A DNA stretch of 64,000 nt, from positions 2,475,729 to 2,539,728 of the forward strand of contig OZ242020.1 of NCBI GenBank assembly GCA_965204875.1, written 5' to 3'. A program made the translations under genes and the position numbers. Below, piece by piece: positions 1 through 64,000 of this stretch (positions within the stretch are counted from its first letter, which is position 1; every line of letters starts with the position of its first letter). This stretch comes from Candidatus Aldehydirespirator sp. (lineage in GTDB: Bacteria; Actinomycetota; Acidimicrobiia; Acidimicrobiales; Aldehydirespiratoraceae). A model generated the notes under the pieces. That model was not told where the DNA came from. It worked only from the letters and a program-made list of their open reading frames with translations, and did not search any database.

Positions 1-774
1 GCCTTCGCGCTGGGCGCAGCCGAGATCGACCTGTCCATCGGCTCGGTGGCGGCCCTGTCGTCGCTGGTGGTGGCGGATGCTGTGGGCAGCCTCGGGTTCG
101 CCGCGGGTGTCGCGATCGCCCTCGCCGTCGGAGGCGGGATCGGCGCCGTCAACGGGCTCATTGCCGTGAAGGTCCGCATACCGTCGTTTCTGGTCACCTT
201 GGGGATGCTCGGAATCGTCGGCGGTGTGGCGCGGAACCTCAACAACCTCCAGTCGCTGCCGATACGCAACGACCTCTACTTGGGAGTGTTCGGCGCGGGG
301 TCGGTCGGCCCTGTCTCGTCGCTGCTGATCTGGACGGTCATCGTGGGAGTCGTCGGGCATCTGGCCCTGCACCAGCTGCGCTGGGGTCGTCATGTGCTGG
401 CCGTTGGGGCCGACCGTTCGGCTGCGTCGGCGCTGGGCATCAAGACTGATCGGATCCGTATCTCCGCGCTGGTCGCCAGCGCTGCTGCGGCGTCGCTTGC
501 GGGGATGCTGCTGGCCGGCCGCCTCGCCATCGGCCGGCACGACCTAGGCGAGAACCTGCTGCTGACCGTGATCGCTGCGGTGGTGATCGGCGGCACCAAC
601 CTGTTCGGCGGGCGCGCCTCCGTTGCCGGCGCGATCGCCGGGTCGATCGTCATGGCGATGCTCAATAATGGCTTGATCCTGATGGGTTTGCGTGTCGCAG
701 ACCAGCTGATCGCCCGTGGCGTGATCATCATACTCGCGGTCGCCTTGAGCATGCGCGAACACAGGGAGCCCTGA
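1..774 (+). CDS. Sugar ABC transporter permease (RbsC/AraH type), 5' end cut by window edge
   Basis: Frame 1 is open from nt 1 (AFALGAAEIDLSIGSVAALS...). The protein is multi-TM and hydrophobic, with GGTNLFGGRASVAGAIAGSIVMAMLNNGL typical of ribose-type permeases. A sugar ABC ATPase lies 1.2 kb downstream. Confidence 0.85.
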   Translation, partial: AFALGAAEIDLSIGSVAALSSLVVADAVGSLGFAAGVAIALAVGGGIGAVNGLIAVKVRIPSFLVTLGMLGIVGGVARNLNNLQSLPIRNDLYLGVFGAGSVGPVSSLLIWTVIVGVVGHLALHQLRWGRHVLAVGADRSAASALGIKTDRIRISALVASAAAASLAGMLLAGRLAIGRHDLGENLLLTVIAAVVIGGTNLFGGRASVAGAIAGSIVMAMLNNGLILMGLRVADQLIARGVIIILAVALSMREHREP

Positions 775-799
775 CGTAAGGCTCTAGGGAGGTCCAAAA

Positions 800-2032
800 G
801 TGTTCTTGCAAGCGCTTCTTGAGCGCAACCCCGGATTCGTCCAAGCGGCGGTGCAACTGCATCAGCATGGGCTCATTCCGGCGAACAGCTACGTGCTCGA
901 CCTCGACGCGATAGGCGCGAACACGCGACACCTGTGCAGCGAGGCCCACGATCTGGGACTCACCGTGTACCCCATGACCAAGCAGATCGGCCGTGCATCG
1001 GCGGCGCTTGAGGTGATCGCGGGCGGCGGCGCCGACGGGTTCGTGGCAGTGGACATGGCCTGCGCCCGCCCGATCGTCCGCAGCGGGCACAACCTCGGAC
1101 ACCTGGGCCATCTTGTGCAGGTGCCGCGCGGCGAGGCCGGTGTTGCGGCCGCCCTGGAGCCGGACTTCTGGACCGTGTTCTCGCTCAACAAGGCGGAGGA
1201 GGCTGCGGCGGCCGCGCGCGCCCGGGGCCGCGCTCAGCGGTTGCTGGTCCGTGTCTACGACGACGGCGACGAGTTCTACCCCGGTCACGAGGGCGGCATA
1301 CCCCTGGGTGGCCTGCCGTCGATGATCGACCACATCGCCGCGCTCGATGGTGCCTTCTTCGCCGGACTCACCACCTTCCCGGCATTGCTGTATGACGCGG
1401 CCTCGCAGAGTGCTCGCATCACGCCGAACATGAGGACGCTGAGCCGGGCTGCAGCCATCGCCCGCCGCCACCGGGCATGCCCCGAGACGCTGCACATCAA
1501 CGCGCCCGGCACCACATCGTCGCAGGTGTTGTCACAGTTGGCCGAGGCCGGCGCCACCCAGGTGGAACCCGGTCACGGGCTCAGCGGCACCACGCCGCTG
1601 CATGCGGTCCGGGATCTCCCCGAGGTTCCCGCGGTGTTGTACCTCAGCGAGATCGCGCACGTTCACATGGGTGTGCCGATGTGTTTCGGCGGCGGGTTGT
1701 ATGTCGATCCCGTCTTCGGTGACTACCAGGTGCGAGCCGTGGTCGCTGGGGATCCGTCGGAGATCTCGACCCGGCCCGTGCCGGTTGAGATGCCGAGTAC
1801 CGCAGCCATCGACTATTACGCCAAGCTCACGCCGGCTGCCTCGCGGAGTTTCGCCGAGGGTGCCTCGGTCGTGTTCGGGTTCCGCGTGCAGGCCTTCGTC
1901 ACCCGGGCCTTCGTCGTAGGGGTTGCGGGCGTCACCCGCGGCGATCCTCGCGTGGCCGGTGTCTGGAACGGCTTCGGCGATCCGGTGAGCCTCGACTGCA
2001 CAGATGGCGCATATGCGGGTGCGCCCGCATGA
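800..2032 (+). CDS. YhfX-like fold-type III PLP enzyme (alanine-racemase-like)
   Basis: N-terminus MFLQALLERNPGFVQAAVQLHQHGLIPANSYVLDLDAI...YPMTKQIGR...GHLGHLVQVP resembles E. coli YhfX, recalled from memory. GTG start at 800. Confidence 0.6.
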   Translation: MFLQALLERNPGFVQAAVQLHQHGLIPANSYVLDLDAIGANTRHLCSEAHDLGLTVYPMTKQIGRASAALEVIAGGGADGFVAVDMACARPIVRSGHNLGHLGHLVQVPRGEAGVAAALEPDFWTVFSLNKAEEAAAAARARGRAQRLLVRVYDDGDEFYPGHEGGIPLGGLPSMIDHIAALDGAFFAGLTTFPALLYDAASQSARITPNMRTLSRAAAIARRHRACPETLHINAPGTTSSQVLSQLAEAGATQVEPGHGLSGTTPLHAVRDLPEVPAVLYLSEIAHVHMGVPMCFGGGLYVDPVFGDYQVRAVVAGDPSEISTRPVPVEMPSTAAIDYYAKLTPAASRSFAEGASVVFGFRVQAFVTRAFVVGVAGVTRGDPRVAGVWNGFGDPVSLDCTDGAYAGAPA

Positions 2033-2808
2033 AGGCTCCTGCAGCGTTGGCGGCGCTTGAGGTTGAGGGCCTGTGCAAGTCCTTTCGGGCGGTGCAGGCC
2101 CTGGACAGCGTGACGCTGAGGCTCCACTACGGCGAGGTCACGGCCCTGCTGGGTGACAACGGCGCGGGCAAGTCGACGCTCGTGAAATGCGTGGCCGGGG
2201 TTTACGCGCCCGAGGCAGGTGTGGTGAGAGTCGACGGAACCGAGGTCGTGATCACCTCTCCGGAGGCGGCTCGAGCCTTGGGCATCGAGACGGTGCATCA
2301 GACGCTTGCCGTCATCGACACACTCGACGTGGCCGAGAACCTCTTCTTGAACCGTGAACACACCCGAGGCGGCCCGGTTGGAGCCTGGCTCGGCGTGTTG
2401 GACAAGAAGCGCATGAGAGACGAAAGCGAGCGCATCCTGGAGGGGCTCGGTATCCGGATTCCCTCGTTGCGCCACCGGATGGGGACGCTCTCGGGCGGGC
2501 AGCGTCAGGCTGTGGCGATCGGGCGGGCCACCGCCTGGGGGCAGCAGATCGTGATGCTTGACGAGCCGGCGGCCGCGCTGGGCGTGCAGCAGGCTGCCCG
2601 TGTGTTGGAGATGATAAGAGGCCTGCGCGAGGCTGGCGCAGCGGTACTGCTCATCACGCACAATATGGATCGAGTCGGCGAGGTCTGCGATCGGGCGGTG
2701 GTGCTTCGTCAAGGGCGCAAGACCGCGGACGTTCTTGTCAGCGACACCACCAAGGACGACCTGGTCGCCTACATCACCGGTGCCAAGGCCCAGCGAAGCT
2801 CCCCATGA
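2029..2808 (+). CDS. Sugar ABC transporter ATP-binding protein
   Basis: Walker A GDNGAGKST, signature LSGGQRQ, Walker B IVMLDEP. 4-nt overlaps with both neighbouring genes. Confidence 0.9.
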   Translation: MKAPAALAALEVEGLCKSFRAVQALDSVTLRLHYGEVTALLGDNGAGKSTLVKCVAGVYAPEAGVVRVDGTEVVITSPEAARALGIETVHQTLAVIDTLDVAENLFLNREHTRGGPVGAWLGVLDKKRMRDESERILEGLGIRIPSLRHRMGTLSGGQRQAVAIGRATAWGQQIVMLDEPAAALGVQQAARVLEMIRGLREAGAAVLLITHNMDRVGEVCDRAVVLRQGRKTADVLVSDTTKDDLVAYITGAKAQRSSP

Positions 2809-3632
2809 AGATCTCCGGACCGGCCCTAGATCCCGGAGCCTCCCTGGCGCAGCCGGCGCTTGTCAATGGCATCAACCCGAACGCACAGCTCGGCGTCGAT
2901 GTTGGCGGTACCAGTATCAAGGGTGCTCTCGTCAACCTGAGCACAGGTCAGCTTGCAGGACGGATCCACAGCACGCCGACACCTGACGCGGCGACACCCG
3001 AGCAGGTGGCGTCCCTCATACGCCAGATCGCAGCATCCGAGAACTGGGATGATCGTGTCGGTGTGGCGCTGCCAGGGGTGATCACCGGCTCTCGGCTGTG
3101 TCACGCGCCGAACCTGTCCGCTGCCTGGGAACGGGACGGTGCACTGGACTGCCTTCGGGACGCGGGCGACGCCGGAACTGTGCTCATCAACGATGCCGAC
3201 GCCGCCGGGCTAGCGGAACTCACCTACGGCTGTTCTGATGGCCCTAGGGACGGCCTGACCATAGTGCTCACCTTTGGAACCGGCATCGGCAGTGCCCTGA
3301 TCCACGATGGCAGCCTCATCGCGAACTCCGAGTTGGGCGGGCTTCATGGTCCCGCCGGGCGGTTTGAGGATGTGGCATCGGGGCGCGCCATCTTGGAGGA
3401 TGAGCTGTCACCTGTGGAGTGGGCGCAACGCGCGCAGCCTTACTTCGACCAGCTGGAGACCATGCTCAATCCGGTCCGGTGGGTTCTGGGCGGGGGGCTG
3501 AGCGAGAACTTCCAGCAATACTCATCCCGCCTGAAGTTGTCCCAGCCGGTGACCGCGGCCCATCTCAGGCTGCATGCCGGAATCGTCGGGGCGGCCGCGG
3601 CGGTACAGCACTCGCGCTCAGCAGACAGCTAG
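2805..3632 (+). CDS. ppgK: ROK-family (polyphosphate) glucokinase
   Basis: GVDVGGTSIKGALVNL...STPTPDAATPEQVA and FGTGIGSALI motifs match ROK/PpgK kinases. Confidence 0.75.
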   Translation: MKISGPALDPGASLAQPALVNGINPNAQLGVDVGGTSIKGALVNLSTGQLAGRIHSTPTPDAATPEQVASLIRQIAASENWDDRVGVALPGVITGSRLCHAPNLSAAWERDGALDCLRDAGDAGTVLINDADAAGLAELTYGCSDGPRDGLTIVLTFGTGIGSALIHDGSLIANSELGGLHGPAGRFEDVASGRAILEDELSPVEWAQRAQPYFDQLETMLNPVRWVLGGGLSENFQQYSSRLKLSQPVTAAHLRLHAGIVGAAAAVQHSRSADS

Positions 3633-3774
3633 CCGGAAAGAGCGACTTGAGGTGCGGTTGGCGGGCCGGTCGGTGGTGGCCGACTCGCGTTCAGCAGGCA
3701 GCTAGTCGGATTGGGCGACGCTGGCTGATGGCGGGCTGTGGAGCGTGCGGACACAGCCGGAGCGTTGATCAGCG

Positions 3775-4530
3775 ATGAGGTTGCACGCGGTCCGGGATCA
3801 AGCGGCGGCCGCACAAGCGGCAGCCGACATCATTGAACGGTTCCTGAACGAGGCTGCGCCGGCGGTGCTGGGAGTCGCGACCGGCGCCACCATGGAGGAA
3901 CCCTTCGCTGAGGTCGTGCGACGCTACCGGCTGGGAAGGCTGAGCATGACTCGCACGGAGGTTTACCTGCTCGACGAGTACATCGGCCTCGAACGGCACG
4001 ACCCGAGCACATTTGCCAACACCGTCAAGCGGCTGCTGGTTCAGCGGACCGACCTGCCTGCGGACGCGGTTCATGGCCCGGATCCTCATGCTGCCGACCT
4101 GCATGCTGCATGCGAAGAATACGAGCGGCAGGTGCGCAGCGCACAGATCGGCCTGCAACTGCTCGGGATAGGAACGAATGGGCACATCGCCTTCAATGAA
4201 CCGGGATCGGTCTTCAGCAGCACGACACGTGTGGTGCGCCTGAGCCAGCGGACGCTGGCCGACAATGCAGCTATCTTTGCGTCCGGCACATCTATGCCCG
4301 CAACCGCGATCACCCAAGGCATCAGCACCATCCTCGCCGCCGAGAAGTTGCTTCTCATAGCCTGCGGCAAGCACAAGGCAAGAGCCGTCTCACTGGCCAT
4401 CGAGGGTCCCCTCAGCGAGGCACTGCCGGCCTCGGCGTTGCAGCTTCATCGCAACGTCACCGCCATCGTTGACGCAGCAGCCGCATCGCTGCTGTCCGAA
4501 GCCGCCCACCCGAACGAGCACTCACAGTGA
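3775..4530 (+). CDS. nagB: Glucosamine-6-phosphate deaminase
   Basis: LGIGTNGHIAFNEPGS and the overall SugarP_isomerase pattern. Confidence 0.85.
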   Translation: MRLHAVRDQAAAAQAAADIIERFLNEAAPAVLGVATGATMEEPFAEVVRRYRLGRLSMTRTEVYLLDEYIGLERHDPSTFANTVKRLLVQRTDLPADAVHGPDPHAADLHAACEEYERQVRSAQIGLQLLGIGTNGHIAFNEPGSVFSSTTRVVRLSQRTLADNAAIFASGTSMPATAITQGISTILAAEKLLLIACGKHKARAVSLAIEGPLSEALPASALQLHRNVTAIVDAAAASLLSEAAHPNEHSQ

Positions 4531-4629
4531 GATCACTCGAGGCATTCGCCTCATCCGATGTCCAATATCGGTACTCTGGCGTGTCAAATCTGTGCAGTGT
4601 CAGGTGTCAATGGCCGGTAGTCTGGCGGG

Positions 4630-5656
4630 GTGGCCGAGTACCTGGAGCGTCTCGCGGAACCGCTCATCGCTGCACTTCTCAAAGAGCTTCCAGCCTTGGC
4701 GCTGGTCGGTCCGAGGGCCTCGGGGAAGACCACCACCGCGGCGCGCTACGCCCGTACCGTGATCCGGCTGGATCGCCGAGCCGAGGCCTTGGCGGTCGCG
4801 GCCGATCCCGACGCAGCGCTCGAGGGCCTGGCCGAACCCGTCCTGCTGGACGAGTGGCAGGAGGTGCCCCAAGTGCTGGGCGCCGTCAAGAGGGCCTGTG
4901 ACGCCGAACCCCGCCCGGGACGCTTCATCCGGTCCACCAGCGGCGTCTCGGGCACGCCCGACTGCTCGCCAACGGTCATCTGACTCTCAGATGGCCGGCG
5001 GAGGCTACGACAGTGCGAGGCTGGCCCGCTTCTTCGAGGCATACGCGCTCAACTCGGCCGGTGTCGTTGACGACACGACCCTCTGTGATGCTGCGGGCAT
5101 CAACCGGCGCACCGCGGTGCGCTACCTGGATCTGCTCGGCCGGCTTCACATCGTCGATGAGCTGCCGGCCTGGACGACGAACCGACTCAAGCGGCTGTCG
5201 CTCGCTCGGAAGCGGTTCCTGGCGGATCCTTCGCTGCTGGCGTCCGTGACGGGTGCCACCGATCGCTCAGCCAGGCGTGACGGCAACCTGCTGGGTCGCC
5301 TGCTTGAGACATTGGCGGTGGCGCAACTGCGGGCCCAGGCGGCGGTCAGCGAGCACCGCTGCCGGCTCTATCACCTCTGGCAGCACCACGGGCGCCATGA
5401 GATAGACGTCGTCGCCGAACTCGACTCGCAGCACTTGGTCGCCATCGAGATAAAGGCCACGGCCGCGCCCTCGCCCGATGATGCACGCCACCTCGCCTGG
5501 CTGCGTGATCACATAGGCGACAGGCTTCTTGCCGGCATCGTGCTTCACACCGGCCCCTCGGCGTTCCCGCTAGGCGACCGCCTCTGGGCACTCCCGATCA
5601 GCTCCCTCTGGGGCGAGCGTGTCAGCGATCACTTGGGCAGGCCGTACTGGTCGTAG
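4630..5656 (+). pseudogene. AAA+ ATPase with DUF4143 domain, disrupted by internal deletion and frameshift
   Basis: The N-terminal piece 4630..4983 (LVGPRASGKTT...LLDEWQEVP...RPGRFI) stops where LTGS... is expected. The C-terminal piece continues in another frame from about 4990 (GGGYDSARLARFFEAYALNSAGVV...ELPAWTTNRLKRL...). Roughly 70-90 aa of the family core are missing. Confidence 0.7.
5570..5632 (-). pseudogene. Possible vapC (PIN toxin) 5' stub of 20 codons
   Basis: A GTG overlaps the vapB stop as GTGA, the classic vapBC junction. It encodes VIADT..., like the MI(V/L)DT start of PIN domains. All similarity is lost after about 5 codons, where the sequence becomes antisense of the DUF4143 3' end. 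Confidence 0.3.
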
Positions 5657-5886
5657 AGGAGTTCGCCATGATCAACCTCCGCGGACCCCTTGTCCAGCAG
5701 GCTGGCGCAACTAGCGGAGATCTCCCGCAGCGACCGAAGGCGTTCCTCGGTGCTGCGCCTGCGCATCTCGCGCTCCAAGCGTTCTCTGAGCGCCACCGTG
5801 ATTGCCTCGGTCTTCGTCTCACCAGTGAGGAGCGCCAGTTCTCTGGCTAGCCGGCAAGTCTCTTCGTTCTTGATGTTGAGGCTCAT
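5629..5886 (-). CDS. vapB: VapB-family antitoxin (Rv0623/PSK_trans_fac-like), orphan
   Basis: MSLNIKNEETCRLARELALLTGETKTEAITVALRERL...LLYDQYGLPK closely follows M. tuberculosis VapB30-type antitoxins, from memory. The ATG is at 5886 inside the longer 162-aa ORF of the track. Confidence 0.8.
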   Translation of the reverse strand: MSLNIKNEETCRLARELALLTGETKTEAITVALRERLEREMRRRSTEERLRSLREISASCASLLDKGSAEVDHGELLYDQYGLPK

Positions 5887-5938
5887 TAGTTTCTCTCTTG
5901 AGGGCAGATTCAACCTCGCCGTACGTGCGCGCTCGCGG

Positions 5939-6448
5939 TCAGGCCGGAGTGCCGCCACCGGCCGTGCCGGGACGGGGTGGTGTTTCGGGGTTGTGGTGCT
6001 GGACTCCCTCCAGGCGGGCCAGGCGCTCCCGGGTGTCGGCGAGGCTGTCGACGATCTTGGCGAGCGTGCGCTGGGTCTCGTTGTGCTGTGCGGTGAACAT
6101 GTCGGTGGCACGCTCAAGCTGACGGGTGAAATCCTTGCGGGTCTCCTGGTTGGAGCGCTCGATCAAGTTGCGGGTCTCCTGGTTGGCTTGGCGATGTTCC
6201 TGGTTGGAGCGCTCGATCAGGTCGCGGGTCTCCTGGTTGGCTTGGCGATGTTCCTGGTTGGAGCGCTCGATCAGGTCGCGGGTGTGGGCGCTCTCGCGGT
6301 GCTGGCTCCGTATGGAGACGAACATGAGGGTGGTCATGGTGGCGAACATCACGCCGAAGGCCGACCCCAGGATCGTCAGCACCGCCGTGTCCAGACCTGT
6401 CTCCACGCCAATAACGTTAGCGAACCACGTGATACCTTGCAACACCAT
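5939..6448 (-). CDS. Membrane-anchored coiled-coil protein with 18-aa tandem repeats, hypothetical
   Basis: The N-terminus has a hydrophobic TM segment (GLDTAVLTILGSAFGVMFATMTTLMFVSI). It is followed by RDLIERSNQEHRQANQET x2 plus a shortened third copy. The gene lies 52 nt upstream of vapB on the same strand. Confidence 0.55.
   Translation of the reverse strand: MVLQGITWFANVIGVETGLDTAVLTILGSAFGVMFATMTTLMFVSIRSQHRESAHTRDLIERSNQEHRQANQETRDLIERSNQEHRQANQETRNLIERSNQETRKDFTRQLERATDMFTAQHNETQRTLAKIVDSLADTRERLARLEGVQHHNPETPPRPGTAGGGTPA
6138..6282 (-). repeat. Perfect 54-bp tandem repeat (2 identical units plus a 33-nt shortened unit)
   Basis: Units 6171..6224 and 6225..6278 are identical (cgggtctcctggttggcttggcgatgttcctggttggagcgctcgatcaggtcg). 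6138..6170 is a copy lacking 21 nt. Confidence 0.95.
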
Positions 6449-6574
6449 ACATCACAAGAATCACTGAAGCAGCAATCGTGCCTGCTCGGTAGGCTTGCTG
6501 ACCTCGGGCAACCCGCTCGCAGGCCGGCCGAGGAACGGGAACCGGTGCTCGCGCAGCGACGCCATCCGGAGCGG

Positions 6575-7321
6575 TCAGGTCCACGTCCAGCCGAAATCGT
6601 CGACGAGCCTTGACATGCCCACCAGTGCGACGACCTGGCCGAGGTGTGCGGCAGATCCGCAGACGTCCCCGGTCGCTCCATCGAGCGTGCGGCGGGCGAA
6701 GCCGGCCACAAGGAGTGCGCCGAGTCCGGCGGATGCCGCCGCCACCGCGGCAGGCAGGCCCAGGCTCACCGCAGCGGCAGCTGCGATTGCCACTGCTGAA
6801 ATGCACCGCGCGGGCTGCAGATGCGCCGCGTATCCGATGCCCAGACCGCTGCTGCGGGTCGCCGGCGCGGCCAGCAACACAACGACCGCTGCGGTGCGGC
6901 CAAGCCCGTGCGCGAGCGCCAGCGCGATGACGCCATCACGCGGTGCCAGGGACATGACCGCATGGACCTGTACCAGAGTTGACAGCAGCAGGGCCAGCAC
7001 ACCGAACGTTCCCAGGCGGGAATCCTTCATGATCTCGAGACGCTGCCGGCGCGTCGTGCCGCCGAGCGCGTCGGCCGTGTCCGCCCAGCCGTCCTCGTGG
7101 AACGCACCCGTGATCACTATCCCAGTAGCCACGGCGGCTATGGCGGCGAGCGGGGCGCCCAGCGGAGTCCACAGCGCCCAGAAGGCGCCTCCCGAGAGCA
7201 TCCCGACCACGGCACCCACGACCGGGAACCAGGGAACGCTGCGGCCCAGATCGCGGTCTGTGCGTGGGTCCGCCCCGCCCCGCAACCGGGTGAGGAACGA
7301 CCATGCGAACCGCAAACTCAC
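6575..7321 (-). CDS. cobS: Adenosylcobinamide-GDP ribazoletransferase (cobalamin synthase)
   Basis: FLTRL...PVVGAVVG...TGAFHEDGWADTADALGG motifs. GTG start. Confidence 0.9.
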   Translation of the reverse strand: MSLRFAWSFLTRLRGGADPRTDRDLGRSVPWFPVVGAVVGMLSGGAFWALWTPLGAPLAAIAAVATGIVITGAFHEDGWADTADALGGTTRRQRLEIMKDSRLGTFGVLALLLSTLVQVHAVMSLAPRDGVIALALAHGLGRTAAVVVLLAAPATRSSGLGIGYAAHLQPARCISAVAIAAAAAVSLGLPAAVAAASAGLGALLVAGFARRTLDGATGDVCGSAAHLGQVVALVGMSRLVDDFGWTWT

Positions 7322-8421
7322 AGCGAACCGGACGCCAGACCCTGCTCGGAGAATGTGGCTACGCCGGTCACCGCGGCTGCGGCTATTGCGATGATGGGAA
7401 CTGCAGCAAGCCCGCCGGACCCTTCACCGAGCCCGAGGTCAAGTTGCAGCACGGGTTCAAGTTCGAGCCGTTCGAGCAGCTGTCTGTGGCCCGGCTCGGC
7501 CGAGCAGTGGCCCGCGATGGCGTGGTCCAGGCTGCCCGGCATGGCCGCGTGCAGGGGTGCGACGGCGGCGGTTCCGATGAAGCCGTCCAGCACCACCGGG
7601 ACCGAGCGCTGCCGGGCTGCGACCACGGCTCCGGCGATTGCGGCCAGCTCACGACCGCCGAGGCGACGCAGTGCCTCCAGCGGAGTGACGGAGCCGACCC
7701 GACAGACCGCGTCGCTCACGACATCGCGCTTGCGACTCAACGCAGCTCCCGACACGCCTGTGCCCGGTCCGACCCACGCTCTTGCGGCGGCGCGAGCCAC
7801 GTCGTCTGAGGTGTCGGCGGTGTGAGCCTCGTCGTCTGACGTGTCGGGCGGGTCTGTGAACAGGGCCATGCAAAGCGCAGAGGCCGAGGTTGTGTTGGCG
7901 ATGCCGAGCTCACCGAGCAACAGCAGATCAGCCTGGCCGACTTCAACTGCATGAACTGCGGCCGCTGCGCCTGCCGCAACCGCTTCGTCGAAGTCGTCGT
8001 CGCTCATGGCGTCGCATGTGCGGATGTTGCCGGTAGGGCGGCCCACGCCGACGTCCACCACCCGGACCGCCGCTCCGACCTGCCGCGCGATCGCCGTCAC
8101 GGTGGCAACGCCGCTCTTGACGGCATCGACCATCGCCGCGGTCACCTCGGTCGGATACGCGCTCACACCCTCGACGGCGACGCCATGATCGGCGGCGAAC
8201 ACGAGCACGGCGGGCCGCTTGACCGCGGGCTGATGCGTGCGTTGCCAGCCCGCCAGCCAGGCGGCTACCTCGTCGAGGCGCGCGAACGCGCCGCTGGGCC
8301 GCAGCACTTCACGAGCCCGCGCAGTGACGGCGCTGCGAGCAGCCGCGTCCGCCGACGGCAGGTCCACCAACATGCGCGCCAGCAGGCAGGGCTCGGCAGC
8401 GGGCGCCGACAGGTCTGCCAT
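7318..8421 (-). CDS. cobT: Nicotinate-nucleotide--dimethylbenzimidazole phosphoribosyltransferase
   Basis: GELGIANTTSASAL and VLDGFIGTAAVAPL motifs. I place the start at ATG 8421 (MADLSAPAAEP...) rather than the track start 8499, which lies in a duplicated copy of the start region. Confidence 0.9.
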   Translation of the reverse strand: MADLSAPAAEPCLLARMLVDLPSADAAARSAVTARAREVLRPSGAFARLDEVAAWLAGWQRTHQPAVKRPAVLVFAADHGVAVEGVSAYPTEVTAAMVDAVKSGVATVTAIARQVGAAVRVVDVGVGRPTGNIRTCDAMSDDDFDEAVAAGAAAAVHAVEVGQADLLLLGELGIANTTSASALCMALFTDPPDTSDDEAHTADTSDDVARAAARAWVGPGTGVSGAALSRKRDVVSDAVCRVGSVTPLEALRRLGGRELAAIAGAVVAARQRSVPVVLDGFIGTAAVAPLHAAMPGSLDHAIAGHCSAEPGHRQLLERLELEPVLQLDLGLGEGSGGLAAVPIIAIAAAAVTGVATFSEQGLASGSL

Positions 8422-8523
8422 GGTCGCACACACCCCGTCACGCTCGACGAGCGCCGCCGTCCTGCAGCGGGCGCCGACAGGTCTGCCATGGTCGCACACG
8501 GGAAGTGTGGCTCGGCCAACCGC

Positions 8524-9132
8524 TCAAACGCCGTTCGCCTCGGGCGGCGGCACCCCGGCGACCGCGGCCGGCTCTCGCAGTTCCAAGAGCCGGCCGGCCA
8601 CGACGAGGCAGGCACGATCGGCCGACGCCGTGATCGCCTGGTTGACCGCGCCAAGCACGTCGCGGTAGGCGCGACCCAGCGGTGTGGTCGGGACGACACC
8701 GGAGCCGACCTCATTGGTGACCACGATCGAGAGGCCACTGCGGGCCCGAAGATCAATCCCCAACCGCCGAGCCTCGGCTGCGAGCACTGAGGCAACGTTC
8801 AGCGTTTGGCCGACCGGATCCCGCAGGTCGGTCTCGGCTCTGCCGCCCTGCGCGGCGAGCATGCGGTTCGCGACCCACATGGACAAGCAGTCGATGACGA
8901 TTGTTGTGTTGCCGTCGATGCCGTCGACGCAGCGCGCGATGTCCAGCGGCGCCTCGAGCGTCACCCACCCGTCGGGTCGTGCGGCTCGGTGAAGATCGAT
9001 GCGCGCCGACATCTCGGCATCCCCCGGCTCAGCCGTCGCGATGAACGCCACCTCCCTACCGGAGGATGCAGCCGCGGCGACGGCCGCTGTCGACTTGCCG
9101 CTGCGGGCGCCGCCAGTGAACACCGTCAGCAT
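8524..9132 (-). CDS. cobU: Bifunctional adenosylcobinamide kinase / adenosylcobinamide-phosphate guanylyltransferase
   Basis: MLTVFTGGARSGKST P-loop, and size and context next to cobT/cobS. Confidence 0.9.
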   Translation of the reverse strand: MLTVFTGGARSGKSTAAVAAAASSGREVAFIATAEPGDAEMSARIDLHRAARPDGWVTLEAPLDIARCVDGIDGNTTIVIDCLSMWVANRMLAAQGGRAETDLRDPVGQTLNVASVLAAEARRLGIDLRARSGLSIVVTNEVGSGVVPTTPLGRAYRDVLGAVNQAITASADRACLVVAGRLLELREPAAVAGVPPPEANGV

Positions 9133-9231
9133 CGGAGATCGGCTTCCTCGGGTGCCCTCGCACTCATGTCAAATGCCGGCCTCAGGCTAATCCTGGGTCA
9201 AGCCCGGCCGAAGCGCTGGGTTGGCCGGCTC

Positions 9232-11613
<2,382 letters not shown>

Positions 11614-12132
11614 CTAGCGGGCCGCCCTGCCTGCGGGACCGGCCGGCACCGGAGACTCGCCGCCGCTGTTGTCCCCGGCCGTCGCATGAGCGCCGACGGT
11701 GTCGGCGGGCGCGCCCAGGCAGTCGGGGCAGTGACCCCAGTAGATGACCTCGGCCTCGTCGATAGTAAAGCCGAAGTCGTCGTCGACGTCCAGGCACGGC
11801 CGGTACCCGGCGGCGCAATCGACGTCGACCATGCGGCCGCAGGCGCGGCAGACCAGATGGTGGTGGTTGTCGTCGACCCGGTCCTCGTAGCGCGCCGCCG
11901 AGCGCGCCGGCTGGATGCGCCGGATCAGGCCCTTCTCTGACAGCACGGCCAGGGCGTCGAACACCGCCTGCCGGGACACCGCCCCGATGGCGGCACGGAC
12001 GTCGTTGGCGAGATCGTCGGCCGTGGCGTGCGGTCGGGCCGACACGGCCCTCAACACAGCCAGCCGCTGAGCCGTCACCTGGATCTCGTGTGCCCTCAAC
12101 TTCTGCTCGAGCCGCCCGGCGTCCTTGGCCAT
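11614..12132 (-). CDS. furA: Fur-family peroxide-responsive regulator
   Basis: [10 protein letters not shown]...CPDC metal sites and a winged-helix N-terminus. It sits immediately upstream of katG, as in mycobacterial furA-katG. Confidence 0.85.
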
Positions 12133-12138
12133 GCAGCC

Positions 12139-12177
12139 ACCATAGCACTATTCTGGATCAAATCAACAATTTGATTT
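12139..12177 (-). promoter_or_regulatory. Candidate leaderless furA promoter (-10 TATGGT) with AT-rich inverted repeat (possible FurA box)
   Basis: On the minus strand: AAATCAA-ATTG-TTGATTT (12177..12160), then TATGGT (12144..12139), 6 nt, then ATG (12132). This is the only AT-rich patch for several kb. It overlaps the selD stop codon. Confidence 0.4.
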
Positions 12178-13230
12178 TGTCTGGCTCCAGTTCGGTTCAC
12201 GCCTCAGGCGGATGCGGCCGGAGCCCTCGGTTGCCCGGCCGATCAGCGCGGCGTCATGCCCTGAGAGCCTCAACTCGGTGACAGCGGCCATGGCGGCCTC
12301 GGGGCTCACCATTCCCAGCAGCAGGCCGCCGGACGTCTGGGCGTCGGCCAGCAGGGTGACGGTCAGCTCGCCGGCGTCGCCGCTGTCGAGGTGCGGTGTC
12401 ACCCAGTCGAGGTTGCGCCCGGTTCCACCTGGCACGAAGCCGAGCGACGCCAGCTCGCGCGCACCCTCGATCACAGGCAGGTCGCGGGTGAAGAACTCCA
12501 GGTCGACGCCGGACTCCTGAGCCATGCGCAGGCCGTGGCCCAGCAGCCCGAAACCCGTCACGTCGGTGGCGGCGGTGGCGCCGTGGCGCAGGCCGGCGCC
12601 GGTCGCGGCCGCGTTGCTGCGGGTCATCTCGCCCACGGCTCGCTCGACCACGTCCGGGTGTGCCTCGCCCGCTTTGACGGCGGTCGTGATCACGCCCATG
12701 CCCAGGGGCTTGGTGAGCACCAGGGCGTTGCCGGGGTGCAGGCCGGCGTTGGTGAGCATGCGCGACGGGTCCACCTCGCCCAGCACAGCCATGCCGTACT
12801 TCGGCTCGGGATCGTCGACGGTATGGCCGCCACCGACCACGAAACCGCAGGCCCGGGCCGTGTCCTGCCCGCCGGCGAGCACCTCGGCCAGCAGGTCGCC
12901 GGGCAGTTCGGTGGAGTTCCACGCCACCAGGTTGAGCGCCAGCAGCGGCCGCCCGCCCATGGCGTACACGTCCGACACCGCGTTGGTGGCCGCCACCCTG
13001 CCCCAGGTGCGCGCATCGTCCACGACGGGGGTGATGAAGTCCGCGGTGAGCACCAGGGCACGCCCAGGGCCTATGCGCCACACGGCCGCGTCGTCGCCGG
13101 TGGAGTGGCCCACAAGCAACTCGGGCGGGGCATCGCCGGTGAGGCCGCGCACCACGTGCGCGAGCTCGCTAGGAGCGAGCTTGCAGCCTCAACCCGCGCC
13201 GTGGCTGAACTCGGTCAACCTTCTAGGCAT
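12163..13230 (-). CDS. selD: Selenide, water dikinase with in-frame UGA (selenocysteine at codon 14)
   Basis: ATG at 13230 gives MPRRLTEFSHGAG-UGA-GCKLAPSELAHVVRGL..., continuous with the 330-aa ORF of the track. The UGA (13191..13189) falls on the catalytic Cys/Sec of the SelD GAG(C/U)GCK motif. Hairpins follow the UGA. Confidence 0.85.
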
Positions 13231-13296
13231 CGCACTCACCCCCTCACGTCTCACGCTCCGGCTGAAGCCCCCGCAGGATAGGCACCCCCCGAAGCC

Positions 13297-14421
13297 GTGG
13301 CCGGGACGGCTCTGCTGCGACGGGCGCCGGATGCCCTGCGGGAGCGCCGGTATGGTGCTGCGGTGAGCGTTGATCCGCGCCTTGTCACCAGGGCCGGCGA
13401 GCTGTTCGGTGTGGACTACCCGATCGTGCAGACCGGCATGGGCTGGGTGGCCGGCCCGTCGCTGGTCGCCGGTGCCGCCGAGGCCGGAGCGCTCGGGATA
13501 CTCGCCTCGGCCACCATGACCCTCGACGAGATGGAAGCGGCCATCGCCGAGGTCAAATCCCGCACGGGCCGGCCCTTCGGCGTCAACCTGCGCCCCGACG
13601 CCGCCGACCTGGCTGATCGCGCCGACCGGCTGGTGAGCGCCGGGGTGCGGGTGGCCAGCTTCGCCGGACCCCCGGCCGCTCGGGTCGTGGCGCGGCTGCA
13701 GGAGGGCGGGGTGCTGGTGATGCCGACGGTGGGCGCCCGCCGCCACGCTCAGAAGATGGCCGAGCTCGGGGTGGATGCGGTGCTCTGCCAGGGCGCCGAG
13801 GGTGGCGGACACACCGGCAACATCCCCACGTCACTGCTGCTGCCGCAGGTGCTCGACGCGGTGGACGTCCCGGTGATCGCCGCCGGCGGGTTCCACGACG
13901 GTCGTGGCCTGGCCGCAGCGCTCGCCTGGGGGGCTGACGGCGTGGCCATGGGCACCCGGTTCCTGCTCACGGCCGACTCCAGGGTGCCCGACGCGGTGAA
14001 GTCCGTCTACCTCGCCACACCCGTGACCGGCACTGTGGTGTCGAGCCGGATCGACGGCAAGCCGCAGCGAGTGATCCGCACCGATCTCGTCGACTCGCTC
14101 GAATCGGCGGGCATCACCCGGCTCGCTCGGGCCGCTCTGAACGCTTGGCGCTTCCGCCGCCTCACAGGCACGAATGTTGCGGCCCTGTTGCGCGAGGGCC
14201 TGGCCATGAAGCGCAGCCAGGGACTCACCTGGAGCCAGACGGCGATGGCCGCCAACGCGCCGATGCTCACTAGAGCGACCATGGTTCTCGGTGACATCGA
14301 AGCCGGCATCCTGCCCACCGGCCAGTGCGTGGGCGTCGTGGACGACCTTCCGACCTGCGCGGAGCTCATCGACCGGATCGTGTCCGAGGCTGTCGCCGCA
14401 CTCGACCGCCTCAAGCCGTAG
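13297..14421 (+). CDS. Nitronate monooxygenase / FabK-like enoyl reductase family flavoprotein
   Basis: FGVDYPIVQTGMGWVAGPSLVAGAAEAGALGILA and the GAEGGGHTG motif. The start is uncertain (13297, or GTG 13363). Confidence 0.8.
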   Translation: MAGTALLRRAPDALRERRYGAAVSVDPRLVTRAGELFGVDYPIVQTGMGWVAGPSLVAGAAEAGALGILASATMTLDEMEAAIAEVKSRTGRPFGVNLRPDAADLADRADRLVSAGVRVASFAGPPAARVVARLQEGGVLVMPTVGARRHAQKMAELGVDAVLCQGAEGGGHTGNIPTSLLLPQVLDAVDVPVIAAGGFHDGRGLAAALAWGADGVAMGTRFLLTADSRVPDAVKSVYLATPVTGTVVSSRIDGKPQRVIRTDLVDSLESAGITRLARAALNAWRFRRLTGTNVAALLREGLAMKRSQGLTWSQTAMAANAPMLTRATMVLGDIEAGILPTGQCVGVVDDLPTCAELIDRIVSEAVAALDRLKP

Positions 14422-14496
14422 CGGCGCTCGCACCGCGCTCGTCGCCGACCTGCTCGCCTGGTTGGCGTCTCGCGTGTTGGTCGTGCTCGCCTATAG

Positions 14497-14685
14497 TGAC
14501 CCAGGCTGTCGTGAGCGAAGCCGGTGAGATCCCGGCACTGTCCCGCAACGGTGATGCCCCCTAGGGGGACGAGTCCGGTCGCCTCGCGTCCGCTGCATCG
14601 ATCCGATCCTCGAGGAAGGAGCGGCTCGTGCGGTGGGTCCTCCCGCTGCTCGGCGCTGAACTCGAGCAGAAGGGAGCAAACCCTG
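14497..14685 (+). promoter_or_regulatory. Cobalamin (B12) riboswitch leader
   Basis: Core GAAGCCGGTGAGAUCCCGGCACUGUCCCGCAACGGUGA (14517..14554), then a small hairpin CCCCCUAGGGGG and the B12-box-like GAGUCCGGUCGCCUCGC (14571..14587). A -10-like TATAGT lies at 14492..14497. A hairpin CUGCUCG-N10-CGAGCAG abuts the SD of the downstream gene. Confidence 0.75.
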
Positions 14686-15705
14686 ATGACCGACACCGCA
14701 ACACGGCGAGCCTCGCGACGGCGAACCTCGCGGCTACTCAAGCTGCTTGCACTCTTGCTCATTCCTGTGCTCGTTGCCGCTGCCTGCGGCGGCTCGGACG
14801 CCGAGGACGCCCGAGAGGAAGTAACGCCTGCCGCAGCGGCGCCCGCCAACGCTGCGGAGAGCGAGCACACCGTCGCTCCGGCCGACGCTGGGGATACCAA
14901 CCGCGCAGCGGCATCCGCCGGCACTGACGCTGCCCAGCGGATCGTGTCGATATCTCCGACAGGCACCGAGATGCTCTTCGCCATCGGTGCGGGCGATCGG
15001 GTCGTTGCTGTCGACCGGTTCTCCTACTTTCCCGAGGAAGCGCCGGTCACCGAACTGGACGGCTGGAACCCCAACATCGAGGCGATCGCCTCATACGAAC
15101 CCGACCTGGTGGTGCTGCAAACCAACGGCGACGTCATCGCCGCTCTCGAGGCGCTCGGCATAGCGGTGTTCGCACACGACGCCCCCGTCACCTTCGAGGA
15201 GGTGTACGCCCAGATCGAGCGACTCGGTGGCGTTACCGGCCACGACGATGGGGCCTCCAGGCTCGCCGCAGGCATGCGCTCCCGGATCGCCGAGCTAATC
15301 GCCGCCGCGCCCGACTCGCCGGGTCTCACCTACTATCACGAGCTCGACGACACCCTTTACAGCGTCACCGGCAGCACCTTCGTCGGGCAGGTCTACGCGC
15401 TGTTCGGCCTGGTCAACATCGCCGATCCCGCTGACGCCGACGGCAGCGCCTGGGGCTACCCGCAGCTGAGCGACGAGTACATAGTGGACGCCGACCCCGA
15501 CGTGATCTTCCTGGCCGACACGCTGTGTTGCGGCCAGAGCGCAGAGACGGTCGCCGAGCGCCCCGGCTGGGATCAGCTCAGCGCGGTGCAGGCAGGTCGC
15601 GTGGTCGAGCTCAATGACGACATCGCCTCGCGCTGGGGGCCTCGCCTCTTGGACTTCATCGCGTCCATCTCCGAGGTGGTCGCGTCCATCGGTGCCGCGG
15701 CTTAG
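14686..15705 (+). CDS. Cobalamin/siderophore-type ABC substrate-binding lipoprotein (BtuF-like)
   Basis: ATG 14686 follows SD AAGGGAG. The signal plus lipobox is LLALLLIPVLVAAAC, followed by a periplasmic binding protein fold type 2 pattern. It lies downstream of the B12 riboswitch. Confidence 0.8.
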   Translation: MTDTATRRASRRRTSRLLKLLALLLIPVLVAAACGGSDAEDAREEVTPAAAAPANAAESEHTVAPADAGDTNRAAASAGTDAAQRIVSISPTGTEMLFAIGAGDRVVAVDRFSYFPEEAPVTELDGWNPNIEAIASYEPDLVVLQTNGDVIAALEALGIAVFAHDAPVTFEEVYAQIERLGGVTGHDDGASRLAAGMRSRIAELIAAAPDSPGLTYYHELDDTLYSVTGSTFVGQVYALFGLVNIADPADADGSAWGYPQLSDEYIVDADPDVIFLADTLCCGQSAETVAERPGWDQLSAVQAGRVVELNDDIASRWGPRLLDFIASISEVVASIGAAA

Positions 15706-15897
15706 CAACTGTCACAAGTGGGCTGAAGTGCCGTCACACCCTCCATCGAACCGCCGGCAGGAGCCACGGCGCTGCCTGCCGGTGGCACCGAGCCGGTGGT
15801 GTCGGCTGCCATCGAACTATCGGCGGGAGCAATGCAGACCGAGGAGCGAGGCATCGCTGATTTGGTATCTGCCGCCGTCGAACTGCCGGCGCAGTCC

Positions 15898-16965
15898 ATG
15901 ACCGGTTCGTTACCGAGTGGCCGAGTGGACGCCTTGCCGCTGTCGGGGCTGCGACCGGGTCACCTCGCTGCGGGCGTCGTTGCGGTGTTGGTGGCGGTCA
16001 TCGCCGGGCTGACCATCGGGCCGGTCGACATCGCCGCGCACCGTGTCGTGCTCGAGTTGCTCGATGCGCTGCCCCTGGTGACATTCGATTCCGGCTTGAG
16101 CGGTGCGCACGCCGCCATCGTCAACGAGATCCGGCTGCCCCGCGTGGTGCTCGGCCTGCTGGTGGGCGCCACCCTGTCGCTCAGCGGTGCCACCTATCAG
16201 GGGGCGTTCCGCAACCCGCTGGCCGACCCGTACCTGCTGGGAATAGCCGCCGGCGCGGGACTCGGGGCGACGATTGCCATCACCAGCAACCTCGGCGACG
16301 GTGCCGGGGCTCTCGACGCCGTGCCGCTCGCCGCCTTCGCGGGCGCGCTGGCGTCGGTGGCCGTGTCATTTGCCGCCGGGCACATCGGCGGCCGCTCGAC
16401 GGCCTCGCTGATCCTCGCCGGCATTGCGGTGGCGAGCTTCCTCACGGCCTGCCAGACCTACGTGCTGCAGGCCAACAGCGACGCGTTCCGCAAGATCTTC
16501 GCCTGGATCCTGGGACGCATCGCCACCTCGGGATGGTCCGAGCCGGCGCTGATGCTGCCGTACTTCATCGTGATGGTGGCGGTGGTGCTGAGCTACCGCC
16601 GGGCCATCGACGTGCTCGCCGTCGGCGACGAGGAGGCGTCAGCGCTGGGGCTCAATCCCCGCAGGGTGCGCATGGTCGTGGTGCTCGCGGCGTCGCTCGG
16701 TGCGGCCGCGGCCGTGTCGGTCAGCGGGCTGATCGGCTTCGTCGGGATCATCGTGCCCCACACGGTGCGGCTCGCCTTCGGCTCGAGCAACCGGGCGGTG
16801 CTGCCCCTGTCGGTGCTCTTCGGCGGTGCCTTCATGGTGCTGGCCGACCTAGCGGCACGCACCGTGCTGGCGCCGGCCGAGCTGCCGATCGGCGTCGTGA
16901 CGGCGTTCCTGGGCGCACCGTTCTTCGTGCTGGTGCTGCGTACCAGCCGCCGGGAGATCTGGTGA
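15898..16965 (+). CDS. FecCD/BtuC-family ABC permease
   Basis: About 10 TM segments with LRLPRVVLGLLVGA...GLIGFVGIIVPH motifs. The start is ambiguous (ATG 15898, or ATG 15832 inside a repeat copy). Confidence 0.85.
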   Translation: MTGSLPSGRVDALPLSGLRPGHLAAGVVAVLVAVIAGLTIGPVDIAAHRVVLELLDALPLVTFDSGLSGAHAAIVNEIRLPRVVLGLLVGATLSLSGATYQGAFRNPLADPYLLGIAAGAGLGATIAITSNLGDGAGALDAVPLAAFAGALASVAVSFAAGHIGGRSTASLILAGIAVASFLTACQTYVLQANSDAFRKIFAWILGRIATSGWSEPALMLPYFIVMVAVVLSYRRAIDVLAVGDEEASALGLNPRRVRMVVVLAASLGAAAAVSVSGLIGFVGIIVPHTVRLAFGSSNRAVLPLSVLFGGAFMVLADLAARTVLAPAELPIGVVTAFLGAPFFVLVLRTSRREIW

Positions 16966-17762
16966 GGCAGGCGGTGACCGTGCGGTCGCTCGAGGTCGCC
17001 CTCAACGGCAACCAGGTGTTGCGCGGTGTCGATCTGGCGGTGCCGGCGGGGGAGTGGGTCAACGTCATCGGGCCGAACGGTGCCGGCAAGACGACGCTGC
17101 TGCGGGCACTGCTCGGGCTCGTGCCGTTCGGCGGGGAGATCGACATCGACGGGCTCCGCGACAGGCGGCGTGCTTCCAGGGCGCGCAAGCTGGCATATGT
17201 TCCGCAGACGCCGGCGACACCTCCGGGGATGCAGGTGGCCGACTATGTGCTGTTGGGACGCACTCCGCACCGGAGCCTCTTCACGGCCCCGACCCACGAC
17301 GACCGGAGCATCGCTGCGGAGGTGCTCCACCGTCTCGACCTGGGAAGCCTCGGCGCACGCACCGTGCAGTCGCTGTCGGGCGGGGAGCGCCAGCGGGCGG
17401 TCTTGGCGAGGGCGCTGGCGCAGCAGGCGGAGGTGCTGCTGCTGGACGAGCCCACCACCGCCCTCGATCTGGGCCATCAGCAGGATGTGCTCGATCTGGT
17501 GGACGCGCTGCGCCGCGAGCGCGGGCTCACCGTGATCGCCACGCTTCACGATCTGACCCTGGCGGCCCGCTACGGTGACCGCATCGCCATGCTTGCCGGC
17601 GGCCGCGTCGTCAAGATCGGAACGCCGACCGAGGTGCTGACGGTCGGCAACATCGCCGCACACTTCGGTGCCAGCGTGCGGATCATCGCCGATCCCGAGG
17701 GTCCCGTGATCGTGCCCACGACGGTCGCGGCCCACACCGAGGCCATCCGCTCATCGAACTAG
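16962..17762 (+). CDS. ABC transporter ATP-binding protein (BtuD/FepC-like)
   Basis: GTG 16962 overlaps the permease stop as GTGA. Motifs: GPNGAGKTTLL, LSGGERQR, LLLDEP. The 409-aa ORF in the track is an in-frame 5' over-extension. Confidence 0.9.
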   Translation: MRQAVTVRSLEVALNGNQVLRGVDLAVPAGEWVNVIGPNGAGKTTLLRALLGLVPFGGEIDIDGLRDRRRASRARKLAYVPQTPATPPGMQVADYVLLGRTPHRSLFTAPTHDDRSIAAEVLHRLDLGSLGARTVQSLSGGERQRAVLARALAQQAEVLLLDEPTTALDLGHQQDVLDLVDALRRERGLTVIATLHDLTLAARYGDRIAMLAGGRVVKIGTPTEVLTVGNIAAHFGASVRIIADPEGPVIVPTTVAAHTEAIRSSN

Positions 17763-17870
17763 AGGGTGGGCAAGCTCTGCGCCGGGCGCCGCGTCAACAC
17801 CCGCACACGCCCACCCGCAACAAGTCACCCCTCGCACACGGCCACCCGCTCAACGAACCAAGGGACCGCC

Positions 17871-18446
17871 ATGCCTGCAACGACCGACACTCCCCCCACC
17901 GAGGATCCTCGACCCGGCGGGATGCGCCCTGCCAAGAGCCTCGTGGTCGTCAACACCGGCGACGGCAAGGGCAAGTCCTCGGCCGCCTTCGGCACCGCCA
18001 TGCGGGCCCGGGCCCGCGGCTGGCCGGTGGCGGTCGTCCAGTTCCTCAAGTCCGAAGAATGGGTCACGGGCGAGCAGTTGATGGCGGCGCCGCTGGGCAT
18101 CGACTTCTGGTCGCTGGGCGAGGGCTTCACCTGGGACAGCGACGACCTGACCCGCGACCAGGCCGAGGCCCGAGAGGCATGGCGCCACGGCAGGGCCACA
18201 GTGGAGGCCGGGGCACATCGCCTGGTGGTGTTCGACGAGATCACCTATCCCCTCAACTGGGGCTGGATCGACGCCGGCGAGGTGGAGGCCACCTTTCGTG
18301 CCAGGCCAGAGCACGTGTCGCTGGTGTTGACAGGCCGCGACGCCCCCGAGTGGATGCTGGAGCTGGCCGACACGGCGACCGAGATGGTCAAGTTGAAGCA
18401 CGCCTACGACTCGGGCATCCTCGCCAAGAAGGGCCTCGACTACTGA
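17871..18446 (+). CDS. cobO: Cob(I)yrinic acid a,c-diamide adenosyltransferase
   Basis: VNTGDGKGKSSAAFG...VVQFLK...DEITYPL...KHAYDSGILAKKGLDY is characteristic of the CobO/BtuR family. Confidence 0.9.
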   Translation: MPATTDTPPTEDPRPGGMRPAKSLVVVNTGDGKGKSSAAFGTAMRARARGWPVAVVQFLKSEEWVTGEQLMAAPLGIDFWSLGEGFTWDSDDLTRDQAEAREAWRHGRATVEAGAHRLVVFDEITYPLNWGWIDAGEVEATFRARPEHVSLVLTGRDAPEWMLELADTATEMVKLKHAYDSGILAKKGLDY

Positions 18447-18521
18447 GTTCGGTGGACACCGGGCTCTGCAAACACCGCTGGTTCATGCGAACACCGCTGG
18501 TTCATGCTCTAGGTTCGTGTC

Positions 18522-19220
18522 ATGTGCGGTCGCTATGTGGCAGCCACCCCGCCCGACGAGCTGGCCCGCTACTTCGGGGCGCCGGCACCCGAGCCGGAGG
18601 ATTTTCTCGACCCCAACCACAACGTGGCGCCGACCCAGGCTGTGAACGTCGTGCGCGAGTTGGACGGCGCTCGCCGCCTCGACGTTCTGCGCTGGGGTCT
18701 CGTGCCGTTCTGGGCCAAGGACCCCAGGATCGGCAGCCGGATGATCAACGCCCGCGCCGAGACCGCCGCCACCAAGAACGCGTTCCGCCGGCCGCTGGCC
18801 AAGAGGCGCTGCATCATCCCCGTCGACGGGTTCTACGAGTGGCACCGCACGGAGGGCTCTAAGCGCAAGCAGCCCATGTTCATCAGCCGTCCCGACGGAG
18901 AGCCCTTCGCCTTCGCCGGGCTCTGGGAGGTCTGGCGCGATCCGAACAACCTCGACGTCGGCGGCGAGCCCCGCGAGCTGCATTCCTGCACCATCATCAC
19001 CTGCGCGGCCAACGAGGCCATGTCCGAGATCCACGAGCGCATGCCGGTGATGCTGGCGCCGAGCGCCTGGGACTTCTGGCTCGACCCCGCCAACACCGAC
19101 GCAGAGGCCGCGTCCGGGCTCCTCGTGCCCGCACCCTCAAGCCTGATCTGCATGCATCCGGTGTCAACCGAGGTCAACAACGCCCGCCACAACGGCCCCC
19201 ACCTGATCGCTCCCATCTGA
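18522..19220 (+). CDS. SOS-response-associated peptidase (SRAP/YedK, DUF159)
   Basis: The MCGRY N-terminus has the catalytic Cys2, followed by WGLVPFWAKD. The -10-like TAGGTT ends 6 nt before the ATG, suggesting a leaderless transcript. Confidence 0.9.
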   Translation: MCGRYVAATPPDELARYFGAPAPEPEDFLDPNHNVAPTQAVNVVRELDGARRLDVLRWGLVPFWAKDPRIGSRMINARAETAATKNAFRRPLAKRRCIIPVDGFYEWHRTEGSKRKQPMFISRPDGEPFAFAGLWEVWRDPNNLDVGGEPRELHSCTIITCAANEAMSEIHERMPVMLAPSAWDFWLDPANTDAEAASGLLVPAPSSLICMHPVSTEVNNARHNGPHLIAPI

Positions 19221-19231
19221 TCAAGCGCACC

Positions 19232-19252
19232 GAGCCGCCTAAACAGCGGCTC
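19232..19252 (+). terminator. Weak hairpin downstream of the SRAP gene
   Basis: GAGCCGC-CTAAACA-GCGGCTC, a 7-bp stem with no U tract. Confidence 0.3.
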
Positions 19253-19822
19253 ACGTTCTCGGCACGTGTCGGCTCCGGTTCTAGCGCCGAGGTACCCTCA
19301 GTGGTTAGTCCAACGAATACGACCATAGGGGAACCCAGTTGAGCCTTCGATCCGGTGACGAAGTGACCCTTGTGGGGCGGCTGCAGGAGCGCCATGTCGT
19401 TAGGCCGCGGTCCGGCGGACAGCCGTTCGTCAAGGCAACCTTGATCGTTGAGGATAGAGGTGAGCTAGGGCAGGCCGGTCGCTATCGCGATCGAACGGTA
19501 CCGCTGGTATGGTGGGATGCGGGGCGGGCTCCTGCCGAGGGTGCATCGGTGCAGGTGCAAGGCGCTGTGCGCGAGTACGACGGCACCCTTGAAGTTCATG
19601 TGAACTCCCATGCGATCAAGAGGACCGGACCTCCAGACGATCCGATAGCACGAGTCCTTGGGTACTATATCGAGTGTATTGAGGCGGAAGCGTCTGGAGA
19701 AGTTCGGTTTCCATTGGGCAGCACCAACTGTGTCAAACTTGTCAGTGGGCCAAGCTGGATACACGGCGCTCGTTATCTGCCGACCAACGACAATGTGGAT
19801 CGATGGTGCCGGCAAAGAAGAA

Positions 19823-21174
19823 GAGCCTTCGCGGTTTTGTGGGATGGGGGGTGGTTGAGGGTCCCTGTGTGGGGGTCGAGGCCCTGCTGGAATCGGTTGT
19901 GTAAGCGACCGACGATCCAGGAGGGCCTCGATGGCTGCGGATGTTATGGGGGTGCGGTTGGGTTTGCCGCAGTTGCGGGTGTTGGGGGTTGTCTCGGACT
20001 CCCCGGAGCGGTTGGTGGTGGCTGTGGAGGCCACCTGGCGGCGGTTGCGGTGCCCTCAGTGCGGGTTCAAGTGCCATAGGGTGCATGACCGGCGCGATAA
20101 GCGGGTGCGTGATCTGGAGATCTCGGGGCGGGTGGTGACGCTGGTGTGGCGGCGCCGCCGGTTCCGCTGCGACGACTGCGGCAGCCGGTTTTTGGAGGAG
20201 CATCCGGCGTTCGAGGGCGGGTTGACGGGGCGGCTGGCGCGCAGGCTGGTGGCCGATGCCAGGGTCATGCCGGTCTCGGCGGCCGCGAGGCGTCACGGGC
20301 TGAGCTGGTGGCTGGTGATGGGCGTGCTCAGCTCCTGGGCCGGGCTTGTGGCTGAGCATCGCAGAAGCCGCGTGTGCAGGGTGCTGTTGGTGGATGAGAC
20401 CTCGATCCGCAAAGGGCATCGTTACGTGACCGTGGTCGCCTGCGGCGACACCGGCCGGATCCTGGGGCTGATCCCGTCGCGCACCACCGCCGCGCTGTCA
20501 ACGTTCCTAGCTCAGCAGGGGTATAGATGGTGCAAGCAGGTCAAGGTCGTGGTCAGCGACGGATCGCCCGCCTACAAGGCCGCCATCACCCAGCACCTGG
20601 GACACTGTCGGCATGTGCTGGACCGGTTCCACGTCATCAGATGGTTCACAGCGGGGCTCACCGCGGTGCGCCGCGACACCCAACGCCGACAGCCCCCGGG
20701 CGTCCAGCCTGTCTTTGACCGCGACGTGTTCCGAGCCAGGTTCCTGCTGCTACGCCGCGGCGACACCCTCACAGACTCTGACCGGCAGCGGCTCGACACG
20801 CTGTTCGAGGCGCACCCAAGGCTCCAAGCCGGCTGGGACGCGCTACAAGAACTCCACGGCCTCTACACCGCCGACGACCACCAAGGCGCCCTCGCCGCCC
20901 TTGACCGGTTCTGTGACCTCTACCAAACCGGCAAGCTACCCGAATACCACAAAATCGTAGACACCATCATCCAATGGAGCCCCGAAATCCTCGCATGGCA
21001 CCACACCAGCCGACCCAGCAACGGCCGCATCGAGGGCATCAACAACCTCCTACAAATCCTACGACGCACCGCCCACGGCTTCACCAACCCCACCAACTAC
21101 CAAACCCGAGCACTCCTCATAACATGAACCCAACCGACACCAGCAACCCCCATCCCACAAAAACGCGAAGGGCC
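19823..21174 (+). mobile_element. ISL3-family insertion sequence, copy 1 (1352 bp)
   Basis: Imperfect terminal inverted repeats GAGCCTTCGCGGTTTTGTGGGATGGGGG / GGCCCTTCGCGTTTTTGTGGGATGGGGG. The 8-bp target duplication AAGAAGAA is at 19815..19822 and 21175..21182. Confidence 0.9.
19931..21127 (+). CDS. ISL3-family transposase
   Basis: 398 aa. The N-terminal zinc-finger CPQCG...C....RDLEISGRVVTLVWRRRRFRCDDCG is typical of ISL3 transposases. Confidence 0.9.
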   Translation: MAADVMGVRLGLPQLRVLGVVSDSPERLVVAVEATWRRLRCPQCGFKCHRVHDRRDKRVRDLEISGRVVTLVWRRRRFRCDDCGSRFLEEHPAFEGGLTGRLARRLVADARVMPVSAAARRHGLSWWLVMGVLSSWAGLVAEHRRSRVCRVLLVDETSIRKGHRYVTVVACGDTGRILGLIPSRTTAALSTFLAQQGYRWCKQVKVVVSDGSPAYKAAITQHLGHCRHVLDRFHVIRWFTAGLTAVRRDTQRRQPPGVQPVFDRDVFRARFLLLRRGDTLTDSDRQRLDTLFEAHPRLQAGWDALQELHGLYTADDHQGALAALDRFCDLYQTGKLPEYHKIVDTIIQWSPEILAWHHTSRPSNGRIEGINNLLQILRRTAHGFTNPTNYQTRALLIT

Positions 21175-23467
21175 AAGAAGAATGGCCCTCGGCGAGACAA
21201 TAGTTGCCGGATGGCCGATGGTGTTCGGCGCCAACCCTGACAACCATGGGCGAGATCTGATCATGTCTCCACTATTGATCACAGATGTCGATCTCGAACC
21301 TAAGGGTGACTTGTGGCAGATCATCCCCCGGAGTAATGGTGTCGATCTAAACCCCTGGGCACTACGGCTTTTGGGAGTTCCTCGCGAGGAAGGGGACGCG
21401 TTGACGCGGCTGATCGAGGACACGCCCGCTGTCGAAGAGGCTAGGCTGCAAGCAGATCGTGCCGCTGCGATCCTTGATGTACTGTACAACAATGGCATCG
21501 GCGGATTGGAAGATCTAGATTCTCAAGTTCTTGCCTCGCATCAGGGTACCCCTGGCATCCATAACTCCGGGTTGATCTTCACATCGAACGGATCCACGCA
21601 GATCACTCGTAAACTCCTGGAAGATCTAGACGAACTATCCAATAGCCCCAGTATGCTGTCGAGCGGTCCGGCGGCCGTGATGCTGGGTCTGGTCGCGGCA
21701 CCGATCGTATCGATCCCGACACCGCACCCTGTGGTCGTTCCCTCGACTCTGGTGCAGGACCAGGCCATCGCGTCGGCAATGGAAAACGACTTCACCGTGG
21801 TCACAGGTCCACCTGGCACCGGAAAGTCGCAGGTTCTCGTGAATGTCGTTGCCGCGGCCGTGGCGCGTAACGAGTCTGTGCTGTTCGCGTCGAAGAACAA
21901 CAAGGCTGTGGATGTCGTGTTTGAACGGTTGGCCTTGACAAGTGCCGAGCCGTGCATCGTGCGCGCCGGTGCCTCCAGCCAACGGCGTGACGTGGCGTCG
22001 AGTATTCAGAGAATGCTAGCTACACCACACAAGCGCGTTGATCCTGCGGCTGTCCGCAGGCAGTGGCTTGCTGTCAGAGCGAAGGTTCAGCAGGTTTATG
22101 ATGTTCTTCATCGTCGTGCGCGATTGGATGGGGAAATCGGTAAACTGGAAGCTGATCTGCGCGATCGCTTGGACAAGTTGCCTGCGAACATCAACTTGGA
22201 CATCGATCCTCACCAACTCGATAAGTTACTGCAAGAAGTGCGGATCGCGCTTGACGCTTTCGGTAAGAGGCTTGGGTTTCTCCGGCGCTGGAAGAAGCAT
22301 CGTCATCGTTTGGAGCAGGCAAGAGAGAAGCTGTTGGCGCTTGGCGAGTTGGTGGGTTTGGACCGGGACATCGTTGAGCACCCACTGAGGTCGGTCAGCG
22401 ATAAACCCAAACGATCTATGGTACCGCGGCAAGACTTCAGTGCCATTGAGCGGACGGTAGACACTATTCGCTCGCTGGTGAATGACAGTCGTGCGCTTGA
22501 GCGATCGCGTCGGGAACTAGATGCTCTGCCCACCAAGCAAGAACTCGACGATCAGCTCCACACGATCGAGCGGCAGAGAGTCGAAAGTGGTCGAACGTTC
22601 CTAGACGCTCGCTGGGAACAGATACGGCGCAACGATCCAAAGTCTCGTACCGCTGCCGGTGATCTCGCAGAGTTGCTTGAGAAGGTCGCAGGTTCGGGCC
22701 GGGGAGCGCGTCGTGCCTTGGGGTTGGTTCGCCCGGCGCTCCCGGCGATTCCCGTGTGGGGTGTAACAAATCTGTCAGCTCGCACGAACTTGCCGCTAAT
22801 CAAGGGGTTGTTTGACCTAGTGGTGATAGACGAAGCATCTCAGTGCGATGTGGCCTCGGCTCTTCCGCTATTGGCACGGGGGCGTCGCGCCTTGATTATC
22901 GGCGATCAAAGACAACTGACCCACATAACCTCGCTCAGCTCGGCCCGAGAGCGCAACATTGGTCGTCGCTGGGCACTAACTGACGAACGAATCAACGAAT
23001 TCAGTTATCGACGCAGAAGTTGCTTCGGGTTGGCCGCATCGCGTGTCAGTCAGTCCCCGATCTTTCTCGACCTGCACTTCCGATCTCATCCGGGCATCAT
23101 CGGGTTCTCGAACGAGCACTTCTATGACGGCCGACTCGAGTTATGTTGGGACAACAAGGGCGCAGGTTCCTCGACGAGTTGGCCTGCCATCGAGTGGAAG
23201 AGGGTAGACGGCGATAGCCGGCAGGGTCCTCGCGGGCGGAGCCGCATCAACCCTCAGGAGGCTAGGGCATTGGTGGATGCCTTGTCCCGAGATATGGCGA
23301 CCTATCGCGAGCTTCGCCTTTCCGTGGGGATTGTCACCCCTTACCGATCACAAGTGGATCTGATACGCGAGCGGCTTCTCGAGGTGCTCGATGAGGAGTG
23401 GACTCGCGAGATCACGGTCGCAACTGCGCACAGGTTTCAGGGCGATGAGCGCGATATCATCTATTTC

Positions 23468-24819
23468 GGCCCTTCGCGTTTTTGTGGGATGGGGGTTGCT
23501 GGTGTCGGTTGGGTTCATGTTATGAGGAGTGCTCGGGTTTGGTAGTTGGTGGGGTTGGTGAAGCCGTGGGCGGTGCGTCGTAGGATTTGTAGGAGGTTGT
23601 TGATGCCCTCGATGCGGCCGTTGCTGGGTCGGCTGGTGTGGTGCCATGCGAGGATTTCGGGGCTCCATTGGATGATGGTGTCTACGATTTTGTGGTATTC
23701 GGGTAGCTTGCCGGTTTGGTAGAGGTCACAGAACCGGTCAAGGGCGGCGAGGGCGCCTTGGTGGTCGTCGGCGGTGTAGAGGCCGTGGAGTTCTTGTAGC
23801 GCGTCCCAGCCGGCTTGGAGCCTTGGGTGCGCCTCGAACAGCGTGTCGAGCCGCTGCCGGTCAGAGTCTGTGAGGGTGTCGCCGCGGCGTAGCAGCAGGA
23901 ACCTGGCTCGGAACACGTCGCGGTCAAAGACAGGCTGGACGCCCGGGGGCTGTCGGCGTTGGGTGTCGCGGCGCACCGCGGTGAGCCCCGCTGTGAACCA
24001 TCTGATGACGTGGAACCGGTCCAGCACATGCCGACAGTGTCCCAGGTGCTGGGTGATGGCGGCCTTGTAGGCGGGCGATCCGTCGCTGACCACGACCTTG
24101 ACCTGCTTGCACCATCTATACCCCTGCTGAGCTAGGAACGTTGACAGCGCGGCGGTGGTGCGCGACGGGATCAGCGCCAGGATCCGGCCGGTGTCGCCGC
24201 AGGCGACCACGGTCACGTAACGATGCCCTTTGCGGATCGAGGTCTCATCCACCAACAGCACCCTGCACACGCGGCTTCTGCGATGCTCAGCCACAAGCCC
24301 GGCCCAGGAGCTGAGCACGCCCATCACCAGCCACCAGCTCAGCCCGTGACGCCTCGCGGCCGCCGAGACCGGCATGACCCTGGCATCGGCCACCAGCCTG
24401 CGCGCCAGCCGCCCCGTCAACCCGCCCTCGAACGCCGGATGCTCCTCCAAAAACCGGCTGCCGCAGTCGTCGCAGCGGAACCGGCGGCGCCGCCACACCA
24501 GCGTCACCACCCGCCCCGAGATCTCCAGATCACGCACCCGCTTATCGCGCCGGTCATGCACCCTATGGCACTTGAACCCGCACTGAGGGCACCGCAACCG
24601 CCGCCAGGTGGCCTCCACAGCCACCACCAACCGCTCCGGGGAGTCCGAGACAACCCCCAACACCCGCAACTGCGGCAAACCCAACCGCACCCCCATAACA
24701 TCCGCAGCCATCGAGGCCCTCCTGGATCGTCGGTCGCTTACACAACCGATTCCAGCAGGGCCTCGACCCCCACACAGGGACCCTCAACCACCCCCCATCC
24801 CACAAAACCGCGAAGGCTC
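23468..24819 (-). mobile_element. ISL3-family insertion sequence, copy 2 (1352 bp, inverted relative to copy 1)
   Basis: This copy mirrors copy 1 (x maps to 44642-x). The 8-bp target duplication TCTATTTC is at 23460..23467 and 24820..24827. I found one difference from copy 1 (20465 g versus c at the position equivalent to 24177, Gly to Ala in the transposase). Confidence 0.9.
23515..24711 (-). CDS. ISL3-family transposase
   Basis: 398 aa, identical to the copy-1 transposase except G/A in GRIL(G/A)LIPS. Confidence 0.9.
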   Translation of the reverse strand: MAADVMGVRLGLPQLRVLGVVSDSPERLVVAVEATWRRLRCPQCGFKCHRVHDRRDKRVRDLEISGRVVTLVWRRRRFRCDDCGSRFLEEHPAFEGGLTGRLARRLVADARVMPVSAAARRHGLSWWLVMGVLSSWAGLVAEHRRSRVCRVLLVDETSIRKGHRYVTVVACGDTGRILALIPSRTTAALSTFLAQQGYRWCKQVKVVVSDGSPAYKAAITQHLGHCRHVLDRFHVIRWFTAGLTAVRRDTQRRQPPGVQPVFDRDVFRARFLLLRRGDTLTDSDRQRLDTLFEAHPRLQAGWDALQELHGLYTADDHQGALAALDRFCDLYQTGKLPEYHKIVDTIIQWSPEILAWHHTSRPSNGRIEGINNLLQILRRTAHGFTNPTNYQTRALLIT

Positions 24820-25558
24820 TCTATTTCTCACCCGTCATCGGCCCCTCGATGTCGGAGCGACAGGCCGCCTTTGCATCGGATCCCAACCTCGTGAACGTTG
24901 CTCTCACGAGGGCTCGCCGGAGACTCGTCATCTTCGGAAATATGGGCGCATGTCTCAGGCATCGCAACGTGCTCGCCGAGCTGGCTCGATACGTTAGCCG
25001 TTTTGAAGTCGAAGGGTTCGACAGCCCACTCGAACTGGCTCTGTATGAAGCCCTGCTAGAGCGCGGCATCGCAGCGCAAACCGGAGTCATCGTGGCAGGT
25101 CACCGTTTGGATCTGGCCGTCGTTCAAGACGGCCGAAGACTAGACATCGAGTGCGATGGCGCTGCCTTCCACAGCGGCCGCGAGGCCGACCGGATACGCG
25201 ACCGAGACATCAGAGCCGCAGGATGGCGGGTCATGCGGTTTAGCGGCCGACGCCTCAGCACCGATCTAGCGGGCTGCGTAGAAGATATAGAGAGATTGCT
25301 TGTTTAGCCGAAACCGGAGTTTGAAGCAACCGGATTAGCGACTCTTTGCTTTTGGTCCGGGGTGGGGTGGTGGCGGTGCTGTTGGCGTTCCAGGCGAACG
25401 CGGCGGCGCCGAGGGTGCGTGATGCGGTGGAGTCCGGCCGGGTGTCGCAGACCAACGCCAAGAGGTTGGCTGAGGCGGTAGAGCTTGCTGCGCCTATCAG
25501 AGCACATATCGGCGTAGGGGAGTCGGCTGTGCGTCTAAATCGGCTGCGCTTGCCGGTT

Positions 25559-25960
25559 CTATTGGGTTAGATGCTGGCGTAGGGACTTGGCTATGGCGTC
25601 TAGGTCTGCTGGGTCGGCGTCGGTGTCAGCCTGGGCGAAGTCCAGGTGGGACATCGTCTCTATGGGCACCACGTGCACGTGCACGTGCGGCACCTCGAAA
25701 CCGGCGATCATCAGGCCTACGCGGCCTGGGGCGAGTCCCGCCGCCCGCTGCGCGGCTGCCACCCGGTGCGCGACCGCCATGAGGTGGCCGACGGTGCCCG
25801 GATCCAGGTCCACCCAGTGGTCGACCTCGGCCCGGGGCACCACCAGTACATGGCCGCGGTTGAGGGGCCGCACGTCGAGGAAGGCGACGCAGGTGTCGTC
25901 GCTCCACACGAAGCGGCCCGGAATCTCGCCATCGATGATGCGGGTGAAGATTGAAGGCAC
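25559..25960 (-). CDS. HIT-family (histidine triad) protein
   Basis: VPSIFTRIIDGEIPG...NRGHVLVVP...VPHVHVHVVP contains the HxHxH triad. The GTG start at 25960 lies inside the 497-aa ORF of the track. Confidence 0.85.
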   Translation of the reverse strand: MPSIFTRIIDGEIPGRFVWSDDTCVAFLDVRPLNRGHVLVVPRAEVDHWVDLDPGTVGHLMAVAHRVAAAQRAAGLAPGRVGLMIAGFEVPHVHVHVVPIETMSHLDFAQADTDADPADLDAIAKSLRQHLTQ

Positions 25961-25984
25961 ACGCTGATCGTAGGCTCCACGCCG

Positions 25985-26647
25985 GTGAGCGCGCAGACTG
26001 GCGGCAGCGAGGACGACGAGACCTCGGATCAGCCGAGTCTTGTTACGCCGGTGAGCGCGCAGACCGGCGGCAGCGAGGACCGCATCCTCACCGTCCCCAA
26101 CCTGATCTCGGTGCTGCGTCTGGCCTGCATCCCGTGGTTCCTGTGGCTGATGTTCGGCGCGCAGGACCGCTGGGGCGCGGCACTGCTTTGGGGCGCGCTC
26201 GGCGCCACCGACTGGCTGGACGGGTGGTGGGCCAGGCGCTTCGACTCGGTCAGCCGCCTCGGCAAGCTGCTCGACCCGATCACCGACCGCGGCGTGCTTC
26301 TCGTCGGGATGCTCGCAGTGGGCATCGACGGGTCGGTTCCTTGGTGGCTGGTGCTGCTGGCACTGGCACGCGAGGGCCTCGTCGCCGTTGCCGGACTCGT
26401 GCTGCTGTCGCTTGGCGGCAAGCCGATCGATGTGACCTGGTGGGGGAAGTGCGCCACGTTCGGGCTCTACTTCAGCTTCCCGCTGCTGCTGGCCGGCGCT
26501 TCCGATATCGCCGCCGCCGAGGCCCTGCGTGTGGCCGGGTGGGTGTGCGCCGCGCCCTCGCTCGCCTACAGCTACCTCTCGGCGCTGCAGTACATACCCC
26601 TGGGTCTGGAGTCGCTGCGCCAGCGGCGAACCGGCGGCACATTGTGA
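25985..26647 (+). CDS. CDP-alcohol phosphatidyltransferase (PgsA/cardiolipin-synthase-like)
   Basis: TVPNLISVLRL...DWLDGWWARR...GKLLDPITD is the CDP-OH_P_transferase motif. The alternative start GTG 26051 lies in the second copy of a 36-nt duplication and leaves more promoter room. Confidence 0.8.
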   Translation: MSAQTGGSEDDETSDQPSLVTPVSAQTGGSEDRILTVPNLISVLRLACIPWFLWLMFGAQDRWGAALLWGALGATDWLDGWWARRFDSVSRLGKLLDPITDRGVLLVGMLAVGIDGSVPWWLVLLALAREGLVAVAGLVLLSLGGKPIDVTWWGKCATFGLYFSFPLLLAGASDIAAAEALRVAGWVCAAPSLAYSYLSALQYIPLGLESLRQRRTGGTL

Positions 26648-26714
26648 GCCCAGCCCCAGCCGCTCACACCACCGAGCCAGCGTCGCCGCGCCGGAAGCGA
26701 CGCCTGGGAATCCC

Positions 26715-28457
26715 GTGACCACCGTGGGCGATGGCAGCATCTCGCAGGGCAATGGCAAAGTCTCGCGCCCGGCGCTCGCAGATAACGCCTTGAACACCGT
26801 GCGCAGCGGTCGGGGCGCCTTGCTGGAGCGGCTGGTGTCGCAGCAGCACGACGCGCTGATCGTGGGAGGCGGCGTCAACGGCGCGGTCTCGGCGCTCGCG
26901 CTGGCGGCGCACGGGCTGCGCGTCGCCCTCATCGAGTCCGGGGACTTCGCCTCGGGGGTCAGCCAGGAATCCTCCAACCTCATCTGGGGCGGCTTCAAGT
27001 ACCTGCAGACAGGCGAGGTGAGGCTGGTGGCAGGACTCTGCCGCTCACGCAACAGGCTGGCCCGCGCCTACCCGAGCCGCTTGCTCGAAGCTCGCTTCCT
27101 GGCCGTGCTCGGCGACAGGTCGCCCTACTCGCCCGGCTTCGCAACGCTGGGCGCGCACGCCTACTGGGCCCTGGGGCGCTTCAGCACGCGCCGGCCCCAG
27201 CACGCGGCCGCTCACTCGCTAGCCGACATCGAACCGGCGGTGGAGATGAGCGGGGCGCGCGGCGCGGTGGAGTACTCCGACTACCTGCTGGCCGACACCG
27301 ATGCTCGCTTCGTGGTGCAGTTCATCCTCGACGCGGCGGACCGCGGCGCCGTCGCCGTGTCCCGGCTGAGCCTCTGCAACGCCGAGCGGGCCGGCGCCGG
27401 ATGGCGGGCAGAGGTGCTGGACCGTCTCAGCGGCACCCGCCACTGCGTGTCCGCACGGGTGCTGGTCAACGCCGCCGGGCCGGACGCCGCAGAGGTCGCG
27501 GGACTCGGCGGCGGGACGCTGAAGCGCTCCCTGCGGTTCTCCAAGGGCGTGCACATCGTGGTTCCCCGGATAACCGCCTCGGGCCGGGTGCTCGCCTTCT
27601 TCGACCACGACCAGCGCCTCTTCTACGTGATCCCCATGGGACACCGCTCCCTCATCGGCACGACCGACACCCGTGTCGAGGGCGCGCAAGCCTCGGTCAC
27701 TGCCGAGGATCGGAGCTTCCTGCTCGACCTCGCCAACGAGCAGCTGCGCCTGGCGGCCCCGCTGCGTGATGGCGATGTGATCGCCGAGCGGTGCGGCGTG
27801 CGGGCGCTCGTCGTCGAGCGTGCCGGCGACGAGAACCGCGACTGGATGGACCTGTCGCGCCGCCATGCCATCGAGACCGACCCCGACAGAGGGATGGTCT
27901 CGATCCTCGGCGGCAAGTTGAGCGACTGCCTCAACGTCGGCGGCAAGGTGCTCGACGCGGTGCGCGCCTGCGGCCTGCAGCCCGCTCGCGGCCGGATCAG
28001 ATGGTTCGGCGAGCCCCCGGAGTCCGAGCGTGCCCGCTTCGTTCTGGAGGCACGGCGGGTGGGGTTCGACGCCCTCGCCGCCGCGACGCTCTGGCGCCGT
28101 CACGGGCGCCGCGCTCTCGAGATCGCGGAACTGGTGGGCGAGTCGCCCGATCTGGGATTGCCGCTCAGCGACCTGGTGGACTACTCGGCTGCCGAGGTGG
28201 AGGTGATGGCACGTCACGAGCAGATCGTCACGATGCAGGACTTCCTGCGACGCCGCACCATGCTGGCGTTGCTGGAACCCGCCCAGAGTCTGCAGGCCGA
28301 TCCGGGTGTGGCACGGTCGGCGAAGATCCTGTTCGGGGCAGCAGCCGGCCGACACGCCATTGCCTGCGAAGATTCCTGGGCCGAGCGGATCACGGATCAC
28401 GGCGCGCCCCCCAAGACCGGCGGCTCCCGCACCCACGGCGCTGATACGCATGGCTAG
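26715..28457 (+). CDS. FAD-dependent glycerol-3-phosphate dehydrogenase-like oxidoreductase
   Basis: DALIVGGGVNGAVSALALAAHGLRVALIESGDFASGVSQESSNLIWGG is a dinucleotide-binding N-terminus, followed by a GlpD-like C-terminus. The start is uncertain (GTG 26715). Confidence 0.75.
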   Translation: MTTVGDGSISQGNGKVSRPALADNALNTVRSGRGALLERLVSQQHDALIVGGGVNGAVSALALAAHGLRVALIESGDFASGVSQESSNLIWGGFKYLQTGEVRLVAGLCRSRNRLARAYPSRLLEARFLAVLGDRSPYSPGFATLGAHAYWALGRFSTRRPQHAAAHSLADIEPAVEMSGARGAVEYSDYLLADTDARFVVQFILDAADRGAVAVSRLSLCNAERAGAGWRAEVLDRLSGTRHCVSARVLVNAAGPDAAEVAGLGGGTLKRSLRFSKGVHIVVPRITASGRVLAFFDHDQRLFYVIPMGHRSLIGTTDTRVEGAQASVTAEDRSFLLDLANEQLRLAAPLRDGDVIAERCGVRALVVERAGDENRDWMDLSRRHAIETDPDRGMVSILGGKLSDCLNVGGKVLDAVRACGLQPARGRIRWFGEPPESERARFVLEARRVGFDALAAATLWRRHGRRALEIAELVGESPDLGLPLSDLVDYSAAEVEVMARHEQIVTMQDFLRRRTMLALLEPAQSLQADPGVARSAKILFGAAAGRHAIACEDSWAERITDHGAPPKTGGSRTHGADTHG

Positions 28458-28473
28458 AGTCTCGGCGGATCAC

Positions 28474-28487
28474 TGAAAGCGTTTGCA
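28474..28487. promoter_or_regulatory. LacI-family operator candidate TGAAAGCGTTTGCA
   Basis: A near-palindrome fitting TGNAANCGNTTNCA, 34 nt upstream of the glucosidase start. Confidence 0.55.
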
Positions 28488-28520
28488 CACGACGCCTACA
28501 AGAGACCTAGGAGCTAACTC

Positions 28521-30164
28521 TTGATTACTGAGCACAACGGCAGCGCGGCGCAAGCGGCACCCTGGTGGGAGGGCGCGGTCGGCTACCAGATCTACGTGCG
28601 CTCCTTCGCTGACGCCAGCGGCGACGGCATGGGCGACCTGCGCGGCATCACCGAGCGCCTCGACTACTTGAGCTGGCTGGGGGTTGACGCCGTGTGGCTC
28701 ACTCCCTTCTACCCCTCGCCTGGTCACGACCACGGCTACGACGTGAGCGACTACTGCGACGTGGCGCCCGCCCACGGCAACCTCGACGACTTCGACCGCC
28801 TGATCGAGCGGGCCCACGCGCTCGGCCTGAAGGTGGTGGTCGACATCGTGCCCAACCACACGTCCATCGAGCACGAGTGGTTCGTCGAGGCCCGCCGGGG
28901 GCGCCACAGCCCGGGCCGGGACCGCTACGTGTGGGCGGACCCCGCTGCCGGCGGCGGCCCTCCCAACAACTGGATCAGCCACTTCGGCGGTCCGGCCTGG
29001 ACGCTGGACGAGGCGTCCGGTCAGTACTGGTGCCATCTCTTCCTTCCCGAGCAGCCCGATCTCAACTGGCGCGATGAGCGGGTGCGGGAGGACTTCGACC
29101 GGATCCTGCGCTGGTGGATCGAGCGCGGCGTCGACGGGTTCCGCATCGATGTCGCCGCCGGGCTGGTCAAGGATGCCGGACTGCGCGACAACCCCCAGAT
29201 CGCTCCGGTCAGCGCCGGCATGGACCCACGGGCGGCATTCGCAACCTTCGAGCACCGCCACGACATGGACCAGCCGGGAACCCTTGAGGTCTTCCGCCGC
29301 TGGCGGCGCATCTGCGAGCCCCATGACGTGATGCTGCTGGGCGAGGTCGGCCTCAGGGAGCCGGAACGCGTCGCTGCCTACGTGGCGCCGGGCGTGCTGA
29401 ACCGCACCTTCTTCCTGCCGATGTCGTGGATCGGCTGGGCGCCGGGCGACATTCTGGCGATGATCACCGAGATGCAGGCCGCCTCCGCGGACGGCGTGTC
29501 GTGGGTGTTGAGCAACCATGACCGCATGCGTGTGGCCGAGCGTTTCGGCGGGCCCGACGCTCCGGCGGAGGCAGGGGCGCTGCGGGCGCTGGCCGTCACG
29601 ACGCTGACGATGGGGCTGGGAGGCACCCCCTTCCTGTACCAGGGCGAGGAGCTGGGACTCAGCGACGGCGTCCTGGCCCCCGGAGGGCTGCAGGACCCTG
29701 TGTCGGTGCGCAATCCCGGCGCGGTGAGCGGGCGCGACGGCTGCCGCACGCCGATGCCCTGGGACGGCTCCGGCAACAACGGGTTCTCGGTAGCGGCGCC
29801 ATGGATCGAAGCCCTGCCTCGTCCCGATTCTGAGACCGTCGCCGGCCAGCGCGATGATCCCGGCGCCGTAGTGCACCGCTACCGCGAGCTGCTCGCCGTG
29901 CGACGGCACCATCGCGACCTGTGGCAGGCACCCGCCGAGTGGATCGACACGCCCGATCCGCTGGTGGCGGCGCTGCGCCGGGGCTCTACCGTCGTCGTCG
30001 CCAACCTGGCCCCCGAACCGGCCGCCGTCGGCCTCGGACTCGGCTCCGGCGGCTGGGAGGTCGCCTTTGCCAGCCGGGAAGGTTGCCGCCTCGAGGGCCC
30101 GTCCGGTGACACCGTGTCGCTGCCGGCCGAGTCTGCCGCCATCGTGACCGCACGCCGGCCCTAG
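28521..30164 (+). CDS. GH13 alpha-glucosidase / oligo-1,6-glucosidase
   Basis: WWEGAVGYQIYVRSFADASGDGMGDLRGI...DAVWLTPFYPSP...GFRIDVA...GEV are GH13 conserved regions. TTG start. Confidence 0.9.
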   Translation: MITEHNGSAAQAAPWWEGAVGYQIYVRSFADASGDGMGDLRGITERLDYLSWLGVDAVWLTPFYPSPGHDHGYDVSDYCDVAPAHGNLDDFDRLIERAHALGLKVVVDIVPNHTSIEHEWFVEARRGRHSPGRDRYVWADPAAGGGPPNNWISHFGGPAWTLDEASGQYWCHLFLPEQPDLNWRDERVREDFDRILRWWIERGVDGFRIDVAAGLVKDAGLRDNPQIAPVSAGMDPRAAFATFEHRHDMDQPGTLEVFRRWRRICEPHDVMLLGEVGLREPERVAAYVAPGVLNRTFFLPMSWIGWAPGDILAMITEMQAASADGVSWVLSNHDRMRVAERFGGPDAPAEAGALRALAVTTLTMGLGGTPFLYQGEELGLSDGVLAPGGLQDPVSVRNPGAVSGRDGCRTPMPWDGSGNNGFSVAAPWIEALPRPDSETVAGQRDDPGAVVHRYRELLAVRRHHRDLWQAPAEWIDTPDPLVAALRRGSTVVVANLAPEPAAVGLGLGSGGWEVAFASREGCRLEGPSGDTVSLPAESAAIVTARRP

Positions 30165-30355
30165 CGCAGCGGCGAGCCGCGAGCCGCGGCCGGGCTGCCA
30201 GCAGACGGACACGGCGAGGCAGGCAGTATCAGCACTGCGGCCGGGGTTGCCGGCGAACGGACACAGCGAAGCGGAAGCACTAGCGCAGCGGCGAACCGCG
30301 AGCCGCGGCTGCTGGCAGGGAAGTGAGCAGTCGCAGGCAGGGAGAGGTTTGCCGA

Positions 30356-31369
30356 ATGGTGCAGCGCCGGCCGACCATAAACGACATCGCATCAGCGGCC
30401 GGGGTCTCGGTCGCCACGGTGAGCAGGGCGCTGCGGGACCTGCCCAACGTCGCCCCGGCGACCCGCGACAGGGTCGCTCAGGTCGCGGCAGAACTCCGCT
30501 ACGAGGTCAACCCGCAGGCCTCCCGCCTCGCCTCGGGCCGGGCTTGGACCATCGGCGTGGTGGCCCCGCTGTTCGGCACCTGGTTCCCCTCCCGTGCTCT
30601 CGGCGGGATTAACTCGGTCGTCGTGAAGGCGGGCTACGACCTGCTCATCTCCATGATGGCCGCCCCCGAGGACCGGCATCGCTTCCTCGAGAGCGCCAGT
30701 TCCTTCTGCCGCCGCGTCGACGGGATAGTCCTCATCGACACTTTCGTCAGCGCTCAGCAGGACACTGCACGCGCCGCCTTCGACCGGCCTCTGGTGGCGG
30801 TCGGCGAGCGGCTCGAAGGTGCTGCCTCGATCGCCATCGACAACCGGCGAGCCGCCTGCCGCGCCGTCGAGCACCTGATCGGGCTCGGGCACAGCCGCAT
30901 CGGCCTGATAGCCGGTGACGAGCTCGAGGACCCGCCGTCGCCGGTAGCGCGCCAGCGCAGGCTCGGCTACGGCGACGCCCTGAGGGGTGCGGGAATCGCC
31001 GTGCGGCCGGAACTCACGGTCAGCACCGACTGGTCGGCCACGGGCGGCGCCAGGGCGATGTCGGAGCTGCTCGGCGGCGCCCGTGCGCCCACGGCGGTCT
31101 TCTGCATGTCCGACGAGATGGCCTTCGGTGCGCTTCAGACTGCCCGAGACGCCGGCCAGCGGGTGCCCGGTGACCTGTCCGTCATCGGCTTCGACGACCA
31201 CGAGCTCTCCGGCGCGCTCGGGCTGACGACAATGCGGCAGGCGGTGAACGAGATGGGCGTGCGCGCCGCGCGCACCCTGCTGGGTCTGATCGACGGCAGC
31301 GAGCCCGTGGCCGACATCACCTGGGAGGTGCCACTGATGGTGCGGAGCACGACCGCGCCCGCAGGTTGA
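30356..31369 (+). CDS. LacI-family transcriptional regulator
   Basis: MVQRRPTINDIASAAGVSVATVSRALRD is a helix-turn-helix, followed by a periplasmic-binding-like effector domain. Confidence 0.9.
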   Translation: MVQRRPTINDIASAAGVSVATVSRALRDLPNVAPATRDRVAQVAAELRYEVNPQASRLASGRAWTIGVVAPLFGTWFPSRALGGINSVVVKAGYDLLISMMAAPEDRHRFLESASSFCRRVDGIVLIDTFVSAQQDTARAAFDRPLVAVGERLEGAASIAIDNRRAACRAVEHLIGLGHSRIGLIAGDELEDPPSPVARQRRLGYGDALRGAGIAVRPELTVSTDWSATGGARAMSELLGGARAPTAVFCMSDEMAFGALQTARDAGQRVPGDLSVIGFDDHELSGALGLTTMRQAVNEMGVRAARTLLGLIDGSEPVADITWEVPLMVRSTTAPAG

Positions 31370-31495
31370 CGCCGCAGGGTTGCCGCCGGCAGGTAGCGCG
31401 CTGGCAGGTGGCCGCCGGCAGGTTGTCCAGGTTGCCGGGTGCAGGTTGATGACGGCAGGTTGATACCGTGCCTCGGAGCCGGTAATGTCCGGCGC

Positions 31496-31509
31496 TGTAA
31501 ACGCTTACA
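31496..31509. promoter_or_regulatory. LacI-family operator candidate TGTAAACGCTTACA
   Basis: A near-palindrome 17 nt upstream of the SBP start codon. It shares the consensus TGWAARCGYTTRCA with the site at 28474. Confidence 0.55.
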
Positions 31510-31525
31510 TCCCTGGGAGGGAAAC

Positions 31526-33040
31526 ATGAGGAAACATTCACGCCTGTGGCTCGTTCTCGGAGCGCTGCTGTCGTTCAGCCTGGTTGCCGCGGCCTGCGGC
31601 GACGACGATGACGACACGCCGGCTGCCCCGACCACGACGGCGGCCCCCGCCATGGCCGATGACGGCATGGACGACGACATGGCCGATGGCGGCATGGGCG
31701 ACGAAGACATGCACGAGCACGAAGACGGCGAGATGCACGACCACGACGACGAGGACATGCACGAGCACGAAGACGGCGAGATGCACGACGACGAAGAGAT
31801 GCACGACGACGATGGCATGTCCGACGGCGAGATGGGCATGGACCTCAGCGGCACGACCGTTGAGATCCTCGGCCCCGAGACCGGCGAGGAGGGCGAGGGG
31901 TTCCTCGCCGCCTTCGCGCCGTTCGAGGAGCGCACCGGCATCGACGTGCAGTACACCGGCACCCGCGATGCCACCACCGAGCTGAACCTGGCCCTCGAGG
32001 CCGGCGAGCCGCCCGACATCGTGGTCATCCCGCAGCCGGGCCGGATCGTGCAGTACGGCAACGAGGGCGCCGCGGTAGCCATCCCGCAGTCGATTCTCGA
32101 CAACATCGCAGGTTCCTACGACCCGTTCTGGTTCGACCTCGCGTCAGCGGGCGGCAGCGTGTACGGCGTGCCGAACAAGGGCGACGTCAAGAGCCTCGTC
32201 TGGTACAGCCCGCAGGTCTTCGCCGACAACGGCTACGAGATCCCGCAGACCTGGGCAGAGCTCGAGGCCCTGATGGAGCAGATCAAGGCCAACGGCCAGG
32301 TTCCGTGGTGCGTCGGCATCGAGTCCGGCGACGCCACCGGCTGGGTCTTCACCGACTGGATGGAGGACATGATGCTGCGCCTCCACGGCCCCGACGTCTA
32401 TGACCAGTGGGTCTCCAACGAGATCCCCTTCGACGACCCCCGTGTCATCGAGGTCGCGGAGTACATCGGCGGGCTGTGGTTCGCTGAGGGCAACGTGCTC
32501 GGAGGCCGCGACCTGATCGCCGCCACCGGCTTCAGGGAGGCCGCGCTGCCGCTGGCCGACGGCGAGTGCGTGCTGCACCGCCAGGCCAACTTCGCCGGCG
32601 CCTTCTTCACCGAGATCGGCGCCGAGCTCGGCCCCGACGGCGACGTCAACGTGTTCTACCTGCCGACCGTCTCTGACGAGTTCGGCCGGGTGGTGCTCGG
32701 TGCGGGCACGCACGCGGTGGCCTTCACCGACAAGCCCGAGACCCTCGCCGTGCTCGAGTACATCGGCACCGCCGAGTACGCCAACACCCGGCTAACGGCC
32801 GGCAAGGGCGGCTTCCTGTCCCCCAACCGCGATCACGACACGTCCCTGTACGAGTCGGACTTCGACCGCGGCCTCGCCGAGATCCTCGTCAGCGCCGACC
32901 CGTTCCGCTTCGATGCCTCCGACCTGATGCCGGGCGAGGTCGGCGCCGGTGAGTTCTGGCGCTCGGCCACCGACTACGTGTCGGGTGCCAAGACGGCCGA
33001 GGAGTTCGCCGAGGACACCCAGGACGCCTGGCCCTCCTGA
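31526..33040 (+). CDS. Alpha-glucoside-type ABC substrate-binding lipoprotein with Met/His/Asp/Glu-rich N-terminal insert
   Basis: SD GGGAGGG. The signal plus lipobox is LSFSLVAAAC. An ~85-aa acidic Met/His-rich segment follows, then a family-1 sugar SBP body (AglE-like). It is co-located with the glucosidase, LacI and two permeases. Confidence 0.85.
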   Translation: MRKHSRLWLVLGALLSFSLVAAACGDDDDDTPAAPTTTAAPAMADDGMDDDMADGGMGDEDMHEHEDGEMHDHDDEDMHEHEDGEMHDDEEMHDDDGMSDGEMGMDLSGTTVEILGPETGEEGEGFLAAFAPFEERTGIDVQYTGTRDATTELNLALEAGEPPDIVVIPQPGRIVQYGNEGAAVAIPQSILDNIAGSYDPFWFDLASAGGSVYGVPNKGDVKSLVWYSPQVFADNGYEIPQTWAELEALMEQIKANGQVPWCVGIESGDATGWVFTDWMEDMMLRLHGPDVYDQWVSNEIPFDDPRVIEVAEYIGGLWFAEGNVLGGRDLIAATGFREAALPLADGECVLHRQANFAGAFFTEIGAELGPDGDVNVFYLPTVSDEFGRVVLGAGTHAVAFTDKPETLAVLEYIGTAEYANTRLTAGKGGFLSPNRDHDTSLYESDFDRGLAEILVSADPFRFDASDLMPGEVGAGEFWRSATDYVSGAKTAEEFAEDTQDAWPS

Positions 33041-33089
33041 GCCCGGGCCCGCAGGCCACCAGGCCACTAGGCCGGCAACAACAGCGAGA

Positions 33090-33120
33090 GTGCGTGGGGC
33101 GCGACCGGTGCCCCACGCAC
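33090..33120 (+). terminator. Strong hairpin after the SBP gene (terminator or mRNA stabiliser)
   Basis: GTGCGTGGGGC-GCGACCGGT-GCCCCACGCAC, a perfect 11-bp stem, followed by CGCTGTTTG. Confidence 0.55.
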
Positions 33121-33384
33121 CGCTGTTTGCGGCCCCCGCCGTGCGTCTCTGGGCACAGGGGCATGACTCGGGTACCGGCAGAGTGCTCCAACGCACCGCT
33201 GCCGCCGGGCTAATGTCACGGCGGATATCGCTCGAGTGGGCGTCGCGACCGGCAAGGCCGCAGTGCCCGCTCACCAGAGACCTCCGGGAATCTGTGAGAC
33301 CCGGAATCTTCTGTGGGCCCCGGGATCCGCGGAGACCCGGGATCCTCAGGAACCGAGATCTAGGAAACTGAGAGGCTGAGGCCG

Positions 33385-35007
33385 GTGGACCAGATCATCA
33401 CCATGATCGTCACGGTGGTGCTGTCCCTGGCCGCGGCCGCGGCGGTGTTCATCGGCGCCAGCCGCGCCGTCGACCAGACCGTGCCGCGCTGGCCGGCCTT
33501 CACGGCCGTGATCGGCGCCGCCGCCGGTGCCGTGGTCGGGGCCGCGGTGCAGCACAACGGCTGGCTTCCCGCCGGACCGGCGCTGGCGGGGCCCCTCAAG
33601 GCCGGCTGGCTGGTGATCGCAGCGGCCACGATCGCGGGCGCGGCTGCCGGAGCCGGCGCCGGGCGTCTGCTGATCCCGAGCCGCGAGAGCCGCAGCGCCT
33701 GGGAGGGCAGGCTGCGACCCTGGGTGTTCGTGGGGCCCGCGCTGGCCTTCGTCACGCTCGGGCTCGTGATCCCGGGCCTGCGCACCGTCTTCCTGTCGCT
33801 CAAGAACGGCCCCAGGGGCCGGCAGGCCGGCTTCACGCTCGAGCACTACACCGACATCTTCACCGACGACGAGTACTTCACCTTTGACGGCTGGGCGCAG
33901 ATCTTCACCAGCCGCCTCTTCATCGCCGGCCTCGCCGCGGTCGTGGTGGCGGGACTCGTGGCCTGGGCCAGCGCGGCGCGCATCGTCGGCGGCGACCGGC
34001 AGGCCCGCTCGGCCGGGCGCCTCCTGCGGATCCTGGGGATCGCCGCCGCGGTCCTCGCCGTGGCGCCCGCCGCCGCCTTCGCCGAGTCGCTGGCGCGCGA
34101 CCCCAACCGCTCGGCCATCATGGACGTGCTCACGGTCGTCTTCTCCAGCCGGCTCACCCTCACCGTCGTGGTGCTGGCGGCCGCGGGCCTTCTGGGCGTC
34201 TGGATGATGGCTCGCAGCGGGCGCCACCGACTCGAGCTCGACTGGGGCACGCCGGGATCGTCGACGATGCTGGTGCTGGGGGCGATCCTGCTGGTGTTCG
34301 GCGCGCTGTCGACGCTTCAGGCCGTCGTGTGGAACAACATCTGGTGGGTGGTCACGGTGGCGGGCCTGTCCACCGTGGCCGGGCTGCTGCTCGCCGTCCT
34401 CGCTGAGCGAGCGCGCGGCGAGAGGCTCGCCAAGACGCTGATCTTCATGCCCATGGCCATCTCGATGGTCGGAGCCGCGGTGATCTGGGACTTCATGTAC
34501 GAGGTCCAGGCGACGGGCAACCAGACAGGGCTGTTCAACGCCGTGCTCCAGGGCCTCGGGTTCTCGAGCCGCGGCTTCTTCATCAACTCCTCGATGATTC
34601 CCTGGAACAACTTCTGGATCATGATCATCATGGTCTGGATCCAGACGGGGTTCGCCATGGTCGTGCTGTCCGCGGCCATCAGAGCGGTTCCCGAAGAGCT
34701 GCTCGAGGCCGCCCGCGTGGACGGCGCCGGCGAGGCACAGACCTTCTGGCGGGTCGTGATACCGCAGATCCGCCCCACGATCATCGTGGTGGTCACCACC
34801 CTGATCGTCATCGTGACGAAGGTCTTCGACCTAGTCAAGGCCACGACCAACGGAGCCAACCGCACCAACGTCCTCGCCAACGAGATGTTCGACCAGCTGC
34901 GCGACCGCAACTTCACCTCCAGCAGCGCCTTCGCCGTGGTGCTGCTGGCTCTGGTGCTGCCTGTGATGATCTTCAACATCCGCCGGCTCCAGAGGGAGCT
35001 GGCATGA
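33385..35007 (+). CDS. Sugar ABC transporter permease (MalF-like, extended N-terminus)
   Basis: EAARVDGAGEAQTFWRVVIPQIRP is an EAA-loop motif, with multiple TM segments. Confidence 0.85.
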   Translation: MDQIITMIVTVVLSLAAAAAVFIGASRAVDQTVPRWPAFTAVIGAAAGAVVGAAVQHNGWLPAGPALAGPLKAGWLVIAAATIAGAAAGAGAGRLLIPSRESRSAWEGRLRPWVFVGPALAFVTLGLVIPGLRTVFLSLKNGPRGRQAGFTLEHYTDIFTDDEYFTFDGWAQIFTSRLFIAGLAAVVVAGLVAWASAARIVGGDRQARSAGRLLRILGIAAAVLAVAPAAAFAESLARDPNRSAIMDVLTVVFSSRLTLTVVVLAAAGLLGVWMMARSGRHRLELDWGTPGSSTMLVLGAILLVFGALSTLQAVVWNNIWWVVTVAGLSTVAGLLLAVLAERARGERLAKTLIFMPMAISMVGAAVIWDFMYEVQATGNQTGLFNAVLQGLGFSSRGFFINSSMIPWNNFWIMIIMVWIQTGFAMVVLSAAIRAVPEELLEAARVDGAGEAQTFWRVVIPQIRPTIIVVVTTLIVIVTKVFDLVKATTNGANRTNVLANEMFDQLRDRNFTSSSAFAVVLLALVLPVMIFNIRRLQRELA

Positions 35008-35954
35008 GCGCCGCGCCGGCCGTTCCCGCACCGGCCCTGCCCGCTCCGGCGGGCCGGCGGATGCGCCAGCTGCTCGGGGCGGTGCCGACCTGGGTCATGT
35101 GGCTGGTGGTCGTGCTGTGGACGGTGCCCACCATCGGCCTCTTCGTGTCGTCCTTCCGCAAGGTCGAGGACATCAACGACTCGGGCTGGTGGACCGCCTG
35201 GGGCGACCTCGACAACCTGACCCTGCAGAACTACCGGGACATCTTCCGCGAGACGGCCGCGCAGCCCTCCATGTGGGAGTTCGCGCTCAACTCGATGGCC
35301 ATAGTGGTGCCGGCCACCGTCGTTCCCGTAGCCGTGGCCGCCTTCGCCGCCTACGGGTTCGCCTGGATGGAGTTCCGGGGCCGCAACTGGCTGTTCATCG
35401 GGCTGGTCACGATGATCGCGCTGCCCAACCAGATGGCCTTCGTGCCCCTGCTGCAACTCTTCAACAACGGTGCCCGCCTGACCGTCCCCGGGCTGGACTG
35501 GACCCTGGTGCTGGTGCCCGACTTCGGCCTGGCCAACACGGCCGCCGCGGTCTGGCTCACCCACACGGCCTTCGGGCTGCCCCTCGCCGTGCTGCTGCTG
35601 CACAACTTCGTTAGCCAGCTGCCGCGGGAGATCTTCGAGGCGGCCCGCATCGACGGCGCCAGCCACTTCACGGTGTTCTGGCGCCTGGTGCTGCCGCTGG
35701 CCCGCCCCGCGCTGGCCGCGTTCGCGGTGTTCCAGTTCCTGTGGACATGGAACGACTACCTGATCGCCGCCGTGCTGCTCACAGACAACGAGCCCATGAC
35801 GGTGGCGCTCGTCAACCTCGTGGGGGAGCGGGGATCGAACTTCCAGCTGCGGTTCGCGTCCGCCTTCGTGATCATGGTGATCCCGCTGATCGTGTTCTTC
35901 GCGCTCCAGCGCCACTTCGTGCGGGGCCTGCTCGCCGGCTCCGTCAAGGGGTGA
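35004..35954 (+). CDS. Sugar ABC transporter permease (MalG-like)
   Basis: EAARIDGASHFTVFWRLVLPLARP is an EAA loop. 4-nt overlap with the upstream permease. Confidence 0.9.
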   Translation: MSAAPAVPAPALPAPAGRRMRQLLGAVPTWVMWLVVVLWTVPTIGLFVSSFRKVEDINDSGWWTAWGDLDNLTLQNYRDIFRETAAQPSMWEFALNSMAIVVPATVVPVAVAAFAAYGFAWMEFRGRNWLFIGLVTMIALPNQMAFVPLLQLFNNGARLTVPGLDWTLVLVPDFGLANTAAAVWLTHTAFGLPLAVLLLHNFVSQLPREIFEAARIDGASHFTVFWRLVLPLARPALAAFAVFQFLWTWNDYLIAAVLLTDNEPMTVALVNLVGERGSNFQLRFASAFVIMVIPLIVFFALQRHFVRGLLAGSVKG

Positions 35955-36071
35955 ACGCTCGGCGGCTTTCCCACGGGGCGGCGGGCGGAACGACGGTGCT
36001 GTCTCCCTAGAGCACCTCCGCCAGGCGACACATCGGGGCTCGCTGGGTCCGAAGCCGTTGTCGCGCCGTTG

Positions 36072-37169
36072 CTAGAGCACCTCAGCCAGGCGAACCGGTG
36101 CCCCGGTGACGATCGAGCGGTGCCCGGCCTCGCCCATGGCCACCGCCTTCAGTCCCGCCGACAGGCTGGCCTGCGACGAGGCTCGGCGGCCGGCTGCGTC
36201 CAGGGTGCCGGCAGCCTGCAGGAAGCGCTCGTGCTCGATGTAGCTGGAGCCGTGGTGGAGCCCCTCGTAGGCGGCGGTGCTGGAGACGCGCACGCTGGCG
36301 ACGTTGCCGATGCCGTGGGTGCCCCGGAGCCCGGTGCGCACCGTTCCCTCGGGCACGAGCGCCTCGACCTTGCCCGCGTCGCCCATCACGGCGAACTCCT
36401 GCTGGTTGTGGGTGGCCTCGGCGAACATGCACAGGTCCAGCCCGGCGCGGGCGCCGTCGTCGTAGTCGACCACCACGTAGGCGCTGTCGATGATGTCTGG
36501 CGTCCGGCCCCCGTAGCGCTCGTGCAGGTGGTTGACCATCTGGCTTCCCGAGGCGAAGACACGCTCCGGCTCACCCGGCATCACCTGGTTCATGAGGTCG
36601 AAGAAGTGGCAGCACTTCTCCACCAGGGTTCCGCCGGTGTTCTCGGCGAACCGGTTCCAGGCGGCGACCTTGTCGAGGAACGGGAACCGGTGCTCGCGCA
36701 GCGACGCCATCCGCACCCTGCCGACCGTGCCGGCGCGCACCTCGGAGATGAGGCGGGCGAACGGGGCCATGAAGCGGTACTCGAGGCCGACCCAGACGAG
36801 CCCGCCGTGGTCGGCGGCGCGCTCGATCACCCGGCGACAGTCGGCGACGCTGGTGCAAAGGGGCTTCTCCACCAGCACGTGGAGCTCGCAGCCGAGCACG
36901 TCGTGCAGCACCCCGGCATGGCTCGAGTTGGGGGTGGCGATGACCACCGCGTCGCAGAGTCCCGAGGCGAGCAGGTCGCGATGGTCCTCGAAGCGCGCCG
37001 CGGCCGGCGCCAGCGCCGCAGCAGCGGACAGCGAGGCCGGATGGGGGTCGGCCAGCGCCGTCACGCAGGCACCTTCCAGGTGCGAGATGTTGGCGACGTG
37101 CTCGCGGCCCATCATGCCGGTGCCGATCACGCCGTAGCGCAGCCCCGAGCCGCTCGACGGTCCTGACAT
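36072..37169 (-). CDS. Gfo/Idh/MocA-family oxidoreductase
   Basis: LRYGVIGTGMMGREH is a Rossmann N-terminus, with an EKP motif (LVEKPLC). ATG 37169 is preferred over the 573-aa track ORF. Confidence 0.85.
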   Translation of the reverse strand: MSGPSSGSGLRYGVIGTGMMGREHVANISHLEGACVTALADPHPASLSAAAALAPAAARFEDHRDLLASGLCDAVVIATPNSSHAGVLHDVLGCELHVLVEKPLCTSVADCRRVIERAADHGGLVWVGLEYRFMAPFARLISEVRAGTVGRVRMASLREHRFPFLDKVAAWNRFAENTGGTLVEKCCHFFDLMNQVMPGEPERVFASGSQMVNHLHERYGGRTPDIIDSAYVVVDYDDGARAGLDLCMFAEATHNQQEFAVMGDAGKVEALVPEGTVRTGLRGTHGIGNVASVRVSSTAAYEGLHHGSSYIEHERFLQAAGTLDAAGRRASSQASLSAGLKAVAMGEAGHRSIVTGAPVRLAEVL

Positions 37170-37289
37170 CGGCGTGAACGCCGGTGCGGGATCGTCCACC
37201 CGCACCGGGTTGTGAGTTCGCATGTTCAACGGTCTCTCGGATTCGCAGACACGGTGCTCGCCGAACCGGCTCGCAGGTAGGTTGGCGCG

Positions 37290-38213
37290 GTGCGGACCGG
37301 ACTCATCGACCCCAATCGTCGCCCGCTGGGAGCGAACTTCCAAGTGGGCCCGCTGGGCTTCGGCTGCTGGCGCTTCGTCGCCCGGCCCGACCACGAGCTG
37401 CAGGCGATACTTGAGACCGCCCTGGACCTCGGCATGAACCTCGTCGACACCGCCGACGTCTACGGGCTCGACTGGGGCGGGCAGACCTTCGGCGAGGCCG
37501 AGGAGAACCTGGGCCGGGTGCTCGCCGCCGCGCCGCAGCTGCGTGACCGGATGGTGCTGGCCACCAAGGGCGGCATCGTTCCCGGAGTTCCCTACGACAC
37601 CGGCAGGCAGGCCATCACCGCCGCCTGCGAGGCCTCGCTGCGGCGGCTGCGCACCGACGTGATCGACCTGTACCAGATCCACAGGCCCGACATGCTCACC
37701 CACCCGGCCGAGCTGGCCGAGGCCTTGAGCGACCTGCGCGAGGCGGGCAAGATCCGCGAGGCCGGCGTCTCCAACTTCACACCGAGCCAGCACGCGGTCC
37801 TCGCCTCGTTCCTACCGTTCCCGCTGGCCGGCAGCCAGCCCGAGTACTCCGCGGCGCACCTCGACCCGCTGCGCGACGGCACGTTCGACCTTTGCATGCG
37901 CGACGGCGTGCTGCCGCTGGCCTGGAGCCCGCTGGGCGGGGGCCGCCTGGCCGGCGGCCGGGTGTCCGGCGGCTCGCTGCCGGTGCGCGCCGAGCTGCTT
38001 GAGACGCTGGACCGCCTCGCCGGGCGCGAGGGGGTGGATCGGGCCACGCTCGCCGTCGCCTTCGTGCTGGCGCACCCGGCGAGGCCGGTGGCGCTGCTCG
38101 GCACCCAGCGTCCCGAGCGGCTCCAGAGCCTGGCCCGCGCCACCGGCGTTCACCTCGACCGCAGCGATGTGTACGACCTGATCGAGGCCTCCGAAGGCAC
38201 CCCGCTGCCATGA
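37290..38213 (+). CDS. Aldo/keto reductase
   Basis: GFGCWRF...LVDTADVYG...LYQIHRPD...GVSNF motifs. Confidence 0.85.
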   Translation: MRTGLIDPNRRPLGANFQVGPLGFGCWRFVARPDHELQAILETALDLGMNLVDTADVYGLDWGGQTFGEAEENLGRVLAAAPQLRDRMVLATKGGIVPGVPYDTGRQAITAACEASLRRLRTDVIDLYQIHRPDMLTHPAELAEALSDLREAGKIREAGVSNFTPSQHAVLASFLPFPLAGSQPEYSAAHLDPLRDGTFDLCMRDGVLPLAWSPLGGGRLAGGRVSGGSLPVRAELLETLDRLAGREGVDRATLAVAFVLAHPARPVALLGTQRPERLQSLARATGVHLDRSDVYDLIEASEGTPLP

Positions 38214-38283
38214 TTCGGGGCGCGCACCTCATGCCGGCCGGCGCAGCCCGGCACGGCTCTGGCACCGCCGGCTGCCGGCTGCC

Positions 38284-39414
38284 ATGACAGACCTGGCGCC
38301 GGCCGGGCAGCCACAGCCGCCGCCGGCGGAGGTCGCCTGGTTCGCTGCGCTCTGTGACGACGACTACCGGCATCTCGGCGTGGCCGACCCGGCGCTGGCG
38401 AGCAGCTGGCAGCACTGCCGCGACATCACGCTGGCGGCCGACCGCAGCGGCTTCGACAACATCCTGCTTCCCTCGGGCTACACGCTCGGCATAGACGCCA
38501 CGGCCTTCGCGGCCGGCGTCGCGCCCCTCACCGAGCGCATCCGGCTGCTGCTGGCAGTGCGCATGGGCGAGCTTTGGCTGCCCCAGCTGGCTCGCCAGAT
38601 GGCCACCATCGACCGGATGCTCGGCGGCCGGCTGACCATCAACATCATCTCCAGCGACCTGCCCGGCGAAGCTCTCGAGTCCGCCCCCCGCTACCGGCGC
38701 ACCCTCGAGTGGATGCAGGTGCTGCGAACCCTGCTCAACGGCGAGCGCGTCGACTTCCACGGCGAGTTCGTCGATCTGGCCCTCGACCCTCCCAGAGCCG
38801 CGACCGTCTCGGGCCGCTGCCCGATGTTCTACTTCGGCGGCTTCTCCGAGGCGGCCAAAGAGACCGCCGCGCAGGGTGCCGACGTGTTCCTGACCTGGCC
38901 GGACACGGTGTCGGGAGTCGCCGCGACGGTCGAGGACATGAGGCGGCGGGCCGCGCGGCACGGCCGGTCGCTGCGCTTCGGGCTGCGCAGCCACGTCATC
39001 GTGCGCCAGAGCGCCGGCCAGGCACGTGCCGCGGCCGCGGAGCTGGTGAGCCGCCTGAACGACGACGTGGGCGCCGCCATCCGGGGCCGCTCCCTCGACG
39101 CCGCCTCAGCCGGGGTGCGCAGGCAGGCTGAGCTTCGCGAGCTAAGCGATTCGGACGGCTACGTGGAGGCCAACCTGTGGACCGGCATCGGCCGGGCGCG
39201 CTCCGGAGCGGGCGCCGCCATCGTCGGGGACCCCGGCGAGGTGGAGGCCAAGCTGCGGCAGTACCGCGGTGCCGGCATCGATGCGTTCATACTGTCGGGG
39301 TATCCCCATCTCAGCGAGTGCGAGAGGTTCGGCCGCCACGTGCTGCCACGGCTGGACCACGGACCCCTCCGCCCATCCGGAGAGCCTGGATCTCCCTGGC
39401 GGCCGCGGCCATGA
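38284..39414 (+). CDS. LLM-class flavin-dependent monooxygenase (SsuD/SfnG-like)
   Basis: Luciferase-like pattern (GFDNILLPSGY...RLTINIISS...FYFGGFSEAA...GYPHL). Confidence 0.8.
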   Translation: MTDLAPAGQPQPPPAEVAWFAALCDDDYRHLGVADPALASSWQHCRDITLAADRSGFDNILLPSGYTLGIDATAFAAGVAPLTERIRLLLAVRMGELWLPQLARQMATIDRMLGGRLTINIISSDLPGEALESAPRYRRTLEWMQVLRTLLNGERVDFHGEFVDLALDPPRAATVSGRCPMFYFGGFSEAAKETAAQGADVFLTWPDTVSGVAATVEDMRRRAARHGRSLRFGLRSHVIVRQSAGQARAAAAELVSRLNDDVGAAIRGRSLDAASAGVRRQAELRELSDSDGYVEANLWTGIGRARSGAGAAIVGDPGEVEAKLRQYRGAGIDAFILSGYPHLSECERFGRHVLPRLDHGPLRPSGEPGSPWRPRP

Positions 39415-39502
39415 CGGTGCGGCCATAACGGTCTTGCCGCCGCCGATCCTCTGAACTCCGGGAGAGCCCGAAACTCCCTGACGGGCTCAGCGAGCTCCGG
39501 GG

Positions 39503-40702
<1,200 letters not shown>

Positions 40703-40894
40703 TGTGTCTACGGGGTGTGTTGGCAGGGCTCCACGCGTTCGCAGGGCTGCACCTGGCAGGTTCGCCCCGGCAGTGTTCGCCCTGTTGCAGGGTCTTGCCT
40801 TCACAGCTCACCCTAGCGCGATCCGGATGGGCCGGGTATCGGGCACGGGCGCGACGGCCGCCACTCGGGTCGCTGCATGGGCTAGCTTCATGAC

Positions 40895-41275
40895 ATGAGC
40901 ATCCCCGAGCACCTGCGCTACTCGTCCGATCACGAATGGGCCTCGGCGGAGGGCGACGCCGTCCGCATCGGCATCACCGACTACGCGCAGGACGCGCTGG
41001 GCGACGTGGTCTATGTGGACCTGCCGCAGGTCGGCGATCAGCTGGAGCAGGGCGAGGCATTCGGCGAGGTCGAATCCACGAAGTCCGTGTCGGAGCTTTT
41101 CGCACCCGTGAGCGGTGTCGTCGCAGCGGTCAACGATGAGCTGTTCGGCGCACCCCAGCGACTCAACGAGGACCCGTACGGCGCGGGCTGGATATGCACC
41201 GTCACCTGCGACGACACCGCACAGCTCGACGGCCTGCTCGACGCGGCCGGCTACCGGACGCTGATCGAGGAGTAG
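40895..41275 (+). CDS. gcvH: Glycine cleavage system protein H
   Basis: FGEVESTKSVSELFAPVSG contains the lipoyl-lysine motif. Confidence 0.95.
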   Translation: MSIPEHLRYSSDHEWASAEGDAVRIGITDYAQDALGDVVYVDLPQVGDQLEQGEAFGEVESTKSVSELFAPVSGVVAAVNDELFGAPQRLNEDPYGAGWICTVTCDDTAQLDGLLDAAGYRTLIEE

Positions 41276-41282
41276 CGCCGCA

Positions 41283-41825
41283 GTGCCGACCCCGCCCTCT
41301 GGCAGCGGTGACAATGACCGCAGCGGCGACCTTGAGGCGGGCACGCGCACCGCTGCCGCTTCAGCGGCGGCCGCGGCGGCCGCGCCCGAGCGGGGCAGGG
41401 ACACCCGGAGCGATGACACCCGGGGCAATGACTCCCGGGACAATGACACCACGGAGCACGCCGTCGTCGATACGGGCACCCCGCCGGGAGGCGTGCACGT
41501 CGACCGCTCCGCCTTCGGACGCCACGAGGGGCTGTTCGTCGTGAACCAGGGGCCCAAGGCCGGCGCCCGCTACGCGCTCGACGCCGATCTGGTGTCGGTC
41601 GGGCGCGACCCTGATAGCGACATCTTCCTCAACGACATCACGGTGTCGCGCTGCCACGCCGAGGTGCGACGCGAGGGCGCCCGCTACTGGATACGCGACG
41701 CCGGATCGCTCAACGGCACCTACATCAACCGGCGCCTCGTCGAGGACGGCGAGCTCACCGAGGGCGACGAGGTGCAGGTCGGCAAGTACAAGCTCGTCTT
41801 CGTGCACGGGACGTCGCCGGTGTGA
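41283..41825 (+). CDS. garA: FHA-domain protein (GarA/OdhI-like)
   Basis: C-terminal FHA domain (VGRDPDSDIFLNDITVSRCHAEV...GSLNGTYINR) and a conserved position after gcvH. Confidence 0.8.
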   Translation: MPTPPSGSGDNDRSGDLEAGTRTAAASAAAAAAAPERGRDTRSDDTRGNDSRDNDTTEHAVVDTGTPPGGVHVDRSAFGRHEGLFVVNQGPKAGARYALDADLVSVGRDPDSDIFLNDITVSRCHAEVRREGARYWIRDAGSLNGTYINRRLVEDGELTEGDEVQVGKYKLVFVHGTSPV

Positions 41826-42610
41826 GCGCCGGATACCGGTCCATAGGCGAGGTGCTGTCCCTGCTGTCCTCCGAGCACCCCGAGCTGACGATCTCGAAGA
41901 TCCGCTTCCTGGAGAGCCAGGGCCTCATCGCACCGCAGCGCACGCCGTCGGGCTACCGGAAGTTCTTCGAAGCCGATATCGAGCGGCTCGACTGGGTGCT
42001 CACACAGCAGCGCGACCACTTCCTGCCCCTCAAGGAGATCAAGAGGCGCATCGCCGCGGGCGCGGTCACCTCCAGGCTGGCGAGGGGAGCCGCGCCGCTG
42101 GAGGATCCGGTGCCGCAGACTCCGTCGCTGTTCTCCCGCAAGCGGCCCGAGCCGGAGCCCGGCACGCCGGAGCCGCAAGGATCGCAAGGTGTGAATGCGA
42201 ATGTGACTGCGACTGCGCCGGATCTGCAGGGCTCGGTCAGCATGAGCGCCACGGAGCTCGCCAACGCCACCGGCACCGACGCCGACTTCATCGCCGAGCT
42301 CCGCAGGGTCGGTCTGATCGCGCCCGTCTCGCACGCCGGCGCCGGCGGGGAGCCCGCCTATGACCATGAGGCGCTGCTCACGTCCAGGATCGCCGCCGCC
42401 TTCGCGGCCCGCGGCCTGCCCGCGCGCGTCCTGCGCATGTTCAAGGTCTCCGCCGACCGGGAGGCGGGCGTCTACGATCAGCTGCTGGCAACGCTGCGAG
42501 CGCGCGGCGACACCGACCGGCTGCGCACCGAGTTGACCGAGATCGTGGATCTGGCGGAGTCGCTCCGCCGCCGGCTGCTGCGCCGGCTGATGCATCCCCA
42601 CTTGGACTGA
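41822..42610 (+). CDS. MerR-family transcriptional regulator (Rv1828-like)
   Basis: YRSIGEVLSLL...ISKIRFLESQGLIAPQRTPSGYRKF is a helix-turn-helix. Confidence 0.8.
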   Translation: MSAGYRSIGEVLSLLSSEHPELTISKIRFLESQGLIAPQRTPSGYRKFFEADIERLDWVLTQQRDHFLPLKEIKRRIAAGAVTSRLARGAAPLEDPVPQTPSLFSRKRPEPEPGTPEPQGSQGVNANVTATAPDLQGSVSMSATELANATGTDADFIAELRRVGLIAPVSHAGAGGEPAYDHEALLTSRIAAAFAARGLPARVLRMFKVSADREAGVYDQLLATLRARGDTDRLRTELTEIVDLAESLRRRLLRRLMHPHLD

Positions 42611-42693
42611 TGCCTCCCACATCGCTTCGCAGTGGCCGCTGGACTGGTGAGTCCGCGGATCCTCTGACGCCGCCACGCCTGGACTGATCTGAG

Positions 42694-43290
42694 TTGGCCC
42701 CCGCAGAGACGGCGGTCCCCGCGCCGCGGGTGCTGCTCACAGCCGAGCAGATCGATGAGACGGTGGCCCGGCTCGCCGCCGAGATGTCTGCCCGCTACCC
42801 CCACGGCGCGTTGCTGGTCGGCGTCCTGCGGGGGAGCGTGCCGCTGCTGGCCGACCTCGTGAGGGCCATGACACCTCCGGTGAACGTCGACTTCCTCGCC
42901 GTCACTCCCTACACGCCCGACTCGGGCCGGGTCCGCCTGCTCAAGGATCTCGACTTCGACATCGTGGGCCGTGACGTGGTGATCGTCGAGGACATCGTGG
43001 ACACCGGCCTGAGCACGGCCTTCCTCTGCAACGAGCTGCGGCGGCGAGGGCCGCGCTCGGTCGCCGTGTGCACGCTGCTGGACCGGCGGGCGCGCCGCGT
43101 CGTGCCCGTGGACCTCGCCTTCATCGGGGCCGAGGTGTCCGACGACTTCGTGATCGGCTTCGGGCTCGATCACGAGGGCCGGTACCGGAACCTGCGCCTG
43201 GTTGCGGCCGCGGACGTCGACGTCCTGGCCGCGGATCCCGACGCCTACGTGCCGCTCCTCTACGGGCCGAGCGTCAGTGGCCTGGGCTAG
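42694..43290 (+). CDS. hpt: Hypoxanthine phosphoribosyltransferase
   Basis: VVIVEDIVDTGLS is a PRPP-binding motif. TTG start. Confidence 0.9.
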   Translation: MAPAETAVPAPRVLLTAEQIDETVARLAAEMSARYPHGALLVGVLRGSVPLLADLVRAMTPPVNVDFLAVTPYTPDSGRVRLLKDLDFDIVGRDVVIVEDIVDTGLSTAFLCNELRRRGPRSVAVCTLLDRRARRVVPVDLAFIGAEVSDDFVIGFGLDHEGRYRNLRLVAAADVDVLAADPDAYVPLLYGPSVSGLG

Positions 43291-43309
43291 GATCTGCGCC
43301 GTGCAGCAG

Positions 43310-43801
43310 ATGGAGTTGATCGGCGTGCGCGTCGCGCTCCCCTCCAACGCGCCGCTGGTGCTGCTGCGGGAGATGTCGGACTCGGCCCGGCTGCTCCCGA
43401 TCTTCATCGGCGCCTCGGAGGCGACCGCCATCGCAATCGCCCTCGACGGGATCACCACGCCGCGCCCGATGACCCACGACCTGCTGCGAAGCGTCCTCGA
43501 GGAGCTCTCGACCGACGTCGAGCGGGTGGTCGTGACCGAGCTTCGCGACAAGACCTTCTATGCCGAGATGCACCTGGTGCGCAAGGGCGACCGCACCGTG
43601 GTGTCGAGCCGGCCGTCGGACGCCATCGCGCTGGCGGCCCGCACCGGCACTCCCATCTTCGTCGACGAGTCCGTGATCGAGGAGGCGGGGTACCCGGCCG
43701 ACAAGGTCGACTCCGCCGCCCGCGAGCAGGCCGACGAGGTCGTGGAGCAGTTCAGGGAGTTCATCGACTCGGTCTCGCCCGAGGACTTCGGCACCCAGTA
43801 G
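43310..43801 (+). CDS. Bifunctional nuclease family protein (DUF151, Rv1829-like)
   Basis: MELIGVRVALPSNAPLVLLRE...LPIFIGASEATAIA...RPMTHDL is the family pattern. Confidence 0.8.
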   Translation: MELIGVRVALPSNAPLVLLREMSDSARLLPIFIGASEATAIAIALDGITTPRPMTHDLLRSVLEELSTDVERVVVTELRDKTFYAEMHLVRKGDRTVVSSRPSDAIALAARTGTPIFVDESVIEEAGYPADKVDSAAREQADEVVEQFREFIDSVSPEDFGTQ

Positions 43802-43942
43802 CCGCCGAGACAGCCCACCGGTTCCCACGGGACGCCGATGCTTGCTTCGCTGATCGTGCGGCGGCTTGCGGTGACGCGGCGGGGTTGTTGACAGCCTCCT
43901 GCGGGATGCCGATGCCGGCACCTGCAGCCTCGCGGTCGGTGG

Positions 43943-43972
43943 TTGACTCGCCGCGGCGGGTGCCGTTACAGT
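43943..43972 (+). promoter_or_regulatory. Sigma-A-type promoter TTGACT-N18-TACAGT
   Basis: Both hexamers fit well. It lies about 135 nt upstream of the MerR ATG 44114. Confidence 0.5.
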
Positions 43973-44113
43973 GCTGGGACAGGTGACAGGCTCGTAACTC
44001 CCAAGATGTCATTACGACGGTTCCGTGGCGTGGACGCCCTCGGGGCGGTGCCGTCTTTCGATGTTGATTGTTGCGACTGCGTCACTGCCGTTGAAGCGAG
44101 CGAGGAGCAGCTC

Positions 44114-44665
44114 ATGAACACAACGACGGGCGACACCGCACCGGCGGGCGACTCAGCGATCCTTGAGTTCACCGGGCCGCGCGCCGCCAAGATCGCCGGC
44201 ATCAGCTACCGCCAGCTCGACCACTGGGACACCGAGGGCATCGTGCATCCCTCGATGTCTCAGGCGGAGGGCAGCGGCAGCCGGCGCCGCTACCGCTATG
44301 ACGACCTCGTGGAGCTGCGGATCGTCAAGAGGCTGCGCGAATCCGGCGTCCCGCTCAGGAAGATCCGCTCCATCTTCGACTACATCCGCAAGGATCTCGC
44401 CGAGGAGGTGGCTTCGGCCCGGCTCGTGATCGAGGGAGCCAACGTGGTACTCGTGCGCAGCGACGCCGAGCTGATCGACATGCTCCAGCGGGGGCAGGGG
44501 GTCCTGAACGTCCTGCCGCTGCTGAGCGTCAAGCAGGAGGTGGACGCGGCCATATTCGAGCTGTTCCCGCCCACGGCGGCAGAGGACCCCTCCGCGGGCG
44601 GCGCGGACACCGGCGAGGCACAGACGCACAGCGGCCGTCCGGCGGCGGCGGTGGGCGAGGGCTGA
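44114..44665 (+). CDS. MerR-family transcriptional regulator (Rv1830-like)
   Basis: SD GAGGAG lies 8 nt before ATG 44114. AAKIAGISYRQLDHWDTEGIV is a helix-turn-helix. Confidence 0.8.
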   Translation: MNTTTGDTAPAGDSAILEFTGPRAAKIAGISYRQLDHWDTEGIVHPSMSQAEGSGSRRRYRYDDLVELRIVKRLRESGVPLRKIRSIFDYIRKDLAEEVASARLVIEGANVVLVRSDAELIDMLQRGQGVLNVLPLLSVKQEVDAAIFELFPPTAAEDPSAGGADTGEAQTHSGRPAAAVGEG

Positions 44666-44758
44666 CGGCGGGGGTCGACAGGGTCTGCAGCCACCCGGCG
44701 CGATGTCGAGTGGATCGGCCGCAAGTACGGTCTCGCCCTGGCCGGGTGACATGCAGCC

Positions 44759-45835
44759 ATGACCTCTGAGGGCCGGCGCTCGCCGCTGCACGAGTCTCAT
44801 CTGGCCGCCGGTGCCCGGCTGGTGCCCTTCGGCGGCTGGGAGATGCCGCTGCAGTACGGCGCCGGGACGGTCGCCGAGCATCTGGCGTGCCGCTCGACGG
44901 CGGCGATGTTCGATGTCTCGCACCTGGGGACGGTGCGGGTGCAGGGAGCGGGGGCGTTCGAGGCGCTGCAATGGGCACTCACGAACGACCTGCGACGGAT
45001 CGGGCCGGGGGCGGCGCAGTACACGCACCTGCTCGACCGCTCGGACGCCTCCGTGCTTGACGACATCATCGTCTGGCAGACCGCGCCGGACTGCTTCGAC
45101 GTGATGCCCAACGCCTCCAACACCGACCGCGTGGTGTCGGCGCTGGCCGAGAGATCGGGCGGCTCGAGCATCGCGGACACCACCTCCGAGCGGGCCGTCA
45201 TCGCCGTTCAGGGACCGCAGGCCCGCCGGTTCGTCGCCGCGGCCGGCGGTCAAGCCGCCGCGGAGGTGGGGCGCTTCAAGGTCGCGCAGGTGCCCTTCGA
45301 CGGGGTGCCCGTAACAGTGGCCGGCACCGGCTACACGGGCGAGGACGGGATCGAGATGACGGTTCCCGTCGAGCACTCCGGCGCGGTCTTCGACAGGCTG
45401 CTCGACGCAGGTGTTCAACCCGCCGGGCTGGGCGCGCGCGACACGCTGCGCCTGGAGGCCGGCCTGCCGTTGCACGGCCATGAGCTCGGGCCGGGCATCA
45501 CGCCTCTGCAAGCCGGCCTCGGTTGGGTGGTGCGCTGGGACAAGGGTGACTTCCGCGGCCGGGCCGCGCTGGAGGCCGAGCGTAAGGCGGGGCCGGCGCG
45601 GCGCCTGCGAGGGCTTCTCGCCGGGGGGCGGCGGCCGCCCCGTGACGGCTGCGCGGTGCGGCGCGGCGAGATCAACGTGGGGGTCGTCACCAGCGGGAAC
45701 TTCTCGCCCGTGCTCGGCCGCGGCATCGCCCTGGCGCTGATGACACCCGAGACCGCCGTCGGCGACCAGGTGACGATCGACGTGAGGGGCCGGGAACTGC
45801 CCGCCGAGGTGGTCAAACCTCCCTTCTACCCCTGA
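44759..45835 (+). CDS. gcvT: Glycine cleavage system aminomethyltransferase T
   Basis: PLHESHLAAGARLVPFGGWEMPLQY...FDVSHLG...GYTGEDG motifs. Confidence 0.95.
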   Translation: MTSEGRRSPLHESHLAAGARLVPFGGWEMPLQYGAGTVAEHLACRSTAAMFDVSHLGTVRVQGAGAFEALQWALTNDLRRIGPGAAQYTHLLDRSDASVLDDIIVWQTAPDCFDVMPNASNTDRVVSALAERSGGSSIADTTSERAVIAVQGPQARRFVAAAGGQAAAEVGRFKVAQVPFDGVPVTVAGTGYTGEDGIEMTVPVEHSGAVFDRLLDAGVQPAGLGARDTLRLEAGLPLHGHELGPGITPLQAGLGWVVRWDKGDFRGRAALEAERKAGPARRLRGLLAGGRRPPRDGCAVRRGEINVGVVTSGNFSPVLGRGIALALMTPETAVGDQVTIDVRGRELPAEVVKPPFYP

Positions 45836-45984
45836 GCCCGCGAGCCGCCTCCAGAGCTCGACGGCTGAGCCCCGGCATATGAGTCCCAGCCTGTATCGGG
45901 TCCGTTGCGCTGGTGGGGTGGTGTGGCGAGGGGCTGATGGGCGGTGCGGCGAGCGGGTGATGGGTCGCTCGTATGCTGGCGGGC

Positions 45985-47100
45985 ATGTCCAGCACGTTCG
46001 GCACGCTGTTCAGGGTCACGACCTTCGGCGAGTCCCACGGAGGTGGTGTCGGAGCGGTCGTTGACGGCTGCCCGCCGCGGCTCGCGCTGGATCCGACCGA
46101 CGTGCAGGCCGACCTCGACCGCAGGCGTCCGGGTCAGAGCCGCTTGGTCACCCAGCGCAAGGAGTCCGACACCGCCGAGATCCTCTCAGGCGTCTTCGAC
46201 GGGCGCACCACGGGCACCCCGATCGCGCTGCTCGTGCGCAACTCCGACGCCCGCCCGGAGGCCTACGAGCACCTGCGTGATGTTTACCGGCCCTCGCATG
46301 CCGACTACACCTACGATGTCAAGTACGGCTTCCGCAACTGGGCGGGAGGCGGGCGCGCCTCGGCGCGCGAGACTGTGGGGAGGGTCGCGGCGGGGGCCAT
46401 CGCCCGCCGGCTGCTGGAGGAGGTTGCGGGCGTTCAGGCGCTGGCCTGGGTGCGCTCCGTGCATTGCATCACCGCCGACATCGATCCCTCGGCGGTGACA
46501 CTCAACGACGTTGAGGCCGATCCGACGCGCTGCCCCGACCCTGCTGCGGCACAACGCATGACCGGTGCCATCGATGCGGCCCGGCGTGATGGCGACTCGC
46601 TCGGCGGGGTCGTGGAGTGTGTGTGCCGCAACCTGCCCGCGGGCTTGGGTGAGCCGGTGTTCGATAAGCTTGATGCCGCCCTCGCCGGAGCCATGCTGTC
46701 ACTTCCGGCGGCCAAGGGCTTCGAGATCGGCAGCGGCTTCGGCGGCACCCGCCTCACCGGCCTGGCACACAACGACCCGTTCGAGCCTGCCGATGCCGCG
46801 GCCCCGGGCCGGATCCGCACCGCGTCCAACCACTCCGGGGGCGTGCAGGGAGGCATCTCCAACGGCGCGGACATCGTGCTGCGGGTGGCGTTCAAGCCGA
46901 CCTCGACCATCGCCTCGAAACAGCAGACCGTTACCCGCTCCGGCGAGGCGACCACCCTGGCGGCGCTGGGCCGTCACGACCCGTGCGTGCTGCCCAGGGC
47001 CGTTCCGATGGTGGAGGCGATGGTGCTGCTCGTGCTGGCCGACCACTGGCTGCGCCAGCGAGCCGTCGACGTCCTGGCACCCCTTCCCGAACTGCCCTGA
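45985..47100 (+). CDS. aroC: Chorismate synthase
   Basis: [23 protein letters not shown]... The -10-like TATGCT (45972..45977) ends 7 nt before ATG 45985, which suggests a leaderless start. Confidence 0.95.
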
Positions 47101-47231
47101 GCCCGCCGGCGCAAGCCGCGCAACCGTCACCAAGTCTTGCCCGGCCTTGCCGAGCCGCAATGGGAGCGAGATCCGGGCTGCGCTTGCTCCGCATCTGCCC
47201 CGCTCTGGCGTCACCTTCGTTGCTCGCCGGC

Positions 47232-48593
47232 CTACAGCTCCAGGAGGGCTTGCTCGACCACCTCGGGCAGGGCGGGGTGGATGTAATACTGCTCTCGGGC
47301 CATCTGGTCGACCGTCAGGTCGAAGTGCATTCCCTGGATCAGCTGCTGGATCAGGGTGGACGCCTGGGGCCCGATGATGTGCGCCCCGAGCAATCGCCGG
47401 GTGTGGGAGTGCGCGATCACCTTGACCACGCTCTCGGTGTCCTCCATCGCCCACCCGTAGGCGGCCGAACCGTAGGGCTGCACGTGGCTGCGGTAGGGGA
47501 TCTGCCGCCGGCGGCACTCCCGCTCCGTCAGGCCGACGCTCGCCACTTGGGGGTGGCCGAACACCGCGCTGGGGATGTAGCGGTGGTCGACGCTCATGGG
47601 GTCGTCCGTGTGGGTCAGGTTGTGGCGCACCACCCTGGCCTCGTGGTTGGCCACATGCTTGAGCTGCACGGGGTTGGCCACGTCGCCCAGCGCCCACACG
47701 CCCGGCGCGCTGGTACGGCACTGGCCGTCGACGACCACGTATCCGGCGTCGTCGGTGTCGATGCCCGCCGCCGCAACCCCGATCCGGTCGCTGTTGGGCA
47801 CCCGCCCCGTCGCCACTAGCAGCACGTCCGCGCGCAGCTCCGCAGGCTCGCGGTCGCCGCACCGCACTGTGAGCACCACCTCGGAGCCGTCGCGCCGTGC
47901 CGCCAGCACCCGGCTGTTCATTCGCACGTCGAAGCGGCGGCTGTAGGCCGCGGTGAAGCGGCCGCGGATCTCGCCGTCGGCGCGGCGCAGGAACGTGTCG
48001 CCGCGCAGCACGAAGGTGACCTGCGACCCGAAGGCGCCCATCACCGATCCGAGCTCCGCCGCGATGTAGCCGCCTCCCAGCACCAGGAGCCGCTCGGGCA
48101 GCTCGTCGAAACGCATGATCGTGTCGGAGGTGTGGTAGCCGCAGCCGGCCAGGCCGGGCACATCGGGAATCGAGGGCCGGGCCCCCGCGGCCACGACCAC
48201 CCGCTCGGCGGTGACCGTCTCGGCGCCCACGTCCACCGCCCGCGGCCCGACGAAGCGCGCCGTGTGCGGGTAGACGGTGACGTTGGGGAGCTGCTCGCGG
48301 TAGCGGCGCCCGTCCTCCGATATCGGGTCGATCCGGCCGAAGATGCGGTCGCGCACCGCCGGCCAGTCCACGCCGTCGAAGCTGGTGCGCAGTCCCAGGC
48401 GCTCGGAGTCCGCGGCCTGCGCGGCCACCTCCGCCGCGTGCACGAACATCTTGGACGGGATGCATCCCACATTGAGGCAGGTGCCGCCGAAGGGCCCGTG
48501 CTCGGCGATCGCTATGTCCCAGCCGTCGTGCTCGGGCCCGATGACCGAGTTGCCCGAGCCGGCACCGATGATCAACAAGTCGAAGCCGCGCAC
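47232..48593 (-). CDS. mtr: Mycothione reductase-like pyridine nucleotide-disulfide oxidoreductase
   Basis: FDLLIIGAGSGNS...GPFGGTCLNVGCIPSKMFV closely parallels M. tuberculosis Mtr, from memory. GTG 48593 is preferred because the track start 48647 lies in a repeat. Confidence 0.8.
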   Translation of the reverse strand: MRGFDLLIIGAGSGNSVIGPEHDGWDIAIAEHGPFGGTCLNVGCIPSKMFVHAAEVAAQAADSERLGLRTSFDGVDWPAVRDRIFGRIDPISEDGRRYREQLPNVTVYPHTARFVGPRAVDVGAETVTAERVVVAAGARPSIPDVPGLAGCGYHTSDTIMRFDELPERLLVLGGGYIAAELGSVMGAFGSQVTFVLRGDTFLRRADGEIRGRFTAAYSRRFDVRMNSRVLAARRDGSEVVLTVRCGDREPAELRADVLLVATGRVPNSDRIGVAAAGIDTDDAGYVVVDGQCRTSAPGVWALGDVANPVQLKHVANHEARVVRHNLTHTDDPMSVDHRYIPSAVFGHPQVASVGLTERECRRRQIPYRSHVQPYGSAAYGWAMEDTESVVKVIAHSHTRRLLGAHIIGPQASTLIQQLIQGMHFDLTVDQMAREQYYIHPALPEVVEQALLEL

Positions 48594-48766
48594 CGAGCCG
48601 AGCACTCTAGTCCCGCACGCATCGCGTGGGTCACGCAGGTCCCGCACGCATCGGGTTGGTCACGCATGCACCGCGGCTTGCGGATCACTACAGCGGGCGT
48701 CGCAGCCTGCTGCCCGCGTGGGATCCTCACACACTTCCGGTCCCGCACGCATCGCGGCTTGCGGGA

Positions 48767-49625
48767 TCAGGTGCCTGTGAAGTTGGGCGCCCGCTTCTCG
48801 GCGAAGGCCCGCGGGCCCTCCTTGGCGTCGTTGGATCTGAACACGGCCTGGCCGTAGTCCCATTCGTGGCGCAGCGCCTCGTCGAGTTCCATCCCGTCAC
48901 ACTCGTGGAGTGTCCGGGTGATCGCCGCGGTGGCCAGGGGGCCGTTGGCCGCGACGGTGCCTGCGATCTCCAGCGCCGCCTCCAGCGCCTCGCCATCGGG
49001 GACCATACGGCCGATCAGGCCGATGGACAGAGCCTCCGCGGCGCTCAGATGCTTGCCGGTGAGCAGGATCTCAGCGGCCTGCGTGTAGGGGATCTGCCGG
49101 GGCAGCCGCACCGCCGAGCCTGCCATCGGGTAGAGCGACCACCGCGCCTCGCTCACCCCGAAGCGGGCCGACTCGCCGGCGACCCGGATCTCGGTGGCCT
49201 GAAGGATCTCGGTGCCGCCGGCTATCGCCACGCCCTCGACCGCCGCCACGATCGGCTTGGTCGGCCGGTAGTGGCGGAACAGGGCCTTGTAGACGATGTC
49301 GGGATCCTCGGCCATGCGCGCCCTCGTGTCGAGCGGGTCGCCGCTGGCGGCGTCGCCGGCCATGGCCCGCAGATCGGCTCCGGCGCAGAAGTTGCCGCCC
49401 GCGCCCGTGAGGACGATGCAGCGGATGCCGGGGTCGGCGGAGGCCTGCTCGTAGGCGTCGTACATGCGGATGAGCATCGCCCCGCTGATCGCGTTCATGC
49501 GCTCGGGCCGGTTCATGGTGATGATCATCACCGCGCCGTCGCGCTCGATCAGGGCGTCGTGCGTGGCGTCGGGTGCCGTGTCCGGCTTGGCGTCGGGTGC
49601 CGCAGTGTGCGCAGCATCGGGCTGA

Positions 49626-49633
<8 letters not shown>
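48767..49633 (-). CDS. Enoyl-CoA hydratase/isomerase (crotonase family)
   Basis: [15 protein letters not shown] and [10 protein letters not shown] are oxyanion-hole motifs. Confidence 0.85.
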
Positions 49634-52526
<2,893 letters not shown>

Positions 52527-52547
52527 GGCCCGAGTGCAAGCGGGCGG

Positions 52548-53687
52548 CTATGTGAAGAGGTCGCCGCGGCCGGCCAGGCCGAGCTTGGGGAAGGCGCCGA
52601 AGAAGCCGTACTCGCAGAGGCCGTATCCCTCCTGCGGGCCGTGGACCGGGTCGTCGTAGCTGAAACGGGCCGACGCGTCGATCAGCCCGTACTGGCCGAT
52701 GCCGCGCATCTCGTCCACCTTGTAGGAGAGGGCCTGCTGAACGAGCTCGGAGCCCTGCCACATGCCGTGGCGCCAGTCGGCGTCGATGCCGTAGCCGGTG
52801 CCCATCGAGATGAAGTTGGTGCACAGCGGCTCGACGTCGACGGTGACAGGCCCGCCGGGCGCATCGTTGAAGGTGATGTGCGAGCCGGCCAGCAGGCGGG
52901 TGCCGGAGATCTTGTCGTGCACCCATTCGGGGCGGCCCAGCACCTCGTTGGGGCGGCCGTCGAGCCAGACGCGCACGCCGGTCTGCATGGGTCGGTGGCC
53001 GTCGGCCTCCTCGTGGCACAGGTACACGAGCCAGTGGTCGCCGTAGTCGGCGGGCATGTAGTTCCACATCCCGGCCATCACCGAGATGCCCTGGCGTATG
53101 CCGTCGGGCTGCTTCTCGCCGACCGGGCGCACCCCCCACGACCGGTCCCTGGCGCCGCCGCAGCGGTCCGCGGTGACGGCGATGTCGTCTCCGGCGACTG
53201 TGAGGGTGCCCTCCCAGCGACCCAGCTGGGCGAACCGCTGGGTGTTGAACACGAGCGTGCCCCGGGTTCTCAGGTACTGGCGGGGCTCCTCGAAGGGGTT
53301 GACGGGCGACGTCCAGGTCACGTCCATGGCCAGCTCTGAGTCGGCGGGCCGGTTCGGCTCGACGATCACTCGCAGCTTGCGCAGCGGCTCCATTACCTCG
53401 ACCCGGATCGGCCCCACCGAGGGGTCGGCGCGGTCCTCCAGGGGTCGGCTGGCCCGCACCACGTAGTGGTCCTCGCCGCGGGTCACCGCGCAGTAGGCGT
53501 CGGTGGTGCCCAGGTTGGGATACTGGCCCAGCCCGAAGATGGCGAAGTACTCGCCGCCGGAGGGGTGCAGGTTGAAGTAGTAGCGGTCATAGAAGTTCCG
53601 GTCCGAGGTGGCCGCATGGCGCACGTACTCCGAGGTCTGGTGGACGGGATAGTCGTCCCAGGCAGAGACCGATCGATGGCGGTTCAC
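52548..53687 (-). CDS. Conserved hypothetical protein, start uncertain
   Basis: A long ORF with good codon structure (WDDYPVHQTSEYVRH...YYFNLHP...). It ends 21 nt before gcvP. I could not recognise a domain. Confidence 0.5.
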   Translation of the reverse strand: MNRHRSVSAWDDYPVHQTSEYVRHAATSDRNFYDRYYFNLHPSGGEYFAIFGLGQYPNLGTTDAYCAVTRGEDHYVVRASRPLEDRADPSVGPIRVEVMEPLRKLRVIVEPNRPADSELAMDVTWTSPVNPFEEPRQYLRTRGTLVFNTQRFAQLGRWEGTLTVAGDDIAVTADRCGGARDRSWGVRPVGEKQPDGIRQGISVMAGMWNYMPADYGDHWLVYLCHEEADGHRPMQTGVRVWLDGRPNEVLGRPEWVHDKISGTRLLAGSHITFNDAPGGPVTVDVEPLCTNFISMGTGYGIDADWRHGMWQGSELVQQALSYKVDEMRGIGQYGLIDASARFSYDDPVHGPQEGYGLCEYGFFGAFPKLGLAGRGDLFT

Positions 53688-53769
53688 GGCGGCCACACTA
53701 GCGGCGCTGCCGGTCGCGGCGCTTCCGCGTTGGATGCCGGTGCATCGCCGGTGGGTAGCATCACCGCCG

Positions 53770-54225
53770 ATGTCTGCGAGGCGCGTGCCCGCGGTGGAGG
53801 GACTCTTCACGCTCGACCCCGACGAGCCGCACCTCATCGGCGGTCGCGTGCCAGGCACCGACTCGTATTTCTTCCCCAGGCACCTCGGCGGCGCCGACCC
53901 CCGAGTGGGGCCCGTCGAGACCGAGGCGGTGCTGCTCAGCCGCCGGGGCAGGGTCTGGTCCTACACGACCAGCAACTACCGGCCGCCCCCGCCGTTCGTG
54001 GCGGCAGCGGAGCCCTATGAGCCGATAACCATCGCCGCCGTGGAACTCGAGGACGAGAGGATGGTCGTGCTCGGCCAGTGCGTCGCCGGCATCGGCCCCG
54101 ACGACCTGGAGGTGGGCATGGAGATGGAGGTGACCGTGGACACCCTCTACAGCGACGCCGAAGGCGAGTACCTCGTGTGGAAGTGGCGCCCGGCCGAGGC
54201 TGCCGGAGCGCCGGCTGAGGCCTGA
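53770..54225 (+). CDS. Zn-ribbon/OB-fold protein (DUF35), partner of SCP-x-type thiolase
   Basis: Size and position immediately upstream of a thiolase-like gene, with an OB-fold-like C-terminus (VLGQCV...MEMEV). Confidence 0.7.
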   Translation: MSARRVPAVEGLFTLDPDEPHLIGGRVPGTDSYFFPRHLGGADPRVGPVETEAVLLSRRGRVWSYTTSNYRPPPPFVAAAEPYEPITIAAVELEDERMVVLGQCVAGIGPDDLEVGMEMEVTVDTLYSDAEGEYLVWKWRPAEAAGAPAEA

Positions 54226-54228
54226 GCG

Positions 54229-55416
54229 GTGGAGGAGATCGCCGTCCTCGGCGCAGGCATGCATCCCTGGGGCAAGTGGGGCCGCAACTTCGCCGAGTAC
54301 GGGGTGGCCGCGGCCCGCAGCGCCCTCGACGACGCGGGCGTGTCCTACTCCGACGTCGGCTTCGTGTCGGGCGCCATAACCGTGCGCTGCGGGTATCCGG
54401 GATACATCGCCGGCTCCACCTTCGCCAGGGCCCTGGGTTTCACCGGCGCCCAGCTGGCCAGCAGCTACTCGGCCTGCGCCTCGGGCGCGACCGCGCTGGG
54501 CGTGGCCCGCGGCCAGATCCTCTCGGGCGCCTGCGACGTGGCGCTGGTCGTGGGAGCCGACACCACCCCCAAAGGGTTCCTCGCACCCGGCAGCGGCGAC
54601 CGCCCCGACGACATCGACTGGCTCCGCTTCCGCCTCGTGGGCGCCACCAACCCCGTGTACTTCGGGCTGCATGCCCGGCGGCGCATGGAGCTCCACGGCG
54701 CCACCACCGACGACTTCGCGCTGGTGAAGGTCAAGAACTCGCGCCATGCTGCGCACAATCCCAATGCCCGCTTCACCAAGGAGTACGGGCTCGACGATGT
54801 TCGCGACAGCCCGGTGGTGTCGGACCCGCTGCGCCTGCTCGACATCTGCGCCACCTCCGACGGCGGGGCGGCGCTGGTGGTGTCGTCGCTGGACTGGGCG
54901 AGGTCGCACGGCCAGAGAGACCCGGTGCGGGTGGCGGCGGTCACGACCACCTCGCCCACCTACCCCGACCCGATCATCGACCTGCCGTACCTGGCGGCCG
55001 ACTCGCTGGCGGGCGAGACCGCGCCGCCGGCCGTGTTCAAGGAGTCGATCGGCGCCTGCGCCTACGCCGAGGCGGGGCTGGGCCCCGGCGACATGGACCT
55101 GGCGGAGGTCTATGACCTGTCGACCGCGATGGAGCTGGACTGGTACGAGCAGCTCGGCTTCTGTGGGCCGGGCGAGGCCGAGGGGCTGCTGCGCGACGGG
55201 CACACCAGCATCGGCGGCCGCCTGCCGGTCAACCCCAGCGGCGGGCTGGGCGCGTTCGGCGAGGCGGTGCCGGCCCAGGCTCTGGCGCAGGTCTGCGAGC
55301 TCGTCTGGCAGCTCAGGGGCCAGGCAGGCCGGCGCCAGGTCACCGGCGCCCGAGTCGGCATCACCGCCAACCAGGGCCTCTTCGGCCACGGCTCCTCAGT
55401 CATCCTGCGCCGCTAG
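54229..55416 (+). CDS. Thiolase-like lipid-transfer protein (SCP-x type)
   Basis: SYSACASGATAL contains the active-site Cys region, and NPSGGLGAFGEAVPAQ is the C-terminal motif. Confidence 0.85.
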   Translation: MEEIAVLGAGMHPWGKWGRNFAEYGVAAARSALDDAGVSYSDVGFVSGAITVRCGYPGYIAGSTFARALGFTGAQLASSYSACASGATALGVARGQILSGACDVALVVGADTTPKGFLAPGSGDRPDDIDWLRFRLVGATNPVYFGLHARRRMELHGATTDDFALVKVKNSRHAAHNPNARFTKEYGLDDVRDSPVVSDPLRLLDICATSDGGAALVVSSLDWARSHGQRDPVRVAAVTTTSPTYPDPIIDLPYLAADSLAGETAPPAVFKESIGACAYAEAGLGPGDMDLAEVYDLSTAMELDWYEQLGFCGPGEAEGLLRDGHTSIGGRLPVNPSGGLGAFGEAVPAQALAQVCELVWQLRGQAGRRQVTGARVGITANQGLFGHGSSVILRR

Positions 55417-55488
55417 CACGAGCCGAACCTGCCCTAGGGCGGGCACCTCCAAGACCATCAACACAGAACGCGGATTCGGAGCGATTCC

Positions 55489-55764
55489 ATGAACAAGGCC
55501 GATGTCGTTGCTGCCGTGGCTGATCGGGCCGGCGTCACACAGCAGGACGCCCGCAAGTGCATCGACGCGCTGCTCAGCGTGGTGTGTGACCAGGTGGCGG
55601 CGGGCGGCGAGGTGAACTTGACGGGCCACATGAGGATCTCGACCGTGCAGCGCCGGGCCCGCACGGGCCGCAACCTGCACACCGGCGAGCCGGTCGTCGT
55701 CCCGGCACGCAACGGGGTGAAGATCCAGGCCGGTTCCAGGCTCAAGGCGGCCGCCCAGGGGTAA
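55489..55764 (+). CDS. hup: HU-family DNA-binding protein
   Basis: MNKADVVAAVADRAGVTQQDA...RRARTGRNLHTGEPVVVPA. Confidence 0.9.
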   Translation: MNKADVVAAVADRAGVTQQDARKCIDALLSVVCDQVAAGGEVNLTGHMRISTVQRRARTGRNLHTGEPVVVPARNGVKIQAGSRLKAAAQG

Positions 55765-55774
55765 CGCGCCTACG

Positions 55775-56209
55775 GTGGTGGAGGTGAGCCTGCCGCGGCC
55801 TGAGGAAGTGATCGCTCATCGCCCGCCGTTCCTGTTCGTGGACGAGGTGACCGAGCTGGTCGCAGGGCACAGCGCTCGGGGGCGCTGGCATCTCCGCGGC
55901 GACGAGCCCTTCTTCGCAGGCCACTTTCCGGGGCGACCCACGCTGCCGGGCGTGCTCATGTGTGAGGCGATCGCGCAGCTCGGCGCGGTCGCGCTGCTGT
56001 CCGATGAGCGCTATGCGGGACGCCTGCCGCTGTTCGGCGGCATCGACCGGGCCCGCTTCCGTGGCCAGGCCGTGCCCGGCGACACCCTGGAGCTGGAGGT
56101 GGAGATGACCCAGCTCTCCAGCCGCGCCGGCAAGGGCGCCGGTCGAGCGAGGGTCAACGGCAAGGTCGCGGCCGAGTGCCGGCTCATGTTCGTGATCGTC
56201 GACCGCTAG
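55775..56209 (+). CDS. fabZ: 3-hydroxyacyl-ACP dehydratase
   Basis: PHRPPFLFVDEV...FFAGHFPGRPTLPGVLMCEAIAQ. Confidence 0.9.
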   Translation: MVEVSLPRPEEVIAHRPPFLFVDEVTELVAGHSARGRWHLRGDEPFFAGHFPGRPTLPGVLMCEAIAQLGAVALLSDERYAGRLPLFGGIDRARFRGQAVPGDTLELEVEMTQLSSRAGKGAGRARVNGKVAAECRLMFVIVDR

Positions 56210-56279
56210 CCAGGGCGCAACTCGGCCTCGGTGCGGGGCAGATCACCCGCCGACGGGCGGAGCCGGAGGCAAGCAGTCT

Positions 56280-57464
56280 CTATGCGGGGCCGATCACGAG
56301 GGTGCCGTTGTGGCCCCCGAAGCCGAACGAGTTCGATATCGACACGCCGGGAGTCCATTCCGCAGGCTCGCCGGCGACCACCCGGATCGGCGGGAGCTCG
56401 GGGTCGAGCACCGTCAGGCCCGCCGTGGGCGGCACCAGCCGCTTCTGCATGGCCAGCACCACGGCGAGCGCCTCCAGCGCGCCCGCCGCCCCGAGGCTGT
56501 GTCCGGCGACGCCCTTGGTGGAGGTCACCAGCGGTCCGGGCGACGTTCCGAACACTTTCGAGAGCGCTTCCGCCTCGGCGGCGTCGTTGAGGTCCGTGGA
56601 GGTGCCGTGCGCGTTGACGTGGGCAACGTCTTCGGGGCCGACCCCGGCGTCTTCCAGAGCCAGCTGCATGCAGTGCACCGCGCCGCTGCCGCCCGGCGAG
56701 GGCGCGGTGATGTGGTGGGCGTCCGCCGTCGAGGCCGAGCCCAGTATCTCCGCCAGGATCACGGCGCCGCGGGCCGTGGCCGTGTCCCAGTCCTCGAGCA
56801 CCAGCACCGCGGCAGCCTCGGCCATGACGAAGCCGTCCCGATCCACATCGAAGGGCCGGCTCACGCCGCTCGACGACAGCGCCGTCATGTTGCTGAACCC
56901 GGCCACGGCAGTCGGCGTGAAGGGCGCCTCGGAACCCCCGACGAGCATGGCGTCGCAGCGTCCCTGCGCGATCAGGCGGGCGCCGTTGCCCACGGCGTGG
57001 GTGCCTGCCGCGCAGGCTGTGACGACGTTCTCGGACGGGCCCATCCAGCCGTAGCGCATCGAGAGGGTGGCGCCCCCCGCGTTGGCCATCATCATCGGCA
57101 CGAGGAAGGGCGACACGCGCCGGGCCCCTTTCTCGCGGAGCACATAGATCTGGTCCTCCAGGGTGGTGATGCCGCCCACGCCGGTGCCGATCATGGTGCC
57201 GCAGCGTGTCGGGTCGGCCTCGATCTCGCCCGCCTGCTCCAGGGCCTCGTCTGCGGCGGCCACCAGGAACTGGGTGAAGCGGTCGGCGCGACGCGCCTCC
57301 TTGGGACTCTCGAAGTACCTGTTCGGGTCGAACCCCGTGACCCGGCGCTCACCGACGGGCGCCGGGCTGCAGAGTCCCTCGAAATACGCCTCGACGCCGG
57401 TCCCCGCAGCCGACACGACCCCGGAGCCGGTGACCGCCACCCGCCGGCGGCCAGGCACGCCCAT
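56280..57464 (-). CDS. fabF: Beta-ketoacyl-ACP synthase II
   Basis: RRVAVTGSGVVSA...TACAAGTHAVG...NAHGTSTDLND...NSFGFGGHN. The ATG overlaps the acpP stop (TGATG). Confidence 0.95.
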   Translation of the reverse strand: MGVPGRRRVAVTGSGVVSAAGTGVEAYFEGLCSPAPVGERRVTGFDPNRYFESPKEARRADRFTQFLVAAADEALEQAGEIEADPTRCGTMIGTGVGGITTLEDQIYVLREKGARRVSPFLVPMMMANAGGATLSMRYGWMGPSENVVTACAAGTHAVGNGARLIAQGRCDAMLVGGSEAPFTPTAVAGFSNMTALSSSGVSRPFDVDRDGFVMAEAAAVLVLEDWDTATARGAVILAEILGSASTADAHHITAPSPGGSGAVHCMQLALEDAGVGPEDVAHVNAHGTSTDLNDAAEAEALSKVFGTSPGPLVTSTKGVAGHSLGAAGALEALAVVLAMQKRLVPPTAGLTVLDPELPPIRVVAGEPAEWTPGVSISNSFGFGGHNGTLVIGPA

Positions 57465-57700
57465 CAGAGCTTTGACTCGATCAGCTCGAACGCCGCGGCC
57501 ACCGTGCTCACGCCCTCGAGCTCCTCCTCGTCGACGGTCACGTCGAACTCCTCCTCGAGTGCCATCACCAGCTCGACGATGTCGAGGCTGTCGGCATCGA
57601 GATCGTTGGCGAAGTCGGCCTCGGGAACGACGTCGGCCTCCTCGACCGACAGCACCTCGACTGTGCACTTCCTGAAGCGCTCGAAGGCTTCGTTGTTCAC
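57464..57700 (-). CDS. acpP: Acyl carrier protein
   Basis: DLDADSLDIVELVMALEEEF contains the phosphopantetheine serine motif. SD GGAGGA. Confidence 0.95.
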   Translation of the reverse strand: MNNEAFERFRKCTVEVLSVEEADVVPEADFANDLDADSLDIVELVMALEEEFDVTVDEEELEGVSTVAAAFELIESKL

Positions 57701-57786
57701 GGTGTTCCTCCATACGGTGTTCTCTAGAATCCGGTATTGCGACCGGCTGCTTGCGACCGGCGTTGGGATCCGGCTCGTTTCGGGCC

Positions 57787-59461
<1,675 letters not shown>

Positions 59462-59510
59462 CAGCTCATGCGCTTCCGGTTCATGCGCTTCCGGTTCAGG
59501 CGGTTCCGGC

Positions 59511-60686
59511 TCATGAGGTTCGCAGCCAGGCGATGGGCTGGCTCGAGGTGACCCGCTCCCCGGCGAGGGCCAGCATGCCCATCAACTCGCCGGCGAAGGG
59601 GCTGCGGACCTCGCGGTCGGCGACCACGCCGATCCGCTGACCCACCGACACCGCGGAGCCGACCTCGACCCCGCCGGCGTATTCGAAGATCCCGGCGCCG
59701 GGGCTGACGACGAGCCGCTCCGTGGCGAACAGGTGCTCGCCCTCGATGGCGGCCGCAGGCGCCGAGACCGGCTCCGCCAGGGTTTCCAGCAGGCTGTCGA
59801 GGTCGTCGGGAGTCGACACCTTCAGCGGCCGGCGGCTCTTGAGAGAGCGCTTGACCAGGCGGCTGAGCACCTCGCCCGGGCCCAGATCCACGAACGTCGT
59901 GAAGCCGTCACTGTCGAGTCGGGACAGGGTCTGGCGCCACCGGACCGGGCTGGTCAGCTGCGCTTTGAGGAGGTCCGGCCAGTCTGCCCCGCAGTCGTGG
60001 GCGGCGGCGTCGACGTTGGCTATCACTGTTCCCTGGGCATCGCGGAACTCGGTGCGGTCTATGGCTTTGGCGAGGCGCTCGCGTGCCGATGCCATGAACG
60101 GCGTGTGGAAGGCGCCTCCGACCTGTAGCGGCATGACCCGCTTGGCGCCCAGCTCTCGGGCCACGTCCGCGGCGGCGTCGATGGCCGCCGGCGCGCCCGC
60201 GATGACGACCTGCCCGGGCGCGTTGTGGTTGGCGAGCCAGACTTCGCCCATGGCTCGGCTGCAGGCGATCTGCACGTCGTCGTCGTCCAGCCCGAGGATC
60301 GCCGCCATGGTGCCGTCGCGCTCGTCGGCGGCGGCCTGCATGGCGTTGCCGCGCTCGGCGACCAGCGCCAGCGCGTCGTGGTATTCGAGCACCCCCGACG
60401 CCGTGAGCGCCGAGTACTCGCCGAGGCTGTGACCGGCGTGGCCGGCGGCCTCGCTGCCGAGGCGGGTGACGGCGTCGAGTGCCACCATCGACATCACGAA
60501 GGTCGCGAGCTGGCTGTTGCGGGTCTCGGTCAGCTCGCCGGCGTCCGCGGTGAGCAGCAGGTGCTCCACATCGCGGTCGGTGACCTCCGACGCCTCGCTC
60601 ACGAGCTCCCAGGAGGGATGGTCGATCCAGGCCTCTCCCATGCCGGGCTTCTGCGAGCCCTGGCCCGGATACATGAAGACGATCAT
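59511..60686 (-). CDS. fabD: ACP S-malonyltransferase fused to a C-terminal biotinyl/lipoyl-like barrel lacking the modifiable lysine
   Basis: FMYPGQGSQ...GHSLGEYSAL is the FabD core, about 300 aa. An ~85-aa tail follows: VVSPGAGIFEY...VGQRIGVVADREVRSPFAGELMGMLALAGERVTSSQPIAWL. Confidence 0.85.
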   Translation of the reverse strand: MIVFMYPGQGSQKPGMGEAWIDHPSWELVSEASEVTDRDVEHLLLTADAGELTETRNSQLATFVMSMVALDAVTRLGSEAAGHAGHSLGEYSALTASGVLEYHDALALVAERGNAMQAAADERDGTMAAILGLDDDDVQIACSRAMGEVWLANHNAPGQVVIAGAPAAIDAAADVARELGAKRVMPLQVGGAFHTPFMASARERLAKAIDRTEFRDAQGTVIANVDAAAHDCGADWPDLLKAQLTSPVRWRQTLSRLDSDGFTTFVDLGPGEVLSRLVKRSLKSRRPLKVSTPDDLDSLLETLAEPVSAPAAAIEGEHLFATERLVVSPGAGIFEYAGGVEVGSAVSVGQRIGVVADREVRSPFAGELMGMLALAGERVTSSQPIAWLRTS

Positions 60687-60905
60687 TCGATTGGATGCCC
60701 CTCCCGTGTGGCGCCCGTGCTCGGCGGGCCCGGTTCGTGTTCAGACTCGCCGCGGTCGCTCGGAGTTTCATGGCCGGCGACGCCCGCCCTTTCGTCAACC
60801 AGCAGCCAATCGAGGAGCGTGCCCGCAAGAGGCTAGAGGCTTCAGGCGGCGTCCGCAGACCCTGCAGGGTTGCCGCCGGGCGCGCCGGTAGGCTCGGAGG
60901 CGCAG

Positions 60906-60990
60906 GCCCGGATGGCGGAAACTGGCAGACGCAGCGGACTCAAAATCCGCCGCCCGCAAGGGCGTGAGGGTTCAAGTCCCTCTCCGGGCA
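60906..60990 (+). tRNA. tRNA-Leu (anticodon CAA)
   Basis: Hand-folded cloverleaf: acceptor GCCCGGA/TCCGGGC, anticodon stem GCGGA/TCCGC with loop CTCAAAA, long variable arm GCCC-GCAA-GGGC, T arm GAGGG-TTCAAGT-CCCTC. No encoded CCA. Confidence 0.9.
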
Positions 60991-61052
60991 CAGAACATCT
61001 CCTCTCCTGCCCCAACTCGTCGCCCTCTCCGGTCCCCTCCGGCAGAAGGAGG

Positions 61053-61081
61053 TTGCGTTGCGGGGGGGGGGGGGGTATTCT
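61053..61081 (+). promoter_or_regulatory. Candidate promoter TTGCGT-N17-TATTCT whose spacer is TGC plus a G14 homopolymer
   Basis: -35-like 61053..61058, G14 at 61062..61075, -10-like 61076..61081. It lies about 88 nt upstream of the FN3 gene start. Confidence 0.45.
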
Positions 61082-61168
61082 CGCAAGACGAGCGCACCCG
61101 CGCACTCCCCGGATTTGTGGTTCTGGGGCACATGAGGTCGGAACATCACCGACAGAAGGAAGGTAACC

Positions 61169-61936
61169 GTGATCAATCCAGCAACGCGCCCCTCTGCCCG
61201 CCGGTTGATGTTGGCTCTGAGCCTTCTGGCGGCGGGACTGGGCTATGTGGCCGTGTCACCGGCCGTGGCTCAGAGTCTTCAAACCAAGGCGCCCACCAAC
61301 GTGAGCGCCACTGCCGGTGACACCGAAGCCACCATCACCTGGCAACTCGGCGGCACTCACGACGGAGGGGCGTGCGGGGCGGAGCGCCACTGGGTCAGAG
61401 TCAGCGACGGCACCACCCATGCCGCCGTTGCCGTGTCCGCAATGCTCGGCCCGAGCGTGACGAGCTGGCACGTGCGTGACCTCACCGCCGGCACCAACTA
61501 CTACGTCAAGGTATGGGCTCACAGGGAGAATGATTGCGGCTACTCGCCTCCGGGCACGACGAGATTCACCACCAATGCCAGCGACGCTCCGGGGGATCCA
61601 TCCGCCGCCGCGCAGAACGGCTGGAGAGCGCCCCGCAACGTGAGGCGGGTCGCTGTGACGACGAGCGGCACCAGCGCAACGGTGACATGGCAGGCGCCTG
61701 GAGCACCGGGGCACGCCAAACGGTGTGCTGCCGGCAGCGAGTACAGCTGGCGCTTGGAGAACCTCACCACCGGAGCTCCTGCTCAGTACGAGAGCGTTAC
61801 GGAGACACTGACGGCACTGACCGACACGCTCACGGGACTGACCGTAGGCAACGAGTACAAGATCACGGTCTACGTCCACTCGTCGAACTCCAACTGCTCA
61901 TGGTCCAGGGGCAGGTCAAAGATCTGGACCCAATAG
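61169..61936 (+). CDS. Secreted protein with two fibronectin type III-like domains
   Basis: SD GAAGGAAGG and GTG 61169. Signal peptide LMLALSLLAAGLGYVAVSPAVAQ. Two ~95-aa units start APTNVSATAGDTEATITWQ and APRNVRRVAVTTSGTSATVTWQ, each with two Cys. Confidence 0.7.
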   Translation: MINPATRPSARRLMLALSLLAAGLGYVAVSPAVAQSLQTKAPTNVSATAGDTEATITWQLGGTHDGGACGAERHWVRVSDGTTHAAVAVSAMLGPSVTSWHVRDLTAGTNYYVKVWAHRENDCGYSPPGTTRFTTNASDAPGDPSAAAQNGWRAPRNVRRVAVTTSGTSATVTWQAPGAPGHAKRCAAGSEYSWRLENLTTGAPAQYESVTETLTALTDTLTGLTVGNEYKITVYVHSSNSNCSWSRGRSKIWTQ

Positions 61937-62068
61937 AACCGACCAACGGAGCACAGCAAGGAGGCTCGCTCGGGCTGTCACCTAGGTCCGGACCGGGTCG
62001 AACTCCCGCAAGGGCGGAGCCTCCGGCGTGCGCGTCGCCGGTTCGGGCGGGCGCGTAGAATGCTCGCC

Positions 62069-62356
62069 GTGTCGCGGGAGCGGATCGAGCGGCGGCTCAG
62101 GGGCCTCAACCGGCAGTTGCACGCGCTGAGAGGCGATCTGCGCGTCTGTGACGAGCAGCTCGCGCAGGTCGCGGACGAGGCGGCCGAGTCGCGGCTGCGC
62201 GCGCTCGTGTCCGAGACCCCGCTGGCCGAGCGCGAGTACCGCGAGGCGCGCCGCCACGCGGAGCGGCTGCGACGCCACCGCGACGAGCTGGCCGAGCGCG
62301 TCTTGCGCCTGGAGGCCGACCAGGACGACCTGCTCGACCGCTTCACCGCGCTGTGA
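62069..62356 (+). CDS. Small coiled-coil protein, hypothetical (possibly leaderless)
   Basis: The -10-like TAGAAT (62056..62061) ends 7 nt before GTG 62069. An in-frame alternative ATG is at 62060. The protein is Arg/Glu/Leu-rich and looks helical. There is no homology I can name. Confidence 0.45.
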   Translation: MSRERIERRLRGLNRQLHALRGDLRVCDEQLAQVADEAAESRLRALVSETPLAEREYREARRHAERLRRHRDELAERVLRLEADQDDLLDRFTAL

Positions 62357-62476
62357 GCGGTGGCATCACCCGCTTGTATCGCACTCAGAACGGCCCGATG
62401 TCGGGGACGTTGCGAAGCATGTGAGTAGCGGTGGCATAGGCATACCCGCATAGATTGCATCGCCGTGGCGAAGGTG

Positions 62477-64000
62477 ATGCTCATCGACGGCAACTCCCTC
62501 GCCTACCGCGCCTTCTTCGCCCTGCCCACCGACCTCGCCACGGCCTCGGGGCAGATCACCAACGCCGTGTTCGGGTTCACGTCGATGCTCATCAACCTGT
62601 GGCGCGACCATCGCCCCGACAGCACGGTGGTGGCCTTCGACCGGCCGGAGCCGACCTTCCGCCACGATCTGGTGCCCACCTACAAGGGCACCCGCGAGTC
62701 CGCGCCGGACATACTCAGGCAGCAGATGGGCCTGGTGCGCGAGGTGCTGGAGGCCCTCGCCGTGCCGACCGTGGACACCGCCGGCTACGAGGCCGACGAC
62801 ATCGTGGCGACGCTGGCCACCGAGGCCAGGGACGCCGGCAGCGACGTGATCATCGTCACCGGCGACCGCGACGCCTACCAGCTCGTGGAGGACCCCCACG
62901 TCAAGGTGCTCTACAACATGCGCGGCGTGTCGGACTACGCGCTCTACGACGAGGCGGGGATCCTCGAGCGCACGGGTGTGGGGCCGTCGGACTATGTGGC
63001 CTACGCGGCGCTGCGCGGCGATACCAGCGACAACCTGCCTGGCGTGCCCGGCGTGGGCGCCAAGACCGCGGCGAAGCTCGTCAACGAGCGCGGCGGCCTC
63101 GACGGCATCTTCGCCTCGCTGGCCGAGCTGACGCCGAGACTGCGCGAGAACCTTGCCGCCGCCGAGTCACGGGTACGCGACAACGCCCGCGTGATGGAGC
63201 TGGTGCGGGACGTGCCGCTCCCGGTGAGCCTGCGGGACCTGCGGATGGGCGAGATCGATGCGACGTCGGTGCGCAAGCTGTTCGACTTCCTGGAGTTCCG
63301 CAGCCTGCATTCGCGCCTGGCCGAGGTGCTGGGGGACGCGCTGGGCGACGATGGCTCACACACCCGAGAGGTGCTCGAGCCGTCGGTGACCGTGCCTGCG
63401 ACGGCCGCCGAGGCGGTCGAGCTGCTCACCGGCCTGAGCAGCGCCCCCGGTGACGTCGGCGATGTGCCGCTGGCCATTGCCACGCCCAGGCAGGGTCTGG
63501 GCGCCGGGCTGGCGCTGGTGCTCGAGCCGGGCACGTCCAGGGTGGGCTTCGTGCCCGCAAGCCTGCTGACCGACGCAGGGGTGGCCGCGGCGCTGCGCAC
63601 GCTGCTGGAGCGCCCCGCCGGTCCCGCTGCCGCCCCCGGCCCCGGTACTGCGGATGCCGGTGCGCCCGACCCCGGCGACAGGGACTCCGGCACTGCGGGT
63701 ACCGGTACCGCCGACCTCGGTGACGCCGACCCTGGCGGCGAGCGGCGGTTCAGGCCCCTGGCGCTGCACGACGCCAAGACCACCATGCGCGCGCTGCTCG
63801 AGGTGGGCGTGGAGATGCGGGACCCGATCATCGACACGATGCTGGCCGCCTACCTGCTCGATCCCGCCGACGCCCGTTACGAGTTCGCCGATGTTGTGGC
63901 GCGCTATGCCGACCTGGAGGCGCCGGCGCGGCCTGTGACCGAGGGGCGCCTCGACCTCGAAGGCAACGGAGTCGAGGTCGCCGAGGAGGCCGCCTGGGCC
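62477..64000 (+). CDS. polA: DNA polymerase I, 5' part (continues past window end)
   Basis: Hand translation of the frame starting at ATG 62477 gives MLIDGNSLAYRAFFALP...TYKGTR...YEADDI...TGDRDAYQL...GDTSDNLPGVPGVGAKTA with no stop to nt 64000. This ORF is not in the supplied track, which shows only stop-terminated ORFs. Confidence 0.9.
   Translation, partial: MLIDGNSLAYRAFFALPTDLATASGQITNAVFGFTSMLINLWRDHRPDSTVVAFDRPEPTFRHDLVPTYKGTRESAPDILRQQMGLVREVLEALAVPTVDTAGYEADDIVATLATEARDAGSDVIIVTGDRDAYQLVEDPHVKVLYNMRGVSDYALYDEAGILERTGVGPSDYVAYAALRGDTSDNLPGVPGVGAKTAAKLVNERGGLDGIFASLAELTPRLRENLAAAESRVRDNARVMELVRDVPLPVSLRDLRMGEIDATSVRKLFDFLEFRSLHSRLAEVLGDALGDDGSHTREVLEPSVTVPATAAEAVELLTGLSSAPGDVGDVPLAIATPRQGLGAGLALVLEPGTSRVGFVPASLLTDAGVAAALRTLLERPAGPAAAPGPGTADAGAPDPGDRDSGTAGTGTADLGDADPGGERRFRPLALHDAKTTMRALLEVGVEMRDPIIDTMLAAYLLDPADARYEFADVVARYADLEAPARPVTEGRLDLEGNGVEVAEEAAWA

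Follow-up and report, generated by a model that had tools for sequence, protein, structure and literature searches.

The question raised by this locus is whether the TGA that interrupts a selD-like reading frame in the genome of Candidatus Aldehydirespirator sp. is a stop codon, an error or a codon for selenocysteine (Sec). The window, by which we mean the whole stretch of 64,000 nucleotides that was analysed (contig OZ242020.1), belongs to an assembly of 3.08 Mb with 68% G+C. In the mechanical list of its open reading frames (ORFs), selD is seen as a 330-aa ORF on the minus strand with a GTG start (12163..13155), and a second listed ORF of 207 aa (13189..13812) has the C-terminal end ...MPRRLTEFSHGAG; both pieces are as an earlier note on this DNA had described them. 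The letters of the minus strand run ATG (13230..13228) CCT AGA AGG TTG ACC GAG TTC AGC CAC GGC and continue GCG GGT TGA (13191..13189) GGC TGC AAG CTC. When this TGA is read as U, the stretch 13230..12163 gives MPRRLTEFSHGAG-U-GCKLAPSELAHVVRGL..., one protein of 355 residues in which U is residue 14 and the motif around it reads SHGAG-U-GCK. The complete coding sequence (12163..13230, minus strand) then comprises 355 codons, with the putative Sec codon among them, and a TGA stop at 12165..12163. We hold it to be highly probable, from the comparative evidence given below, that the locus is a Sec-type selD in an Acidimicrobiia genome, whose UGA would be decoded via SelB and a downstream hairpin.

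The read-through product is homologous to SelD over its full length, as the earlier note had proposed: its scores on TIGR00476 and NF002098 are 353.9 and 332.1 bits (cut-offs 125 and 299, respectively), and AIRS and AIRS_C domains are found in it. Its best match in the PDB is the Cys-type SelD of E. coli, 3u0o (E = 6.5e-74), with which it is collinear at residues 4 to 331. In the phmmer alignment to 3u0o_A, residue 14 (U) lies opposite Cys17 and K17 lies opposite Lys20, which puts the UGA at the catalytic Cys position, again as claimed. We take it as established biochemistry that Cys17 and Lys20 of E. coli SelD are essential residues of a glycine-rich N-terminal loop. The predicted product is a full-length selenide, water dikinase. 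Its start codon is the ATG at 13228..13230 (minus strand), 13 codons before the TGA; among the same-genus genomes, 22 have ATG and 2 have TTG in this same alignment column. A Shine-Dalgarno-like sequence, GAGGGGGTGA, is present at 13236..13245 (minus strand), 5 nt on the 5' side of the ATG, and the Shine-Dalgarno-like block GGGGGTGA 5' of selD is nearly invariant over 24 same-genus loci. The GTG at 13155, which forms the loop of the second hairpin described below, is replaced by GTC, GTT or GTA in relatives and is therefore not a conserved start; the 330-aa ORF is an artefact of the ORF finder, a truncation without the catalytic N-terminal loop.

To see how the TGA is conserved, the read-through SelD was searched against 40 related genomes. 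One selD was found in 24 of 25 same-genus genomes, the exception being a 73%-complete assembly, and a TGA lay inside every match. When the 5' regions are aligned, the TGA falls on one and the same codon in every one of the 24 genomes of the genus; the earlier note had named this codon in close relatives as one point to check, a TGC there being among the things that would speak against recoding. Close order-level homologues carry TGA in three cases out of four and TGC in one. A wider survey, taking one genome per species, yielded 73 further loci with a recognisable motif. TGA is found in 28 of these, mostly Acidimicrobiia or Acidimicrobiales metagenome-assembled genomes (MAGs), and the TGA loci from outside the Acidimicrobiia are single cases in Chloroflexota, Gemmatimonadota and one 'delta proteobacterium' MAG. 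TGC or TGT is found in 45, almost all of them from other Actinomycetota, with genera such as Pseudonocardia, Streptomyces, Geodermatophilus and Actinomadura. The Sec/Cys pairing that serves as a criterion for a Sec-type SelD is seen here, with UGA in the orthologues and Cys codons in homologues elsewhere.

Two short hairpins follow the UGA in the mRNA, at the positions that the earlier note had given. Hairpin 1 (H1; 13181..13163, minus strand) is AGCUCGCU-CCU-AGCGAGCU, an 8-bp stem with a CCU loop, whose first base is the 8th nt after the UGA; its fold has an energy of -11.5 kcal/mol (z = -4.1), a stability that none of 200 shuffles attained. Hairpin 2 (H2; 13162..13146, minus strand) is (C)GCGCAC-GUG-GUGCGC(G), a 7-bp stem with a GUG loop (13155..13153), in which the GCGCAC arm begins at the 28th nt after the UGA and the fold reaches -10.5 kcal/mol (z = -2.5). 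The two abut, and their joint fold is at -22.2 kcal/mol (z = -3.3). Across 27 TGA-bearing sequences, about 95% of cells are paired in each hairpin, and three pairs in H1 and three in H2 show double-sided compensatory changes; those in H1 are A-U to C-G (columns 22/36), C-G to U-A (27/31) and C-G to G-C (26/32). The observed covariation was reached by 0 of 500 shuffles and slid controls all fall to 30-46% paired, statistics that overstate independence because the compared sequences are phylogenetically related. RNAalifold independently predicts the same two helices. Some of the compensations change the protein, L/I together with E/D and H/Q together with V/L, as in CUC...GAG (L...E) versus AUC...GAU (I...D); since several of them alter amino acids, RNA pairing is kept at the protein's cost.

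The pairing also separates Sec-type from Cys-type genes. Among the further loci of the wider survey, at least 7 of the 8 H1 pairs form in 23 of 28 Sec-type loci versus 1 of 45 Cys-type loci, and at least 6 of the 7 H2 pairs form in 27 of 28 versus 3 of 45. The mean number of H1 pairs is 7.4 of 8 in the Sec-type loci (n = 28) versus 5.2 of 8 in the Cys-type loci (n = 45; Mann-Whitney p = 1.5e-11), and that of H2 pairs is 6.7 of 7 versus 3.2 of 7 (same loci; p = 7e-13), p values to which the same overstatement through relatedness applies. Both hairpins are largely absent from Cys-type selD homologues, and the hairpin pattern recurs in several phyla. In addition, synonymous codon entropy is 0.46 bits in the 15 codons after the UGA versus 0.87 in the rest of the gene (Mann-Whitney p = 0.001), which places the post-UGA window among the 11 lowest of 325. 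This synonymous-site constraint and the contrast between Sec- and Cys-type genes support RNA-level selection on the hairpins.

Two further pairings were considered and rejected. An outer stem closing H1 and H2 (GGU.GAGGC / GCCUC ACC), which appears in the minimum free energy (MFE) fold of the single sequence, is unconserved: it has 0 double-sided changes, and its pair 11/60 is broken in 15 of 27 sequences and its pair 14/57 in 11 of 27. The earlier note had also allowed H1 to be extended by three pairs, and this part of its description was not borne out; the extension needs an A.C mismatch and uses bases of the 5' arm of H2, and its columns are invariant and so give it no covariation support.

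We next consider which hairpin could be the bacterial SECIS element (bSECIS), a role for which the earlier note had put forward both. The consensus model has an apical loop of 3-9 nt, an upper stem of 4-16 bp, a G within the first two loop positions (usually G[G|U]), a spacing of 16-37 nt from the UGA to the apical loop and an MFE of at most -7.5 kcal/mol (PMC13188914, Fig. 2 legend). H2 agrees with it on all four counts, with its 3-nt loop and 7-bp stem, a loop that starts with GU, a spacing of 33 nt (at the long end of the range) and -10.5 kcal/mol. Its loop begins with GU in 27 of 27 aligned sequences and in 28 of 28 further Sec-type loci, an invariance confounded by coding constraint, since the G-U also opens a conserved Val codon. 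H1 conforms in stem and loop size (8 bp, 3 nt) and in MFE (-11.5 kcal/mol) and departs from the model in two respects: its loop is CCU or CCC, without G, and its spacing of 15 nt is 1 nt short. A scan of the selD 5' region against Rfam (E <= 10) returned no match to SECIS or any other family, an outcome that we regard as uninformative. Since H2 fits all the criteria and H1 fails those of loop and spacing, we assign SelB binding to H2, as the probable bSECIS hairpin, and a probable accessory role to H1; of the two candidates in the earlier note, only H2 fits the published criteria. Compared with the bSECIS of E. coli fdhF and the Zhang-Gladyshev model, H2 is alike in its small loop starting with G-U, its stem of at least 4 bp, its spacing within 16-37 nt and its MFE below -7.5 kcal/mol (PMC13188914). 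The selD region differs from them in having neither a bulged U nor a long lower helix; instead, a separate conserved hairpin, H1, occupies the stretch between the UGA and the SelB-type hairpin.

Despite failing two criteria, H1 is at least as well conserved as H2. It is possible, if rather doubtful in our estimate, that the recoding signal of this selD clade is bipartite, with H1 as a distinct functional element and not a passive spacer. The idea draws on H1 being as conserved and covarying as H2 and on its occurrence in Sec-type selD genes of at least four phyla. By analogy, H1 could act like the eukaryotic Sec redefinition element (SRE), slowing the ribosome or disfavouring RF2. A link between bacterial selD SECIS elements and the SRE hairpins of eukaryotic SPS2 genes has been speculated on (PMC4561486), and a bipartite signal, if true, would lend it substance.

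The earlier note had predicted that selA, selB and tRNA-Sec would be encoded elsewhere, and all three are present in the genome. The selA and selB genes score 363 and 274 bits, both above their cut-offs, and are neighbours at C1:1.660-1.663 Mb; at the C-terminus of SelB, the SECIS-binding winged helix SelB-wing_3 is recognised with 57 bits. The tRNA-Sec found by ARAGORN at C1:1911078-1911173 has the anticodon UCA and a length of 96 nt, and it scores 66 bits on Rfam RF01852 (cut-off 47). The selD gene is single, with no Cys paralogue, and selU, for selenouridine synthase, was looked for in the genome and not found. With the only selD and no selenouridine synthase, the enzyme would feed the pathway that is needed for its own synthesis; a dependence of Sec synthesis on a Sec enzyme, as the earlier note had it, would follow from the single selD.

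A selenoproteome was likewise predicted, and two other UGA-interrupted genes were found. One is an FdhA-like molybdopterin oxidoreductase at C1:2021620-2023572, whose motif SCNRT-U-HAPSV contains an in-frame TGA at C1:2021884. On TIGR01591 it reaches 613 bits, short of the cut-off of 666, and its UGA is followed by a 6-bp hairpin with a GGUCU loop (manual pairing), a loop that presumably resembles that of E. coli fdhF. Judging from its sequence, this is probably a Sec-containing formate dehydrogenase alpha subunit. The other is a predicted lipoprotein of the Redoxin family at C1:2987418-2988632 (plus strand), with TGA at C1:2988333 in the motif FWAPH-U-PTC, a long low-complexity Thr/Ala/Pro linker and a C-terminal Redoxin/thioredoxin-like domain. 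Some 35 homologues in the genus, frequently arranged as 2-3 tandem paralogues, retain the TGA, and the predicted protein matches a known selenoprotein type, the thiol:disulfide oxidoreductase-like one. These two were the only ones that looked real among 40 candidates from a six-frame scan for in-frame TGA, most of which were ordinary stops followed by the next gene in frame; since the scan is blind to Sec codons near the N-terminus, such as that of selD, the list of selenoproteins is a lower bound.

We propose the following scheme for the synthesis of SelD in this lineage. Translation would begin at the ATG at 13230, and the ribosome would meet the UGA (13191..13189) at codon 14, where we infer that it is decoded as Sec and not as a stop. 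The Sec-tRNA(Sec) would be brought by the elongation factor SelB, whose C-terminal winged-helix domain would tether to a hairpin of the coding-sequence mRNA just 3' of the UGA. The SelB site would most likely be H2 (13162..13146), with its 7-bp stem and G-U-N loop 33 nt after the UGA. H1 (13181..13163) is probably accessory: it could set the spacing, stack coaxially on H2, or slow the ribosome and disfavour termination. In the product, Sec would take the place of the catalytic Cys17 of E. coli SelD within the glycine-rich N-terminal loop, and this Sec-type SelD would make selenophosphate for SelA.

Other readings of the TGA need to be weighed against this scheme. It could be a real stop, in which case selD would be a pseudogene or a split gene with a truncated protein made from the GTG at 13155. 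Such a reading takes the frame as table 11 gives it, broken at the TGA, and the 330-aa ORF as the ORF finder reports it, yet all 24 congeners share the TGA at this codon, it recurs across phyla, and a pseudogene would not preserve the 13 codons before it, the start ATG or the Shine-Dalgarno-like sequence. The codon at 13155 varies among GTC, GTT and GTA in relatives, and the truncated product would be without the Sec/Cys-Lys loop that aligns to E. coli Cys17 and Lys20. Moreover, this is the sole selD of the genome, while selA, selB, selC and other UGA genes are maintained. We therefore consider a real stop very improbable. The possibility that a TGC was turned into TGA by faulty sequencing or assembly has even less to recommend it. 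Cys-type SelD, with TGC or TGT here, is common in other Actinomycetota; what decides against an error is that TGA stands at this exact codon in 24 independently assembled congeners and in dozens of other assemblies, which rules out a sequencing error, and that the hairpins co-occur with TGA and not with TGY. The comparative data already refute this explanation, and we give it practically no weight.

A different kind of alternative accepts that the UGA is read through and holds that it is not, or not only, read as Sec: a near-cognate tRNA could insert Trp or Cys, or Cys could be loaded on tRNA-Sec. In particular, Cys loading when selenium is scarce would bootstrap SelD without pre-existing selenophosphate, and in a genome whose only selD is of the Sec type, without a Cys paralogue, a selenium-independent route to a first enzyme is conceptually attractive. 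H1, which lies close to the UGA and has no loop features of the SelB type, is reminiscent of the stem-loops that stimulate read-through and have been discussed for SPS genes of eukaryotes (PMC4561486). On the other side, the complete Sec machinery and a hairpin that conforms to the model are present, a cell that inherits SelD protein at division has no need of bootstrapping, and the sequence data give no sign of non-Sec decoding. We judge this alternative improbable, and Sec insertion at the UGA remains our preferred reading.

Sec-type SelD is well documented (PMC1794560, PMC4561486, PMC13188914), and the locus is an ordinary case of a known type. SelD and FdhA are reported to be the two selenoproteins that occur most widely among bacteria (PMC1794560, PMC13188914), and every Sec-decoding organism has at least one of the two (PMC1794560). 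Sec-type SelD is the second most widespread selenoprotein family in prokaryotes. Among the SelD genes of prokaryotes, 19% code for Sec, 'always in the same position', and predicted bSECIS elements are on record for these (PMC4561486). Known examples are those of Haemophilus influenzae, Aquifex aeolicus (PDB 2yye/2zod) and Rubrobacter xylanophilus, and Rubrobacter and similar actinobacterial cases have already been listed (PMC1794560). The present gene is like these in its family, in its domain architecture, in the position of the predicted Sec within the N-terminal loop, in having the putative SECIS within the coding sequence right after the UGA and in the co-occurrence of selA, selB, selC and FdhA. 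It differs in its lineage, an uncultured-type genus of Acidimicrobiia, and, apparently, in having two abutting short hairpins and not one long stem-loop. With the Cys-type SelD of E. coli, Pseudonocardia, Streptomyces and Geodermatophilus it shares the motif SHGAG-C/U-GCK and the presumed chemistry; the Cys-type genes of E. coli and most Actinomycetes differ in having TGC or TGT in place of TGA and in largely lacking the hairpins. In one respect only is the locus slightly out of the ordinary: a conserved, non-canonical H1 separates the UGA from the SelB-type hairpin.

Since the pattern is already documented in many bacteria, the locus opens no new question, and its main value is one of annotation: standard gene calling splits or truncates selD, the FdhA-like enzyme and the UxxC redoxins throughout the genus. 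Read correctly, these genes suggest that these Acidimicrobiia use selenium and that their sole selenophosphate synthetase is itself a selenoprotein. The clean covariation of the two hairpins could also make this gene a convenient model for the role of a UGA-proximal hairpin.

Several minor observations were made in the window and in the genome. A perfect inverted repeat, ATCAAAT-N5-ATTTGAT (12157..12175), lies in an AT-rich patch and shares bases with the final codons and the stop codon of selD. A Fur-family gene (11614..12132, minus strand) has its ATG 25-43 nt downstream of the repeat and is followed by a catalase-peroxidase gene (9232..11454, minus strand); the repeat looks like a FurA/PerR-type operator for this furA-katG pair. 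An 864-aa ORF on the plus strand (9346..11940) was dismissed as a gene; it is an antisense shadow of the minus-strand catalase-peroxidase gene, of a kind typical of high-G+C genomes. Elsewhere in the genome, ARAGORN called a 90-nt tRNA-like gene with a 4-base anticodon (gatg) at C1:80551-80640 and a tRNA-Thr(ggt) at C1:240302-240391 that is unusually long at 90 nt, both of which may be false positives or tRNAs that bear an intron or insert. The Rfam scan of the whole window matched only a tRNA-Leu and, at the borderline, a cobalamin riboswitch (14465..14604, plus strand; 31.7 bits versus a gathering score of 31.5). The riboswitch match begins just upstream of an ORF for a Peripla_BP_2 substrate-binding protein (14524..15705) and extends across its called start, and the two together would fit a B12 uptake gene.

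What the first reader, a model, noticed from the sequence alone, without database searches (positions are those of the whole stretch)
19339..25307. Low-GC single-gene helicase-nuclease (candidate defence system) that is restorable to 1082 codons after removing two IS insertions
Deleting IS copy 1 (19823..21174) and copy 2 (23468..24819), each with one copy of its 8-bp target duplication, joins three pieces. These are 19339..19822, 21183..23467 and 24828..25307. They join in frame across both junctions (...DRWCRQRR|MALGETIV... and ...GDERDIIYF|SPVIGPSMSERQ...), giving one 3249-nt ORF. The product has several recognisable parts:
- an N-terminal OB-fold-like ~100 aa;
- a DUF4011-like segment (SPLLITDVDLEPKGDLWQIIPRSNGVDLNPWALRLL);
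- SF1 Upf1/DNA2-type helicase motifs with a long coiled-coil insert between Walker A (GPPGTGKSQ) and VVIDEASQ;
- a C-terminal DUF559/Vsr-like PD-(D/E)xK module (HRLDLAV...LDIECDGAAFH).

Hand-counted 60-nt samples of this gene are about 48-55% GC, against 70-80% in flanking genes. The gene sits alone between an SRAP gene and a HIT gene. Helicase plus Vsr-like nuclease in one polypeptide recalls single-gene antiphage proteins such as Hhe and, more loosely, Nhi, as I remember them. The extra OB-fold is not part of what I recall for those. The gene has been inactivated twice, which fits a costly accessory or defence gene.
Basis: partly seen in the sequence, partly recalled or inferred. Interest (0 to 1): 0.72.

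Follow-up and report, generated by a model that had tools for sequence, protein, structure and literature searches.

The report
IS-broken helicase-nuclease defence candidate gene
A horizontally acquired gene for a large helicase fused to a DNA-cutting domain, most likely a stand-alone anti-phage protein distantly related to the known Hhe and ProA defence proteins, sits alone between two housekeeping genes and has been knocked out by two copies of one jumping gene. It is real and neatly reconstructable, but it is a new variant of a known kind and not a new principle.

Summary
Two ISL3-family insertion sequences (1352 bp, one nucleotide apart, inverted, each with its own 8-bp target duplication) split one gene. 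Removing them gives a 3249-nt, 1082-codon ORF with no stop and every family-invariant residue intact.

The product has four parts: an SSB-like OB fold, a family-specific middle domain, a Upf1-like SF1B helicase with a ~235-residue helical insert after Walker A, and a Vsr-like MTES_1575/DUF559 nuclease.

The gene is a lineage-specific insertion. At least 27 related Acidimicrobiales genomes have the SRAP and HIT genes within 0.6 kb, with no helicase. One relative carries a Type ISP restriction enzyme in the same gap.

Full-length homologues (38-67% identity) have no conserved partner gene. They lie among restriction-modification, GmrSD, Abi, HEPN, toxin-antitoxin and transposase genes.

It is not Hhe or ProA: it scores 138 and 195 bits against cut-offs of 2000 and 1500. 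It shares their helicase-nuclease half and, weakly, the DUF4011 core motif.

The double hit needs no fitness cost. The IS targets AT-rich 8-mers, and this gene (58% GC against 69%) holds a third of them.

Verdict: an inactivated member of an untested, compact Hhe/ProA-like family. Moderate interest.

The parts
19339..19822 (+). Fragment 1 of the helicase-nuclease gene (codons 1-161 plus 1 nt). It starts at TTG 19339 with an AGGGGA Shine-Dalgarno-like motif upstream. It encodes the OB fold (aa 1-95, 19339-19623) and the start of the middle domain.
19823..21174 (+). ISL3-family insertion sequence, copy 1 (1352 bp). The transposase ORF is 19931-21127. The imperfect terminal inverted repeats include 19826-19853 and 21144-21171. 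It is flanked by the 8-bp target duplication AAGAAGAA (19815-19822 and 21175-21182).
   Evidence: In one search the transposase hits DDE_Tnp_ISL3 (3.8e-58), Zn_ribbon_ISL3 and HTH_Tnp_ISL3.
21183..23467 (+). Fragment 2 of the gene. It holds the rest of the middle domain (to about 21688, including the DUF4011-core-like motif), Walker A GPPGTGKS (21806-21829), the helical insert (aa 449-683, about 22043-22747), Walker B DEAS (22829-22840) and the first part of RecA2/AAA_12 (from 23015).
   Evidence: This fragment is annotated on its own as the 775-aa protein P0001 in public data.
23468..24819 (-). ISL3-family insertion sequence, copy 2 (1352 bp), inverted relative to copy 1 and differing from it by one nucleotide. 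The transposase ORF is 23515-24711 on the minus strand. It is flanked by the 8-bp target duplication TCTATTTC (23460-23467 and 24820-24827).
24828..25307 (+). Fragment 3 of the gene. It holds the end of RecA2 (to about 24944, including motif VI VALTRAR) and the Vsr-like MTES_1575/DUF559 nuclease (aa 990-1081, about 25026-25302). The conserved nuclease residues D1018, D1029, E1031, D1033, H1038, R1047, D1048, W1056 and R1060 are all present. The stop codon is at 25305-25307.
18522..19220 (+). Left flank: the SRAP (SOS-response-associated peptidase) gene, a conserved core gene. In relatives it lies next to the HIT gene.
25559..25972 (-). Right flank: the HIT-family (HinT-like) gene, convergent with SRAP. 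Together the two genes mark the empty-site boundaries of the insertion.

Best explanation
This is a horizontally acquired, stand-alone helicase-nuclease gene of an uncharacterised family. The family is a compact, distant relative of the Hhe/ProA anti-phage proteins. In this genome the gene has recently been inactivated by two independent insertions of the same ISL3-family element.

**Shown here.**
- The gene landed in the short spacer between the convergent core genes SRAP and HIT. A relative has a Type ISP restriction enzyme in that same spacer.
- The encoded 1082-aa protein has, in order: an N-terminal SSB-type OB fold; a family-specific alpha/beta middle domain; a Upf1-like SF1B helicase core with a long helical insertion after Walker A; and a C-terminal Vsr-like PD-(D/E)xK nuclease with all conserved residues present.
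- The family has no conserved partner gene and sits among defence and mobile genes.

**Inferred mechanism.**
- The OB fold and helicase load on single-stranded nucleic acid exposed by phage replication or recombination. Alternatively they respond to phage DNA-metabolism proteins, as reported for Hhe.
- ATP-driven 5'-to-3' translocation, typical of Upf1/DNA2-type SF1B motors, then licenses or positions the Vsr-like nuclease to nick or cut DNA.
- This stops phage replication directly or kills the infected cell.

**The IS hits.** They are recent. The two copies differ by 1 nt and the ORF shows no further decay. Their position is at least partly explained by the element's preference for AT-rich 8-bp targets, which are concentrated in this lower-GC gene.
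For: **Anatomy.** The IS copies, target duplications and in-frame restoration are.

**Structure.** The AlphaFold model is confident (pLDDT 90.5, pTM 0.88) and shows the domain order. The fold search returns Senataxin/Sen1, Upf1, IGHMBP2, Aquarius, DNA2 and ZNFX1. The PDB sequence search returns the same families. The N-terminal ~100 residues match SSB, RPA and PriB with target TM-scores of 0.6-0.72. PF01336 hits 20 of 22 members.

**Integrity.** All 64 invariant columns of an 86-sequence alignment are kept, as are the nuclease motif residues.

**Acquisition.** SRAP and HIT lie within 0.6 kb in 27 of the 80 related loci and within about 3.3 kb in 13 more; only L024 has a large insert. No locus has a helicase. 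L024 carries a Type ISP R-M enzyme in the same gap (PADLOC REase_MTase_IIG, 1059 bits). GC is 58.3% against 69%. This is the only region of the window below 63% GC.

**Defence association in 11 independent homologue loci.**
- GmrSD (three genes), AbiEii and SLFN_AlbA_2.
- HNH plus ResIII plus two N6_N4 methyltransferases.
- ResIII plus methyltransferase, UvrD-PDDEXK and a TrwC relaxase.
- PemK and a transposase.
- PIN, Eco57I and SIR2_2.
- HipA.
- HNH plus HEPN_Swt1.
- An integrase, IS21 and PDDEXK_9.
- HigB and SLFN_AlbA_2.
- No gene recurs next to the helicase across these loci.

**Relation to known defence proteins.**
- PADLOC matches MkoC, PDC-S37, MkoA and Hhe. NCBIfam matches ProA, PLuB and Hhe.
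- BLASTP of homologue P0002 against a bona fide ProA gives 26% identity over the RecA2 and nuclease half.
- The DUF4011 core motif aligns at hhalign P = 1.9e-4.
- Distant relatives that share only the middle domain and helicase replace the OB fold with a caspase domain or lack it, a modularity typical of immune proteins.

**IS target preference.** Both duplications are 25% GC. Only 0.6% of 8-mers in the window are that AT-rich, and 32% of those lie in this gene.

**Hhe triggers.** Hhe is reported to be triggered by T7 DNA-metabolism genes (bioRxiv 10.1101/2024.10.10.617714).
Against: - No member of this family has been tested against phage, and I found no paper on it.
- Matches to defence models cover only the generic helicase core plus the nuclease. 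They fall far below the curated cut-offs.
- Several homologues sit among ordinary metabolic genes with only a toxin-antitoxin pair or an integrase nearby. The defence association was judged by eye on 11 loci and not against a background rate.
- Upf1-like helicases act on RNA as well as DNA, so the substrate is open.
- The copy in this window is dead, so it does nothing now.
Confidence: 0.66

Rival explanations
1. It is an RNA-directed defence or surveillance helicase. It would act like Upf1, Mokosh MkoA/MkoC or the CoCoNuT CnuH helicases: the OB fold and motor track phage or aberrant RNA, and the Vsr-like domain acts on RNA or on the transcribed DNA.
For: - The best PADLOC scores are to the Mokosh helicases MkoC (208 bits) and MkoA (164 bits).
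- The closest solved structures are RNA helicases: SETX/Sen1, Upf1 and IGHMBP2.
- CoCoNuT CnuH proteins are described with the same layout: an OB fold, a large coiled-coil helical insertion after Walker A, and a Vsr-like nuclease fused directly to the helicase in Type III-B. They are predicted to target RNA (PMC11090510).
Against: - The OB fold matches ssDNA binders (SSB, RPA, PriB) best.
- Vsr/DUF559-type nucleases are DNA enzymes by established knowledge.
- There is no PLD or HEPN domain in the protein.
- There are no McrB or McrC neighbours in the window or in the 11 homologue loci.
- DNA2, a DNA enzyme, belongs to the same helicase clade.
Confidence: 0.15
2. It is an accessory DNA repair or recombination helicase-nuclease, working like DNA2 or AddAB in end or flap processing. 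It would have been acquired by chance, with no role in conflict with phages or plasmids.
For: - An OB fold, an SF1B helicase and a PD-(D/E)xK nuclease are also the parts of DNA2.
- The gene lies next to SRAP, a DNA-damage-associated gene. Another family member has an SRAP gene 4 kb upstream.
- Some homologues have only metabolic neighbours.
Against: - It is absent from the same locus in all 80 related loci examined.
- Distribution is patchy with no conserved synteny.
- GC content is lower than the host's.
- The same gap is occupied by a restriction enzyme in a relative.
- Neighbours are often R-M, GmrSD, Abi, HEPN and toxin-antitoxin genes.
- The N-terminal domain is swapped for a caspase in distant relatives that share the middle domain and helicase.
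- In DNA2 the nuclease lies before the helicase and is not Vsr-like, so the domain order differs.
Confidence: 0.1
3. It is cargo of a mobile element that serves the element and not the host. For example, it could exclude or degrade competing plasmids or conjugative elements, or act as an addiction module. Its loss here would simply reflect decay after the carrier element was lost.
For: - The closest intact homologue (P0002, 67% identity) lies beside a TrwC relaxase and a T2SSF gene, which are conjugation genes.
- Other copies lie next to integrases, IS21, Mu-type and Mutator transposases.
- The helicase-nuclease half matches proteins on 316 plasmids.
Against: - In the window there is no integrase, relaxase or att-like repeat around the gene. 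A 9-bp flanking repeat is not significant.
- No full-length family member occurs in 72,556 plasmid records.
- This reading overlaps with defence rather than excluding it.
Confidence: 0.08

Closest known systems
ProA (NCBIfam NF058533) and Hhe (NCBIfam NF042953, PADLOC Hhe): single-protein DUF4011 helicase plus Vsr-nuclease anti-phage proteins of about 1800-1960 aa
   Same: - Both are single polypeptides with an SF1 AAA_11/AAA_12 helicase whose RecA1 domain is split by a long insertion. A MTES_1575 Vsr-like nuclease follows directly.
- Homologue P0002 is 26% identical to a bona fide ProA over RecA2 plus the nuclease.
- A 65-residue motif block lies just upstream of the helicase. It has the form G..L..G.. 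then (S/A)PL(L/I)..V.L then N..(A/L)L.LL, and it aligns with the DUF4011 core at P = 1.9e-4.
- Both families are found in defence contexts.
   Different: - This protein is about half the length (1082 aa against 1797-1963).
- It scores 195 bits for ProA and 138 bits for Hhe, against cut-offs of 1500 and 2000.
- It lacks the ~370-aa region that precedes DUF4011, and it lacks the C-terminal DUF3320 winged helix.
- Pfam detects no DUF4011 in it.
- It has an SSB-like OB fold that Pfam does not report in the ProA control.
- HMMER finds its N-terminal module in no protein longer than about 1260 aa.
CoCoNuT CnuH helicase, especially Type III-B (Bell et al., eLife 2024, PMC11090510)
   Same: As described in the paper, CnuH is a Upf1-like SF1 helicase with a large, partly coiled-coil helical insertion right after Walker A. 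It has an OB-fold domain, and in Type III-B a Vsr-like PD-(D/E)xK nuclease is fused directly to the helicase.
   Different: - CnuH is defined by a nearly invariant association with McrB/McrC-type CnuB/CnuC genes. None are present here or in 11 homologue loci.
- Type III-B CnuH also has an N-terminal Sul7s-like winged helix.
- I had no CnuH sequence, so sequence relatedness was not tested.
Mokosh helicases MkoA/MkoC and PADLOC candidate PDC-S37
   Same: These give the highest-scoring PADLOC matches (208, 164 and 192 bits) over the Upf1-like helicase core. The PDC-S37 match also covers part of the nuclease.
   Different: - The matches cover only part of much longer models.
- Mokosh uses a PLD nuclease, which is absent here.
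- I found no literature on PDC-S37.
Eukaryotic Upf1-like SF1B helicases (Senataxin/Sen1, Upf1, IGHMBP2, DNA2)
   Same: They share the helicase fold and motifs and are the best PDB matches by both sequence and structure. DNA2 also combines an OB fold, a nuclease and an SF1B helicase.
   Different: - They are eukaryotic housekeeping proteins, only 11-18% identical to this one.
- Their accessory domains and domain order differ.
- None has a Vsr-like nuclease.
Nhi, Hna and HmaA: solitary helicase-nuclease defence proteins
   Same: They share the general logic of one protein with a helicase sensor or motor plus a PD-(D/E)xK-type nuclease (PMC11232893).
   Different: - Nhi has an N-terminal nuclease and a DUF2075 helicase of about 610 aa.
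- Hna and HmaA are SF2 helicases.
- No PADLOC match to any of them was returned.

Membership tests
Hhe (DUF4011 domain-containing anti-phage protein) | Whole-protein match to the curated Hhe model above its cut-off (NCBIfam NF042953, 2000 bits) | tested here: not met
   The restored protein scores 137.9 bits. Homologues P0002 and P0100 score 136 and 103 bits. The match covers only residues ~704-1060. PADLOC Hhe gives 96.8 bits over 685-1061.
Hhe (DUF4011 domain-containing anti-phage protein) | DUF4011 domain (PF13195) upstream of the helicase | tested here: inconclusive
   - Pfam finds no DUF4011 in the protein, or in 22 family N-termini even at E <= 1.
- hhalign against a single ProA sequence finds nothing.
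- The 22-sequence profile against a 70-sequence DUF4011 alignment gives P = 0.006.
- A 198-sequence middle-domain profile gives probability 48% and P = 1.9e-4 over 65 columns. Restored residues 161-226 align to ProA residues 480-547.
Hhe (DUF4011 domain-containing anti-phage protein) | SF1 helicase (AAA_11/AAA_12) followed by a Vsr-like MTES_1575/DUF559 nuclease in one polypeptide | tested here: met
   AAA_11 at 81 bits, AAA_12 at 111 bits and MTES_1575 at 51 bits, all above their Pfam cut-offs. The nuclease motif residues are intact.
Hhe (DUF4011 domain-containing anti-phage protein) | Demonstrated protection against phage | not testable with these tools
   This needs cloning and phage challenge.
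ProA (NCBIfam NF058533) | Whole-protein match above 1500 bits, spanning the ~1900-residue model including the DUF3320 C-terminus | tested here: not met
   The restored protein scores 195.5 bits over model positions 1127-1683. The positive control, the Klebsiella pM63-1 protein, scores 2225 bits over positions 2-1903 and carries DUF4011 and DUF3320.
CoCoNuT Type III-B (CnuH with CnuB/CnuC) | Upf1-like helicase with a helical insertion after Walker A, an OB fold and a directly fused Vsr-like nuclease | tested here: met
   The AlphaFold model shows helices at 449-683 between Walker A (370-377) and Walker B (711-714), an OB fold at 8-94 and the nuclease at 990-1081. The family description comes from PMC11090510.
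CoCoNuT Type III-B (CnuH with CnuB/CnuC) | Conserved neighbouring McrB-like GTPase (CnuB) and McrC-like (CnuC) genes | tested here: not met
   Window neighbours are the btuFCD-like genes, cobA, SRAP, HIT, a glpD-like gene, an alpha-amylase gene and a LacI-family regulator gene. No McrB/McrC-type families appear in the 11 homologue loci.
CoCoNuT Type III-B (CnuH with CnuB/CnuC) | Sequence relatedness to CnuH closer than to other Upf1-like helicases | not tested
Mokosh (MkoA+MkoB or MkoC) | PLD-family nuclease, fused or as a partner | tested here: not met
   Pfam finds no PLD domain. The PADLOC MkoC and MkoA matches are limited to the helicase core.
Nhi | N-terminal nuclease plus a DUF2075-type SF1 helicase, about 610 aa | tested here: not met
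   The nuclease is C-terminal and the protein is 1082 aa. No Nhi model appears among PADLOC matches at E <= 0.01. The architecture of Nhi is taken from PMC11232893.
Upf1-like (SF1B) helicases | Two RecA domains carrying Walker A, Walker B (DEAS), the GDxxQL motif, the QGxE motif and the motif VI arginine, with Upf1/Sen1/IGHMBP2/DNA2 as nearest relatives | tested here: met
   The invariant residues G370-Q378, D711, E712, G735, D736, Q739, L740, Q914, G915, E917 and R951 are present. PDB matches by sequence (E-values from 1e-41 to 1e-22) and by fold confirm the clade.
ISL3-family insertion sequence | DDE_Tnp_ISL3 transposase with a zinc ribbon and HTH, terminal inverted repeats and an 8-bp target duplication | tested here: met
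   DDE_Tnp_ISL3 scores 197.6 bits, with Zn_ribbon_ISL3 and HTH_Tnp_ISL3 also hit. The terminal inverted repeats are 28 nt at 93% identity. Both copies have exact 8-bp duplications.

The most novel reading that the evidence does not exclude
The roughly 1070-aa proteins of this family form an unrecognised, stand-alone anti-phage system. They combine an SSB-like OB fold, a DUF4011-core-like middle domain, a Upf1-like helicase with a helical insert, and a Vsr-like nuclease. In effect this would be a minimal Hhe/ProA. The N-terminal module would be an exchangeable sensor or effector: an OB fold here, and a caspase-like protease or nothing in distant relatives that share the middle domain and helicase. 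The OB fold would read out phage single-stranded DNA intermediates to license the nuclease. Being half the size of Hhe or ProA, it could serve as a tractable model for how this whole group of helicase-nuclease defences recognises infection.
Probability: 0.45. Interest if true: 0.55.

Novelty: new variant of a known kind. Interest (0 to 1): 0.42.

Why it matters
If the family is a working defence system, it adds a compact, single-gene member to the helicase plus Vsr-nuclease group (Hhe, ProA), whose mechanism is still largely unknown.

The AlphaFold model is confident. The N-terminal module is exchangeable (OB fold, caspase or none), which offers a direct handle on how infection is sensed.

The locus also documents two points of genome ecology in poorly studied Acidimicrobiales (the closest helicase homologues come from sponge-associated Candidatus Poriferisodalis):
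- A short spacer between two convergent core genes (SRAP and HIT) acts as a recurrent landing site for defence cargo.
- A foreign gene of lower GC content can attract an IS that prefers AT-rich targets. This gives a neutral route to rapid loss of acquired defence genes, with no need to invoke a fitness cost.

For this particular genome the gene is dead, so the practical consequence is nil.

Tried and rejected
- **Public fragment look-up.** Looking up the annotated fragment P0001 to get the source contig returned nothing on record. The organism was instead placed through SRAP relatives. It is an Acidimicrobiales bacterium closest to Candidatus Aldehydirespirator MAGs, at about 79-80% identity on SRAP.
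- **DUF4011.** Pfam gave no hit on the protein or on 22 family N-termini. hhalign against a single ProA sequence gave probability 0.3%. A pairwise Smith-Waterman score (34) equalled the shuffled mean. Only enlarged profiles gave a borderline signal.
- **Middle domain (about residues 100-330).** The PDB fold search of the N-terminal model was dominated by the OB fold, so this domain got no structural match.
- **Insertion boundaries.** Intergenic spacers of relatives are too divergent to align. The longest repeat found between the flanks is 9 bp, and 10% of shuffles reach that length. The flanks have no blastn similarity to homologue loci.
- **Promoter and terminator scans** around both ends of the gene found nothing.
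- **Plasmids.** A search for full-length members found none. Only Hhe/ProA-like C-terminal halves matched.
- **Literature.** Searches for PDC-S37, ProA, DUF3320 and MTES_1575 returned no functional study of this family.
- **Assembly artefact.** I rejected this reading. Each IS has its own intact target duplication, the copies differ at one base, and the restored ORF matches intact homologues end to end.

Full report
**1. The observation**

The sequence is as described. A 1353-nt perfect-looking inverted repeat links 19822-21174 with 23468-24820. Trimmed to the element itself, the two 1352-bp copies (19823-21174 and 23468-24819) are reverse complements with a single difference, at 20466.

Each copy encodes a 398-aa transposase. 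It carries DDE_Tnp_ISL3 (E = 3.8e-58), the ISL3 zinc ribbon and the ISL3 HTH. Each copy has imperfect terminal inverted repeats. Each is bracketed by its own exact 8-bp duplication, AAGAAGAA or TCTATTTC. These are therefore two independent transpositions of one ISL3-family element.

Deleting each copy with one duplication joins 19339-19822, 21183-23467 and 24828-25307. The result is a 3249-nt ORF of 1082 codons with a TTG start and no internal stop.

The restored gene is 58.3% GC and the flanks and window are 69%. The contrast is still real, and this is the only part of the window below 63% GC.

**2. The restored protein is a genuine, intact-looking family member**

A search of 5.8 billion proteins found full-length homologues of 1065-1100 aa. 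They cover 100% of the query at 67% identity down to about 38%. Some are annotated only as 'AAA domain-containing protein' from Candidatus Poriferisodalis and Poriferisocius, Ilumatobacter, Thermacetogenium phaeum and many MAGs. The only 100% match is the middle fragment of this very gene, annotated as a 775-aa protein on a 3.05-Mb contig.

In an 86-sequence alignment the restored protein keeps all 64 invariant columns. Its N-terminus coincides with the homologues' start. The nuclease motif residues D1018, D1029, E1031, D1033, H1038, R1047, D1048, W1056 and R1060 are all present.

Together with the near-identity of the IS copies, this says the inactivation is recent.

**3. Anatomy**

Pfam reports three domains above cut-off:

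| Domain | Residues |
|---|---|
| AAA_11 | 353-741 |
| AAA_12 | 773-962 |
| MTES_1575 (DUF559 weaker) | 994-1078 |

The MTES_1575 nuclease was defined as a Vsr-fold restriction-endonuclease domain fused to SF1 helicases in conflict systems (PMC3710099).

An AlphaFold model built on the family alignment is confident, with mean pLDDT 90.5 and pTM 0.88. It shows, in order:
- a five-stranded beta barrel at residues 8-94;
- a helix at 102-119;
- an alpha/beta domain up to about residue 330;
- RecA1 from 351;
- a block of long helices at 449-683, lying between Walker A (370-377) and Walker B (711-714);
- RecA2 up to about 960;
- a compact alpha/beta nuclease at 990-1081.

By sequence and by fold, the nearest solved structures are Upf1-like SF1B helicases: Senataxin/Sen1, Upf1, IGHMBP2, Aquarius, DNA2 and ZNFX1.

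The N-terminal barrel is an OB fold. PF01336 matches 20 of 22 family N-termini (best E-value 1.5e-8). A separate model of residues 1-345 (pLDDT 85) hits SSB, RPA and PriB with target TM-scores of 0.6-0.72.

**4. DUF4011**

Pfam finds no DUF4011. I used a bona fide ProA protein as a control. It is a 1963-aa protein on a Klebsiella plasmid, scoring 2225 bits against a cut-off of 1500. It carries DUF4011 at 375-545, a split AAA_11, AAA_12, MTES_1575 and DUF3320.

By eye, the control shares a co-linear motif block with the window protein:

| Motif | ProA control | Window protein |
|---|---|---|
| First | GANTLFLAVGFLKW | GETIVAGWPMVFG |
| Second | SAPLILLPIQL | SPLLITDVDL |
| Third | FNLTLLELL | LNPWALRLL |

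The spacing between motifs is nearly the same in the two proteins.

Statistics are borderline:
- Nothing against the single ProA sequence.
- P = 0.006 with a 22-sequence profile against a 70-sequence DUF4011 alignment.
- Probability 48% and P = 1.9e-4 over 65 columns once the middle-domain profile was enlarged to 198 sequences.

I read this as probable but unproven homology to the DUF4011 core.

**5. The gene is an insertion at a reusable site**

Eighty genomic loci encoding relatives of the SRAP protein were fetched, mostly Acidimicrobiales MAGs. The closest are Candidatus Aldehydirespirator MAGs, at about 79-80% identity.
- In 27 of them SRAP and HIT lie within 0.6 kb, and in 13 more within about 3.3 kb. 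In the closest relatives the spacer between the two stop codons is roughly 30-200 bp. None contains the helicase.
- Upstream synteny (btuD-like, cobA, SRAP) is also kept in the closest relative, L005.
- One relative, L024, has a 6.7-kb insert in exactly this gap. The insert encodes a Type ISP restriction-modification enzyme with Mrr_cat_2, ResIII, the ISP coupler, N6_Mtase and Type_ISP_C domains (PADLOC REase_MTase_IIG, 1059 bits).

The SRAP-HIT spacer is therefore a small hotspot that has taken up defence cargo at least twice.

Around the window gene everything else is housekeeping: a cobalamin riboswitch, a btuFCD-like transporter, cobA, SRAP, HIT, a glpD-like gene, an alpha-amylase gene and a LacI-family regulator gene. 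No integrase, tRNA or significant flanking repeat marks the insert.

**6. Context of intact homologues**

Eleven independent loci were inspected.

| Locus (call) | Notable neighbours within 10 kb |
|---|---|
| L001 (12) | Three GmrSD genes, AbiEii, a Schlafen/AlbA_2 protein |
| L002 (13) | HNH, ResIII, two N6_N4 methyltransferases, an integrase |
| L004 (14) | ResIII plus methyltransferase, UvrD-PDDEXK, REase-ARP, a TrwC relaxase |
| L085 (23) | PemK, a Mutator transposase |
| L086 (24) | AAA-ATPase_like, Nmad2 |
| L087 (25) | PIN, Eco57I, SIR2_2 |
| L088 (26) | HipA |
| L090 (88) | HNH, HEPN_Swt1 |
| L091 (89) | Only an integrase |
| L092 (90) | AAA-ATPase_like-PDDEXK_9, integrase, IS21, Mu-type transposase |
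| L093 (91) | HigB, SLFN_AlbA_2-HATPase_c_4, AAA_21-PHP |

No neighbour recurs, so the protein works alone. This is the pattern of a mobile accessory or defence gene and not of a housekeeping helicase. The judgement was made by eye on 11 loci, without a background rate.

**7. Relation to known systems**

PADLOC's best matches are MkoC (208 bits), PDC-S37 (192), MkoA (164) and Hhe (97). All are confined to the helicase core, with part of the nuclease for PDC-S37 and Hhe. NCBIfam gives ProA at 195 bits (cut-off 1500), PLuB at 147 (cut-off 999) and Hhe at 138 (cut-off 2000). Two intact homologues behave the same way, while the ProA control passes.

The family is therefore not Hhe, ProA, PLuB or Mokosh.

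BLASTP of homologue P0002 against ProA aligns RecA2 plus the nuclease at 26% identity, and the Walker A region at 40% over 65 residues. No plasmid in PLSDB carries a full-length member.

A profile of the N-terminal 345 residues was searched against 1.84 billion representative proteins:
- 425 proteins scored E <= 0.001 and 111 scored E <= 1e-10.
- None of the 150 best hits listed is longer than about 1260 aa, so HMMER does not see this module in Hhe/ProA-sized proteins.
- The family is modest in size.
- Some members lack the OB fold.
- In the distant matches P0210, P0217 and P0244 (E about 1e-9 to 1e-11, middle domain only), a caspase domain (Peptidase_C14) replaces the OB fold. Pfam detects no Vsr-type nuclease in those three.

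The literature describes a very similar layout for CoCoNuT CnuH helicases. They are Upf1-like, with a large coiled-coil insertion after Walker A and an OB fold. In Type III-B a Vsr-like nuclease is fused directly to the helicase (PMC11090510). Those helicases are defined by their McrBC-type partner genes, which are absent here.

**8. Mechanism**

Shown:
- the domain order;
- intact ATPase and nuclease motifs;
- an ssDNA-binder-like OB fold;
- the solitary genomic state;
- the defence-rich neighbourhoods.

Inferred:
- The protein most likely loads through its OB fold and SF1B motor on single-stranded nucleic acid produced during phage replication or recombination.
- It then translocates 5' to 3', as Upf1/DNA2-type motors do.
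- Translocation activates or positions the Vsr-like nuclease to nick or cut DNA.
- The long helical insert and the DUF4011-like middle domain would act as regulatory or oligomerisation elements.

For Hhe, the nearest tested relative, a knockout screen pointed to T7 class II DNA-metabolism genes as triggers. It also showed trigger-dependent toxicity (bioRxiv 10.1101/2024.10.10.617714). That fits sensing of replication activity.

An RNA-directed mode, as proposed for Mokosh and CoCoNuT, cannot be excluded.

**9. Why two IS hits?**

Both target duplications are 25% GC. Only 369 of about 61,000 8-mers in the IS-free window are that AT-rich, and 117 of them (32%) lie in this gene, which is 5.3% of the sequence. 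The element clearly prefers AT-rich targets.

Under that preference, two hits in this gene have a chance of about 0.1 within the window, against 0.003 by length alone. A fitness cost of the gene is possible but not required.

The two inverted copies also create a 2.3-kb segment that could invert or move as a composite element. In the present sequence it is in its original orientation.

**10. Verdict**

The finding is real and well described. The defence interpretation is reasonable and now has contextual support, but no experiment backs it.

The protein is a new variant of the Hhe/ProA helicase plus Vsr-nuclease theme: compact, carrying an OB fold, and solitary. It is not a member of those families and not a new kind of system. 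The copy in this window is non-functional.

Interest is moderate.

Noticed in passing
L024:10696-17375 (Acidimicrobiales MAG OY730440.1): The same SRAP-HIT gap holds a Type ISP restriction-modification gene. It appears split into two ORFs (10875-15425 and 15517-16251), with the C-terminal specificity domain divided between them. It may be frameshifted and inactive, which would be a second case of decayed defence cargo at this site.
   Followed up: partly
P0210, P0217, P0244: Distant matches to the middle-domain profile (E about 1e-9 to 1e-11), 1190-1242 aa long, share the middle domain and helicase but carry an N-terminal caspase domain (Peptidase_C14) in place of the OB fold. Pfam finds no MTES_1575 or DUF559 nuclease at their C-termini. 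Other members simply lack the OB fold, for example P0066.
   Followed up: partly
window:19823-24819: The two ISL3 copies are inverted and bracket the central 2.3 kb of the gene (21183-23467). This forms a composite-transposon-like or invertible segment. Both copies seen in the 64-kb window lie in this one gene.
   Followed up: partly
window:19274-19282 and 25553-25561: A 9-bp direct repeat, CCGGTTCTA, brackets the whole lower-GC insert, and its right copy overlaps the HIT stop codon. If it marked the insertion boundaries, the ancestral spacer would be about 66 bp, similar to relatives. A 9-mer match between these flanks is reached in about 10% of shuffles, so it may be chance.
   Followed up: partly
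window:14465-14604: A cobalamin riboswitch (Rfam RF00174, just above its gathering score) lies upstream of a btuF/btuC/btuD-like ABC transporter (14524-17762) and cobA (17766-18446). This looks like a B12 uptake and salvage operon directly upstream of the SRAP gene.
   Followed up: no
window:19459-19497 (residues ~41-53 of the restored protein): The window protein has an insertion of about 11-13 residues (GELGQAGRYRDRT) in a loop of the OB fold that the homologues lack. It is the only segment of the model with pLDDT below 50.
   Followed up: no
L093:5418-6092: In an unrelated contig, another family member (P0061) also has an SRAP-family gene about 4 kb upstream. The surrounding region is full of small unknown ORFs, a HigB toxin and a Schlafen/AlbA_2 protein. 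This could be coincidence, or SRAP genes may recurrently border such islands.
   Followed up: no
P0076 and P0084 (same 2.39-Mb contig); P0067; P0070 and P0085 (same 4.44-Mb contig): Several large contigs carry truncated family members of 736-801 aa with no nuclease domain, or two copies on one chromosome. This hints at further disrupted or duplicated copies elsewhere.
   Followed up: no
window:60906-60991: This tRNA-Leu (CAA) gene is the only tRNA in the window. It lies far from the insert, so it is not its integration site.
   Followed up: no

Follow-up and report, generated by a model that had tools for sequence, protein, structure and literature searches.

SSR-driven phase variation is textbook biology of host-adapted pathogens. 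In the promoter-spacer switches of Neisseria meningitidis porA and opc, a G/C homopolymer of about 9 to 14 nt reportedly lies between the -35 and -10 hexamers, and the length of the spacer is said to set transcription, with 17 nt giving high expression. Both switches, poly-G at porA and poly-C at opc, are cited in PMC5084427 (van der Ende 1995; Sarkari 1994).

A first-pass annotation of the DNA studied here took promoter-spacer switching to be undescribed in high-GC Actinobacteria. This was wrong, since related cases have been reported in Cutibacterium (Propionibacterium) acnes (PMC4746626), in Mycobacterium tuberculosis (PMC11898584), and in Gardnerella and Bifidobacterium (PMC11287997, PMC9187656). 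C. acnes carries 54 variable G/C tracts, of which two-thirds lie upstream of genes; HPT_37 occupies the -35/-10 spacer of PPA1943, where C5 and C7 are associated with a 2-fold difference in expression (PMC4746626). Regulatory homopolymer phase variants occur in M. tuberculosis at the espACD promoter (polyA) and in the espR leader (7G) (PMC11898584), and a G11 tract of Bifidobacterium breve was present as 37% G11 and 60% G12 in a single-colony culture (PMC9187656). Further, mismatch repair of the NucS type leaves indels unrepaired (PMC7015689). Our full-text literature search returned nothing on SSR phase variation in Acidimicrobiia. To our knowledge, SSR phase variation in Actinomycetota has been described only in host-associated species, namely C. 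acnes, M. tuberculosis, Bifidobacterium, and Gardnerella.

Here, we analyze a 64-kb window (the whole stretch of DNA under study, 64,000 nucleotides) in which a G14 homopolymer lies upstream of a gene for a tandem-FN3 protein. The locus is like porA and opc in that a long G run stands between -35-like and -10-like hexamers of a gene for a surface or secreted protein, with 17-nt spacing. It is unlike them in its host, an uncultured, free-living, high-GC member of the Acidimicrobiales, in its weaker hexamers, in being a candidate switch, and in its product, a soluble tandem-FN3 protein rather than an outer-membrane protein. With C. acnes it shares a phylum, and the C. acnes tracts are almost all G/C, with one in a spacer where expression differs and some at indel sites; HPT_37, however, is short (C5/C7), concerns a metabolic gene, and varies in a clade-linked manner (PMC4746626), whereas the tracts considered here are 13 to 14 nt long, tied to one secreted protein family, and found in an environmental lineage. 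M. tuberculosis is likewise a high-GC actinobacterium whose regulatory homopolymer indels tune a secretion-related function, but its tracts, at 7 nt, are short, and they work by an UP-like contact or via the structure of the 5'UTR instead of by -35/-10 spacing (PMC11898584). Mismatch repair in this species leaves indels uncorrected (PMC7015689). Also within the Actinomycetota are the G10-G12 tracts of the B. breve pilus and of Gardnerella, which control surface structures and for which length heterogeneity has been measured; both organisms are host-associated (PMC9187656, PMC11287997), and the B. breve tract is intragenic and of the frameshift type (PMC9187656). The mechanism itself is already known, including in Actinomycetota; what appears to be new is a candidate in free-living Acidimicrobiia whose tract recurs in one secreted family and sits on an acquired cassette.

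RESULTS

A G14 homopolymer fills the spacer of a promoter-like site

Positions 61053-61081 of the window (+ strand) read TTGCGT-TGC-G14-TATTCT. The -35-like hexamer TTGCGT (61053-61058) matches TTGACA at 3/6 positions and keeps the TTG, and the -10-like hexamer TATTCT (61076-61081) is a 4/6 match that fits TANNNT. Between them, TGC (61059-61061) and the tract GGGGGGGGGGGGGG (61062-61075), the proposed slippage-prone element, together make up a spacer of 17 nt. The arrangement is as the first-pass annotation had described it, though the hexamer pair is weak, scoring 7/12 in total, and a sigma-70 scan, which needs 9/12, called no promoter around the tract. The annotation was also correct in stating that the 64 kb hold no comparable homopolymer. 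G14 is the sole run of at least 7 nt in the window and lies far above background length; the next-longest runs are C6 (n = 8) and G6 (n = 5), and an i.i.d. model of a 64-kb window at 69% G+C expects 0.03 G/C runs of at least 14 nt.

Actinobacterial sigma-A promoters are defined mainly by TANNNT. The two strands of the window together hold 120 copies of this motif, and TTGNNN-N17-TANNNT is found three times in the same 128 kb, the G14 site being one of the three. Further, TATTCT is the sole TANNNT in the 177-nt intergenic region between the upstream tRNA-Leu gene and the FN3 gene (60992-61168). Taken together, the rarity of both motifs and the unique position of TATTCT indicate that the placement of the tract is far from random. 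The view that the tract occupies the 17-nt spacer of the only promoter-like site upstream of a secreted FN3 gene is supported. Transcription is predicted to start at about 61087-61089, downstream of TATTCT. The assembled tract length may be off by about 1, given the long-read metagenome source.

Judging by neighboring sequences, the lineage uses canonical -10 boxes, often with no recognizable -35. In a neighboring 98-aa gene, TAGAAT stands directly before the start codon with no suitably spaced TTG, and TACAAT has the same place in its orthologues. Because other promoters in this genome appear to lack a -35, spacing may count less here than it does in Neisseria. On the minus strand the tract reads as C14, and a function of this C14 as an element of the divergent fabD gene was ruled out, because the tRNA lies in between and the conserved fabD leader is elsewhere.

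The downstream gene is predicted to encode a secreted tandem-FN3 protein

The FN3 gene (61169-61936, + strand) encodes 255 aa and begins with a GTG start codon, 5 nt after the Shine-Dalgarno sequence GAAGGAAGG (61155-61163). Its earlier description as a signal-peptide-bearing, double-FN3 protein gene was borne out. Indeed, Pfam fn3 matches the protein in two stretches (3.8e-11), and an AlphaFold2 model based on a 19-sequence alignment (pLDDT 77) has an N-terminal hydrophobic helix (residues 10 to 24) followed by two beta-sandwich domains. Foldseek searches with this model match generic tandem FN3 pairs only, and family alignments agree with the tandem-FN3 assignment. The signal peptide ends in AVA, followed by Q, at about residue 35. 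The protein has conserved Cys residues, and no anchor motif was found in it. Both the sequence and the model indicate that the product is secreted.

GC3 of the FN3 gene is 0.78, compared with 0.91 to 0.95 in the neighboring genes, which fits horizontal acquisition from a lower-GC donor. The protein is present on no other contig in a collection of 5.8 billion proteins, and its 90% cluster has a single member. A profile search of 1.8 billion cluster representatives returned mostly giant multi-FN3 proteins and says little about so small a family. A scan of viral contigs yielded no relative of the FN3 family, and a phage-moron origin of the gene thus has no support.

The FN3 gene lies on a putative insertion beside tRNA-Leu

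The cassette with the FN3 gene stands directly 3' of a tRNA-Leu(CAA) gene (60906-60991, + strand; called by ARAGORN, and at 53 bits by the Rfam tRNA model). FabD orthologues that are 80 to 84% identical to that of the window occur in many Acidimicrobiales/Acidimicrobiaceae metagenome chromosomes, and in loci L007 to L010 the same tRNA-Leu adjoins fabD. Loci L008, L009, and L010 share the order fabD (divergent), tRNA-Leu(CAA), the 98-aa gene, an ANTAR response regulator gene, and polA, with the 98-aa gene beginning within about 60 nt of tRNA-Leu. These three fabD-tRNA-Leu loci contain no FN3 gene and no homopolymer of at least 7 nt. In the window, the orthologue of the 98-aa gene is found at 62060-62350 (tblastn), and polA starts at 62465. 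We read the intervening DNA of about 1 kb (approximately 60992-62035, + strand) as a single-gene insertion comprising the promoter-like site with its tract, the FN3 gene, and a structured 3' end, because both gene and tract are missing at the same tRNA-Leu site in relatives.

On this comparison, the FN3 cassette is acquired accessory DNA, in support of the earlier suggestion that accessory DNA sits directly beside the tRNA. The comparison with related strains that had been proposed for tract length therefore speaks for insertion but offers no comparison of lengths, the closest loci (80 to 84% FabD identity) lacking gene and tract alike. As a separate observation, the ANTAR gene of L008 to L010 is missing at 62356-62465 of the window and was found nowhere in the 64 kb by tblastn.

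Unlike a tRNA-linked integrative genomic island, the insert holds one gene and no integrase. No clear att-like direct repeats were found, and there is no copy of the tRNA 3' end, only one of the variable arm. This 15/16 copy of the tRNA-Leu variable arm (60953-60968) lies at 62005-62019 (+ strand) and has a local alignment score of 25, compared with 15.8 +/- 2.4 for shuffled sequences, of which 0/500 reach 25. This copy, at the right end of the insertion, may represent an att-like repeat that has decayed; extending the alignment gave an unconvincing result. In L007, an island with a PLD-helicase (PLDc_2-helicase) gene and an N6_Mtase methylase gene lies 3' of the tRNA-Leu (L007:1-4484). In L008, TCCGGGCACC is duplicated 8 nt after the tRNA-Leu. 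Judging by events in the window, L007, and L008, insertions seem to recur on the 3' side of this tRNA-Leu.

Several other features of the window were recorded. At 19931-21127 (+ strand) and 23515-24711 (- strand) there is an inverted pair of ISL3-family transposase genes that are 99.9% identical. The identity continues for 109 nt on the outer side and 47 nt on the inner side, the copies are separated by about 2.4 kb, and the pair resembles a composite transposon. FabD (59511-60686, - strand) has 391 aa in the window and in nearly all relatives. Pfam Acyl_transf_1 covers residues 3 to 290 only, and a conserved C-terminal extension of about 100 aa falls outside any assigned family. A GTTCAGACTCGC-like motif at about 60738-60755, in the fabD leader/promoter, is conserved in L007 and L008 despite divergence around it and may serve the fab operon as an operator or as a 5'UTR element.

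A G13 tract occupies the equivalent position at a homologous gene

The FN3 family is small. Besides SAR202 Chloroflexi, homologues were located by a genome scan in two other chromosomes of the Acidimicrobiales (OZ220474 and OZ219783), each of which has at least two copies. One homologue, in locus L003 of an Acidimicrobiales MAG chromosome (OZ220474.1), is 42% identical to the FN3 protein of the window and has a G13 tract at 3903-3915, 56 to 68 nt upstream of its ATG. This tract lies inside TTGTCG-N17-TAGATT (3898-3926), which has a TGn extended -10 and is the sole TTGNNN-N17-TANNNT on either strand of the 8.7-kb locus. The -10 region of L003, GTGGTAGATT, is homologous to GTGGTAGAGT, found upstream of both tandem paralogues in OZ219783 with no tract, and this match supports TAGATT as the real -10 of the L003 homologue. 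The two tracts also resemble each other in their 5' flanks, with TTGCGTTGC-G14 in the window and TTGGGTTGTC-G13 in L003, both fitting TTGsGTTG(T)C-Gn. The L003 tract is not beside a tRNA. The neighboring upstream gene encodes a giant PKD/Calx-beta/He_PIG repeat protein.

The presence of G13 and G14 tracts with exactly 17-nt spacing at homologous genes of two genomes argues strongly against chance and against an assembly artifact, the latter being an outcome that the first-pass annotation had allowed for. The two lengths, at loci 42% identical, are also the only comparison of tract length. The 138 kb of fetched DNA includes 13 family genes, and at 3 of these a G/C run of at least 9 nt was found within -150 to +30 of the start, whereas 0.05 would be expected (Poisson P of about 2e-5, or about 1e-3 when the discovery locus is left out).

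Tracts early in a coding sequence occupy the classic position for a frameshift-type switch. The FN3-family gene of L018, the third of the three cases, has a C9 run (3020-3028) at codons 7 to 9 (Ala-Pro-Pro-Pro), on a contig with a coverage of only about 2x; L016 has no tract at the orthologous position. Similarly, no tract was found at the FN3-family gene of L001 (OZ220474) or at either copy in L019 (OZ219783), indicating that the tract is not obligatory in the family. The family profile, run against metagenomes, picked up SAR202-like relatives only, and these lack an upstream tract.

A further G13 in OZ219783.1 (L019:1216-1228, the same site as L002:1215-1227) lies 2.7 kb upstream of two tandem FN3 paralogues. 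It was rejected as a promoter tract because no -35/-10 pair is recognizable on either strand. Its surroundings are repeat-rich and accessory, with a 72-nt tandem repeat at 1570-1750 and genes for HipA and a nucleotidyltransferase nearby.

Two other arrangements in the fetched loci were noted. In L001 (OZ220474), the Shine-Dalgarno sequence of the FN3 paralogue is immediately preceded by a hairpin with a perfect 15-bp stem, GTTGTGCCCCCCGGG-TTCG-CCCGGGGGGCACAAC (about 3880-3915), and no promoter-like site is visible between this hairpin and the paralogue. On a SAR202-like contig (L013:3814-4010, MKWU01008794.1), C14 (3892-3905) and C15 (3931-3945) runs lie inside a small ORF. This ORF starts with ATG at 3814 after a good Shine-Dalgarno sequence, includes ...ITPPPPTKVLITHRTPPPPQ..., and ends in a TGA that overlaps (ATGA) with the start codon of a signal-peptide ORF downstream; the tracts could be a frameshift switch that acts through translational coupling. 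On the opposite strand, a TANNNT directly follows each G tract. The tract site is 130 to 185 nt from the contig end, where an artifact is possible.

Predicted RNA and DNA structure around the tract and the gene

The RNA fold of 60992-61095 is a long hairpin of -47 kcal/mol in which the G tract pairs with an upstream CUCCUCUCCU stretch; UAUUCU comes directly after the hairpin. This hairpin is no better than those of shuffled sequences (z = -0.83), the L003 tract region has no comparable structure (z = +1.1), and a terminator scan found no terminator at the tract site. A function of the tract as an intrinsic terminator or hairpin of tRNA-Leu is not supported on these grounds. When run with its gquad option, ViennaRNA places a 2-layer G-quadruplex in the tract (++.++.++.++). 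A canonical 3-tetrad G-quadruplex was discarded as a candidate, since it needs at least 15 nt, more than either G14 or G13 offers. Within 60650-62150, Rfam models matched the tRNA only, and the fold of the FN3 5'UTR is no better than shuffles (z = +0.72).

At the other end of the gene, a long imperfect hairpin spans 61936-62045 (+ strand; -53.3 kcal/mol, z = -2.2). As modeled, this structured 3' region is probably a terminator or an insulator, placed ahead of the 98-aa gene and its leaderless promoter (TAGAAT, 62056-62061).

DISCUSSION

We propose that G14 is the slippage-variable spacer of a sigma-A-type promoter, forming a porA/opc-type slipped-strand switch for an acquired, secreted tandem-FN3 gene, and we put the probability of this reading at roughly 55%. 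It is supported by the placement of the tract, its recurrence in L003, the enrichment at the level of the family, the secreted product, and the accessory cassette. A secreted product, an accessory cassette, and a small multi-copy family are typical of phase-variable genes. Such switching is plausible in the phylum, given the blindness of NucS repair to indels, the G11/G12 mix in B. breve, and the spacer tract in C. acnes.

In the proposed switch, slipped-strand mispairing at the 14-G run during replication would lead to the gain or loss of a G and would thereby alter the distance between TTGCGT and TATTCT. The assembled 17-nt spacer is the predicted ON state of the promoter. A spacer of 16 or 18 nt would give a weaker promoter, and one of at most 15 or at least 19 nt would leave it essentially OFF. 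A clonal population would then be a mix of cells with and without the FN3 protein, as at a contingency locus. We infer that the promoter is active, that the tract varies in length, and that expression follows tract length. Weak hexamers, a negative sigma-70 scan, local promoters that lack a -35, and paralogues that lack a tract all count against the switch, and read-through from tRNA-Leu could be an alternative source of FN3 expression.

The same site could also be a promoter with a static spacer, the tract having come in with the cassette as a by-product that is neutral or drifts slowly, its length differing between lineages but switching nothing. The C. acnes tracts offer a precedent, their lengths having tracked clades in a way that the authors ascribed to slow accumulation rather than active modification (PMC4746626); some paralogues without a tract, and the many local promoters that seem to be -10-only, where spacing may matter little, point in the same direction. 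We nevertheless consider a static spacer unlikely. Under neutral decay, interruptions of the run would be expected, and yet a run of 13 to 14 nt, extreme next to a maximum of 6 elsewhere in the window, is kept uninterrupted at two homologues with 42% protein identity, at exactly 17-nt spacing in both; moreover, G tracts of at least 11 nt are highly unstable in an actinobacterium (PMC9187656). Doubts about the tract itself weigh far less. The chromosome is metagenome-assembled, homopolymer length is the weakest point of a long-read consensus, and the contig with the L018 C9 run has only 2x coverage, all of which would fit a sequencing or assembly artifact such as two-color-chemistry poly-G or a homopolymer miscall. 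The tract is, however, internal to a 3.05-Mb contig with unique sequence on both sides, and an equivalent tract stands at the homologous promoter of a different genome, where an artifact would not be expected to land in a 17-nt spacer again. An artifact is thus very improbable, and doubt is restricted to the exact length (+/-1).

A structural role would place the tract in the trailer of tRNA-Leu or in a longer FN3 leader, where a hairpin or terminator formed with CUCCUCUCCU, or a two-tetrad G-quadruplex, would modulate termination or translation. The G-repeat of Helicobacter pylori tlpB and the 7G leader of M. tuberculosis espR are analogues of such a role. The espR tract works via the 5'UTR (PMC11898584), and both the -47 kcal/mol hairpin (60992-61095), in which the pyrimidine stretch pairs with the G tract ahead of UAUUCU, and the 2-layer G-quadruplex that ViennaRNA predicts within the tract are consistent with structure. 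Set against this are the z scores of that hairpin (-0.83) and of L003 (+1.1), the empty terminator scan, and tract lengths below the 15 nt of a 3-tetrad G-quadruplex. The TTG and TANNNT flanks at 17 nt in both loci would also be left unexplained, and we regard a structural role as quite improbable. We give similarly little credence to the tract being a scar or hotspot of the insertion, that is, a rearrangement-junction homopolymer beside a tRNA with incidental promoter-like flanks. It does lie less than 70 nt from the left edge of the insertion, and homopolymeric tracts mark rearrangement sites in C. acnes (PMC4746626). The 3' side of tRNA-Leu has been hit recurrently (the L007 island and the L008 TCCGGGCACC duplication), and the L019 G13 sits outside a recognizable promoter in a repeat-rich accessory region. 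A scar is hard to reconcile, however, with the L003 tract, which is away from any tRNA and yet holds the same position relative to the homologous gene and its -10, or with an insertion that has no integrase and no clear att repeats.

A wider interpretation, which we offer tentatively and hold to be rather doubtful, is that a family-linked, selectively maintained contingency switch serves a small secreted tandem-FN3 family across more than one phylum of uncultured, free-living bacteria. Its possible examples, to be taken with the same reserve, would be the G14 and G13 spacers in Acidimicrobiia, the 5'-coding C9, and the C14/C15 coupled leader ORF beside a SAR202-like member.

Conceptually, a spacer switch at this locus would be a modest advance, since it would work by an established mechanism. 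In practice, it would provide a rule for spotting contingency loci in MAGs, and per-read homopolymer lengths are already in the source metagenomes. If the G14 and G13 tracts are switches, free-living soil or water actinobacteria would diversify secreted-protein expression by means of hypermutable promoters, and such a switch could move with its gene cassette in horizontal transfer. If the wider, multi-phylum interpretation is true, an extracellular binding protein would be turned on and off stochastically within environmental communities, with phages or grazers as one possible source of pressure, and contingency loci would reach well beyond host-associated pathogens and commensals.
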